Assembly (NCBI RefSeq): GCF_037042905.1
Contig: NC_087251.1
Coordinates: 7,752,001-7,816,000, forward strand
Direction: 5' to 3'
Length of the DNA: 64,000 nucleotides
Source: Lytechinus pictus
Lineage: Eukaryota
Shown here: positions 1 to 64,000 of the stretch, one piece after another
How the letters are laid out: each line of letters opens with the position of its first letter
How positions within the stretch are numbered: the first letter of the stretch is position 1
Translations under genes and position numbers: made by a program
Notes under the pieces: model-generated
The model's input: the letters and a program-made list of their open reading frames with translations, nothing else
The model's database searches: none
What the model was told of the DNA's origin: nothing

Positions 1-351
1 TTGTTTATCTTTGTTTTTTCGCCAAATTTATAGCAGAAACTTTTGAACCATAATTATACTAAAATTAATTCATTTCTGCAGATGAAAAAAATAATCTTTA
101 CAATGAATAATAGAAAACTCAATTTACATTGACTTTGTACATAAAATCATGTTCTGGAGCAATTTTGGGTCTGACATGCACTTGTATGATGTTGCTTAAT
201 TTTTCGACCGTGTACCCGGGCATTGTAAATTTGGTCTCAAAAGATGCGCAAGACTTTGAAGTATAAAGTCAGTGAGCAGCGCGGTCTAAGAATTTCATGC
301 AGTGGGATGGTCAAAGAAAATGTTGAGGGGGGTTGATTCAAGGTGTTAGGG
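1..351. mobile_element. Right end of a piggyBac-like non-autonomous element
   Basis: Ends ...GTTAGGG followed by TTAA (352-355). The left end would lie outside the window. Confidence 0.35.
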
Positions 352-929
352 TTAAGTCAGAGCTCAAATTTGCAATTTGGGAACGCTCTCCATTAGACGA
401 GTCATAGAAGCAGGACACTCCATGCATCTATGGTGCTTTTCCATTTCTTAAATGCAAAATAACCCATGCCATGACATCACATGTTTTAATTGAAGGTTAA
501 TGACCATGCATGGTTAATGCTGCTTAGCCAAACAGGCACTGTAGCATATCAATGCAAACATCCCATGAACAAGGAAACATGTAACAACACTAAAAAATGT
601 AAACAATTTATCCATGGAAACAATTTGTGTTAACATGCATGGCTTTCAAAAAGTTCAAGGATGACTAATAAAATCTGAATGATACTGCTTCTGGTAATGT
701 GGTTGGCACAAATGGAAAGTCAGTTTACTTTTAAAAATTTTGTGTTTTATTCTCTAAAAAAATGTTCAAAAATAGTAAGGGTTAGGGCCATTGGAGATCA
801 TGGCAGTAGTGCCCCTCTATTGGCCTTGGAGATTTATTGTGCGATTTTTCATTTCATTTTCCACTGTAATGTAGAAATGTACCCTCTACAAAAGTGGTAT
901 GGTAATGCCTCAAAAATATAAGAATTTAA

Positions 930-1531
930 AGGGGAATCCAACCCAAATAAAAACTTGTTTTTATAAGGAAAAGAAAAATCAGACAAGTTGATAGGTGAAA
1001 GTTTGTAACAATATTGGACAAACAACAAGAAAGTTATGAATATTTAAAAGTTATAAATATTGGTAATCACTATACCCATGGAGACTTGAAATTGGCCGCA
1101 TATGGGAAGTCTTAGTGATGTAAGGCAAGGACTACTCTTCCATGTACCGGTACTCCAATACATATTATGGCTAAAATGACAGTTTCCCCAAAAGTTTTAT
1201 TTCAAATTATAGTTTTCTTTCATGAGGACATAAAACAATATACTACCTGGGTTATATTTAGATTACTGCCCCAGGGGAATGGGTACTTATGAGAAAACCA
1301 CAAATCCCTGATAATAAAGTACATGGCCTATGGGAAAATTGTCCTTGCCCCTTGTCATAATTTACTTACTCAGTTGCCAATTTGAAATCTACATAGTATT
1401 AGTGATCTCAATTTTAAAGCAGCTATAACTTTCTTATTGCTTGTCCGATTTCTTTCAAACTTTCACCATTCTGTTTAATTTATTTTTCTCCTTCCCAACA
1501 CAACATTTTATAGCCAAGGCTGGATTCCCCT
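930..1531. mobile_element. Kolobok/T2-like MITE
   Basis: TTAA|AGGGGAATCCA...TGGATTCCCCT|TTAA, with further subterminal inverted similarity. Confidence 0.8.
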
Positions 1532-1669
1532 TTAAGGCCTGTTCAAGTTCATGTAGATACATACTTTCATTTTTTTATCTTAGCAATGGAGCTTGAAAAG
1601 TAAATACACAGCATTACAAACTGTCCTTACCATCCTCCTCCAATATTCATTCCACTTAATAAAGCCCCG

Positions 1670-1839
1670 GTGGCCGTTTCATAAAGCTGTTCGTAAGTTA
1701 AGAGCAACTTTAAGAACGACTGGTGATCCTTTCTTGTGGAAAATGGTATATTCATTGGCGATGGTCAAGCGGGAAGAAAGGATCACCAGTTGTTCTTAAA
1801 GTTGCTCTTATCTTACGAACAGCTTTATGAAACGGCTCC
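1670..1839. mobile_element. PIF/Harbinger-like MITE (about 170 bp), copy 1
   Basis: TIRs of about 60 bp (GTTTCATAAAGCTGTTCGTAAG...CTTACGAACAGCTTTATGAAAC) with 3-bp TSD CCG. The same family occurs at 3943 and 45040. Confidence 0.85.
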
Positions 1840-3942
1840 CCGGTCCCACTGCACATATGGATGCAAAGCGGATGTAATACATAAAAAATCTTGCCATCCA
1901 CTGGAAAACGCTATGCATTTGTTGTGTACTCATTACATATGTGTTTCATACATTCTATCCATTGAGCATCCGTCCACTGTGATTTCGTCCGCACAAAAAC
2001 TTCACAAAATATAGAGAACGGATGAACTTTCTGCCGGTAAGATGTAAAACCACAACATCTATGAGCAACAAACATTCCATGTCCGTTAAACGTCCACTGT
2101 ATCCTTTTTGCATCAGCATTCACGCAACTCGGATCTACTGAAGCTGAACAACGGAAAGAGGTCGGAAAGATAAGGTACATGTACATAGAACGTCTATACA
2201 TCGTTAGTAGCATGAAAATAGAAAGGATGTAAAGCATATGCATCTCGAAAATAAAGTATTCAAGCCCCCGGTAACCCCTTCGAAACTGTCATTCACTTTA
2301 ATCCGTAAGGTTTCTGATAAACAACCGTTTAACATCCGCGCTACATACAAGTACCAACGGATGATTAATCTCTCAATTATTCCACTAGATTACAAATATT
2401 CCTCTCATGACTACTCGCTTTGCCCCCCCCCCCTTTTTTCTCTCTATCTCCTCTCCTTTTTCTCTCTCTCTATCTCCTCCCCTATATTATTTTATTTGTG
2501 TGTTCATTTCCAGGTTGAGAAAAAGAGTTCAACCTTGCATAAATCTAGCTGTCAGGACAATTTCCCCTCCATTCCAGCTGACATGGCTGGATACATTGTG
2601 ACACAATTTCCATGAATATTAACATTGAAATTCAAAGGAAGGGTTTGTTGTTTTGTCTTAACATATTTATCTGATATTGTGTGTCACTGTTCAATATCAG
2701 TAATGCTTTTCCGCAAGTACAAGTTCTGTTTAAACACTCTAAATTAATGGACGAAGAATCAAACAGTTATATGTATGCCGGTAGGAAACTTGGCTAGTTT
2801 ATAGAGGAAACGAGATAAGTTAAAGTTGAGCTGTATCTTGTTATTGCATTTATCTAATGCCATTTACAATCCAGAGGATCATTTCAAAAAGGAATTGTCA
2901 GATCTTTAATCTGACAGTCTGTGTTATCTGACTGAACCCATGGTAATAAAGACAGATAGGGCCTGTACCGGTATTCTCAATAAGTTTCAATTATACAACA
3001 GTACAAAACCATGGACTAAGCAGATGTTTGTACATAATTATGCTTATTTATCTCATACACTTAAAAATTATGTGTGCTTTTGACAAAGGGCACCTAATTG
3101 AAGCGTGATGAACAAGTCTGCATAAACCATGGTTTTGTACCATGGTACAATTGAAAACTCTTTGAGAATATGGGCCATACGGTTTTCAGTAAGCCTAGTT
3201 CTCAGCCAATCAAAATCACAGAAATTTGTCAGATAAATGTTGATGAAATGCTCTCCATGACTTTCTGCAATCTTAATCTCATTTACATTACGGGACTACG
3301 GGTCCCTGATTCCATAAAATTAGAACACAAAACTCAAAAGAAGTTCTAAAGAAGATCATTATATAGTTTCCTGATGACAGGTATTTATATGTAAGTCATA
3401 AAAAAGACCACTGTAGTAACAGTATACTCTTTCTCTCCAATGTTTCAATGTACATTATTAAATCATATAAGTATGACTGTACATTGCTCCAGTGAGTATC
3501 AAGGAATAAATATAGTACAGCTTTACCACAATGGCTTATAAAAACTAAATACAATGGCATGAAAGGTATGCTGTATACACTGAATATTCAGGAAGTCCTG
3601 TCAATGATTTTACAAAATTTTTATGACATCTGGACCTTTGAATTTAATTACTTCATGTTGACAGTGTGATAAATCCCAATAAAAATCATGAAAAATAGAC
3701 TGAATTCTCCCATCTCTCAAAGCAAATCATGACATATGTATGCAAAATATCTGGTGTATACAGTACAGTTATATCATGGATCCATTATACATCAACCTTG
3801 GAGTTATCCCTTTTTTCAACAGCTCTATAAATCAACATTGAGATGAAGGCATGATTTACACCAGTGTGGGATATCACACTAAATAAATTGAAATTTTACA
3901 TATAGATAAAAAAAAATAACGTATTCAAAGTGTATTTTCCTG

Positions 3943-4113
3943 GTGGGCATTTCATAAAGCTGTTCGTAAGTTAAGAGCGACTTTAAGAACGACTGGAGAT
4001 CCCTTCTTGTGGAAAATGGTATATTCATTGGCGATGGTTAAGCGCGTATGAAAGGTTCACCAGTCGTTCTTAAAGTTGCTCTTAACTTACGAACAGCTTT
4101 ATGAAACCCCCCC
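3943..4113. mobile_element. PIF/Harbinger-like MITE, copy 2
   Basis: Near-identical to 1670-1839. The left flank is CTG and the right end runs into poly-C. Confidence 0.8.
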
Positions 4114-4570
4114 CCCCCCTTTTGGCTACCTTATATACATGTAGCTCCCATAGAAAAAAAAATATATATACTTTGAATCATATTGGTACACCCATGCTAT
4201 CTGCAATTCATTGAGAACTTAATGCTAGTTTTACCTAGTAAGCTTTTTAGCCCCTTTATGGATTACCGGTATAACCTATTAGTCAAATAACAATAGACCT
4301 TACATTGGTATCTTCTGAAGACTCCTTTCCACATCAGAAATGAACACACCTACTGATTTGTCTTCTCAGAGAACATTTCCATACAGGATATGTACACCAT
4401 GGTAGGAGGGCAGCCAAACTCTTCTCACCTGTGATTCATTTAAAAACAATGGAATGAAGCACATGGAGCAAATGCTACAATATCTGTTTATGATCGATCA
4501 GGTCTTTAAAGTAATCCAGTACAATACTCTCTGGCTAGTGCAATTCATGGAGGTGGAGAAAACGCACCTT

Positions 4571-4730
4571 ATGCCGCAGTCACATTTCCCCTACAGCGGC
4601 TGTACGGAGAGTAAAAACTGCTGTTTTATTCATTCGTATTCAAACCACCTACCCTATTATGTAGCTGGTACAAAAGATGTTAAGCTGTTATCGACTCGCC
4701 GTGTGGCTGCCGTAGGGGACATGTGACATA
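4571..4730. mobile_element. Short degenerate MITE
   Basis: Imperfect inverted repeat of about 33 bp: TCACATTTCCCCTACAGCGGC...GCTGCCGTAGGGGACATGTGA. Confidence 0.55.
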
Positions 4731-5317
4731 AGTTATTTTAGGGTCTTACAACAAATTTCCTTTTAAAAAACTACCATACAGTACATGTATTTGTTCAAGT
4801 TCTTAGACATTTAAATCAAGAAATACATTTTCCAAGCGTCAAAATCTTCATTAAAATGTGTTTTCTTTGGAAAGGATCTGTATTTGTGCTCACTTTATAA
4901 CGAAAGCAATACATGGGTCTTGAGTAATACTATGTTTTACATTACAGCTGTTATGAAACTTAATTCATCAATGATATTGTTCACGAGGATCCTAGGTGCA
5001 AATGATCAGTGTACAAATACAACATTAAGCAAATGTGACAGAACCAATTGACAACTGACCGCAAAGAACTGAACAGAAGTTAATATGGTGCATAGCAATT
5101 ATCAACTTTGCCTCTTGTTGTCAGATGTCAATGATGACAGATGCATAGTCCATCCTCAACAAGAACTATAATCTCATGAATGTAGACTTTTTAAGTTCCT
5201 CATCAGAGAAGCTAGCCTTTCAGCTCCAGACAGACTTTATCTAACAACAGTTTACATGTAATTTTATAATTTTATGTTCATGTTAATCACTCTTTGATTT
5301 CAGATGGCAACTGGAAT

Positions 5318-8300
5318 TCATTCCAAGTCGTCCAATTCCTTCACTGTAGCCCCTGATGAAGAACTCCTTGCTTCACTCAAAGCAGCAATTTTCTGTCAGG
5401 AAAAAAGAGACATACAAAGGATTATAATAAATTGACACAGCCATTAAGTTTTTGGTACAAAGGATGTGTACACCATTTGTTTTTTTTAAATTAATGAAGA
5501 CATTTCTACTGACTGATACAATTTCATTCATAAAAGAGAAGGAATTAAATTATTTTTTACACATGCTGGAACTCAAATAAAGAAGCAAATAGTTTTTTAC
5601 ATCCAATTACAGCCAATCCAGAATACTCAACATGATTTCTCAAACAAAAGGATCAACTCGATGACCAAGTGATTTGATGCTTTATAGGGCAAAAAGTGGA
5701 AAAAGTAATGAAGAACTGGATATAAATTATGTATGCAATTTGTTAAAGCATCAATAAACAAACTTAACAATAATAAAAAATCACAACTGTGGCAATGACA
5801 CAATACAGTTCCATTTTTAATACAAGAAATTAGCTTGACAAACAAAGTTTACCTTGCTGGTCACAGGTAGTTTATGAACCAAGAGCTGGAAGACTGGTGC
5901 CGGTAGAGTCTGATGGAGAACTTGTAATAACTGCTGAGGTTGGCCACATACAGCTACAGCATTACTCAGATGCTCAACCCCATTCTCAAAATCACCTACA
6001 GGAAAACAATCAGATATATCTCAATAATACATTGTACATTCCAATGCATCAACTGGGATTATCATATTAGTTACATGGAAAGCAGCATACATGTATATAA
6101 AACTGAATGGATATATGACCTGGTATATCATTCTTATAGTGTCGTTATGAAACTTCATCACCAACATTGAGAACCTTGTTTTGGGTGCAAAAAAGAATGC
6201 TCATTGTTTTTATGAAAACTACAAAAGCAAGTATTTTTTGCTGACCCCCATAAATACTACCTGCACGTCTGGTAAGCCATATACATTCTATATAGAGTTC
6301 TACTATGTTTTAATGGAACAAAAATGAGCTAGCAAAACTAAATGCCCATCCCCAAAGTTATGCCCATATGACTTCATCCGCCCCAAACTTTGACATATAA
6401 CCCCCCCCCCTCCCCCTCACTCCAACTCTTATGCATTTAGTTTGGGTATCCTGTGGTTATCATGATCTTGGAGATGAAAAAAAAATCTAGTAACAGTAAC
6501 ACATAAGGTTCTCTGTACACAAGCTGAAACGATATTTAAACAAAATAAGGACAAAATCACAAGAAAAAATATTAAGTTTCACTCATAATGTGAGAGGCCA
6601 GTTAATGGCAGGAAAGCATGCATTAAAATTTACATTTTCCCATCAATGATAGCAGGAGCCCCTTCCCCCATAAAACCAAGTAGAATATATGAAATTTGAA
6701 TATATAACTCACTAACCTTCTGCAAGTAATTGCTCTCCACGTTGAACTTGCTGTAAGAAGAAACTCTGAACAGCTTCAGCATCCTTCAAATCTGGAATCT
6801 AAAATACATATATATTTTGTGATGAGCTACGTTTAGGTTACAGGCCTATCGATATCCAATTTAAGGAAAAAATGTGCCATGAACAAATAATCATTATAAT
6901 GAATACTATGAAAATCCAAATTGAATAAATGTTCCTGCAGTCCTCCCTAAAAGAAACACACTAAATACCCCCCCCCCCCAAAAAAAAAAAAAAAAAAAAT
7001 AATAATAATAATAATGAATAAAAATCACTAGATTAATCAATCAAGAGTTTTGGCTGGTGTTATTATGTAAGGGAGTTTTACCATTTATGCATCATTATCG
7101 CAAAGTTTTACCTCTAGTTTTTGTCCCTCTCCTGAACTTCCGCTACTCGTCTTTGAACTTTGCTCTCCTCTCAACCTTCTTCCTGAAATAGAAAAAATAT
7201 GAATTAATCTAATCCATTTTGAATGCTTTGTTTTTATTTTGCAGCTGATATTGCAGCTTTGATTATTTTTTCTAAATTAAAAATAGAGATTGAAAAATGA
7301 AAATTTTCTTTACTTTCTATCAATAGAGGGCATACAAAAAATATGCCCCAAATTCAAGTTTTGAGTGCTCTGGTGAATACAAAAATTATTCCCAAGACAG
7401 TTACTAATGAAAAAAATTTGCAACTGTATGGAAATTAGTATTTTTGGTCACAAAAGTGACGTCACTGTTTATCACCAGGAGCTGGACATAGAGGAACAGA
7501 AGAACCTGCGTCCAGAACTGAACCTTATATAAGCTTATGTAAAAGTGTTATTTTCATGATTTTTTAAAGCGTGTATGGTTGGAACTACCCCTTATCGACC
7601 AACTAATTTTCTAAGCATCCTATCTGCGAAAATATTTATCAGTTTTACCTAGATTTCGTCTAATTTGTGCAGAAAATTGAGCAGATCAGATTCCCATGTT
7701 TCGATCGACGACTCCGAATCTATTCGCGTATATATCGGCGAATAACGAATGCGACGATTTTACATTTGCTCATTTGCACCCTTCTTTTGAAACCGACCAC
7801 CCGCCATACACTTAATTTACGGCCGATTCTTGTCGCGGTGGCGAAATATTTTGACTCTTCCAAATCAGTTCTATAATGTCAACATGCTAAATGATCATCT
7901 TACTTCTTTCATTGTGAGCTCCGGCACATGATTTGACGACTGACGACGGATATTTGCTCTAAAACCTTTTCCTATCGGATTTCTTGCTTTTAAGCAAACT
8001 CCTATCATTTGTTGTTTTAGAGATAATCATACACACAATGAAATGTGTGTAAAATTGTGCCGTGTAACGTCAGTTACCGTGAAAATGCCCATATGATGAA
8101 TAGCTTTAATGGAAACTGACAGTGTCAAAAAATAAAGCATTTGTCCCAAAGAAAAAGAGAAAATAAGCCAAACATTGCCAACCGTATTTCACCACACAGG
8201 GAGTAGTATTATTACACAGAGAACAAGGTTATATCATGGCCCTAGTAGGTCCATGGTTATATTATGACATAACCTTGTTCATAGAATGCAGGGTGACCAG

Positions 8301-8759
8301 ATTTCACAAAATCAAATACGGGACAATCAACAAACAAAGATCAACAAATAAGGCTACACAGTGTTAGACTTGTGAAAAAAATATAAAGAATTGGAAGGGA
8401 GGGTGAACGAAAGAATGAAGGAGAGAAAGAAAAGAGATGAATTTAGAAGAAAGAAAGAAAAAATGAAGGAAAAGTAAAAGAAAGTTAGAATGGAAGAAGG
8501 ATGAAAGAAAGAATAAAAGAGAGAAATAAAGGTTTCCGTCATTCTTTGAAATGAATAAAGGAAAAGAAAGGAAGGGCAGATGAATAAATGTTTGAAAGAC
8601 AAAATATAGGAGAGAAAGGAAAAAAGAAAGTAAGAAAAAAGATGAGGAAAGAAAGAATGAAGGAAAGAAAAATGTTTCTTCATTCTTTGAAAGAAAGAAA
8701 CAAAGAAAGAAAAACAGGAAGGAAGGGAAAGAAGTAGGAAAAATTAAAATAAAGAATGA

Positions 8760-8835
<76 letters not shown>

Positions 8836-11243
8836 GAGGAAAGAATGAAGGGAGGCCAGAATGAAAAGAAAAGAAAGAGAGAAAGGACTAAAAGAAAAGG
8901 AGAGGAAGGGAGAAGGAAGCAAAGAAAAGTTGAAGGAAAGAAAGAATGAAGGAAAATTGTAATAAAGGAAAGTAAGAGAAAGAAGGAAAGCCGAAGAAAA
9001 ATAACAGAGAGAGGGAGAAAGGTTCAGGAAAGAAAGATAGGAAATAGAGATAGATGGAACAACAAAGGGCGAGCAGGAAGGATAGGAGAAGAAAGAAAGA
9101 GGAAAAAAGTTCAAACTTTAAGTAAAGGAACAAAATCCAATCATGTAACAAAAATCATATTCGGTGTTTTTTTATATATATATTTTTAAAATGTTAAAAA
9201 ACTCGAATGTTTTAGAAATGAATAAAATTTCAAAGTGAATCATTGTCAAACTTAAAAATTAGATGAAACATCGCGGCATCATACACAACAAGACTCAAAA
9301 TGAAAGCTGGAATAAGTATAGATCTAGTTATGAAAACTCAATAACTTGTTCCTCCGATTACATCTCCAAATAAGTAATCTGAGAATTCATAATATAATTA
9401 TAAAAATTTCCCGTCGATTTTGTGTTTATTTTGGTGGAAAAACTGTTTATGTGAGATTGTTTGCACTATTGAGAATCTGCTCCGATCATGCCTAGCTAGT
9501 CATGTTATATTAGCCTGCCACACACAGGCAGGAAGCGAGTTTGTTTGCAATGTATATTGGGTTACCAAGAAAATCACTGCAGAACTTGCAAAAGTTTACA
9601 GTTACATGTATTATCGATTTTATTGTTGTCTCTGCTTCGTCTTCTGTTGGTTATTGGATGAAAATTCGTCACTTTTAAATGCATTAACCACATTTTGTTT
9701 AATATTCTAAAATACGGGACGTCTGGTCACCCTGATAGAATGAGTGCACAGCCACAGGCAGGATGGTTGCAGTGACAAGTGCAGAGCTACCAAGTCTCAC
9801 GCATTGTGCGTGAGACTCACGCATCCAGGGTCCGTCTCACGATCTCACGCATGGCACCCATTTTTCTCACGCATTGGGACCCGACAGAAAAAAAAGAGAA
9901 AAAGTAGCATTATTCGCTAGATTATACGCACTGGCCGACTGCCTACGCACGCCGTCGCGTCTACCCCGGCACGTGAGACGAATCGAGAGTGCAGTCAGCG
10001 CACTGCTAGTACTAGACAGCTGGCAGCCGTCTGTTTCGAGGAGTTTTTTAACATTTGTTTATTTTTTAAATTTCTCCTCATACACAGACGGCTCGCTATC
10101 GTGCAGCCACCATTAGGGGACTTACAATGCAAAATCCCCCCGTCGGGGCTCTTCAATTTTTGTCTTTAATGAATCAAACTTTTGAAAATTAACGCGACCG
10201 AAATGCAAATTAATATTCCCTCTTGTTGGCATTAATTGCAAAAAAACAGGGAAAATCAAGTTAAAAGGAACAAAAACAGTGACTTACCTCGGCTGTTGCG
10301 CAACTTTACTGCCATGTTTTATCCGAACTTAATACACATAAACATATGGCCATTGAGTCCCCTGTACAGATCGCGCTAGAACTTCGGTCTCTGTATTTGG
10401 TGAGTGAAGCCAACGGAGTTCAGCTGAACAACCAACATAACAGAGATTGAAGCTTTTGGTCTATGCTAGTACGTGATACGATGAATCGCGTGCGTGCATT
10501 GCATGGTTTTGTAGTATGGATCGATATCATGATGAAGCCCATATCTCGCATGCGCGCGCCTTTTGGAAACGTACAAGTGTAAGTACTGGCTGCGCACGCG
10601 CAGAGATGCCGAGTCATGAAAATCTCACGCATAACATTGTTCTGAACTTGGCATCTCTGCAAGTGAGCAAGTATTTTGTATGACTACGAGTCCTTCAAAA
10701 CTAAAAGTAAGAGGGTCTTACTTACTACCGTCATAAAAAGCATTTTAAAAAAACAAAGAAAATAATAAAACATATTGGACAAGCAATTTTTCTATCGCCT
10801 ATCGGGCAAGCAAATTTTTTCATTATTTGCAAGTGATGAAAAAAAAATTGTGGAGGCCTGATGGAGTGATGGCTGCACATTATTGATGCATGTCTTCTTT
10901 TCTACGGAATCACACACACAGATAAAAATATGCGTAAACAATAAAAGGGAACTGTCACAGTGACTGAGCTGTGCAGTGTGCAGACAATGAAAGCAAGGGT
11001 GGCAATTCTAATGCATGACCGGAATCACCACACACTCAAAGACTGACCGGAAACATCATACCAACTCATCTTCATACAACACACGGTGTAATTGTAACTC
11101 GGTCTCGGGGCCTACTCACGTTCTTTCAGCTTTTGGCGGAATAATGGATCGCTCCTTCTCTTTCGATCGAAATAAATACAGTAACCGATGAATAACGTTC
11201 CCGCCACACCAGCCACAACACCTGCAGTGGTTCTAGATATCAT
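5318..11243 (-). CDS. TOMM20: Mitochondrial import receptor subunit TOM20 (5 coding exons, 164 aa)
   Basis: Minus-strand exons 11243-11120, 7182-7112, 6798-6717, 5995-5853 and 5392-5318, all GT-AG with matching phases (495 nt). Translation: MISRTTAGVVAGVAGTLFIGYCIYFDRKRRSDPLFRQKLKERRR...IPDLKDAEAVQSFFLQQVQRGEQLLAEGDFENGVEHLSNAVAVCGQPQQLLQVLHQTLPAPVFQLL...ELDDLE*. It carries the hallmark Tom20 motifs GYCIYFDRKRRSDP, PDLKDAEAVQxFFL and VCGQPQQLLQVLxQTLP. Confidence 0.97.
8289..9734. mobile_element. Non-autonomous hAT-like element in TOMM20 intron 1
   Basis: TIR CAGGGTGACCAGA...TCTGGTCACCCTG with perfect 8-bp TSD ATAGAATG (8281-8288 / 9735-9742). It contains a purine-rich tract. Confidence 0.88.
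8380..9110 (+). repeat. Purine-rich low-complexity tract with (GAAA)n core at about 8757-8835
   Basis: Nearly all A/G, with a perfect GAAA tandem run. Confidence 0.9.
9782..10659. mobile_element. Non-autonomous TIR element with 6-bp TSD (hAT-like termini)
   Basis: Imperfect TIR CAGAGCTACCAAGT...ACTTGGCATCTCTG, flanked on both sides by CAAGTG, with repeated subterminal TCTCACGC motifs. Confidence 0.75.
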
Positions 11244-11249
11244 TTTGAG

Positions 11250-11445
11250 GAATGTTTTGCACTCCAAGCCAAGGGCAAGGCTGGCTAACGAGCTAGCTGC
11301 AGCGAAATAAAATACCGTACCTAGCTAGCTAGCTATGTACCACGGACGTCACCGGCGCGGCACCGACATCATATATCGTGCCTTGACGTACCGTACGCTG
11401 CCCAATTCTCGCTCACCCTCACAAGCGCGTTGCGCACGCTGCTTA
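11250..11445 (-). promoter_or_regulatory. Putative TOMM20 promoter/5' region
   Basis: CpG-rich stretch directly upstream of the ATG, with CRE-like GACGTCA/TGACGTA, a CCAAT and a GCGCACGC (NRF1-like partial) motif. Confidence 0.45.
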
Positions 11446-12239
11446 TTATGATAATCATTTTAAATTCGTCCCAAATTCCTTATTGTTTAGTATACTCGCA
11501 TAATTAAGCACCCAAGAGGAGACCATTACATGAAAAAACAAAGTGTGGAAAAATAAAATCAATCCCTTAATAAATCGTCGTGAAATACTGCTTTAAATGT
11601 AAAGTAACCCGATAACTGTTTGAACTTCGATCAACTGTACCGCAACTGCACCAAATTACGTTTTTTTTCAATCACTTTAAAAACTCCTAAAAACAGTGAA
11701 AAATGTTATATTCTTATATGATGAATGAAAATGTGAGAGTCGCAGGTGCGGGAGGTCCTGATATGTCGTCATGACAATTTTTTCTAGAATGAATATTTGT
11801 TGTGTGAATGAATTAGCGAGGGCATACCTTGAGATAGCAGCCTGCCCTAACTCCGCTCACCCTGATTGTGTATGATAATCATTGTAAGAGTATAGGGCCT
11901 AAACGGAATCGTCATAATTTTTCAAGTAGACTTTTCTTTAGAATCTGATTTTTTGTGTCATTTCCTCTATTTTGATGGTGCTGAACATGAATCCGCTTGT
12001 TGCCAGTTTCATAAATGCCTCCTTCCGCCGTTGCCATGGCAACTGATTAATATGTTTTTAAAAAAAGTTGATCCCTATATATATGGCACATTACCCTGTC
12101 AATTTAAATGGTCCAATCTATCATTCTTAAGCCTTCCAAATTCAATTTCTAGATATAGGCCTATCAAGTCATCAAAGTATTTGCAAAAGATCCATTGCCA
12201 TGGTAACGGCTTATCTTTCCCGCAGAAAAATACAATTGT

Positions 12240-12500
12240 CTTGATTGCCTGCAGAGACATGCAGGGCGCCGCTTTTTCCGACGGCGCCGCGCGGGCGGCG
12301 TCGTAAACATTGAAATCTTAAAACAGGATAAGTTTGTGAAATGTAATCATAAGTTTGAAATAGGCCTACAGGTTTTTATAGCTATCATGAAACTTCGAAA
12401 TAAGGGATTCAGTGACAATCCTATAGTGAGTTTCAGGTCATGCCACGGTCAAAGGTAATTTAAGGTCAATGACGGAACTTTGGCCAATGACGTTGGGGGC
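12240..12500 (+). repeat. Dispersed repeat, same family as 33935-34280
   Basis: The two copies share GGCGCCGCTTT..C..ACGGCG..CGTC..AACATTG.AATCTTAA, CATGAAACTT and GGTCAAA..CATTTA.GGTCAATGA blocks. Confidence 0.6.
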
Positions 12501-15418
12501 ATTTATTGAATTGGCATCATAAATCAACATTATGGTGGGAAAAGATGAATGGTGGAAAATGACAATTAAAATGCCAAAATCATATAGGTTTGACCAATTC
12601 GTTTGAATTAAATATCGAAAACAACAGAGTGTTCTGCATGGATATAAGTTCATTTGAATGCATGATAATGGTATGTTGCCATGGTAACGCCTGATTACTT
12701 TACTAATGCAACTCGTGAATTTAATATGAGATGAAAATTAAGTGTAAACAATGTAGGAATGTCTGAATTTATTTCAGGTCATAATTCATAATTTTTTGCT
12801 TGTCAAATTTTCCAGCCCCTTGCCCCCCCCCTACTTTTGGGAAAGATTTCCGCCCCTGATTCAGAGAAAAAACGAGACATTTTAAGCACTTTTGTAATGA
12901 TGTTTTATGTTACAAACCGAGAATGACTTGAAAACAAGACATGAATAATGAAACAAACGGGCAATGCGGGTGCGTAGCGCAGGCTGAATAGTTATTTTGT
13001 TCTAAATGAAGGGTACAGGTATTTGTCGGTCCCCCAACTCTCATTTTCGTCTTGTCTTCTTCCTTTTATTTTCCTTCCTCTTTTTTTTTAATTTCATTAT
13101 TTTCCTATTCCGGCCTTGATTGATACCTCTTCCGTTGTCTTTTTTGCGACGCGGCCATTTTTTCTTCTTTATACTCTTTTACATTTTCCTCTCTCACTTC
13201 TCCTATGATTTCTTTTCTATCTCACCCCTCTCACCCTCTCTCTCCGTTTAGCTGAGGGTGACGGCAAATAAAAGCCCCTCGGTCGTCAACGATTTATCAT
13301 GGAGCAGGCAGATAAGCTGACGTTTACAGAAATGTTGAAAGATGATCAAAAGAGTTTGTCACTGTTCACCATAAATATTTCGAGATTTAATTGTAATCAT
13401 TGTCCCGGCCCAAAGTGTTTGGGAAAAAGTTTTACAAAAATTATCTTGCTCTATAACGAATCGTAGGGTCATCAATGCTAAAAAATGAGACTTTGATGTT
13501 TATCACTAAATACCGACGTACAAACAACTTAGATATATAGGGATGGTTTTTTGTTCTGGGGTGAAGCCACTCCCCCGGTTCCGCGGCCCCTGGCATGCAG
13601 GCTGGCATGTCTTCTAGGCTATTATCGATCGTAATACTGGTTTTTTATGTGGCGTATTCATATTTTGATGATTACCAATATTATTTACTCAGAGTATGAC
13701 ATTTGGGGATAATTTAATTGGAATGATGGAAATAGATGTGTAATTAGGCCTATATGTGATAACTTATGAGCCTAATGATACATATATTTTATGGTAGGCC
13801 CATACGCATTATCTGCATGCCTATCTGATTCATATCTATAAATCTAAATAAAATAAAGAATTTAAATGAATAAATAAGAAAAAATCTCCCACTAATGGGC
13901 CTATATCATAGGCCTTTTGAACTCGGTCAGTAGTTTCCTGATTGATTTGAATAGATGAAACTTTGTCATGTTTCTGGAGATTTCCTTTTTTTATTGTGTT
14001 TTGTTTGAAAACGGAACAGGATTTAAATTGACCAATTTATTTTGAACAAATAGAATTTTCTTGAGTGCCTTTTTCCCTCTCCTATTATTGACGGAAGTTC
14101 GAATATGAACTTAAACCAGCGAGGTGATTAAATATTTATTGTTGTTTTTCAAGATGAGCTTTTATTTAATGAAAGTCAATATAAGGGAATCCCCCAAAAA
14201 AATATTATCGGAGTTCAGGGTTCAAGGTTTATGCACATCAACATTTCATATTTTCAAAAAATCAACAATTCAATACAAACAATAATATTATACAATAGGC
14301 CTACAAGTTTTCATAGATAAGCATAAATAAACATCGTAAAAATATGAAACGTGTACATAATATAACAATAGAAAAAAATACTAGAATGTATTCTTGTAAT
14401 TGGTTCTATTATGACAAAGAAAGAAAATGAGAGATGGATATGAGGGAGCTAAAAGTAAAAGCAAAGCTTGTTGGTTGAAGGCTCCAAAGAATTATGCAGT
14501 TAGAGTCCCATAAAAATATCAATACGACAAGAAAAAGTAAAGAGTAAACAAAAAAGTGGGATACACGAATACATATACTTGATAAATAATGAGTCAAGAT
14601 AGTGTAAAAGCAACAAATTTGAATTAGAACCTGAAGGAGGATGCAAATAATTATTTCTAGTAATAAAAAAATAATAATGGAAATCAATGGTCACTGGCAT
14701 CAGGGGGCGATGAGCGGAAGGGACGAGGGGGTGGGGGGCACTCAAGTTGGATGAGTGGCGAAAATGGTTACTTTGAATGGCGAATGTGCTAAAAGAGCTT
14801 TATAGCGTTTTATTCATAAGAATGTAAATTCATCAATATTGATATTTTAAGTTAATTAAGTTAACTTAACTATATCAAGCATGTTATTCTATTATATATA
14901 TTGTTCTTTAAACATTTTTGTTCATGCTGACTCTTTTATCCGCTTCCGATTTTTTGTAAGCACCTTTATTATAGCACTGGTTAGGGTCATGGTCTTTATT
15001 GACAACAGTAATTTATTTGACCCAGTGGGTGCTCAATCTATATACTCTGTTCATGTTGTATTACATTAATTGTTCCAATTTCATATACTTTTCATTTTCA
15101 TTTCCGAAATAAATAAATAAATAATAATATACTCATAAAATTCATGAATGGATTAGAATCATATTCATATTATTAGACAATTGAAATCAGTTAAAAGTTT
15201 GTCGGGAAAGGTTTTTTGAAAATATGTATTTTATAAAAAATACGGAATAAAGTTTGGAGGATAAAAAAAACCGATATATAGGCGTAGATCAGTAACAAAA
15301 AGTTTGAGGCCCTAAAAATAATTGCACTTGGCGAAAGAAACATTTTATACAGTGTATAGTACTATAAAACTTGTAAACAATACATTTAATCACAACAAAA
15401 TTACTCACTTTCTCACTC

Positions 15419-16898
15419 CACTGGCGTAAATCCCGGGGGGGATGGGGGGGATATATCCCCCCCACTTTTCGAGGAGGGGGGGATGGCCTGTACAAACATC
15501 CCCCCCACTTTTTACGAAAGAAATGAAGAAAAAAATCTTAAGAGACAATTGTTTTATTGGTGAAAATTCTTCCTAAAATACCGCTTAACAAATAAAACAA
15601 TATTATTGAATCATAAAATGCAAATAAAGAGCCATTTCACCATTTCCAAACGAAATACTTATGTGCTTATTATAACATTGAAGAGAAACCCCCTTTTTCT
15701 TCCAATTCATCAATGTTGGGGTCTTTGGGAAGGGATTAAGATGGAATGTCAAAAATTTTTTAATGTAATCTCTAATAAAACCATTAAACCATCATGGGGT
15801 AAAAAAAGATAATAATATTGGAGGGGTATTTGCCATATGGACATACAGTGGCGTAACTATACGGGGGCATGGGGGGGTACATCCCCCCCCCCCATCGGCT
15901 GACAAAAAAAAAACGGGGAAAGGGGGAAAAGGAGAAAAAAAGGGAGAAAGGAAGAGAAACGTACGTAGTGGGAAAGAAGAAAATATAATTCATTATAATG
16001 TTATATTATATTATATATATAATATATATGTTACATTACAACTTTATGAAACATAATTTGCCCAGGGCTTACGTCTTTTTTTATTGTTCCTGGTGCTCGC
16101 ATTGTCTGTTTAACGAGATATATATAATCCTGTTGTACTAAAACATCCCGTTTTCAAGTCAATATAAACCAAATTTATTTCCTAGCACTTGAGTTATCAT
16201 TTGTTTTATGTAGTGACATATGCTTCTTTTTCATGACTCAAAAGTGATTCCCCAATGTTAAGGTCTTCGCATATATGAAACATTTCCTGTCCGTGATTAC
16301 GTTCACATTAGTGGATTGGTGAGATATGTCTGCTCTTCATGAATTCCTAAAATTTCCCTTCTTCTGATCTGAATATCAAAAATTTTCAGCTCGCGCTTCG
16401 CGCTCGCATCATTTGGTTAATGAAATACGTATTGTCCTAATTAATTCCTACAAAGAAACCTTAGAATGCCCCACTTCAGGTCTGAATTATCTAAGTTTTC
16501 AGCTCGCGCTTCGCGCTCGCATTGTTTAGCGAGACAGGTACCTATCATGATTACACAAATTTGATTATATTGTCCCTTTTTAGGTGTGAATATAAAAAAA
16601 TTTCAGCTCGCGCTTCGCGCTCGCATTATTTGATCAGTGACATACACCGTTTAATGACATTGTCCTTAAAATGTCTCTATTAGGTCAGTATAACTGGCAA
16701 CTTCGCGCGCTCACTAACGCACTCACTTATTGATTCAAAAATTTTGCTGGTGCCCCCCCCCCCCAATGCCGTGACCCACGGTACGCCACTGTGGACATAT
16801 CAATGACAATTCGTTGCATATCTAAAAACATGATTGCAAAAAAATGCCAAAATATTTCAGTCATCCCCCCCACCCATCAACACGGATTTACGCCAGTG
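15419..16898. mobile_element. Non-autonomous hAT-like element (outer)
   Basis: TIR CACTGGCGTAAATCC...GGATTTACGCCAGTG with 8-bp TSD TCTCACTC. Confidence 0.88.
15846..16791. mobile_element. Non-autonomous hAT-like element nested in 15419-16898
   Basis: TIR CAGTGGCGTA...TACGCCACTG with 8-bp TSD TGGACATA. It holds three internal TTTCAGCTCGCGCTTCGCGCTCGCAT repeats. Confidence 0.88.
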
Positions 16899-17330
16899 TC
16901 TCACTCAGAAGTGCAAGAAAAAAGGGTAGAAAAAAGAGTTAGACAGTATCAGGCCTTATAAACTACATGTATGAATGCGCGCGCTAAGCGAGCGGAGTTA
17001 GGGCAATGGTGAGCGGCGATTGGGCAGGCGCAAGGGGTGCCAAAAACGGCGAATTACGCAGCGGGGCTTCTAAGACATATAATTATTATCCTATGAAACG
17101 ATTTTCCAGTATTTTCGCTTTCAGATGACATATGGAAGTAAGCATATCGTAGCTAATTGAATGAAACATAAAGGAAAATGCGTAAACTGAGCGACGATTG
17201 GGCAGCGTACGGTACCTGCGCACGCGCAGAAACCCCCGGGGTCATATCATAGCAACATCGTAAACGGAGTGTGTGAATCGGCCATTACCGCTACGACGTG
17301 ACCAAATCATCAGATTTGTATAATAATTGC

Positions 17331-17403
17331 ATGAAAAATGGTGTAAACTACTTCAGATTGTCGATAGGCGATACTTTTTTAATATTTGTCATTCATGATT
17401 ATG
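17331..17403 (+). CDS. Candidate upstream first coding exon of the SPRY-TIR gene
   Basis: ATG at 17331 opens 73 nt (MKNGVNYFRLSIGDTFLIFVIHDY+G) ending at a strong GTAAGG donor in phase 1. This matches the acceptor at 23868 (GT AGA ATG) in frame. It lies just after a CpG-rich stretch (about 16975-17300). Confidence 0.4.
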
Positions 17404-19389
17404 GTAAGGGACTCCTTGACTCTGTGAATTCTTACTAATCCTAGTTATGATTCTCGGTCCTGCCTCATTACCTGAAAGGGCTGAAGTCAATAGAGTGCAG
17501 CTGGCTGCTGCCTATGGCTATGCTGCCACCGCTCAGCTCAGCACTTTGCCCGATGCCCTGCTGGCCGCTGCGCTGCGGAATTGACTGCGCCTACTTAGAC
17601 CAAAACTTAAAAGCTTCAGTCTTTTTATTTTGGTTGTTCCGCTGAACTGCGTTGGCTCCACTCACCACATGGTGAGTGAATGGGGATTATAGTAAAATGT
17701 AAATAAATTCCCAGAAACGACGGTTATTCCTGTCTAGTGCCTACCTAGTAGTAGTATAAGTCCCCAAGCCAACTTGGGCCAAGACCAAGTCTGCGCACCT
17801 AACGATTTTGAGTTAAGATTTAACATGAATTTATTTTTATTTCTCAAAATCTTTCATTTGGTAATTTTCCATAGATCTATATAATTATGAGTAAGTGAAC
17901 CAAATATAAGAATTTGAAAGAAATATATGAAATTATGTAATTTCCTCATCTTGGAAAATGTCGGGCAGTCATTTTCAATTTCAGATTGAACCAGAAAATG
18001 TTACGATACCCCATGGCCATGGGCCTGTTTCATGACAAGGTGTAGGAACGTCCTGACCTAGGACCATTCTTCCGAGATAGCGCTTCCGTTTCACGAAGGC
18101 AATTTTGTCTTTCAAGTCCACGATATTGATATCAGAAAAATATTTAGTCTTCATCGTCACTTGAACCTTTCATTTCAGAATGACGGCTTCATAATATCCT
18201 ATATTTCAATAAATGGAGATCAAATAATTTTTTTTTTTTAATGATTGTAGAATTTATGTATGGAGCTTATTTTTTTGAGGTAAAAAGAGAAAAATACTTC
18301 TCAATCATAACTTGATAAAATCAAAATTTTCATTATTTCCCTTTTGGCCTTATCTAGAACACGGTGCCCTTTTGACACCTTTCATTGACATTTCAATGAA
18401 AGAGACCCTTGTCCGACATAGAAATTGAAGAAACCAGTAATTACAACATTTTATTTGTTCAATATTCTGAATTTTTATAGAACACTTATTTATAGTGATA
18501 ATTTTGCAAATTATGCTTTAAATGTTATTTGTTGAGGTAAAAATAGGGTTTGAATGGAGTAAACAAAATCAACATGTCTGATTTTATTAGACTAAAAAGG
18601 AAAATATGAGAGGCTGCGTGTGAAATATCGAACTTATTATTTTTTTTGTCAGAAATAACGCCAGGAATACAAACGTGAGTGTTTAGAGTATTACCTTTGA
18701 GTCGAGACGTACATTATTGCTCTAACATGACCTTGTTAAGGTCATCTTGTCCAAAATACATGTTTTATTTCGATTTTGAATATAATGTATTTATAATGTA
18801 TTTATTTCCAAGACCAAAAATAGTAGGGGGGACATTTGATATTGTGTCCCCCCCCCCCCCTATTTTGGGAAGGGGGGACGCATCCCCCCTGTCCTCCCTG
18901 GGATTTCCACCCATGCCCAGAGAAGTTAAAAATGACATCCGTTTTGGGTCATCTTGCCATGCAAGACGACCTGAAATTGCTTACAGCCCCCATATAAAAA
19001 ATTAACTTGGCACCATCCCAGATGAAATACACTGGAGTGCAATCGATGACCCCCAAAAAAATGTTTCAAGGTAATATGTAAGTGTGGCTTGCCGTAAACG
19101 CATTTCTCTTAATGCCGACGGTGGCAGGCTGTGCAAAGCAGATCATGATTACGTAGGTGTCTGTCCAAGGACCATTCTTTGTTTCGCCCAAATCGGCTTT
19201 GACTCAGGGCTCCACACTATCCCTTTTTTTCTACTGGTCCAAATTATTCATGTCGGACCAGTAGATACCCAGTTTTTCAATTTTTTACTGGTCCAAACCT
19301 AAAATCTACTGGTCCCCCAAAATAAAGAAAACATTAAAAAAAGGCGCGAGTTCATTTTGCTGTCCTTTCTTGTTACCCCCCCGAACAAA

Positions 19390-20320
19390 AAAAAATGAAG
19401 GAATAAATGAAAGACAAAAAGAAAGCAAGACAGAAAGAAAGAAACAAAGAAAGAAAGAAAGAAAGAATAAAAGAAAGAAAGGAAGGAAGAAAAAAGAAAT
19501 GATAGATGTGAAGGAAGGAAAAAAATAAAGAACTATAGTAGGAAAGGAAGGAAGGAAAGAGAAAAAAAATAGGAAAGAAACAACAAAAATAAGAAAGAAA
19601 GAACATAAGAAATAAAGGAAAGAAGGAAAGAAATGAAGCAAGCAATAAAAAAGAAAAAAAAAGACAGGAAGTAGTGAAGGAGAGAAAGAAGAAGCAATAA
19701 AAAAGAAAGAAAGGGTAAAAGGAGAGATGGAAAGAAGGAAAAAAGAAAGAAAGAGGAAGGATTGAAAGAAGGAAGAAAGGAATTAAGGAAGATATAAAGA
19801 AAAGGTAAGAAATATAGAAGGAAGGAAGGGAAGGAAGGAAGTAAGCAAGCAATATAAAAAAAGAAAGAAAAGGAAAAAGAATAGATGAAAGGAAGGAAAA
19901 AAAAGACTGAGAGGCAAAGAAAGGAAGGAATGAAGGAAAGAAACAACGAAAGAAGAAAGGAGAGAAAGGAAGCAAGCAGTAAAAAAAGAAAGAAAAGGTT
20001 AAAGGATAGATTGAACGAAGGGAAAACAGAAAAGACAAAGAAGGAAGGAATGAATGAAAGAGAAAGGGCTGAAAGAAGGAAGAAATAAAAAACAAGAAAA
20101 GGTAAAGAAAGGGTGGATGGAAGGAAGGAATGAAAGAAAGAAAGAAGAGATAAATATAGGATGGATGGACTCAAGAATTAAAGAAAGAAAGAAATCAAAA
20201 AAGAAAAAGAAATAGAGAAAAAATGTTTTCTTAAAGGATAGAAAGAATGAAAGAACAAATTAAAGAAAAAAAGGGAAATTAAAAAAGTTAGAAAGATAGA
20301 AAGAAAACAGGAAGAAAGCT
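19390..20320 (+). repeat. Purine-rich (GAA/GGAA/GAAA) low-complexity tract
   Basis: About 0.9 kb, almost entirely A/G. It is the source of the spurious F/S/L-rich ORFs in the track. Confidence 0.9.
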
Positions 20321-20356
20321 AAAACTATCATATCATCATAATCAATGAAAGCATGT

Positions 20357-21270
20357 ATTAAGTCTTCTTTAACATACCAGCAAGACCCCATTTAAAAAGA
20401 TTACTTCTAACGGGTAGTAAATTGTATAAAAGTTTAAAATTAAATTCTCGTAAACGAAGCTCACTTATACATGTCAAGTTTCTTTTAAATACAGAAAACC
20501 AGTAAATATCAGTTTGCAGTATATTTTCCCAAAATATACAACATCTATTCGTATACCGTAATTCGGTCTTAAACAAATCAGATTATAAAAACGTTTACTA
20601 GTTATGTCACTCACTGCAACAAGCCTATCTCCAATAGAAAAAGCAGGAGTTTCAAGAGAGTAATTTAAATCATTCACTGTCTGTATATTTGTATAAAACT
20701 CTCTTAACCACACTTTTGGAATAGCTTTCTTTAACTTTGCATAATCAAATAACATACTTCTGCTTGCCTTTCTTTGTTGTAAGGCGAACTAGAATTTTTT
20801 CCATAGAAACAAACAGTCCTTCCTCAAAAAGATCCTGTACATAAATAATCTCACTATTGAACCAATCTTCATAAAACAAAGACTTATTATTCCAAACAAT
20901 GTTCTTATTATGCCATGTCACTTGTTTGTGAACATACATGTTTTTAACAGAACCAGTTTCACATGTGGTATTATTCTTTACATAACTCCATGCTTTTAAG
21001 ATTTCCAGATAAAAATCAGGAAGTTGAATACTTCGAAAATCTAATAAATTATAGTCATAGTTACAGTGCAACAGAAGATTTAAGCCACCGATACAATTAT
21101 AAATGTAATGAGACATATATCTTTCCATGGACCTTCACTATCATCTAATAGTCTTCCAAGCCATCTTAAACGAAAATAGAGTATTTGTTTGGTGATATCA
21201 GTCATTCGTTATCCACCTTGGCTTAGGAGTGTTGTTATGTATACTTTTAAAGTCGAAATTCATGTGAATA
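20357..21270 (-). mobile_element. Decayed L1/Tx1-clade LINE ORF2 C-terminal fragment
   Basis: Frameshifted pieces read QGG*RMTDI..FRLRWLGRLL..GPWK, LPDFYLEILKAW, WHNKNI..NNKSLFYEDW..IIYVQDL, YAKLKKAIPKVW and LREFNFKLLYNLLPVRSNLFKWG. These are typical of the post-RT region of L1/Tx1 ORF2. Confidence 0.82.
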
Positions 21271-23389
21271 CTTTTTGTTTACTTAAAATCAATACCGATA
21301 AAAACACAGATATAACAGTGACAGTCGCCTTTTGGTGTATACATAAAATGTTGCATAATAGAAATAGATATGGTATAGACAGAAGAGATTCAAGTTTGAA
21401 ATACCTTTTTGTAAGAGAAACAGAAAATATAATAACTACAAACAAAGAATTGAAGAAGCCAGATAAGAGATAGCCGGAGAAAATGTTAAATGTATTGTGA
21501 TGTTCAGTTTATTATGACATGTGTGATGAAATATGAATAAATCCCTCGTTTAGAGGTACAAAAAAAATCATATCGTAAATAAATTATATCAGTTTCTTTT
21601 TGGCTCAATTAAAATATAGCTACGAAAGAAAGTCAGAAACCAAGTGTATCAACACACACACAAATGCATATGTGGGGCTATCATGTATTCAGACGATATC
21701 ACTCAAAACCCGTTTCGAAATCTGTTTGAACTAAAACAGAAGTGAAAATTTCTCCTTTTACTGCTTACAAATGACAGAGGTACCCCAATTTTTAGGAAAT
21801 ATGGACATTATAAGAGCTTATCATGAGTGTGAACTGTGAATTTAGACAGTTCTGTGAGAGATTTCTGCCAGAGGTTAGCCAAGCTTCTTTCGAGCGGCCA
21901 GTAGAAAATTTACCATGTGGGCTGTGTGGCTGGCTACATGTACATGTACACTTTATGTTACCCTAGTGAAAATTACATGCGATTCATTCTGTGTGTATTC
22001 TGTGTGTGAATGACAGAAATTAACGGGAGCAAAATGGTTTGCAATTTGAGTCATGTAATATTTTTTATGTTTATGTTGGACCAGTGAATTTGACCGTTTC
22101 TGGAAAAGTTACTGGCCCAACAATGGTTTTTTATTACTGGTCATGTCGGACCCATAAATCTTGCTATTTTTGGAAAAATTACTGGCCCGACAATGAAATT
22201 TTTTAATTGTCATGTCGGACCAGTAAATCTTGCTATTTCTGAAAATCTTCTGACCCGACAGCGATTTTTACCGGTCAGGACCGTCGGACCGGCGCTAGTG
22301 TCGAGCCCTGGCTTTGTGAAAGAGTTGAGCAATATCTTGTTCTGATATAGAGCGGTTCTACTAAAAACCATTTCATGAGACGGGGCCCCAGGTCTGCGCA
22401 CCCATTCACTTTGCACGCGATTCAGGAATTTTGATGAAAAAGGCTGCATTTTGAGGCCGTCACATGAAATGCCAAAAATTTATTATTTTTCCACCATTTT
22501 GAGTCAGATTTTTTAATGAATATCTTTCTATGTATTGCATCATTTGCATGTGTAAAGTCTGTGGTCGTCGTGTATCTTCTTTTACTAGAATCGCGCAGAT
22601 AGGCATGTGCGCAGACAAGGGGGACTGCGCAGACTTGGTCAACTTGCCATAAAAGGAAAGCCTGCACTGCAGCATGCAGCATCATCATCATATCGACCGG
22701 GATGTCATGGATACAGGGTCAGGGCAAGGCCTAGACTGAAATGTCCGCTGTTTCGGCCTTCGCTCCGGAGGAGTTTTTATTTAATATTTTCTTATTTTTC
22801 TCAGTCTCACTGACAATGAGTGACAGACACCGGGATGCTGATTGCTAACGCTTGGCTTTTCAAGCCAGACAAATACGGTACTTTAAGTGCAGCAGAGCCA
22901 GAGAAATTGTTCAAAAACTTTGCGGACATTTATAAGGCTGAAATTCATTCAAAAAATATTAATATTTTATACAAAACCAATTAAAAATAATAGCTACTAG
23001 ATCTAAATGATGGCAAAATTGTAAACTAAAATTGTTACATTGACAAAAATGTTCAGCAGATTTAGGTTAAGGACGGACCTCGCATAAGTGTGACTGAGTG
23101 GGTCAAGGGGTTTCTCCGGTATTGTGATCTTAAAATTCTATTCCGCTTGAAAAATCCACTGTGAAAAAAGATGGACGGCAAAATTGTAAAGAATTGGTCA
23201 GTATCACGTTTTACTCGCTTAAATTTTTAACTAAGTGTCCAAACATTGGCCTATCCTTAATGTCTTCAGAAGTTCAAGAAGAAGAAGAAAAAAGTCTTCA
23301 AAGAGTAAGAATCAATCCATTTGAGACATGTTTTAAGAAAAGTGGAATCCATATTTTGTTTGAAATAAAAATCTGAGAATAGAAATATT

Positions 23390-23602
23390 CCAAAAATGTA
23401 TTTTGCCCAATTGATCATGAGCCTGGTAGCCACTTTGCAGTGCCAGATCAACGAGGCTCCATCCCTTAGATATTAATTGCCAAACAGGGTAGCAGCGACC
23501 CCCATCTCTTTTATGTCTTTTGGTCTGATGCGGACGAGTTTGAACTCCCAAGTCCCAACCTCCTGGTTTGAGACGAACGCTCTACCAGTTGAGCCAACAC
23601 AC
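23390..23602 (-). mobile_element. tRNA-derived SINE
   Basis: On the minus strand: A-box-like TGGCTCAACTGG, tRNA-like TAGAGCGTTCGTCTC and B-box-like GTTCAAAC, followed by a non-tRNA body. Confidence 0.65.
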
Positions 23603-23872
23603 CAGTTGGGTGTGTTGGCTGACTTGACTCACATGGGTATCAACAAGGCAGTTCATTTTTAAAGTAACAATTAACGTAAAAGATGATAGAAGTCAGAACT
23701 GAGGAGGAACAAGAAGAGAAAGAATGAAATAATTAACAGCCTGGATTAAGAGAAAGATCTTGAATTGAAAATATCGTACATGAGTGAAGATCGACTAGGA
23801 AAAAGAAGAAGACTAAAATTTTCTTAAGATGAAAAATTGAACTTTCCCTGATGTTTCTGAATCACAGGTAGA

Positions 23873-26800
23873 ATGAGTTCCATACAACACAGTGATTTGG
23901 TGGAGGTTGGTGAAGATGGAGCAATCATTAGAATACAAGATTTAGTTGAAGGCTGGGAACATGTTGTCTTTGCTCAAGAAACTGGATCACCACTCTCCAA
24001 TAGTCATCCAGCGTTCCGGGTTAAGGTTGTGCAATTAGGTAAGTTTATATCACATCTATTAACCCATTTGGGTCAATGTGACCACATTTTTGGGTTTAGC
24101 AAATTATAACTTGGTGGAAACCCCTCAAAATACCATGAAAAGAAAAAGTTAACATTTTTGCAATACTGTTCCCAAATTGTAATTTTGGCATCATTTATCT
24201 TCTACACATTGCAAAAATTGTTTTGGAAAGTTAAGTCCTGAAATGGGATTTGGTCTTTAGAAACATTACTATCACTATTTTCATTCAAATAGGGAAATGT
24301 CTAATTTGTGTTAATTCTATTTACTATTTCTGATACATGAACTTTGAAATGAAAAAAAAATCAGCGATAACATTATTTATCAACTTTCTTACTTATTTTG
24401 ATTTCGATCTATATTCAATTGATCTACTGCTAATTCGTCCAATGAATCTACTCTCATTTGGTCTGCCATCATTTTGTCCACTATCCACTTGGTCTAATTG
24501 CCATCTCATCCACTCACCCTTTCGTCTAACAACCAGTTGGTCCAATAGCCATTTAGTCCACATACCATTCAGTCTAATAGGAATAAGTGTTGGGCAAAAT
24601 TAATGGAAATGAAATGGATATTAGACCAACTGGTTAGAAGACAAAATGGTCATAGACAAACTGGTAATTAGATAAAGTGATGATTGGACCAAATGGTTGT
24701 TAGACGAAGTGTTGATGGACGGAATGTCATTAGACTAAATGAAGGTACATGTAGACCATTTGGGGAGTAGACGAGTTGGCAGAAGACGAATTGGAAATTT
24801 ACCCTTATTTTGATAGTTTAAAAAACAATTTGATCAAATAAGGCTTTAGATTATTCATGAATCAAGATGAAAAATGATAAGAATTGCTTCACGTATTTTA
24901 AGTGTTTACAAAAGACCTTATAATGTTGTATGGTAGATTTTATTTAGTTCAAAAGTATTGTCAGCCTCTATTAAAGAAATATGGGGATATACAGTGTAGG
25001 GCAAGTCCAAGAATTCGCACGCGTTATGTATGGGACATTTCGAGGCTTTAATGACCTGAAAATAGTGTTTAATGACTTTGATTAGATTGAATACCCTCAT
25101 GATGGTAGACATCTAGGAGAAGAATAATCATGCACTAATGGTGAAAAATAACCTTGACCTTGACCTTTTAGAGAGAAAAGATGTGCCGCTACGTATGGGA
25201 CGTAGAAAAAAGACAATTTTTAAAACATTTTTTCAAGTTGAGAATTCTCTTAAAGTATTTCATTTGACAACTTGTAACTTAGTGTGATAGAAGTCACAAC
25301 ACTCTAGTATATCTAAGGCAAGTTTCATGCCATAAGCCCAAACCCTCTAATTACAGACTCTAATTAAACAAATTAATGACATGTAACGTATGGGACAGTT
25401 ACGTATGGGACATTTTGTCCCCAAAGAGAATGTACACAATTTTTCCCATAATTTCAAAAATTAAAATAATTTGAAATATGTACAGAACAAATAATTTTTT
25501 TTCTTTTGAAATGTTCTATTTTGAGACATATTTGATATGACTGAAAAGGAAATTAGCCTTTTCAACAATTTTTTTTCTTGTTTTTCATGGTTTCATGAAT
25601 TTCTTATGAATTTCTATTGTTTTTTATTTTTTTCATATTTTTCAATTTTCACAATTTTTTCATTTCGATTGTTTTCATTAATCAGTATTCATAAGAAATC
25701 AGTCTTTAAAAACTAAAGAAAAGGTAAATAATCACTTTTTTTAGCACTCTTGAAATTTGTTTTTCTCCACTCACTTTGTACACATATCTCCCCATTGACA
25801 TTGTGTGCAAATGTCCCATACGTAACATGTTGTCCCATACGTAACAATTTTTTAATTAACTTTTAATTAAAAAGTAAACTATATTTTGAAACTTTTTTTG
25901 GTATAACATTTTAATACTTAATAAATTAGAACTTCCCAGAGATGCAACAATACAAGTATTGTATTATGAGAAATAACTTAAACAAACATCCTCAAAATGT
26001 TACGTATGGGACATTCCATTCTTGGACAAGACCTAATTTGCATATTTAATTAGATGACACCACTTTTTGTCCCCAAAGGCAATAAGATGTTAGGGGCTCC
26101 ATGTCCCACCTATGACTAAATCTTACAAATTTTGTTTTGATTTTCTATGAGTTTTTATAATTGTCCCAAATGTAACGCCCATTTTACCAATTATGCAAAT
26201 TAGGTGCCCTAAATTAGCATAAATATGCATATTATGAAATTTTTCTCAATGAAATTTTAAAATTCAACATTTGTGCTTTCTTACCCCATCAAAGATAACT
26301 TCTTAAATTAAAAATGAAATTTTGCCTTCTAGGGTGACCTTTTCTTGGACTTACCCTGTACACTGAATAGTTCCTAACCGATTCAAGAGAATACTGTATA
26401 AGCTGTTATTTTCGCAGATTGCTGATCGGCCGCGAAAACGCTCAAAAATATTGACACATTTATCAGTCAGTGCCAGTGTCCTCAACAGCAAAGTTTTGCT
26501 ACTGAAAACATCCTGTGAAGTGAATAAAATGAGATATGCACCTTTATATGTACAAAAAATAAGGTTTAGAAAGTACAGTTAGTGATTCAAAAAGTTAGCT
26601 AGAATTTCACTTTTTTTTTTCTCAAACAAAATCAGAGCCTAAACTATTTTCTTACATAATTCTATCAATATTAATTCACTCACTGTAATATTAGAATGTA
26701 TTTTCCATGAAATAATTTGATTTTATTGTCATCTGATTGACTATATACACACGTTTTGGCAGCTATTTGCATACTCATTAATATTCATAAGTCACATGAC

Positions 26801-29800
26801 TAGAGCTTTCAGAGGGGTAAGAATCTGTTCGCAGAATTCAACATTTTTGCACTGAAACCAACTATTTACAAAGTGAATCTAACAAAACACAACTTCAAAA
26901 GATTACTCTTATACAGTGCGTCCCAGAAAAAACGAAACCGAGATTTAGCGATGATTTATCATAACTTAATCATAAATAAAATAGACAAATGACCTACCAA
27001 TGTAAAGCTTAGAATCTCCTCTTTCATCTGGTATTACTTAGATTATTCCTTATTCACGCATGATTGAGCAAAAACAATTCGAAGAAAGAATGCCAAAAAC
27101 TCATTTGGCGGGGGGTATCTGAATTTCATAAAGAAAATCACATGACTAAAAAGTTCAATATCTTCTCTTTTCTTTGATACCTAAATCACAGAAAATGGTC
27201 AAGTAGTAAAAAAGTTATGATCCCTTGAAACGATGCTTGTATTTCCATAATTTCATTTAATAAACGTTTTTTCACCGGTTTCCCACTGAAGCTATCGCAC
27301 GGTAACAAAAGACTTAATGCATGGCTGATCGTCAACAAAACGGAGTGTCGAGTGAGTTTGAAAGCTAGCCTGTAAAACATCTTCATTTTATGAAATTATT
27401 GAAATTCAAGCCTTATTTCAAATAACCAGAACTTTGTTATTTCTTGACCATTTTCTGTAATTGAGATATCAAATTAAAGAGCAGATATTGAACTTTTTAA
27501 AAATTTGGTTTTCTTTTTAAAACCCAGATACGGCCTGCCAAGTGATTTTTTGGTATCCCCTTTTCAAATTGTTTTTGCTCACTCATGCGTGAATGAGAAA
27601 TAATATAAGTAATTTCAGATGAAAGAGGAGATTCTAAGCTTTAAAATGGTAGGTCATTTGTCTATTGTATTTGCGATTAAGTTATGATAAATCATCGCTA
27701 AATCTCGGTTTCGTTTTTTGTGGGACGCACTGTATATCAAACCGTGACATGATGAATTTTTAGATCTAAAGGTACAAAAAGTGAAATTTAAGCCACTTTT
27801 TTCCACAATTTGTTACAGTTTGTAACTGTTTTTACCAGGACATATTAATGTATATGTCACACATCAGCATTAGGTCTATGTGAAACATAGTTTTGCACAT
27901 GGTTTGCACTAGTTATAGCTTCTCCCCAATGCTGTGGAAGTGTTTTGTACATCTTCTGATTGCAAATTTAACATCCCGTTCCGGGACCCCCGCGATTCGC
28001 AAAAAATTCTGTACGCAAAAATAACAGCTTGTACAGTATACCTATATTTGAAGTGAAATGGCAATCACATGAATCTGCTGTTCTATTAGAAAGAAAAACA
28101 GAGACAAGAAAAAAAATCCTTATATGATTATGGAATTTGAATCTGAGGCCTTATCAAAAATTCCAGGCAAAGATGCATCAGTAGGGATTGGAATCAGTTC
28201 CGAACCCATTGTCGAAGAGATAGAGAATGATGAGGAAGAACAATCACCTGACAGATCTCGAGATGCTCTTATGATCCATAGTGATAATGGATCTGTATCG
28301 TCTCCTAGTAGAGAGAGTAGAAAAAATGAGTCTTCCTCCTTTACAGAAGGTAAGAAATTTTCTGTGTTTTTATTTAAGGAGGGACATATTCTGTCCAAGA
28401 AATTTCTTCCTCAAACAGTATAAAGGACTCCCACTGAAGGACATTTTTACATTGATTTTATGAGATATGAATTTCATTTAGTAAAAAAAAAAGAGTCATA
28501 TAGCTTTATAGACATATCCTGATGCCATTACAGATGACAAAAATACAAATACAGTGAAAGAGACATGGCCAAGTTATTTTCATAAAATTATATGTAATTT
28601 GACATGATTATAGTATTGAATTTTGCATAAAAAAACAGAAGTCATTTAAATACTCTTTTACCTGTGTTTAGTTAGAAATTAATAGGCATAATTTTATCCA
28701 GATATTTTTTCTTGTTTTCACTGTTTACAGGGGATACAATAACACTTGTAATAGAACAACTCACTGCTCAAAAGTCTTTGGTTTGTATTTGGAAGAATGA
28801 CATGATCCAGTGTCGACAGTGGGTTACAATACAAGCTCGGAACCTGTATCCTACAATCAATGCATGGTGGGGTCCAGCAGAATTACATGTAGAGTGGCTT
28901 AGTTCTACTGTTCCTGAATTATCCATGGTAAGAGTGATCTACAAGTTACTTGTACAACATCAACGCATTATGAAATATCCTTTACATTTGGAGAGCGTTA
29001 GTGGACATATTCATTCTAACCAAACAGATACACTCTCTGTACCATTAACACTAATTTTGTAAAGACATTCTTCAATCATATTTTCATTGTGGAAAACAAA
29101 AATCATATACTGAGCAGATATCATGATATTCCTTACCACTTTCATTTATTTTTTTTCAATATTCCCTCACTTATCAACTTGAAAGTCCAGAATTTATAGT
29201 AAAAGAAGTATAGAGCATTGTATTTTTTGCCTTGTAAGGAAAGATGCCTATTACATTGCCTATCACATGATAATATTTATTTGTCTTATAGACAAACCTC
29301 AATCAATGGATGTCATCTAGTAACATCAAAGTTGAAGGTGATAGACTCAGTATCTTGGATGATAAGATAGGAGCAATCCAATCACCATGTACATTCCAAG
29401 ATGGTACGTATAACTCTGTTTACAATGCTTTATAAAAAATCTTCCCCACTTCCTCTTCCTCTGCTTTTCTTTACCATTTCCTTTCCTTTTTCCTTTGGAC
29501 AGATTCAAAGACCAATTGATCCAATGAAATGTTTTTTGTTCAAGTGTCAACTACATTATGGTATTTTGCTGTATATACTAAAAGCATATCCAGGGTTTTG
29601 ATTCTCCCTGCCTCTCCTCCGCCTCCCCTCAGAATTTTTGTTCAACCTGGAGAGTGTTTCATCATTTTTTTTGTCCCACAAGTTGTCAAGATTTGACAAC
29701 TTCCTTGATTTTGATGGGCTAATAAACACATTTCCTAAAGTAACTTTTGGATAAAACATACTTTTGACAAGTTCTTTCCTGAAATGCTCCTTAGTTCTGG

Positions 29801-32800
29801 AAATTATTAAAATTGTGTTGCTTTAGTTCCCTCTTATATACCCATGGGTTTACCCCAGTATGTTTATTGAGTAAATTCTACATCAAAATCATGTTTCTTT
29901 TTGATTGATTGATTTATTTTGATTGTTCCACTCTGCAGGTTCTAATATGTATTTTGAGATGAGCTTAGAATCAGTTGGTGAATGTCCAGTTAATGATGAT
30001 CATAAAGGGCCATTAATAGGGCTGACATCAGCAACCTGGTCAGGACATGAAGGATTGCCTGGCACATCTGAGTATACCATTGCTTATGATACAACCAAAG
30101 GAAAAATCCTCAATTGTGGACAGTCATCAAAGGGTAAATTTTCAATGTTTGTAAAGTGTAATGGACAAATTCAATGATATACTTGTATGATTTTTTTTTC
30201 CTAATACATCAGTTTGCCCTATTACTATAAACCTTATTGAATTTTCCTGTCTGTTATGGTAATGTACATGTAGATTTATTGACATTTTCATAATAAAAAA
30301 CACAACTCACTTACATAGCTGAATTGGTGAATATTAAAGTCAAGGGCCTCAGCCACATTGAATATTAAAAGTCCTAAACTACCCAAATAGTCCCATGTTC
30401 CCTACCCAGAATGCAACATTATGATCATATACAGTCTTATAGTTAATTTCCATGTGAATGGCAATTAATTATGTTATATTATTTGTGCACAAAAATATTA
30501 CAAAATTTGATATTTGCAAACAAGAAAAAACTATTACATTATACTCCAAAATAAATTCAGATCGAATGACTGCCATAAATTTCAGAGATAGATATTACAA
30601 TATACATGTAATTTCAACTATTCTATTGAAGATTATCATTAAATCTCATGTCCCTTTGGTTAGTGGATAGTTCCCTTTAAGTCAAGTGATTGATATTTTT
30701 ACCTTGGATTTTAAAATTTGATACTATACTGATGAATAATGAAGAGAAAGGTCAGAGAAACAAACTTCTCATAATGTCATTTTTTGCATGTCTTCATCTG
30801 ATATTTTTCTAACAGGGAAGAACCTAGGAGAGACTGGCAAGTGTAAAACTGGAGATACGATTGGCTGTGGTCTTCTACTTGTTGAAAATAAACCTTCAAC
30901 TGCTTCCCAGATGGTAGTCGTATACTTCACCAAAAATCATTCTGTCATACATCATTGTAATGTAACTCAGTCTACAGGTGGTTTCTATCCTACATGTGCA
31001 TTTGTCAGTAAAGGTGAGTCGCAATCTTCCTTTTGAAAACAAAAGAAAACTTGCTCTATATGCTTTTCTATTTTTATGTCAGAGGTTTTCTCCAAGGATG
31101 CAAAAGAAATGTATGATTACACAATAGTCATCAGATCTTATCAACAGCATGTGAACACCATTCCATGAAGCTTGTCCTCATGACAAGTTGTTATTCTCTG
31201 GTATTTACCACAGCAAAAGTCAGAAATCAGTAATTACTAGCCAATCAAAACCAAGGAGTTCACTGAAATAGTCATTGTTGACAACTTTTATGAAACATCC
31301 CCAGAAGTACTGTAGTACTGAAGTGTTCCCTTTTTCATGTCACTGAAAAAGCCAGCAATATTATAATTCACCAACTAGTATAAACCTTATGCACATGACA
31401 TTATAATCACATAGCGCCCTCCCTCAGAGGATATAGATATATGCTTAAACACAGTTGTCAGCTGCAGATCACCAACGCATGCAAGACAATGGCTTCAGCC
31501 TCTATGATGACGCCAATGCATCAGGTCCATTAGAGCAGAAAAACAAGCACAGTGATATGTACATCATCTCAAGACATACAGAATTTAGATTATGAATGAT
31601 GCCATTGCTGGCTATCCATATTAGAAATTAATTTGAATTATGTGCTTTGTATATCAAACCAGACACAGACCTGAATGGGGTTTCATGAAGCAGTTTGTAA
31701 GATTGGCATGAATTTATGCTTGATTGATGACCTGCTCTTGGGGGTCATATCAGAATCTTAATCATGTTTTATTCATAACAGCTTATATATAAGTCTGATC
31801 TTTGGAGATTAAAAAATCTTTTTGTTGTAAGCATCTTGAATACAAATTATAATTTGTCAAAAATTAATTAGGAATAGGGCTTTACTCATAATATTTTGAA
31901 ACCCAAGAACTGGTCACCAGTCATGCATAGAGCATTTTGTCAATAACTTTATGGATCATAATCCTTTAATTATGGGTACATGTATGTTTTGAACCATTTG
32001 ATTGCTATTTGTATTGTTTGGTTTTATTACTTCAGATTCTAGTGTGAGGCTGAACGTGACTGCTTCTGTACCGGAGCTTCCAGATAAAACTGATTGGTTA
32101 GCTAAAGCAAAGCGAGCACTAGAATTCCCGGGGCTGGAACTTTTTAATGGTAAGTTAATTGCAAACCAACTTTTCTCCTGAGCGCTCTACCTAAAAATAA
32201 ACAAGGATCATTGTCAGTTGTCATTTTATCAATGTATAACTGCCTAATTGCTTTTATTGCTTTCAACTTGTTTTATCAACAACACCAAGAACACATCCCA
32301 ATATTAACTACATGATATATAAAGATAATAGGTAAGATATTGATTATTCCTCTGAACTAATTGTGATTACCGGTATCTAAAACATGCAGTTAAGCACATG
32401 ATGTACATGTAATTTGATAATAGATTGAGGTATCCATAGAAGTGGTGCTGCCAAGAAATTTTCAGGAATATTGATTTTTAAGGCATTATCCAAGCTGACA
32501 CCGGTTTTAGATATGTAGTGTGATCTACCTTCTTAATTTGAGAAGGGACATTGTCAAATATATTTACCATAATGTAGGGATATTGGACAATCTGATCAAT
32601 ACTTTTTTTTTTCCTCTTCTGATCTTCTAATCTCTAGATACTTCTATTAAGAATGACAATAAGCAGCATGAAGAAGGAGTTACCAATGGCTACTTCCGTT
32701 TCTCTGAACCTGTTGGTTGTCCAACCAGTGATGTCATCAAACCTCAGTCTAAACTAAAGGATGGGAAGCTTCTTCAGCTACTCAAGACCATTACACCATC

Positions 32801-35800
32801 AGAACCTTACTTTACTGTCAAGATAGAAGAACTAAGTAAATCAAATCAATGTTTATTTATTTATTCATCTATTTATTTATTTATTTGAATTTTTCAGTGT
32901 TATTTTATTTCATTTTTGTTTTATTAGTATTATTATTATTTTTGTTTATTTATTCATTTTTTTTTTTTTTTGGGGGGGGGGCTTCAATTTAATACTTTAT
33001 GGTACCTATAAAGCAGCAATGCTGCTTTTTTTATATTTCTGGACGCAAAATTTTATTTAAAATCTATCCGTTGAAGATGAGCAGGGGTTCGTTTAACTTA
33101 ATACATACCTTGTATGATAGTAGACAAAAAAAAAATTTGAGTTATTACTCTTCTATATGGATGCACTGTAATCCAATTTAAATCACAGTGCGCTGCTTCT
33201 CTGTTTGTGTACTATTTATATTTATTTGGAATCAAATAAGAGGACTCTTGTATTATCTTATTACTCCCTCTGAAATATGAGCGTGAAATTTGTGAATCTC
33301 TTGTTTTTAGGAAAATAATTTGTTGGGATCCATTCATGAGGAATGTTGCCTTGTAATAAAGCTATTTATTTTCACATACAAATGAATTCAATACCATTTT
33401 CTAAAAGTATATTTCTTGTTTAACAACCAATATTTTTTCTTTAGGTGTGAACACATACATGTATCCGACTCATGCCTTTAATATGAGGGTCATAAGTAGG
33501 AATCCCAGCCATGATTGTAATTAATTTTGTTATGAAATTCAGATACATTGTGCTTTAGGTTTCCTTGGCTAGGTAAATTATTAGTTTGTTACCTGTTAGG
33601 ATTTAGTCCCTAAATGTAATGATTGATATTTTACATAGATAATGATGAAAGCTTGATTTGTGCTGGAGTCAGCAGAGGAGGTCAGAGCTGTGGCAGTGTC
33701 CCTGGTTCTCTTATAGACTCAGCAGGATATTCTTCTAATGGTGAAATACTTATGGGCAGTGATGGCCACTTTGCAGCTGAAAAAATGGAGAAAGGTATGA
33801 GGATTTGATCTTAGTTCACCTATAAATACCTGTTCTAATGCAGTATCACTTAAAGTGAAAAAAAAGGAAGTTGTGGTTAGAGTTTTGTCTTCTGAAAACT
33901 CTATCATATGGGCATTCCCATCAACCCTTCTTGTCTCGCCTGCATTGCAGAGCGAGACTATAGGCGCCGCTTTCCCAACAGCGGCGTCAACATTGTAATC
34001 TTAACCTAAGATTTAGTTATTTTAATGTAATCATAACTTAGAAAGTATATGGTCCTAGTTCATGAAACTTAGACAGAAGTTATCAAATATTACTAATCAT
34101 CCTGCCTGAGTTTCCTTTATAGGTCTCATGATCAAGGTCAAATGTCATTTAGGGTCAATGAACATAGTATTTTGTTTATCATTTGAATGGTGTTTTTTGT
34201 GATTAATCATTGTTTTCAAAGTCAGCTCTGCTGCTATATTGAATTGCATAATATGCAAATGAGACTGCCGGAGGTGCTCCACATGTTTTTATTTTTATAA
34301 TATTTACTCTGTTTTACAAACTGCTCAAGCGATCATAATGTGAGATCATTTACAGCTTTTCCAATGAACTAGAAAAGAAAGACAAATATGGAATTGCCCT
34401 TATAATCAATGAATGGGAAATTTCCATTACATATATGTATTCTGTCAAGTTGTGAGAAATATTTGTTTTTCCTTTGTCAATTCAACAAATGTCTTAGATG
34501 TTACTATTTTTCTGAAATAATTGCTTCATTCATCACCCTTCTGTCTCGTTACAGGTGATGTAATTGGTGTATATGTGCAATTCCTAGACCTGACTAAAGT
34601 TGTTCAGTTCATCAAAAATGGAAAATTGATGGGTCAGAGTATCATCAAGGGAAGCAACAAAGATATCTATCCAAGTCTTGGGTTTGGTGGTGAACCAGCA
34701 ACCGTACATGTAACATGGCCTACTGCAAGACCTGATGTACCACCCTCATTTTCAAAGGTCAGTTTGGAAGGTCTTTTGTGGAAATTATTCAGGTTTGATT
34801 AATGGTCAGTTCATAAAAACTTCAATTGCCAAAATATGGAGTGTCAGAAATTTACAGAGACCACTTTTATTATTAAATCCTCCATATAATTTACTAATAT
34901 TTTAGTTGTGTTGTAATTTTGGAACAATTTTTTTGATTGATGGATATAATTTGTTACCTGGGATATATATTAATTTGAAAATGATGAGAATAACACTCCA
35001 ATAATCCAATGCTGTAATTTAATTGAACACTTTTGATGTTTGTCAATGCACCAATTAGTGTATAAGAGGACAAGTTTAAAAATTGTGTTTGATACAACCA
35101 TATAACATAGTAATGAAACATTTTCTTGTATTTCTTTGTAATCCTAACTTTTTTAGGACAACTTTGAGAATTGGTTGAAAAGTCCTGATTTACTGATGAA
35201 TGGAAATAGACTCTGCTACGAGAAGAAAAAAAGAAAGCTTAAAGGCAGAATACTGGTATCACCTCAACCACTGTGTCATGGTATGTCAGTTAGCTAGAAT
35301 CTTTGCCAATTTTGTATTTGTATTTTGCAATTTAAGATAAAAATTTTGGTCAGGATGCAATCAGAAGTGTTTAAAGGAAAAATTAAAAAAATACCAAGAG
35401 AGTGCGCCATATATCAATGGTAAAATTTGAATTTTCACAAAGGATGAAAGGTCACTTCACTTTTGTAAGATTTAAATGCTCGATCAAACTCCATTCATAT
35501 CATTAAACTTTTTCCCATAAAGCTTTAAACTACTCTTTTGGAGTGATACCTAATATCCATTTGATGCTTGAACAGCCAAATATGTTATTGTGGTGATGGT
35601 GAAGTATTTTTTTTTCATAATGTAATAACTTCATGGGCTACAGTTGATAAAACATAATGATAGATACAGGTAATAATAATAGAACTGATAACGTTAATGA
35701 TATGCAGATTTATAGTGCACTTTATTACAAAAGGTACTAAGCACTGACAAGATATTCCCTGGTTTTAGCACAGCTTTCCTTTAAGAAAACATTCTTTGTC

Positions 35801-38800
35801 TATTTTCAGCATGGAGTTACTTTGAAGTAGAAATAAACTGCAAGAAGCTCTCTGAAAATGAGAGAGAGCTAGTAAAGGCTCCTGTTATTGGACTGACAAA
35901 CTGCTTGCGGCCCTCCAAGTTCAAGAAAATCGTCAATAACAAAGATACAAGAGATATCCGCTACTTTTGTCATACCAATTCCATTGGCTACATGGATTAC
36001 CTCAAACATGATAGTAAGTTTAAGGACCTGTTTATTCATTGTCATCAGGTAAAATTGATATCCCAGTGGATGGGTTATTATCATCATGTAGATAGAGGTT
36101 CAATGGAAGATCTGGATGTTTCTAAATCACTTTTCCAATGTGATGATATTGGAATGTCAAATTTGAATTACTTGATAATCGATACTCAACCTTTTAAGTA
36201 AACATGTACCTGTGATATATAGTGGGTCTGAAAACATGGGCAGGTTTTTGTTTGTAGATTTCAAGTTAATTAACCATTTGCCAATTCAAGGATAATGAAT
36301 ATTCCATTTTGGAATTTCTGTATATCTAATACAACATAATGATTGTAAACAAAAATATTTTCAGATGCAACATACAGAAACTAAGGAACAAAATTAATAC
36401 AAACTGTGTTGAAAAAATTATCTACCCACTTTGATTTTCCATATTATTTTATATCACATAAACAAATAAAATATGTCAATTTAGAAACTGAGAAAGTGTT
36501 AAGAAATGATAAGATAGTGGAAATTTTGTCATTTTGAAATAATTGTCTTATCTATTTCCTTTTGTTTTCTGTTATTCAGTGTTCCTATTAAATGGATACT
36601 TAGAGAATGGTGACCGGATTGGTTGGGGCGTGATGTATCCATCATCTAAGAACATTCCTAGTGATCTGACTAGACAGATTGTTATTGTATATTGCTGTAT
36701 TAATGGACAGATCATGTATCACAAACCCATGGAACAACCTGGTGGTGGTTTCTATCCAGTTATAACCCTCTACAGATATGGTAAGTAGTGTCTTGCTAGC
36801 CAAGGGTGGACAACTGGATTATGGAAAGCCATTTGGATATCTCAGTTTTTTTATTTCAGCTGTTGTAGTTGAAGAATACACATGTTTATTATATGTTGTA
36901 ACAGTTGAGACTTGAGAAGACATTTTTACAGTGAAGTACAAGTTTGCATCAGTCAGATTTAAAGTATTTGAAATGTAATGAAGTTTGTTTGAATTGTCGG
37001 TAAAAAACTTTTGGTTCACATTTTGCACTCTAGAATCCAGTCATTGTAAAGACATGCATTGCTTCGTGAGCAGCTTTATGAAACACCCCCTAGGTAGAAA
37101 AATTGTCCTCTTGTATTCTTTTAAATAGACGGGCCGTTTGTTGATATGTATGGATCTATCAGACCTTTTTATGTTTTATAATGCAGGTCAATGATGAAGA
37201 GGTGAATTGTTAGATATTTAGCTTTATAGAAAATATTTCATCAAGACCATGTGGATTAATGATATTTATCATTATGTGAATGACCAGGGCCATCATTGTA
37301 TACTTTGCTTTACTTTTGCAAGTGTCTTCAGTGATTGAAAAAGTGTTTTGCAAATGTACTTGTAATGGGTTTGAACTGTTTGAAATCATATCCCTGGATC
37401 AGAATTTGTTTTTTTTAACAGCATATCAATGTTCATATAAGAGAGATTTACAATGTTGTGTGTTTGGTGTACAGGAGAAGAAGCTTCCTTGCTGATTAAC
37501 AAGCCTCCACCTAGATTCCCAGACATCTTGACATGGGTTGAAGAAGCTGATGCCTTCAAGATGGAAGTTGATAAACAGCGGAAAGCTGCAGGTAGGTCTA
37601 TCATCAATGTCTCCTGTATCCATTCATGTTTCTTCTATTTGCTTTAATCAATGATATCTTAATAAAAAAATATCCGTCAATATCTTGTGTACCATAATGC
37701 ATTAGGCATTCACTGAGGATATTCTCAAAACAAAACTTTCTTTTTCAATTAACAATTAAAGAAATCTCTTTAACCTTTCTTACACTTTCCTTCCTATATT
37801 GTAGAGATATTTCTTCTTTGAATACTTAGAGACACCATACAATATTTTTTGAAAACCACTATTGACCCCATGGTTAGGGTGGCTATATGTGATGTAATGT
37901 GATGAAATGTGTTACAATAGAAGTTCGATTAGAAGTTTTCTTCCTGTTAAGTACATATATATTTTATATGTCATCAAAACAGGTTTATGGATACCAGTTC
38001 AGCAGATTTAGATCTAGAGTTGGGGTCGTTGTATGGTCTGTTGCGTTCTTGGTAGAAACTTGGAATATTTCAAGTTTTTTTTTTTTATTATATCATGCGA
38101 TTACTAAAACTTGGAGCATCTTCATAGATTTGATATTAATACAATAAAATAATTTCCAAATATTTTATGGTAATATAATGAAATAATTAAGGTTATTTAT
38201 TAGCCAATGTAGCCAGTGACACAAGGTGTGCTGTTTTGTGTTTTACATTTGCAGAATTTGTGCTATATCTACCATACCTCATGCGCCCTATCTTGCCCTC
38301 AAAACAAAAGTTTCGCCGAGGTATGTTGGAACCTATCAATGGAAGGCCAAATGATAGGATTGGTTTCTGCATGAAACTTTGTCTAAACCAGATGTTTAGC
38401 AAAATTATGTTAAAAACCTGTCAAGAAAGATTGACTTGCTTTTGGATTTCTGGAATCTAGCTGTCATGGACTGCATGTTCTTTTGTCTGAAGATTGGTGA
38501 CTAAATTATTTATTATGTAGATGGTGTCCAAAGACTTCTTTATGATTGATTTATGAGAATTTTTTAAATTTAGTTTCAAATTTTCACAGATGGATAATGG
38601 ACTATGTAATAGTTCAGTTTTTAGAGGGCATTTGCACTTGAGGTTATGTGTAGGAGTATCATGTATTATACTGCAGAAGCTGAAACTTCGCTTTTGGTTT
38701 TATTATCGATTGCGCCTATTGCCATAAGGCAATCATGCATGAAAAAAGAATATAAGTATTGATAATGCAGATTATTGTAAAACTATAAACTAAATATTGG

Positions 38801-41800
38801 CTTTTTAAGTATCATATCTCAAATGATCAAATAATGCATATAGGCATGTAGAGGAAAAGTAGAAGCCAGTCCTTTCATTTGACTTTCCAAACAATTTTAC
38901 TTATAACCAGAAAAGCATTTTTTATATATCACTGCTTGTTCACACTGTAATAGCTGAGAAATCAAGATAGTGACTAGTGCCCAATCATGGAAGAACTATT
39001 GTTACAATTGATTGCATTCATCATAAATGTTCAATCAAATGTAGAAATCAAATGATGAGTTACTAAACGCTGTATTATGGGACCATAGATTACTTATTAA
39101 AGAAAACATCGATAGATTAAATGGGGTGTATTTTTTACAGTGAAATTGATTTAGTGGGTGAAGAGCTAATAAGCGAGATGTATTTTTTGTATTTTCAACA
39201 AATTCTTTTTCTTATTTTCTCATTATTTTTGTGTGCTTTAGAATTCCATTCAGTAGTGCCTTTTCAACTAACAACTAATATTATGTAGAATTTCACATGT
39301 AATAATATCCTTATGGTAGTATTAGATCTTGGGAAGTTCAAATATAATTTGATTTGAAGGTAGTATACAGATTGGTTTAGTGATTTCATTTTACTTACAG
39401 AACATGAGCATGGGGGCTGCATGTATTATTGATACATATGCTCCAAGACTAAAAATTAAGAAAGTAATTTTTTCTCTGTATGATTTGTGCTTATCATGTT
39501 CATTTTATGAGTTGGAAATTAATACTGAATTTATCTGAAAATTAAACTATCTACAAATATATTTTGCATATACATCTTCTGGCGCAAAGGGCATTTAGCA
39601 TTACTTAATCTTTCAAGAAATTGTTTTGGTATTAAAAAATATGCATACTACTGTTAAAGACATTGAATGTACTCATGTATATATTTTCCTCTGCTTTTTC
39701 TTTTATTTGCAGGTCAGCACAAGCAGACTTCAGCTGATAGAAGAGCTAGACCTGCAACTCCATGTAAACGACCTGATAATCATCTCAAGAAATATACTAT
39801 CTACCTACACTGTGATCCACAGAGATACAATGAAGCTACTCATATACAATCCAGGTATGTATTAGTCACTCTTCATCAAATATATCTAGATAGTGCTCAC
39901 ATTAATGGTTTGTTTTTTATCTGTGAGGAAACATAAATGTATCCAAAGCCCTGTGTACACTTAACATCAGATCTGTGACCCAATTTTATTTTTTTCATTT
40001 ATTTTTATTCTATTTATATATTTTTTTTGGGATAGGTTGTTATTAACAGGTCAATATGAAAGTTCAAACATACTAGAGTTAAAGTTATGGATGTTACTAA
40101 CCCTGTTTAAGAAATTGGTTATGGGAACATTATGGGAATCCAATTTGGATATTGGTCACATTTAAATGCCTGTAGTTAGTCAAACTTTTGAATCCCTGTA
40201 ACTGCTTTACTGCAGTGATGAACCTGAAAAACCTTGTCGGGGGGGGGGGGGGACCATTTGTAGATAACTTTTATGACAAGCAATCAAGTGGAGGTGCAGT
40301 GGCCAAGTGGTATAAGGCGCTTGATGGGAGATTCCATTCCTGGCACGGCACTTATGCCCATAATAATAATAATAATATATGTGATTTGTAATGCGCCAAG
40401 TCCACTCGGCAGAGTGCCCAAGGTGCAGTGAAAGAAAGAAAGAGAAAAGTACAAATAATACAGTAATAGATTCAGGAACAATTAAGAGTAGGAAGCATTG
40501 CTATTTTATCAAATAAATGAAAATGCTATATGCATTATGAATATCAGTGTGTGGATTTTTGTTATCAGTTGTCAAGTTTGAACGCTTCCTCCCCCCTCCC
40601 CATGTATGCTAGTGTTTAATTTGAGTAGATTTTTTAAATATTATCATTGGAAAAAAACATTGCATGACTACGGTTTACTGATTATATCCATGTGTGCATT
40701 ACTGTTTTTTTTATTTTCATTTATTGCATACAGACTAGATGCAAAGGGTTTTGTAACAAGACTCCTTCCTGAAGACAAAATCAACAGCTCTAACATTTCT
40801 CAACTGATTGATGATCATATTTCTTCCTGTACGTCTGTGATATGCTGTATGGGCCCAGAGATTAGTGAGACCTCACACATGGGCCAGGTCCTGGAGCTAG
40901 CCCAGAAGAGATCCAAACCAGTATTACCCTTCATCTTAGAATCCTTCAAATGGCCTCCAGAAGGAAGCCTTCAGAAGGAGTGGCAGAAACTTGTCTTGCA
41001 TAAGATCGGTGAGTTATTCACAGATATAATGTTGTGCTTAATATCAATCTTTGCCAATATTAATAGACACCCTTGATTGGGCCTGAATTTCAGATAAAAG
41101 ATGGGAACCAGTTGAAGTAACATTACCAGAATCCAATCAAATGACTACCATGCATCTGTATAGATGTACTCATATCGTGTGCCAAATGATCTTGCTACAA
41201 AATTAGTAATTGCTCAAAGTTAAGCCATATAAAAGGCCAAGTGTTCTTTCATTACATTGGCATAATTTAAGCGCCTTTTGCAACACTTATGTATTTAGTA
41301 TTGGACGTTTCTCATTGTAAGCACTGAATTATACACACAAATTACAGAGTCCATGGTATTGCACCCCTCTTGATTTAAACTGCTTTTGTGAATTCAGGCC
41401 ATTGAGTATATAATAGTTTGTTTTTCCAGAATTTCCTCTGGTTTTTTTCAGGATCAAATACCTACCTAATTAAGAATCGTTGTGTACTGTGAAGCCTCTA
41501 CTTTTAAACTGTATCTTAAAACATAATTCTTGAACAAATAATTCTTGTTTTGCAGAGACAAGTGGAGACTTTGATTGGGCCATAGAACAAATTGAAGAGA
41601 AGACATTGACTCTCAAGGACAAGGGTTACAATGGTAAAGAGATCAGGGTGGTTGAAGGAAAGGGAGCTAAGATGCTCTATTCAGACGCTCAGGTGAGAAA
41701 TCTTTTGGAAATTGATATTCACTTCTATGTCAATTATTACCCATTCAAGACATTACAGCCCTGTAAAATCGTAGATAAGATTGATCGCACATTGGTCTTT

Positions 41801-42235
41801 ACTAAAATGTTACAAAAGAATGTTATCATTAATTACATCTCTTTATGTTACACCCACTATCCAAGCAGGTTGATTCTTAGATGTAATTGACTCTGTTTGG
41901 AAAAAAATGACAATCAGAATGATTAAAAAGAAAAAATTATCTCTCTTTTTATGACCCATCAGAAAGGAAACAAGACGATTAATGAGAGCAGTGATCCAAA
42001 TGCACTGAAGAAAGCCATAGCTGATGCAGATCGTCATAAGCTACAATCGTTTGGTAGCGATGACTACCCTGAAACCAGAGGAGGGGGTGATCATGGAGCA
42101 GCAGGAGGAGGGGCAAGGTCATTCTCATTTACCTCTCTCAAGGAACCAAAGAAGCACATTGATGATGGACCTAAGAGACCTCATTCTAGTCATGGTGGGC
42201 GTGTTAATCAATCAAAGACTTGTATTATACTCTAA
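23873..42235 (+). CDS. Multi-SPRY (SPRYD3-like, 4 SPRY units) protein with C-terminal TIR-like domain and CaaX motif; 19 coding exons, about 1086 aa
   Basis: Exons 23873-24038, 28167-28349, 28731-28927, 29292-29403, 29939-30133, 30816-31013, 32036-32149, 32638-32835, 33639-33794, 34555-34757, 35157-35280, 35810-36013, 36580-36780, 37475-37591, 38255-38320, 39713-39854, 40734-41008, 41556-41692 and 41963-42235. All are AG/GT bounded and phase-compatible, giving a 3261 nt open frame. SPRY-type motifs: YFEMSL/YFEVEI/YFTVKI, GDTIGCG/GDVIGV/GDRIGWG, VYFTKN/FIKNG and GGFYP/LYP. The TIR-like segment is in exons 16-17 and the protein ends SKTCIIL*. Confidence 0.88.
24435..24803. repeat. Foldback-like element made of short degenerate repeats in inverted halves
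   Basis: The left half repeats TT(G/C)GTC(T/C)AA-type units; the right half has the complementary TAGAC(C/G)AA units. Confidence 0.55.
24992..26365. mobile_element. Non-autonomous DNA transposon (CAGTG termini)
   Basis: CAGTGTAGGGCAAGTCCAAGAA...TTCTTGGACTTACCCTGTACACTG, with multiple internal (T)ACGTATGGGACA motifs in both orientations. Confidence 0.7.
26394..28036. mobile_element. TA-flanked TIR element (outer), hosting 26914-27732
   Basis: TA|CTGTATAAGCTGTTATTTT...AAAATAACAGCTTGTACAG|TA. Confidence 0.6.
26914..27732. mobile_element. Tc1/mariner-like non-autonomous element with long TIRs
   Basis: TA|CAGTGCGTCCCA.AAAAAACGAAACCGAGATTTAGCGATG...TGGGACGCACTG|TA. The inverted similarity extends for a few hundred bp. 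Confidence 0.88.
33935..34280 (+). repeat. Dispersed repeat, same family as 12240-12500
   Basis: Starts GTCTCGCCTGCATTGCAGAGCGAGACTATAGGCGCCGC and shares sequence blocks with the copy at 12240. Confidence 0.6.
38451..38725 (+). repeat. 275-bp direct repeat, copy 1 (intron of the SPRY-TIR gene)
   Basis: Near-identical to 44175-44449. Confidence 0.9.
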
Positions 42236-43317
42236 AATCAATGTCGGTTTACCGCTCTTCTGAAATTATTTTTTGCTCTTTTGTCTGTATTCACATATTT
42301 ATATTGTGCTTTTCAGCATATGTATTGGTAACCCTTGCATGTGCTTTCAATAATTAGGAGTCCTGTTTCTAATGAGTGATATTTTAAATTTATCAAGTAA
42401 TGGAAGCTATAGATATTTTTGTTTCATTTAAGATATTTAACAGCTGTTTATACCAAAACCAAATACCCTTTTCACCATGATATAGAAATATCATTGACTC
42501 CAAATGCATGAAAATAGGATTGTGCCATATCATTTTTGTCTTTTAATTTCAACCCCAGATATATTTTCATAATTTTGATATATATCTTAAAATCATGTCC
42601 TTGTATTCCCATGTGATTAAGAATGTGTCATCTTTTCTCAAGATGTTCATTTGTGTTCAGGCTTATTGAGAAATTGTAAAAATTATAAATTGGAATAGCT
42701 ATTTAACAAAATAGTGATCCCTGATACTGTATTCAGCATATGAAAATGGTTTGTTAACTGCAGGGAAACATACATTTGTATACATTCAAATCTTCCACCT
42801 AAAGCTATAGTTTTACCTGTACTTTAATATTTTTAGCTTTGTTAATCACACTGATTGTACTTAAATCAGGCTGCTTGTCAGGGGAACCTTCAGTTACCTG
42901 TCAAATATTTGGGCAATAATTGATGAAAGAAAAATGTAAATGACTGATGATTATCCTAATAGCACTCTTCACGGAAAAATCAACTGAGGGGATGAACTCA
43001 GACATCAGTGATGGCATACAGTTCTTCGTACTTATAGTACATAATTCTCAAGTTAAAGTATGTTACGTGACAAGACTGCATATACTATGCATGTAATAAA
43101 GCCCTCATAAAACTAGATGTGCCTGAAATCTCTTTATCATACTCTCTTAAGTTGGGTTTTGAATGCTAAGTCCACAAAAACTCTGCTTCAAAATTGTTTG
43201 ATTCAACCAAAATTCTAATTTAAGTATCCCCCATTAAAACCTTGAACATGTGTGAGCTTTCAAATTTTATGCAAATTTCTACTTTATGATAAACCAGAAT
43301 TGTGTCCCCTGCTTGAA

Positions 43318-43969
43318 CCCCGGGGGGGGGGGGGGGGGGTCACTCTCCACATGGACTGCTACCCACCCGTGTCCGACAACCTCAGAAATGCACCATAAAC
43401 GGCATAATGACATGTAAATTTGCAACCCTAAACGGCGTAACCCATGAGAAAAGCCACCCTAAGTGGCGTGAACAGGGAAATCCCCTAATTTGATACCCTA
43501 AGTGGCGTAAACATCAAAATCGATTAATGTGATACCTGTGGACCGTGTGCATGTGGGTTACGCATGCTGCCTAGTATAGAGCTAGATGTAAGACACTAGC
43601 ACTAATAGACTAGAACTGTACAGGGGTAACTCTCGAGTGCTGCGCTGGCCGCGCCGGCGTGTGGGAGGATTGTTTTGTAAATCGCCTTTCATGGTGTTTA
43701 TAGCTTAGGTCTGCTCCCGGGTCTCCTCAAATTTTCACCCCTAAATGGCATAACCAAATTAGCAACCCTAAACGGCGTGAAGAGAGAAAGAAAAGGCTAC
43801 CCTTATCGGCGATTTACGAGCGAATGGTGCTGAAATGCAACCCTTTTTGCCAAAGACGTCGACGCCGCCCGAGTGCCTGAAACGGGACCCTTTTCGACGC
43901 TTTTTCTGGACGCGGGTGCGTAGCAGGCCATGTGGAGAGTGACCCCCCCCCCCCCCCCCCCCCCCCGGG
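43318..43969. mobile_element. Unclassified TIR element with poly-G/poly-C termini
   Basis: CCCG(n)TCACTCTCCACATGG...CCATGTGGAGAGTGAC(n)GGG, with CTTGAA on both flanks and internal ACCCTAA(A/G)(C/T)GGCGT repeats. Confidence 0.8.
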
Positions 43970-44174
43970 CTTGAAACATTGCATCACCAACCCTTGTCCA
44001 GTTGCAGAATAGACTTTGATGAGAAACACCATAGAAGTGGAATTGAGTGTGTAGTAGTTGTAAAATCAATTATTTAAGTGTCTCCATCCCTCCTACCTTG
44101 ATAGAAGTCTTCTTAAAATACATATTACCTTCTGAATCCCCCTAACCACTCACAGGAAATTGGATATCTGTTTG

Positions 44175-44449
44175 TGGAATCAAGCTGTCATAAACTGCAT
44201 GTTCTTTTGTCTGAAGATTGGTGACTAAATTATTTATTATGTAGATGGTGTCCAAAGACTTCTTTATGATTGATTTATGAGAATTTTTTTTTATTTAGTT
44301 TCAAATTTTCACAGATGGATAATGGACTATGTATAGTTCAGTTTTTAAAGGGCATTTGCCCTTGAGGTTATGTGTAGGAGTATTGTGTATTATACTGCAG
44401 AAGCTGAAACTTCACTTTTGGTTTTATTTTTTATTGCGCCTATTGCCAT
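44175..44449 (+). repeat. 275-bp direct repeat, copy 2 (downstream of the SPRY-TIR stop)
   Basis: Near-identical to 38451-38725. Confidence 0.9.
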
Positions 44450-45039
44450 TGGATACCTTACCTCTTGAGGGCATGTAAGAGTTTATAGGTTCATAACAAT
44501 GCTGAATACAGAGCATGAATTACGTCTCGGTACGTGTTATATTTCATGATTCTATTTCATTAGTCTTTCAAGTACAGCCATCTGATAGGGTCATGTATAT
44601 AATCACTTTTTTGTATTGGAAGTATCATGCATAGACAAGATATCGCAGAATGTTGATATGCAAAATCATTAGAGGATTATTGAGGCATTTCAATTTTTAT
44701 TTTTATACATGTATATTCAGTTGTCTTTCCATCACCTTGATCCCCCAATACTAGGTATAAAGTGCATCTATACAGAACAGCCAAACTAATGTCTGTCAAG
44801 TAACTGCAATGTTATATTTCTGGGATTATGGAATGTCATTTCAATGGTAAAGGTCATGCACTATGGTACTACTTTTATCATTTATATTTAAAATAATGCC
44901 ACACTGACTCTGAGTGAGTCTAAAGAGGAGTTCTGCCATTGCCAGCACAGCTCAAGCGCACCAGATGAGTCATGAGCTAGAATTCCCAAAGATGGTTAAG
45001 ATTTGAACTATATCTATCAAACTTTCATAGGAACACCAG

Positions 45040-45210
45040 GGGGCCGTTTCATAAAGCTGTTCGTAAGTTAAGAGCGTCTTTAAGAACGACTGGTGATCCT
45101 TTCTTACGCGCTAAACCGTCGCCAATGAATATACCATTTACCACAAGAAATGATCACCAGTCGTTCTTAAAGTTGCTCTTAACTTACGAACAGCTTTATG
45201 AAACACCCAC
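45040..45210. mobile_element. PIF/Harbinger-like MITE, copy 3 (inverted relative to copies 1 and 2)
   Basis: Same TIRs as 1670-1839, with 3-bp TSD CAG. Confidence 0.85.
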
Positions 45211-47261
45211 CAGGGGCTCGTTCTACAAAGAATAGATGCATATCTATTGAAAAAACCAGTGGTATAAACCATGCAGACTTAGCTGAATTTACCCCGTCAA
45301 AGAAGGTGCATTCATTATTCACTTTATAAGCGTACTTGCTCATATATTCACATATTCCCTGGTTTGAATCTTAAAGATTTATAAAATCTCTTCATACGTT
45401 GAGAATCCTTATCTATGGGAATGACTTAATGACATAAACATTAGATTTAAAAGTAAACTCTAACATCAGTTTGAATGTAGCTATCAAAATCAGACCGGTT
45501 TCCATGTAGTTTGAAAAAAGCTTTCCTATCTTTGTGCTTTGAACAGACTGAATATGATCTGATATGATATGTATTTGATATAGTGATTTATATGATCTTA
45601 ACAGTTCAGATAATACCAATTACTGATGTGCATTGTGTTATTCATTTTGTAATATAAGATATCTAATAATCTGGTACGTTGTGAATATTCTTGTTCTCTG
45701 TATAGATATATAGTACTGTAGGAAGCAAACACTTCAATAAATTATGAGTCTTTCACTATAAATTTGTCAAGAGTATATCATTTATTGTGACACATAGCAG
45801 CACCTACATTACAAAATATGAGCATATATTTAAATTTTTATACAATAAGATGTATGAAATTTGGTGAACCACAGTCTTCTTGCTAAACAAACATGGACGG
45901 ATTTTATGAGTTGATACAGTAGAGTATATTCACTCGCACACAGCCAAATCATTTATATAGTTCACTTCAATAAATCAACATTTTCAACATCCAAGTAGAA
46001 TTCTAAAGTGTGTGCCAAAGATCTATTCCAGAGTTGAGATACTTCAACATAGAATTGGATGTTTGTGATGTTCATTGTGATGATAGATATTTTGGCAAAT
46101 GTGTTTTAGTGACAGTAAGAAGCTCATCTAACAAGTATTTAAGTCCATTAAAAAGACGTTTCATGTTCTTCATATGTCTATAAACCTATTCTTAAACTAA
46201 TATGATTAGAGGATCCCTTTTTCTTCTAATTCATAGACATATGTTGAATTTAGCATTATCCCTGTATATTCCCAGACAGCAAATTACCAAAAACTTCTAG
46301 ACAAAAAAACTGCCCTTCACCATCATGAATAAAAAGTTTACAAAATGATGTGTTTATGACCCCGCCCCCTTTTGCACAGTCATGTATCTCGCTTTAGTGA
46401 TGTAACCGATATGAGCACTGTCATATGGATAATGGGATTCAAACTTAAGCCTGACTTCAGGGCTGACAAACCTATTTTCAGCCGAGTAGAAAAGAATTTT
46501 CTGTGTACAAAATGGCCAACTCTATTCGTGTTCTGGCATCTATGACCATTGCTTTTATTAAATACAATAAAATTACCTTTTTAATCCACAATTGTTTGTG
46601 CTTTACCTAGAATCATGAAGGGTCTGATCGGTTGTCAGACATTTGACTAATTTTGAAAATAATTGAAGGCCTGTAAAATTGTAATTCATTAATTTTGATA
46701 TCATGTTTCATTGTGCAGGGCATTACTGTTCAAAATTTCTGAAATTTGGTTCATGGTTGCTCCTAAATAATTTCATATTGAGAATCCATACAATGATCAA
46801 TGTCACGGACAGACTGAAAATATCAATCCTTATTACTCAGGCTTTCAAACATTTCATAACATGTTTCATTTTATTGTTCATGTTATGATTACATATTTTC
46901 TATAAATAGCCTTGCACTTATTGCAAACACATTTCTGCTGCAGTAAGTATTTAGCTGCTTGTCCTGAAAGAAACGGTGATACTCTCACCAATTCAGCAGT
47001 GTTGTTGCAAGGTCAGACTACCAAAGACTTCAGACTTCTGAATCCAAGGTCTAGAGGACTGAGGTCAAAGACAAGGGCAAGGCCACATAGTTGTCCTAGA
47101 AAAGCAAGACACTGCAATTAAGCAACCCATACCAAGACAAAAGTCCTCCTTTTTTAATAAAGGGCAACCCCTATATACATCGTCCATGACGTCCAATAAA
47201 CACTGGAGAACTCCAAATTGCAATTGAGATAATCGGCAGCAAGGAAAGTTCCATTGTGATG

Positions 47262-50200
47262 TCATCGTTTTGATGGTGTATTTCTTGATCCTGTACCACC
47301 GCTTCGTCTGCTCGGTTCTTGTTTCTGGCGTCCTTTTCTTCTGTCACCCTTCGCTGATGAGGGTGATCCTGCTCGATCACCCTTCCGTCTTCCTTTTCCT
47401 CCGGGTCCACCCTTCGTTGGTTTAGGATTTAATCGTGCTGATTTAGAGTGAACAAACAGATCATGACAACTGTTTAACACTACTCAGTGATGCATACATC
47501 TTTGAAACAAGAGTCAGAGGAACCAGGATATGAAACTCTGAAAGCCTATATTCTAACTATACCCCAAATTTATGGTGACAAATCCAAATTTGGTAAGTAT
47601 GATATAAAAAAATATAATAATAACAAAGAATATACATTTGTGAATTTCTCTGTCATGCAGCATTACGTTTGTAGAAGATTGTCTATCATGATTTTATAAA
47701 AGTGCATAAACTTAAGAAAACCGCTATTGTGATATACCTATTACACTGTAGCAATATCTTTAGTTATGTTACGAGTGCGAATATATAAATGAACATATAT
47801 TTATATCTATATTTCCCTTTTATATAGATATATATATATAAAAGGGAAAGGAAATGTAAATAAATAACATTTTAATATTAGCTGAAAGGATGATTTTCAT
47901 TATAACAAGTTGAATTGAATAATGGATCCATAGTACTAACTCTTGGAATGACATAAATTACTGAGAGGTACATGTACTCACATAGAAAATCTTTATCATC
48001 ATCAACTCCTTGTAAGAGTGGGATATATGTAATGCGATCATCATCACCTTCGTCGCCATCTCCTAAGCATACGGGGGGGGGGCAATTATTAAAAATAAAT
48101 GACATTCACATTCGCATTTTGACATGAACATCTATTTTTGATCATCGTGGGGAAAATAAACGATTGGACACGAAAGAACTTTACGAAAATTAATGACAAT
48201 CAAACAGTTAATGATCCAAACAGAAAACAAAGATCATTATGGTTGATTGACGTTTAGTTTTTGGGGTTCTCACATTCCTTTCATTTAACCCTCAACCTAT
48301 TATATAAATAAATACAACATTGGTACCAACATGTTCCACTCTGCTGTGGATCGAGAACAACAGTATTACGATCCTGTCATAAACAGAATTTCAAATTCGT
48401 TAAATGATAAATCAATTCTGTCTCTTTGCAACATATTAATATATATTCATGTTACAGGTGAAGGACGTTTACTGATTTTCGCTACAAATATTCAAAGCAA
48501 AACCTTCTAGTTTCCAGCCAGTACATTCAAAGTTCAATTAATATTGAGTTAACACATGGTGTGTTTACAGTATTTAAATATATATCCTAGTTTACTATAC
48601 ACAAAATAAAAGCACCACATATTAATCTTCAGAGCTTGTCAAGAAATATTATGATCATACATACAAATTATTTTCATAATTACCAGTAAGCAGAATAATA
48701 TTCATTTCATCCAACAACCTTCTTCTACAACGCCAATACTGTATACCCAAACAGGAATATGTGACAAGTTGAAGTTAATACGACTATACATTTCTTTCTA
48801 ATTTCTCTATATAAAGAAGATATATTTACGTTCTACTCTGACGAGTATAAAGGATCCCCTGTCAGAAAGGAAGTTCTTGCCATAATCATCAAGGTGACCT
48901 GGTAAATTAGCAACAGATCCATTCTCATCTGACAGATCAATCACGTCTAAAGAAGAAGAAAACAAGTAATAAATTGCCTTATGATTTCACAAGACTTCCG
49001 ACAATAATAGTAACCGTGTCCATCACTTTAAAGGTCAAGTCCACACCAGGAAAACATTGATTTGAATAAGTAGAGAAAAATCAAACTAGCATATCGCTGA
49101 AAATTTCATCAAAATCGGATGTAAAATAAGAAAGTTACGAATTTTTAAAATTTCGCTTATTTTTCACAAAACAGTGATATGCACAACTCAGTGACATGCA
49201 AATAGATGAGAGTCGATGATGTTCCTCACTCACTTTTTCTTTTGTTTTTTATTGTTTGAATTATACAATATTTCATTTTTTACAGATTTGACAATAAGGA
49301 CCAACTTGACTGAACCATATATTATTAAACAATGCTAATTTCACATGTTCATGGAGGAAATAATCGTCGTTTCACTTGACAATGAGGAGAAAATTAGAAT
49401 ATTTTCATATTTCATACAATAAAATACATAAGAAATAGTGAGTGGATGACGTCATCAGTCTCCTCATTTGCATACCGACCAGGATGTGCATAGAACTGTT
49501 TTGTGAAATTAAACGAAACTTTAAAATGTCATAACTTTCTTATTTTACATCCGATTTTGATGAAATTTTCAATGTTATGCTTGTTTGATTTTTCTCTTTT
49601 TATTCAAATCAACATTTTGTTGGGGTGGACGTGTCCTTTAACGTCGAATGCATCTAATCTAGACACGATCTCTTTCTTCAATATAAACTCTCAATTTTTC
49701 TATTCTTTTAATACATATTTTATTAATGTTCATTTTGAGAGTATAGCTTAGAAGGATATGTTACATTACTTACGTAAAATAGAAGGATGCAGGAACGAAG
49801 TGAAAAGGACAGTGAGGAGGAGAAGCAGAAGGAGAAGAAAAGAAGAAGATGAAGAAGTTGAAGACGAAGAAGAAGAAGAAGGAGGAGGAGGAAAAGAAGA
49901 AGAAGAGGGAGGAGGAGGAGAAGAAGAGGAGGAAGGAGAGGAGGAGGAGAAGGAGAAGTAAGAGGAGAAGAAGGAAAAAAGGGGGACGGAAGAAGAGGGA
50001 AGGAGACCAATTGGATGAGAAAGATGATAATCAAAAAAAAAAGAAGAAGAAGGAAGAGGAGGAGGGAAGAAGAGAATGAGGAAGGGAAAAGAAGGAGGAG
50101 AAGAAACAAAAGGAGAAAATATCAACGTACCATCTTCGTCGCAATTACATCTTTCTCTGATATTGTCCAATAAAATAACGTTTCGGCAATTGGGATTGAA

Positions 50201-53200
50201 CAGTTCACTCTTGTCATCTGCAAAAGGAAAAACATTTCATGTTCAACCTTGGGAAGTTTGCCCTTCCTTTTCATTCCTTTCTTTTAGCTTTGCGGTATAT
50301 TTCATTCACGCTGGTACACTAAAGATTATTTAAAATATCATATAAAATCAAGAAAACAAGAAGTTTTGACATTATTGTTTTCTGTTCTCTCTCTCTCTCT
50401 CTTTGCAGCTCAGAACATAGCCAAACAAAAATGCATGATAATCGACAGATCTGGATGAAAAGGGTGCATAAAGTATACTTCAATTCGAATGAAACAATGT
50501 GTCCTTTCGTCCTTCTCTTATTGTTGATTCGAAGTATCATGACGAAATAAGTATTGATTACATAATTTATAACGAAATTCGAGATAGTTGATAACATGTG
50601 TGACCTGACTATCTTTTTTCTCTGAACTTTGATGAAGACAAGTATGTTTTGTTGCAGAGGGGTTGCAGACCTGTCATCTGCTCCGAGTTTGTGATTAAAC
50701 TACTACCTTACCATTCTTTCGTATTTCCTCGCCCTTTCTTTCAATCTTCCAACCAAATTCGAATTCAATAATGTAACAAGGGTTTTAATACATAAACCGA
50801 TTTTTAAAGTATCGATATACAGCACATAGATATTTGTTCTTGACCAAATTATGTTTAAATAATTCAAAATCTTGAAAATGATTCTAAGAAAGCAGACAAT
50901 AAGATTAAATTGGCGCATTATTGGATTAAATACCATTATTGATGCGCTCATACAGATAACAAACAACATTTAACTGCTTCTGATATGCAAAAAAAAGCAG
51001 ATTCTATCCTTAACTTGCCCATGACGTCTGTTTTAATATGCATGCATGTGGTTGTCATGACAACAAGGAGAACAATTGGATTTGCTTTAGGTATATAAAA
51101 GTTCTAGACAGGTCCATTAGACCAATCTACCTTGTCTGTCTGTAGTGAACTCAAAATCTCAAATCATGAACCCCTGCACACATAACCACATCATAATATG
51201 CACGAAGAGAAACAGAATACCCTCTTGTACAAAACTCAATAACTCATGTGCAACATAATGGAAACCTGTCGATCTATTTCTGACATAATGTTTGCATTCT
51301 ATTGTCCCTCCACAAAATAGATCGTCAGCTTCTCCAAAACACTTTCCATTGTATTATTTGTCTAGCGTTCTTTATCTCCTCAAACAATCGCCATCTTAAG
51401 ACCCCCAAGTAGTGATATATGCTCATGATTTAAACTCAAAAGGAAACGTTAAAAAAATAAAATCACTTTTTGTTTCAACTGGAAAGCGATCATGCTAATA
51501 CAAAAGATTTTTTTTAACCCGCATTGATCAAATCTACGAAGCCCCAAACCGGACATTTTTGACAACCAAAAAAAAAAAATTATCACGTACGTACGTAGTA
51601 TTATTACGTACGTACGTGATAATTATTACGTACGTACGCAGTATTATTGCGTACGTACGTGATAATTATTACGTACGTACGTGATAATTATTACGTACGT
51701 ACGTGATAATTATTACGTACGTACGCAGTATTATTACGTACGTACGCAGTATTATTACGTACGTACGCAGTATTATTACGTACGTACGTGATAATTATTA
51801 CGTACGTACGCAGTATTATCACGTACGTACGCAGTATTATTACCTATTTAATATTCATGACGACATGCATATCACCATTTTCATAAACTATTGCTAAACT
51901 TTAGAATTAAATAACTTAACTATTTGTTATCAGATTTTCATAAAATTGTATTTGATATAAATATTTTCAGCCCGGAGTAGCCCCAAAACAAGCTGCGTAT
52001 CTGAATAAACATGCGTGCGCGTGTTTAGAGTTAGCCCTTTAGTATCTGGGCGTTGTATATAAATACTTTGTTTTTATTATAAAAATCAATAATGCGAGCG
52101 CGAAGCACGAGCAGAAAATATTTGAAATTCCGATTTGAAAAAGGGTGAATTTAAACACTATTTTAAGTACTGTGTCGGAAAATTCTTAAGGGGGTGGGGG
52201 TCTACAAAACGTCGTTCATTTTCATTACATTTCTGTCATTCATCAACTTACCACTAGATTTCCAGGAGGTGTTGCCTATGGAAAATAACACATGCAGCAC
52301 CCCCACATTTTGGGGTGCTTCACCCCCAGCACCCCCGCTTCCCAGGGCCATGGGGCAGGGCGAAAAAGACTGAAATTTGATTTTTATTGTCTGAATTGTA
52401 ATTCTTTATACAAAACACGGGCTGTCGGGCTCGCCCACACTTGATTCGACATAAAACCCCAAGTTTCAAGTCATGCAACCACACCCTTGTCCCTCCCTGC
52501 TATCGAGTAGTCATGGTAGTGTGTAAACTATAATGGTTATCACGTATCGCGCGCGACTACGTCTGTATCGGCGTGCCGGAGCTTGATTGAGTCGCGTTAC
52601 ATGTTATAGGAGGGATGTTATTGGAATATGTGAAAGACGTTGTATGATTTGCGATTGTCGGATGTGATAATATGTACATTATAACATATATAAAAAATAC
52701 AAAGGGAACCTGATTTCGTGGGGGTGCTGCCTATGGAAAATAATACACGCAGCACCCCCAGGAAAAATTTTGGGGGTGCTTCAGCACCCCCAGCACCCCC
52801 GCGAGTTCCCAGGTCCCTGCTATATAACCCACAATATTCATATGATAACCATTTCATTTGTTCTCGTCATCAGGCTGTGTTTTCAATTAAACCATTCCTT
52901 TCAGAAACTGCTAGAAACACATTGGGGAAAGGACAATTAAAGGCCTATTATGTTAGTGTTTTGGCGAGACAGTTTTTTTCAAAAATGTACCCACACGCGA
53001 CACTGGGATGAGCCCCTATTATTTTACCACCCTTTTGAAATTGCTTCGTTCTCTGCTTAAATTTGAATATGATATGGTATTAATTGATGTAAATTAAGTG
53101 AAGATGTATAGGTGTTTAAAAAAAAGAAAAACTATTTGAAGAGGCTGGTATTTAAAGGGAAATTCTATGCGGGAACAATCAAAGCAGAAGGCCTATTGTA

Positions 53201-55909
53201 GGCCCACATAAAAATTTAAAGCCTGCGGGCTTCGCGCTAGCGCGCGTGATCAGATTTCATGTATGACCTTTTGGGAGATAACATTACGTACGTACGTAAT
53301 AAATACTGCGTACGTACGTGATAATACTGCGTACGTACGTAATAATTATCACGTACGTACGTAATAATACTGCGTACGTACGTGATAATACTGCGTACGT
53401 ACGTAATAATTATCACGTACGTACGTAATAATACTGCGTACGTACGTAATAATACTGCGTACGTACGTAATAATTATCACGTACGTACGTAATAATACTG
53501 CGTACGTACGTGATAATACTGCGTACGTACGTAATAATTATCACGTACGTACGTAATAATACTGCGTACGTACGTAATAATACTGCGTACGTACGTAATA
53601 ATTATCACGTACGTACGTAATAATTATCACGTACGTACGTAATAATACTGCGTACGTACGTAATAATATTACGTACGTACGTAATAATACTGCGTACGTA
53701 CGTGATAATTTTTTTTTTTTTTTGGATGTCAAAAATGTCCGGTTTGGGGCTTCGTACAAATCCGATCTGAGGAGTTCGGCACGCTGCACTCTCACTTGCA
53801 TTCCCCTATATTTCCATACCTTTCTCTCTCTCTCTCTCTCTCTCACTCTCTCTCTCTCTCTCTCTCTCCCTCTCTCGATATTCAATTTCCACTTCCTTTC
53901 CATTTAAAGTTGCTCTTTATCATGATGTATATTCGGAAATAAAGCTGTCAGAAAATATACATTTCAATAGTTCTATATATCGTGACGGATTTGCACACTA
54001 TTCAAATTCTTGTAACAAACTCTTCTTTCAATTTTCAATGCCATACAATAACTTTCAATATTATGACGATCAAAATGATCCAAGGGTACACTTACAACGT
54101 TGTATCTAAAAAAAAAAAAACATTACAACCTCGTCAAATAAGAAGTAATGTATAAATGTGTTACTATGATAGAAATCTGGTCATTTTGATGGACAATTTG
54201 TCATAAAATTGAACCTCATGACTATATAATGTATATATAGATAGATATTTGGCTTCATAGTGTATGATGTTGCCATGACAACATCCTTACTGTGCACCTG
54301 CCAAAAATATCATATTTGTCATAGTATTGTGGTCTCTGAACTACACCAATGGAACATGCTCCATGAAACTTTCCCACATTTATAATGGTTCATCAACACT
54401 AGGAAATTATTGGATCTTTGCAAAAGTTATGCTATGGGTTTTCATAAACAAAAGGTTCAATAACCATGGATTTATTTTATGAATACTATAACCTGGTAAT
54501 CATGGCAGGTAAGTATTTAGGTAAGTGATAAATATTGATATAAATACATGTTGTATCAAGAATATGCAGTCATTGGCATGCTTAGTGAACAAAATAATTT
54601 TCTAGCTAGTAATAATGTGTGCAAATTGTGTTGCAAAACTAAATGCGATAAATCTCTACAAATGACGTGGGCCTCCATTACATGCATATAACAAATCCGG
54701 GGATAACAAACACCTAGTACATTATTTTAATTACACGTTCTTCTAGCAAAAACACCAAGCAATTGAACTAAAAATTAATGATGCAAGATGTGATTGATAT
54801 TTGAGAATGCATGAAAATACTGCATTTTTAAAACTTAAACTTGAATTTGAATTTATTATTTAAAAAAAATTACAGCATAAAAACCGTACATCAAAGAAGT
54901 TTAATGAAATATAATAGCTTACAAGATAATATGAACCTTAAAATAGCATGAATGCTAGTCGGGTCTGGTACCTTTAAATGCTCAAATACAATATATTTGT
55001 CTTGCTGAAAAAAAATAAGATTAATGAAATATACACTTTGTACTCACATAATTAAAGTTGAATATACTATTGACATTAAACTATGATACAAATGAAATTT
55101 ATGTTATAGTATAGTAAGAGTGGATTGACGACTATAAATACATTTAATCTTAAGTTGCTCGCCATTCATTCATTCATCCATTCATTCATTCATTCATTCA
55201 TTTAATAGGAACTCTTCAAGTGCTCTTGTGAAAGAAAACACAGATGGCTTTGTTTTAAATACCAATGGGTAAATCGTTCCACAGAGAACTACCTACATAT
55301 GAAATTGAAAATTTTCATTTGGTTGTTTTAACTTTTAGTGTATAAGTTGTGTTTTCTTTTTGATTAACATATCTATTGTCATAATTACATACATGTACAA
55401 TTTTCAACACATCATTCACATATATAATTATAGTAATTGTAATGCATAATGATACATAGCCTATACAAAATTAAGTAGTCATTGTAGCAGGTTGCTTTGT
55501 AACCATCAACAGGTATATTGATTAGGAACGTATCTGTGTGCGATCATGGTGAAACCGACTTATAACATAAAAACACGAATAGCATGGATTCACATCCAGC
55601 AGGCTAAATAATATACGTTATGTACAATATTCCGCCAAACGTTTGAGCACTATACGAAGTACTGATATAAAAACTGGTATAACGCGTGCCTAGCAACGTC
55701 GAAGAGACACTGGTATGCACGCACTATATCCACACGCTCCAGTAATCCTGTGTACTAAACATTTTCCCTGAATAGAAGTGTATACATGTAAATCCGATAG
55801 AAAGGCAATATCCTATACATGATGCAAAGAGCAAAATATTCATCTACATGATAACAAAACAGAGAATATGGTTGAAGTACCTACCTCCATAGCGTACAGT
55901 TATAAACAT
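47262..55909 (-). CDS. CXorf65/C22orf15-family uncharacterized protein (5 coding exons, 161 aa)
   Basis: Minus-strand exons 55909-55885, 50217-50131, 48946-48830, 48062-47982 and 47437-47262; all introns are phase 1 and GT-AG; start context GCCATG. Protein: MFITVRYGDDKSELFNPNCRNVILLDNIRERCNCDEDDVIDLSDENGSVANLPGHLDDYGKNFLSDRGSFILVRVERDGDEGDDDRITYIPLLQGVDDDKDFLSRLNPKPTKGG...basic tail. It matches the recalled pattern of human CXorf65/C22orf15 (MFIxVxxG..L.NxxC..IDL..ExG..L..R..Y.LVR..Y.PLL). Confidence 0.88.
49032..49637. mobile_element. Kolobok/T2-like MITE
   Basis: TTAA|AGGTCAAGTCCAC...GTGGACGTGTCCT|TTAA, plus a subterminal inverted AAAATTTCATCAAAATCGGATGTAAAATAAGAAAGTTA block. Confidence 0.82.
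49780..50119 (+). repeat. (GAA/GGA)n purine-rich tract
   Basis: Trinucleotide low complexity in intron 2 of the CXorf65-like gene. Confidence 0.88.
51535..53756. mobile_element. Non-autonomous IS3EU-like/foldback element with TACG-rich subterminal tandem arrays
   Basis: 30-bp perfect TIR TACGAAGCCCCAAACCGGACATTTTTGACA, with 6-bp TSD CAAATC (51529-51534 / 53757-53762). Inverted arrays of 21-22 bp units lie at about 51581-51843 and 53283-53710. Confidence 0.88.
53822..53875. repeat. (CT)n microsatellite
   Basis: Seen directly in the sequence. Confidence 0.9.
55164..55203. repeat. (CATT)n microsatellite
   Basis: Seen directly in the sequence. Confidence 0.85.
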
Positions 55910-57335
55910 GGCGAACAGAGTAAGTGGTAGAAATTTATTTTAAAAAAGCTGATCGCGCCAAATAAAAGATACACGTCTAATGGAGTGGTATTGGTAGTTA
56001 ACGGTGAATGAGTGTATAGAGAGTTGGAGTGCGATCGAAGTTAACTGCGTGGTGGTGTTTTGATGATCCGTACCCCTCAGGGCATGACCCATTCACATGC
56101 GGAAGACAAATCGAAGTCAATTCGTTGTTAGAATCTCGAATAACAAAGGGAAAAGGACTTCATCATCTGATGCTCACAAATGTCGCTCATGTGGAACGAA
56201 AATATCGACGTTCATTTTCCTTTGGCGAGATATATAAATTGAATGGGGTTCAAATTAATACATTTTCTTGATATGACAGTGAGATCTGATAAAGGAGAGC
56301 AGGGGACATGGGGAGGGGATTCAAGAGAAGGCAGAACATAATCATTATCGACAATGGTGGATAATATAGCATGTAGCTTTTCTTCTAATTTATTTTATTT
56401 TATTACTTTCAATGTTCACTGTTTCATGATTGTTAAATGTATTTTTATATGTACAGGGCTCCCTCATAAATGAGTTTTTATGTATACTGAAGAGACCACC
56501 CTGTCTAAAGAAAACATAAATAAATATATAAATAAATAGATATATAAATAAATATTCTCGCTTGAACTACGACCCTAAACTACATTAGTTGAACTGTTTA
56601 CACAGAGGGTTTAAAGTGTAAATATAACTGTGTACGGACTTCTTAACACTGATATAATAAACAGATCACTCATATAAGATCTCATTAATGTTTCTTATCA
56701 TTGTAAAAGATAAGCCGCGCGTGATGAATATTAATGGTATCATAGTACAATAGAACCAGTGCATTATATATTTGATAACTTTTGATGTGGTTTCAAAATA
56801 GTATTAATTAGTTCACTGTATCCTTGCTTTTGTCTGTATATCGAAATTCGCATCACCAACTTGGTTTCAATCTCTAGTAAAATATATCAATTCAAAAAAT
56901 CATAACCTGAGGTTTGTGTCTGTCACGTTTGGAAAATTCAAGTAATTTATCAATATTTCTTTGCACAAAAAATCCAGCATAAACTGGGGCGTGCAGTTTG
57001 AAGCATAAAAGGTTGAGAGAGAAAAATAAATAGAGGCAAATAGAGAGAGAGGGGGAGAGAGAGAGAAAGAAAGGGGAAAAGGGAGGGGGAGAGGGGGAAG
57101 TGAGGGGAGAGGAGAATGTGTCATTGATGGTTGAGTGATCATTTCAGATGCCCAGTGCTAGTTGTATTGTGTGTAATGATTTATGCCTAACAATGAAAAG
57201 AAAGTACATGTAGCATGGCATTAACACTTGTTATTGAACCTGAACATTTGTTGGTGCAACTCATTTGTATAAGCATATGTGTGTACTAGTTGCTGCTGTA
57301 CTAGGATAGTGGTAAGAAGACACACCCTCCGACTC

Positions 57336-58778
57336 CAACCGCGTAGCCAGCATTTCATTTTGGAGGGGGCGGTAAACTGAATGCCCGCGAAGCGCGCTCC
57401 CTAGGGGTGGGTGCAGAAGCGCGAAGCTTTCGGTGTTTCATAAATTAAAATGAAAAGGAGCCGTCTCTCTTGTCTCTAGTACCTATATCAGCTCCAATTC
57501 AGTTGACTTTATTGTGATTTTGAACCTTGTTTTCAAAAGTGATTGTGAACGCACAAAAAAGGAACACAAAAATGGCGGAAATTAAAATAATAATAACACC
57601 GCACGAAGCGCGGAAGCTAAAGCGTTTTATCAATTTTTTGCAAAGAAAAGGGTCCCGAGAAAAGGGTATTCTCTAAGATATATTGAATACTTTCCTTGGA
57701 AAGATCAGATTTGATTACAAACAATTTAGCGACAGTGCATATCTTTAACTCCCAAAACAGAGGAGAAGAAGTATATATGCCGAGAGGAAAATATTCCTCC
57801 CCGCGCAGAGCAACGAAACTCTGAAATTTCAAAGGGCGGACGTTTCATCAAATGCAGATAGCTCTAATACCCCATCGGCTCTAATTCAATTGATTTTCTA
57901 AGATTATTGAACTTCATTACAAGGAAAATAGTGCGCAAAAACTTGAAACTTCTGTGATTTATTGAAATTATATAAAAAAGGATGATGTATAATTTCTTTG
58001 ACTTATCCTGAAGCGCTTCATTTTGAATGATAAAGAAACTTAAGTGTCATTCAAAATTTCAAACTGAGGGCGCAAAAAAGGACAGAAGATGAATATGCAG
58101 GGAAATGACATGAAGTTTAATAGAATTTGATAAAAAATATTGTACTTTTTTATTTAATACGACGCGAATTTTATACCTTCCTCTTTTTAAATTAGGAGCA
58201 TGTTTGCCTCAAAATTATGGTTGTTTAGTAATGAGCTGAAAAGCAGGAGAAGTTGCCTATATGGAGGTGACGGCAGAAATTGATATAAAGATTTTACCGC
58301 CCGGAGCCGACCCGACCAGAAGTTGCGCGATCAATAAAAAAAATAATAACTTCGTATACTTCGGCCTAACCTTACACTAATTCCATGTCCTAATGTATAA
58401 ATTTGAACTTTAACTGGCAAAAAACACATATAGCTGAGGTAATTCCATGTCGTAATGTATACATTTGAACTTTAACTGGCAAAAAACACATGTAGCTGAG
58501 GAGGAAACAATGGAGAACTGCAATATTGTCATTGAACCGCGCGCAGCGCAGAAGCAAAATTCATATATAAATTTAGAGCAAGAGTGAAGGAGTTTCTCTT
58601 TTGAGAAAAAAATAAAGAATAAAAAGAAAAAACCCACAAAGCTACCCTTCTTCCCTTTCCTCCATTCGCTTTTCATTTTCTCCCCTATTTTTTCTCTTCT
58701 TTTTTTTTCTTTTAGGGGACTTTTTTTTTGGGGGGGGCGACCGCCCCCACCGCCCCCCCCCCCCTGGCTACGCGCCTG
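57336..58778. mobile_element. Non-autonomous hAT-like element
   Basis: CA(AC)CGCGTAGCCAG...CTGGCTACGCGCCTG with 8-bp TSD TCCGACTC (57328-57335 / 58779-58786). Confidence 0.82.
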
Positions 58779-61030
58779 TCCGACTCTGTCTTGGTGTGCA
58801 GAGGTGCAGATAGCCGACTCAAGCCAAGAGACATGAGAGATGGCTGGTTTATTTTCTGATTTATTTTCGAAAACAAGAAGATGGTACTTTCCTTTGAAAG
58901 GTCTTCTTTATACTTGTAGTTTCCAAGCCCATACCCTACACTACCATCGGTGAGTGATGATTGTTACATTGTTCATGTGACTTTATAAATTGACGTATTT
59001 TGTAGAAGTTTAATTGAGCATTTTGCTCTGTGAAAAGTAGTAAATGTGGCAATAAGATGTTTTGGAAATCTATCAAAGAAGATTTTTTTGTAGGTAGTTT
59101 TTTGTATTCAGTTGCGGTATAAAAGAAGTAATGACTTATAACTATCATGACTATTGTTTAATTCAAGGAAAACATATAGTTTATATCACTCTGTTTGTGC
59201 CTCATTATGTCCTCCAAATGTCAATGAAGTTTGGTCAAGCAATTGGACATTCCAACCAAAATGGCGTCGTGATGAGGACACTCATCCCATTTATGGTGAG
59301 CTGTGTCAATCCAAATTAAACTGATGAACAATGAATCTGTTTGAGGAATAAACTACTTCACAATTTTGAGAGTGATAACGAAGCCAATGAAAAATTTTGT
59401 TAAGTTATGACATTATCCCAAAACGTTATTGTATTAGCCAAGATGTATTACAAAGCCAGTAAAAACGTTACAGATTGATTTTGGTCTGATTATAATGTAT
59501 TTTGGGCCCGGATTTTGGGACTAACAAAGCAGTTATATTGACTCTCCGCATGGAATCTGACATAGATATTTCTGATCCGCATCCATGTTTGTAAGAGGAT
59601 TGAGAATTGGAGAGGATCGTCAATTGAAGTGAGACATGTGGACAGTACAGGTCCACTACTCATAATAAATCTTATGGCAGATAATTTTATTCAGAAAGAA
59701 AATTATCAATTAGAAATTGTAGTGTGGCGAGGAATTACGAGTAACTCGCGTGTTTAATTTAATCTGATGGGATTGTTCTATACCCTAAATCCCAAATTTA
59801 TACTTTTATCGTTGACTTATGAAAATTTGTAAATGTGCGCACATAATATCTGACAACTAGTTAAATGATAATAATGGTCTTTATTGGTACATCAAAAAAC
59901 ATTCGTTGCAGCCAAAGGCTGAATTACAAATGCCAGTACAAGGTAAAAAACATGACATATAAATTGACAAAAAACGCAAATATACAAACAAGGTATATAT
60001 TTTATATGGATAAAACAAATAAATAAATAAATAAAACAGCCAGTCAATATACACAATAAAGATTGGCCTCCATTCGACCTTGCAAAAGTAGCAAGAAACA
60101 TAAATGAGTGGCGATATGGAATTAGGTTGATAAAAAATTAATAAGTACGTGTGGAACGGAAAAAGTAAGAACTGATAATACAGAACTATGTCACCATTGT
60201 GTATGTGGTTGATTTGGATACTAGGATTTTTTTATTTGTGGAGATCGTAAATGGCATGTGTTCGTTATCCTTGTTCTGAATTATATGCGCACCATGTGAC
60301 AGTGTCATTGTTCGAAGTCTTTGACAATGATCAGATGATACTATTCATCAATAAAAAATGCAGGATTTTGCCATGATAACTTGCCACAAGAAATAATGCT
60401 CTTGCCAGGGCGGAGCTGCAGGGGCAGTGGTACACAGGAGGAAAGGCATGGCCGACCGCTTTCGAAAATCATTGAAGTGGTGCAAAAAAGGGGAAGGAGA
60501 AAAAAAAACAGTATCAAAGTTAGGTCTTTGAAAAAGTATTTCAATAATAAATAAAATGCATCATCTTTAGTTCGTCTTTCCTTCGTGTCAAATTACCCCG
60601 GCGGGGCTCTTTTTGCTGTGGATGAAAATACGAGGCAATTTTTCATGTAAGGTTAAGGGTACATGTAAGGTTAAGGGTACATTAAATGTCGTATGATGCT
60701 ACTTTTTATCAACCTGATTTGTGTGCATTACAAAAGCAATTTGGCCATTATTTAGAAGTATTTGTCATTAGTTTTTCTCATGTACAAGACGTATTGATAA
60801 TCTAAGAATAATAGAAATAACTTAATATTTGTATGAAGATTTGTTTATCATAATGTATCTTTATTTGAAAAAAGGATATAGCTCATTATACTGTGTCTCA
60901 TAAACTACTATAACGAATGTCGATCTATATGAGAAATTGTACATGTACAACAGCTTTCGCAACTTTTTTTTCTATTTAGATATGTTGTCAAAGCAATGAA
61001 TGAAGAGAGAACAATGGTAGGCGTAGCTAA

Positions 61031-62205
61031 AGCCCCTTTCACAATTGACGTACGACCTGTTTACGACCGCCTGCAACAGATTTTTCTTGTTGTTGCACGA
61101 TCGATCTCTTGGTGTCTTGCGAGCACTCGCAGTGGTTGTAGACGAACGCACGAATTTGAGGTGGTCGGAGGTGGTCGTGACTGGTCGCATCTGAATCTGA
61201 ACATGTTCAAAATCCAAACGCGATCAAATACGATTGGTTTACTCGCATCAGGTCGTACCATCGGTCGGACGATCATCGTGTGAGTGTTGTTCAACGTTGT
61301 ACGACTTGGTGCGAGAGGTGACACAACTACGTATAGTCGCATTTAGTCGACTGGAGGTCGTACAACACTTGCACATGCGCTAGATACCTACAGAGACCAG
61401 TCTTGCGACTGGTTGCGATAATATAAGACTGTTGCAAGACCGATCGAAATTACGGCTTACAACATTCCACTACCGTTGCATTCGCATGTATGCGACCGTA
61501 CAGCCCCTTTCACAATTGACATCCGACCAGTTTACGACCGCCTGCAACAGTTTTTTTCTGCTGTTGCACGATCGATCTCTTGGTGACTTGCGAGCACTCG
61601 CAGTCGTTGTAGACGGTCGCACGAACTCGAGGTGGTCGTGACTGGTCACATCTGAACTTTGAACATGTTCAAAATCCGAACGCGATCAAATACGACCGAT
61701 TCACTCGCATCAGCTCGTATCCGGGGTCGTACCATCGGTCGGGCGATCATCGTGGGAGTGTTGTTCAACGTTGCACGACTTGGTGCGAGAGGTGGCACAA
61801 CTAAGTAGTCGCATTTACTCGACTGGAGGTCGTACAACACTTGCACATGTGCTAGCGACCTACATGTACAGAGACCTGTCTTGCGACTGGGTGCGATAAT
61901 ATGATGTGCCATAAGACTGTTGCAAGACCGATCGCAACGGCTTACAACATTGCACTACCGTTGTGTGCGACCGTTCCCCTCGCAATCCCTCGTGCAACAC
62001 TCGCATGTGATCGCACGAGCACAATAGGATCATAATCGACTTACTCGTGCAACGGGTTTTACTGGTTGTTTTTGTTGTACGACAGCTGTTGCAACTGTGA
62101 AAGCCTATGTGCGATATTATGAGATGACTGGCGATTGATGCCTGTTGCAGCCTGTCGCACGACCAAAAGGTCGCAAGTGGTCGTACGTCAATTGTGAAAG
62201 GGGCT
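61031..62205. mobile_element. Harbinger-like TIR element with internal tandem duplication
   Basis: TIR AGCCCCTTTCACAATTGACGTACGACC...GGTCGTACGTCAATTGTGAAAGGGGCT. A second left-TIR copy starts at 61502. Confidence 0.8.
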
Positions 62206-64000
62206 TTAAGTAGCTTAAATCAAGGTTCCCCAGAGCTATCTACCCTTCGGAAGCTGAGTTTTGATCAATGGCAAGCTGCCATCAATATGTATATGGAACA
62301 TGATGTAAAAATGCATGAAATTGAAATAACAAAATATGCAGAGTACATGCTTACGAATAATAATTGTGTGTAATAAAAAACAATTTTCGATGATTATTTT
62401 CTTGTATATGTATTAAGATTATTGAGCTCAGAGATGTGTAAATGTTTTTTATTTTGAGGATGATAATGAGGGGATATCGGTTAAGAGAAATGTGGTTTGT
62501 TTGTTTCGCTTCACTTTCTTCTGCATTCGTTAATGATTTCAAATACAAAAAAGTATTATTTCAATAATGGATACTTAGTGAAAATAATATCACAAAGTGG
62601 AGGGAGTGGGATACTTCGGCCTCAATAACCAATGTCCAAGGAAGCGATGTGTCCCTCCTCAGTTTCCACTCCTCATTAGGCATATATCTCTCATATTTTC
62701 CAATTATTTTTCTTTTTTTGTTCAATAATTTCCACTGAATCCTTTCTGCAAAGCATATATATGTCGCAAGCACAATCTCAGTTCTGTTTCCCCTCTTTTA
62801 TACTCATCCATTTCCTCATGTTTTTATAGATAACGTTTTTCAGAATTAGCCTCACATTCTCCCCCCTTCTCTCTTCATTCATCCATTTCCCTTTCATCTT
62901 GATTGCTATGCTATAACAAAACAAGCACGCAACATATGAATTTTGCAAAGGCGATTTTATTATAAAATACAATTAATATAAATATCTTCAGGAATGGTGG
63001 TATACAAACAGCATTTTTTTGGTGCGAGTACATCTTAATTTACATACACCAACAAGTATTAAGTGCAGCTCCGTGTTATCACACATGTTCACACAATACT
63101 GCCACAATTTCCCCAAAGAGGCATCAAAATCATCTGGCAAGAATGTTTGAAAATAAAGAAAAGACCGAACACCAATATAACAACACACCAATGTATACAC
63201 CTTGGTAAAAAATGTTGTGCACAAACTATTTACATAAATACCCTGTTATAGATAATTGCTATTACTATGGAAAATGATTATTATGAAATTTTATTTCAGA
63301 GGCTGATCATTTGATATTGCGCGGGACAAGAATACTCGTCTATTTTGTTGGTTTTCAGGGAAGGAGTGCTTGGCGATATTGTCGCCGAAAAAAATGAAGC
63401 AAAAAAAGGGGGAGTCATCAAGGATCCATTTTTTTTTTACAGTTAATACATTCATGGGTAAGAGTTAAAACCCCTTAAGATCCCCCTCTATTTTGTTCTC
63501 ATGTTTGTAATCTTGCTTGTTACATGTTTGCAGATGGTTAAGAAAAACACGAAATCCAAAGATACGTAAAATTCCAGCCATTTAACATTTCGTACATAAA
63601 CATTTCGAAAGTTTTACATGCAATTTTATTACAAGCATAATTCAAACTTAAAATGTCTGTTGATACTAATATAATGAATACGATTAGAACAAGGCAAGTC
63701 ATTTCGGCGTTATGCTCTTCACAAGCTCCGCTTCTTAGTGTTCTTGCTGGCTTACGAAATGAATAATTATTGAAAGAATAGTCATGAAACGATGAACTTC
63801 TATAAACGAAAGAGTTATAGTATACAATGAAGCTTTAAGTACTGATCGAAGATAAGGTGGTGATGTCATACAAACTCTGGTGATGTGAGTTCTTGCTTTG
63901 CAATTTTCAAACAGTTACATTGCACATGACTTATCCCCCTTTCCAGTATATTTTTTTGAATGCTTTTTTTTTAAAGTTGATACTAGCCAACACCAAATAT

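Follow-up and report, generated by a model that had tools for sequence, protein, structure and literature searches.

Does a single sea-urchin protein join four SPRY units, a TIR domain and a signal for lipid attachment, and if so, what could such a protein do? The question was raised by the initial annotation of a 64,000-nucleotide stretch of Lytechinus pictus DNA (NC_087251.1, positions 7,752,001 to 7,816,000; the window, to which all coordinates below refer), which proposed a phase-consistent reading frame of 19 exons and about 1086 amino acids and saw in its product a candidate membrane-anchored innate-immune sensor or adaptor.

The gene and its transcript

Exact spliced mapping reproduced the coordinates, the exon count and the length of the proposed frame. 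The gene, LOC129265046, occupies 23873-42235 on the + strand, where residues 26-1111 of its 1111-residue protein (P0001, to which all residue numbers refer) are encoded in 19 exons. All 18 introns are of the GT..AG type in this mapping, the coding parts sum to 3261 nt (1086 codons plus TAA), the frame is open and phase-consistent over all 19 exons, and the nr protein is identical, letter for letter, with the 19-exon translation, which ends in ...SKTCIIL. The peptide stretches quoted in the annotation map to exons 16 and 17, and the gene is present as a single copy in the L. pictus genome. Isoform X1 has an alternative coding exon further upstream (17331-17403, + strand; identified by tblastn and translation), which encodes the first 24-25 residues of P0001, joins an acceptor at about 23868 and carries in the window one Phe codon more than P0001.

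The RNA evidence comprised stranded raw RNA-seq (runs X19 and X20) and contigs (X1 and X15). Among the joints listed, at least 15 of the 18 introns appeared as GT..AG RNA joints with 3-33 reads per run, which bears out the proposed splicing. The first mate was always on the - strand, so that the RNA derives from the + strand, and the depth of expression was ordinary in both runs. Contigs run on from exon 19 (X1 record 3 to 43106 and X15 record 9 to 43309), giving a 3' UTR that extends at least over 42236-43309 on the + strand, and X1 record 1 has 127 extra letters upstream of 23867. LOC129265046 is confirmed as a real, expressed sea-urchin gene.

The joints 32835>33639, 37591>38255, 38320>39713 and 37591>39713 do not figure among those listed. 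Since the last three are the joints among exons 14, 15 and 16, the link between the SPRY and TIR parts is supported indirectly, in three ways: read depth is similar over the exons of both parts, the X1 contigs break exactly at the cassette exon 15 (the terminal exon of record 2 being exon 14), and full-length models from eight other species have the same domain order. Exon 15 (38255-38320, + strand, placed by mapping) is a cassette of 66 nt that encodes 22 hydrophobic or basic residues, and its bin depth of 1.06 and 2.48 fits, by our arithmetic, inclusion in most transcripts. It is found in models from three sea-urchin species, and not in S. purpuratus isoform X2 or in any non-echinoid model. 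The unlisted joints and the interruption of the X1 contigs between exons 14 and 16 would also suit an annotation artefact, in which a multi-SPRY gene had been fused to a separate TIR gene. We consider such a fusion highly improbable: a break of the assembler at a cassette exon is expected from a splice bubble, exon 15 is covered and the depth is similar on both of its sides, the reading phase is kept across 19 exons, and the eight other species, which represent five classes or phyla, have colinear models about 1000-1110 residues long. Moreover, P0014, a 273-residue piece of an ortholog from a contig of 1296 bases, starts within the helix that precedes the TIR domain, and neither a start codon nor a promoter-like break has to be assumed. 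The similar depth and the colinear models thus uphold a single transcript unit for SPRY, TIR and CaaX, as had been assumed.

The SPRY array, the TIR domain and the C-terminus

The four SPRY units of the initial annotation were recovered as four beta-sandwich modules in the AlphaFold2 prediction (residues 29-199, 219-382, 428-585 and 611-781); all exons that encode them lie on the + strand. For SPRY1, exon 1 (23873-24038, with the ATG at 23873; joint 24036>28165) supplies the N-terminal strands, exon 2 (28167-28349) an acidic insert predicted as a low-confidence loop (pLDDT below 50 at residues 104-111 and 128-132) and exon 3 (28731-28927; mapping, reads, AlphaFold2 and hhalign) the C-terminal strands. 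SPRY2 begins with the phase 0 exon 4 (29292-29403; mapping and reads), continues through exon 5 (29939-30133; mapping and reads) and exon 6 (30816-31013; SPRY with an E-value of 0.012 from the exon alone) and ends in exon 7 (32036-32149; mapping, reads and AlphaFold2), which also encodes a helix (393-402) and a linker. Exon 8 (32638-32835; mapping and AlphaFold2) covers a disordered linker and the start of SPRY3, exon 9 (33639-33794) contributes to SPRY3, the best Pfam SPRY stretch being residues 471-578, and exon 10 (34555-34757; SPRY with an E-value of 0.19) completes the unit. SPRY4 starts with exon 11 (35157-35280, phase 0; mapping and reads) and runs through exon 12 (35810-36013; mapping and reads) and exon 13 (36580-36780; mapping, reads and the hhalign link to SPRY2) to exon 14 (37475-37591; joint 36779>37474), where its last strand is followed by the start of a long helix (793-823).

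Profile comparison by hhalign connected the units, with probabilities of 99.1% for S1-S3, 99.9% for S2-S4, 96.5% for S1-S2 and 98.2% for S2-S3; the pairs S1-S4 (74%) and S3-S4 (24.5%) were weaker, and the control of each unit against the TIR domain gave 0.1-0.4%. As exons 4-7 and exons 11-14 moreover have equal phases (0,1,1,1) and similar sizes, the array seems to have arisen by duplication of a two-SPRY unit in an ABAB order. The Pfam family SPRY (PF00622) matched P0001 in two stretches with 53.1 bits, above its cut-off of 26.3, and together with the predicted beta-sandwich fold this places the protein in the family; for S. purpuratus P0004 the family was not listed at E <= 1. The closest solved SPRY chains by profile were SPRYD3 (2yyo, 2.3e-20) and RanBP9/10 (5jia, 5ji7 and 7nsc, about 1e-10). 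SPRYD3 2yyo also matched residues 218-387 by sequence (E-value 1.2e-7) and, with a TM-score of 0.76, in the Foldseek search, which retrieved RanBP10 and the SPRY arrays of RyR as well. A PRY family was absent from P0001 at E <= 1 in Pfam, and the nearest chains were SPRYD3 and RanBP9/10 rather than TRIMs. Judged from these matches the units appear to be of the SPRYD3/RanBP9 kind rather than of the TRIM/pyrin B30.2 kind, so that the TRIM and pyrin analogy drawn originally probably does not hold.

The TIR domain follows on the + strand in exons 16 to 18. Exon 16 (39713-39854; joint 39851>40731) encodes a conserved linker of basic residues and proline (RARPA[ST]P), strand A and the start of helix A, exon 17 (40734-41008) the core from helix A to strand E, including the motif KPVLP...WPPEG and residue V936, and exon 18 (41556-41692; mapping and reads) helix E and the first part of a conserved extension. 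The assignment made originally, a TIR_2/SARM-like domain, was borne out by structure. The predicted model (pLDDT 86.2, pTM 0.81) has strands at its positions 11-16, 37-40, 64-69, 93-97 and 121-122 with intervening helices, and matched TIR-1 of C. elegans with a Z-score of 14.9 (rmsd 2.6 over 131 residues) and human SARM1 with 14.2, the latter being the top Foldseek match (E-value 6e-5). Hydra TRR-2 (13.8), RPS4 (13.6), MyD88 (13.6) and MAL (12.3) followed; the top six by Z-score (13.2-14.9) all contain a TIR domain. The model therefore indicates that this is a true TIR fold, flavodoxin-like with five beta-alpha units and similar to that of SARM1 and TIR-1.

At the level of sequence the domain is harder to recognize. 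TIR_2 (PF13676, cut-off 28) scored 29.4 bits (E-value 1.3e-6) on the isolated segment of 167 residues, 25.4 bits on full-length P0001, which is below the cut-off, and 23.3-26.8 bits on the orthologs; exon 17 alone gave 3.1e-5, and the fragment P0014 yielded no Pfam family at E <= 0.001. Membership of TIR_2 is thus indicated for the isolated segment and, if judged by Pfam only, borderline. When a separate HMM was made from 11 Death-TIR_2 segments and no other sequences, it matched 10 of 10 proteins from ambulacrarians with 31-47 bits along almost its full length, the pairwise alignment of the domain with P0111 runs without gaps over 110 residues, and the language-model neighbours of the segment are TIR_2 clusters (0.95). 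Sequence searches from P0001, including a profile at E <= 10, reached none of the solved TIR chains.

The annotation had named both scaffolding of immune signalling and NADase activity as functions of TIR domains. We take the glutamate column in helix C to be that of the catalytic residue of NAD+-cleaving TIRs such as SARM1. With the column placed by sequence alignment to TIR_2 relatives rather than by residue-level structural superposition, the ten ambulacrarian rows have V in seven cases (V936 in P0001), T and L once each, and E in Saccoglossus only, whereas all 11 bona fide TIR_2 segments have E. P0001 accordingly lacks the catalytic glutamate of NADase TIRs, and the V, T or L in nine echinoderm-type rows makes a scaffold role likelier than NADase activity. 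Two residues further on, several species, among them L. pictus with E, have an acidic residue (E, D, D, D and D), and Q, A, R and K occupy this column in Diadema, Amphiura, Anneissia and Saccoglossus, respectively. Where the TIR_2 relatives share a glycine-rich stretch (GGGD), after the second strand and before the following helix, the group of P0001 has an unrelated stretch. Considering the acidic residue at +2 and the hemichordate glutamate, the domain may have residual or ancestral enzyme activity.

Behind the TIR domain lies a highly conserved extension of 50 residues, which at 54-100% identity is the best-conserved part of the protein. Its remainder is encoded by the coding part of exon 19 (41963-42235, + strand), together with a tail of about 60 residues that is predicted to be disordered (pLDDT below 50 at 1047-1111), the CaaX box and the TAA. 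The codons of the box, C-I-I-L, map to 42221-42232 on the + strand. An ending SKxCx[IL]L, as in the SKTCIIL noted originally, is shared by 10 of the 11 rows of alignment A2, the remaining row being a truncated gene model, while the tail that precedes it has merely 12-44% identity outside S. purpuratus; such a pattern suggests that the box is under strong constraint. The endings in A2 are CIIL (twice), CVIL, CVLL, CSIL (three times), CLIL and CTIL (twice), in which a1 is often polar (S or T). A CaaX box that closes with Leu directs a protein to geranylgeranyl transferase I, and prenylation is normally followed by removal of the three terminal residues and methylation of the cysteine. The combination of Cys at -4, an aliphatic a2 and a terminal Leu, present in the same ten rows, marks them as candidate substrates of the GGTase-I class.

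Relatives and taxonomic range

Orthologs are found in the Echinoidea, Ophiuroidea, Asteroidea and Crinoidea and in the Hemichordata, with colinear full-length models in S. purpuratus, Diadema, Amphiura, Acanthaster, Patiria, Asterias, Anneissia and Saccoglossus. In the source records they are named 'uncharacterized', 'hypothetical' or 'SPRY domain-containing' throughout, and precomputed Pfam entries, where present, name the TIR domain in one of six. In our literature search we found no paper on the gene, on the architecture or on the CaaX ending shared by the relatives. The architecture, unusual as originally proposed in so far as our search met no description of it, is no one-off: it belongs to an ortholog group across the Ambulacraria, and its two halves, four-SPRY-CaaX and TIR_2-CaaX, are widespread in other invertebrates.

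The first half is seen in lophotrochozoan proteins of about 755-876 residues (P0017 of Patella, P0021 and P0173 of Crassostrea, P0027 of unionids, P0049 of Mya and P0131 of Seison), which are colinear with residues 65-781 at about 24% identity (E-value around 1e-41 for P0017 and P0021). Like P0001 they have a helix after SPRY4, a short tail and an end of the SKxCxxL type; unlike P0001 they have no TIR domain (hhalign 0.1-0.4%; SPRY only in Pfam). The second half is represented by uncharacterised Death-TIR_2-TIR_2 proteins (e.g. P0082 of Diadema, P0114 of Branchiostoma and P0083 of Mercenaria), whose TIR sequences are the closest to that of P0001, with 23-28% identity in an almost gapless alignment and a shared KP[IV][IL]P...WPPxG motif. 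A C-terminus [SK]SKxCxxL occurs in 22 of the 24 nearest TIR relatives, of the Death-TIR-TIR type from molluscs, amphioxus and urchin, versus a CaaX ending in 0 of 21 giant multi-SPRY proteins. The Death-TIR_2-TIR_2 proteins have a Death domain and two TIRs without SPRY, whereas P0001 is the reverse with one TIR; they keep the GGGD loop and, in all 11 segments, the glutamate, and lack the post-TIR extension. When 11 relatives of the TIR region were scanned with Pfam, 9 had a Death domain, and none was detected on P0001, P0004, P0011 and P0159, for which reason P0001 was not assigned to the MyD88-like or Death-TIR adaptors.

In pulmonate snails (P0036 of Biomphalaria, P0197 of Bulinus and P0198 of Lymnaea), proteins annotated as 'SPRY domain-containing protein 3-like' have four SPRY units colinear with P0001, a C-terminal region that matches TIR profiles (hhalign 73-92%, E-values 7e-7 to 3e-5) and contains the WPP motif, and an end in CQIF or CQLL. 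The full four-SPRY-TIR-CaaX architecture thus seems to be shared by these snails, although their TIR-like part is far more divergent than that of P0001 and is missed by Pfam; they have the glutamate in the canonical column (3 of 3), and lack the conserved extension.

Among named proteins, vertebrate SPRYD3, which we take to be a two-SPRY protein, matches a single AB pair within the ABAB array. SPRYD3 and RanBP9/RanBP10 have no TIR domain, unlike P0001, and the SPRYD3-like matches (e.g. P0077, P0091, P0097 and P0104) lack a Cys at -4; RanBP9/10 carry LisH/CTLH modules. SARM1 and TIR-1 belong, like the TIR of P0001, to the TIR_2 branch of Pfam and superimpose with an rmsd of 2.6-3.1 over 127-131 residues at 13-14% identity. 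SARM1 has ARM and SAM domains, whereas P0001 (SPRY and TIR_2 only in Pfam at E <= 1) has a SPRY array and a CaaX anchor instead, and Val in the Glu column; orthology with SARM1 was rejected because the ARM repeats and the two SAM domains are missing. A parallel in principle lies in the sorting adaptors of the vertebrate TLRs, of which TRAM is myristoylated and MAL/TIRAP binds lipids, and in innate-immune proteins that are prenylated, OAS1 p46 and the GBPs among them: all are placed on membranes by a lipid or a lipid-binding motif without a transmembrane helix, as we propose here. TRAM and MAL/TIRAP have another kind of anchor at the opposite end of the protein and no SPRY, and share only the TIR fold (Z-score 12.3 for MAL).

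Possible roles of the protein

On balance we lean towards a cytosolic, membrane-held scaffold or adaptor, in which a geranylgeranyl anchor is combined with a non-enzymatic TIR domain and a client-binding SPRY array. A C-terminal geranylgeranyl group on CIIL would hold the protein on the inner face of the membrane, and the disordered leash of about 60 residues would connect this anchor to a folded unit of the 50-residue helical extension and the SARM1/TIR-1-like TIR, from which the long helix would bridge to the four SPRY units. The array would bind protein clients, and the echinoderm TIR, being non-enzymatic, would act via TIR-TIR contacts with membrane receptors or adaptors. The lipid modification, the membrane location, the binding partners and any immune role are what we infer from the domains and motifs. 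In this arrangement the protein would be an adaptor or regulator rather than a primary sensor. Indeed, the sensor reading of the initial annotation fits less well, as a single-copy gene that evolves slowly (83% identical to its S. purpuratus ortholog and 34% to that of a hemichordate) is more in line with a conserved adaptor or scaffold than with a sensor in an arms race.

The same conservation could be explained by a membrane scaffold outside immunity, active in trafficking, at the cortex or cytoskeleton or in development, with the TIR as oligomerisation or docking module and the SPRY units binding housekeeping clients. We hold this to be rather unlikely, albeit a serious option. In its favour, the gene is single-copy and colinear from hemichordates to sea urchins, its best-conserved part is the unassigned extension, its expression depth is ordinary in the two RNA runs, and SPRYD3 and RanBP9/10, the nearest named relatives, function outside immune sensing. 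Moreover, colinear four-SPRY-CaaX proteins without TIR exist in bivalves, limpets and Seison, which implies that the SPRY and anchor core works without it. What argues for immunity is the company of the TIR domain, since its closest relatives are Death-TIR-TIR proteins, with the domain set of MyD88-type adaptors, and all TIRs among the best structural matches belong to immune or cell-death proteins. Two of these matches, TIR-1 and SARM1, are NADases, and a SARM1-like effector could be envisaged in which a ligand on the SPRY array releases or clusters the TIRs at the membrane, leading to NAD+ cleavage or a nucleotide signal. The canonical glutamate of Saccoglossus and of all three pulmonate proteins agrees with such an effector, as does the glutamate of L. 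pictus two residues past the column; it nevertheless appears quite improbable given the substitutions in the nine echinoderm-type rows, the replaced GGGD stretch and the lack of conservation of the acidic residue at +2 in four genera.

Returning to the membrane-held adaptor, a broader and decidedly speculative extension, unlikely as we judge it, would make the gene one face of an ancient, undescribed class of TIR proteins that bear a prenyl anchor in invertebrate bilaterians, with four-SPRY-TIR-CaaX members in ambulacrarians and pulmonates and Death-TIR-TIR-CaaX members in molluscs, amphioxus and echinoderms. These would be lipid-tethered TIR platforms in the role of TRAM and MAL, the SPRY array would be the recogniser of ligands, so that one polypeptide would join recognition, membrane placement and TIR signalling, and an ancestral NADase, whose glutamate is kept in the hemichordate and the snails, would have turned into a pure scaffold in the echinoderms.

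From bacteria up to humans, TIR proteins have a central part in innate immunity and in cell death, and their position in the cell decides their action. LOC129265046 has a TIR fused to a four-SPRY array and to a conserved geranylgeranylation signal, in a family that is under-annotated. The loss of the glutamate in echinoderms and its retention in a hemichordate offer a natural comparison of enzyme and scaffold, and knock-out is practical in L. pictus, which is kept as a laboratory sea urchin. What appears new is that the CaaX ending is common to 22 of the 24 nearest TIR relatives and to the lophotrochozoan four-SPRY proteins, a pattern which suggests that invertebrates commonly anchor TIR proteins by a lipid. 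If these proteins are truly prenylated, a lipid anchor would be a general means of bringing TIR adaptors to membranes in these animals, one that has so far gone unremarked.

A single-copy gene and its transcripts

The window consists of AT-rich DNA of animal type (GC 0.31-0.42). The best match to its largest TIR-like exon was P0001, a protein of 1111 residues that is identical to the window and is listed in nr as 'uncharacterized protein LOC129265046 isoform X1 [Lytechinus pictus]'; four proteins were found at E <= 0.001 among 40 candidates. Residues 26-1111 map exactly, when spliced, to 19 exons at 23873-42235 of the + strand, with introns that are all GT..AG and a coding total of 3261 nt (1086 codons plus TAA). 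The coordinates, exon number and length in the initial annotation are the same, and the peptides quoted there are present in + strand stop-to-stop frames between 23861 and 42235. Isoform X1 has a further exon upstream on the + strand (about 17331-17403), in which the window holds one Phe codon more than the nr sequence of P0001, a difference between alleles or assemblies. A query composed of the TIR and the tail matched only the four exons of LOC129265046 itself and three weak TIR loci elsewhere in the 812-Mb genome; the gene is single-copy.

In the flanks (1-17000 and 43400-64000), 58 stop-to-stop frames of at least 75 residues yielded no Pfam family at E <= 0.001, and the whole window gave no match to Rfam. 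Two 21-bp tandem repeat arrays at 51579-51843 and 53287-53709, about 1.4 kb apart and with mutually reverse-complementary units, together resemble a foldback-type element. The strong purine skew of the bins at 8689-8990 and 19399-20061 is due to long GAAA-rich microsatellites.

Transcription was analyzed over 23500-43400 by aligning the reads of two stranded raw RNA-seq runs (X19 and X20) together with contigs from two further ones (X1 and X15). Among the joints listed, GT..AG joints were seen for 15 of the 18 introns, with 3-33 reads per raw run, and the same 15 are present in the contigs. Joints 32835>33639, 37591>38255 and 38320>39713 are absent among those listed, beyond which there are 26 further joints. 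The first mate of joint-spanning reads always lies on the - strand, which in the usual stranded libraries means that the RNA derives from the + strand. In X1 one contig stops with exon 14 and another starts with exon 16. The 66-nt exon 15 between them is absent from isoform X2 of Strongylocentrotus purpuratus (P0002), and a contig break at this exon is what an assembly splice bubble produces. Moreover, the read depth per bin is similar across the SPRY and the TIR exons, and the depth of the exon 15 bin (1.06 and 2.48), scaled for 66 nt, is near the exonic depth elsewhere. Thus, exons 14 and 16 are likely joined directly in one transcript.

Several other read accumulations lie in or close to the gene. 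The segment 33931-34244 in intron 9 (contig word depth above 15,000, at least 1000 RNA reads per run, loose ends at 34121 and 34163, no Rfam match) is probably a dispersed repeat or a piece of an abundant RNA made elsewhere. The high-copy segments 24164-24827 and 26820-28147 in intron 1, with word depths in the thousands and reads from both strands, are presumably interspersed repeats. A pile of 98 reads with loose poly-T ends before 38075 (intron 14, X20) and one with loose poly-G ends before 43322, within the mapped 3' UTR or immediately past it, may be artefacts of the libraries or mark where an unrelated transcript ends.

Domain composition of the protein

Pfam recognized SPRY in P0001 with 53.1 bits (cut-off 26.3). 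The AlphaFold2 model of the full-length protein, made with 11 relatives (mean pLDDT 72.7, pTM 0.55), contains four beta-sandwich modules (S1-S4, at residues 29-199, 219-382, 428-585 and 611-781), a helix (793-823), an alpha/beta domain (865-995), two helices (1011-1024 and 1035-1047) and a disordered end (1047-1111). It resembles the SPRY arrays of ryanodine receptors, SPRYD3 (2yyo, TM 0.76) and RanBP9/10 according to Foldseek, and a sequence profile search of the PDB likewise returned SPRYD3 (2yyo, 2.3e-20) and RanBP9/10 (around 1e-10). Profile-profile comparison linked S2 to S4 (99.9%), S1 to S3 (99.1%), S2 to S3 (98.2%) and S1 to S2 (96.5%), with 74% for S1-S4 and 24.5% for S3-S4; the TIR, taken as a control, gave 0.1-0.4% against each SPRY unit. 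These links, together with the identical phases (0,1,1,1) and similar sizes of exons 4-7 and 11-14, show that the array is a two-SPRY unit duplicated in ABAB order. In P0003, an S. purpuratus protein of 1173 aa from metaclust, the segment from SPRY4 to the helix is present twice, in identical tandem copies, which suggests an artefact of an old assembly or model and not a real isoform.

With Pfam, TIR_2 reached 25.4 bits on full-length P0001, below the cut-off of 28, and 29.4 bits on the isolated 167-residue segment, which is above it; the S. purpuratus protein P0004 gave TIR_2 alone (23.3 bits). Neighbours of the segment among 1.84 billion representatives carry TIR_2 at 84-161 bits, accompanied by a Death domain in nine of the 11 that were scanned. 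An HMM built exclusively from 11 such Death-TIR_2-type segments recovered all ten ambulacrarian proteins (31-47 bits), and the language-model neighbours of the segment are TIR_2 clusters (0.95). Its predicted fold (pLDDT 86.2, pTM 0.81) matched Caenorhabditis elegans TIR-1 best among 48,161 chains (Z 14.9, rmsd 2.6 over 131), followed by SARM1 (Z 14.2), Hydra TRR-2 (13.8), RPS4 and MyD88 (both 13.6), and SARM1 headed the Foldseek list (E 6e-5). By sequence, no TIR chain in the PDB was found with P0001 alone at E <= 1 or with the profile of the 11-row alignment A2 at E <= 10. The protein was rejected as a SARM1 ortholog; its Pfam composition is SPRY plus TIR_2.

The best conserved part of the protein is formed by the 50 residues after the TIR (1001-1050), with per-domain identities of 54-100%. 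This extension matched no known family in Pfam, and a language-model search with 996-1111 gave no usable match. The next 54 or so residues are disordered in the model and show 12-44% identity outside S. purpuratus. A Cys at -4 combined with an aliphatic a2 and a terminal Leu constitutes the signal for geranylgeranyl transferase I. The four sets of SPRY motifs, the TIR-like region and the CaaX ending of the initial annotation can all be recognized in these results: the first correspond to the four beta-sandwich modules linked by profile comparison, the second is confirmed as a TIR by the Pfam score of the segment, its TIR_2-bearing neighbours, the HMM, the language model and the structural matches, which contradicts the refuting case named there, absence of a TIR fold, and the third, SKxCx[IL]L, is retained as the final seven residues in 10 of the 11 rows of A2 despite the poorly conserved, disordered tail. 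The eleventh row, Ptychodera P0013, comes from a truncated model without any of the C-terminal part.

Distribution of the architecture

Colinear full-length orthologs of 1005-1111 residues are found from Echinoidea (Lytechinus, Strongylocentrotus, Diadema), Ophiuroidea (Amphiura), Asteroidea (Acanthaster, Patiria, Asterias) and Crinoidea (Anneissia) to Hemichordata (Saccoglossus). The CxxX ending extends further. Judged by the C-termini of the stored matches, it occurs in 22 of the 24 non-orthologous matches to the TIR region, mostly as [SK]SKxCxxL, in proteins from molluscs, amphioxus (Branchiostoma P0114) and Diadema (P0082). Of the 55 other matches of at least 400 residues, nine have such an ending, and it is absent from all 21 giant multi-SPRY proteins. 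Among the nine are TIR-less proteins from Patella, oysters, unionids, Mya and Seison, about 755-876 residues long; two of these proteins are colinear with residues 65-781 of P0001 (24% identity, E around 1e-41). Judged from sequence, the ambulacrarian architecture is thus the union of two widespread families with predicted prenyl endings.

Three proteins of pulmonate snails (Biomphalaria P0036, Bulinus P0197 and Lymnaea P0198; 955-977 residues) contain four SPRY units, and their last four residues are CQIF or CQLL. Pfam missed a TIR in their C-terminal region; comparison of this region with TIR profiles (hhalign 73-92%, E 7e-7 to 3e-5) and the retained WPP and Glu are suggestive of one. The four-SPRY-TIR-CaaX architecture may be older than the protostome-deuterostome split.

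The source names of the family members are all 'uncharacterized', 'hypothetical' or 'SPRY domain-containing'. A survey covering the TIR-domain families of bivalves and of Metazoa reportedly defined 'ecTIR-DC' classes, among which SPRY-TIR or Death-TIR-TIR may already figure. No literature was found on LOC129265046, LOC577229 or the SPRY-TIR architecture. Searches for SPRY, TIR and sea urchin returned only unrelated TRIM work, and in the papers retrieved on TIR domains and prenylation no title or opening of an abstract concerned prenylated TIR proteins. The word 'SPRY' is absent from passages of PMC6321704, PMC8662601 and PMC6043800, and passages of the review of SPRY partners by Kaur et al. 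(eLife 2021, PMC8195603) name RING, HECT, NACHT and Death-like domains as such partners, and not TIR.

Enzyme or scaffold

The ambulacrarian TIRs align almost without gaps to 11 bona fide TIR_2 segments, with which they share KP[IV][IL]P...WPPxG. The relatives have an invariant Glu (motif C-x-R-E), which we take to be the catalytic residue of TIR NADases. In P0001 the same column holds V936, and the ten ambulacrarian rows have V (seven), T, L and, in Saccoglossus, E. The acidic residue two places past this column is unconserved and the glycine-rich stretch of the TIR_2 relatives is substituted. Considering these three features, the echinoderm TIR domain is most likely a scaffold. A SARM1-like NADase effector, with SARM1 among the structural matches and the Glu kept in Saccoglossus, is quite improbable given the V/T/L column in the echinoderms. 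The orthologs are colinear and the SPRY and TIR exons are covered alike by reads; a gene-fusion artefact was considered and rejected, and we give it next to no credence. A scaffold that acts at the membrane outside immunity deserves some consideration, although we regard it as rather unlikely.

We lean, with slightly more confidence than doubt, towards a scaffold that a geranylgeranyl tether would hold at the membrane. Its SPRY array would bind clients, and the non-catalytic TIR with the conserved extension would engage TIR partners there, so that the protein is predicted to be an adaptor or regulator.
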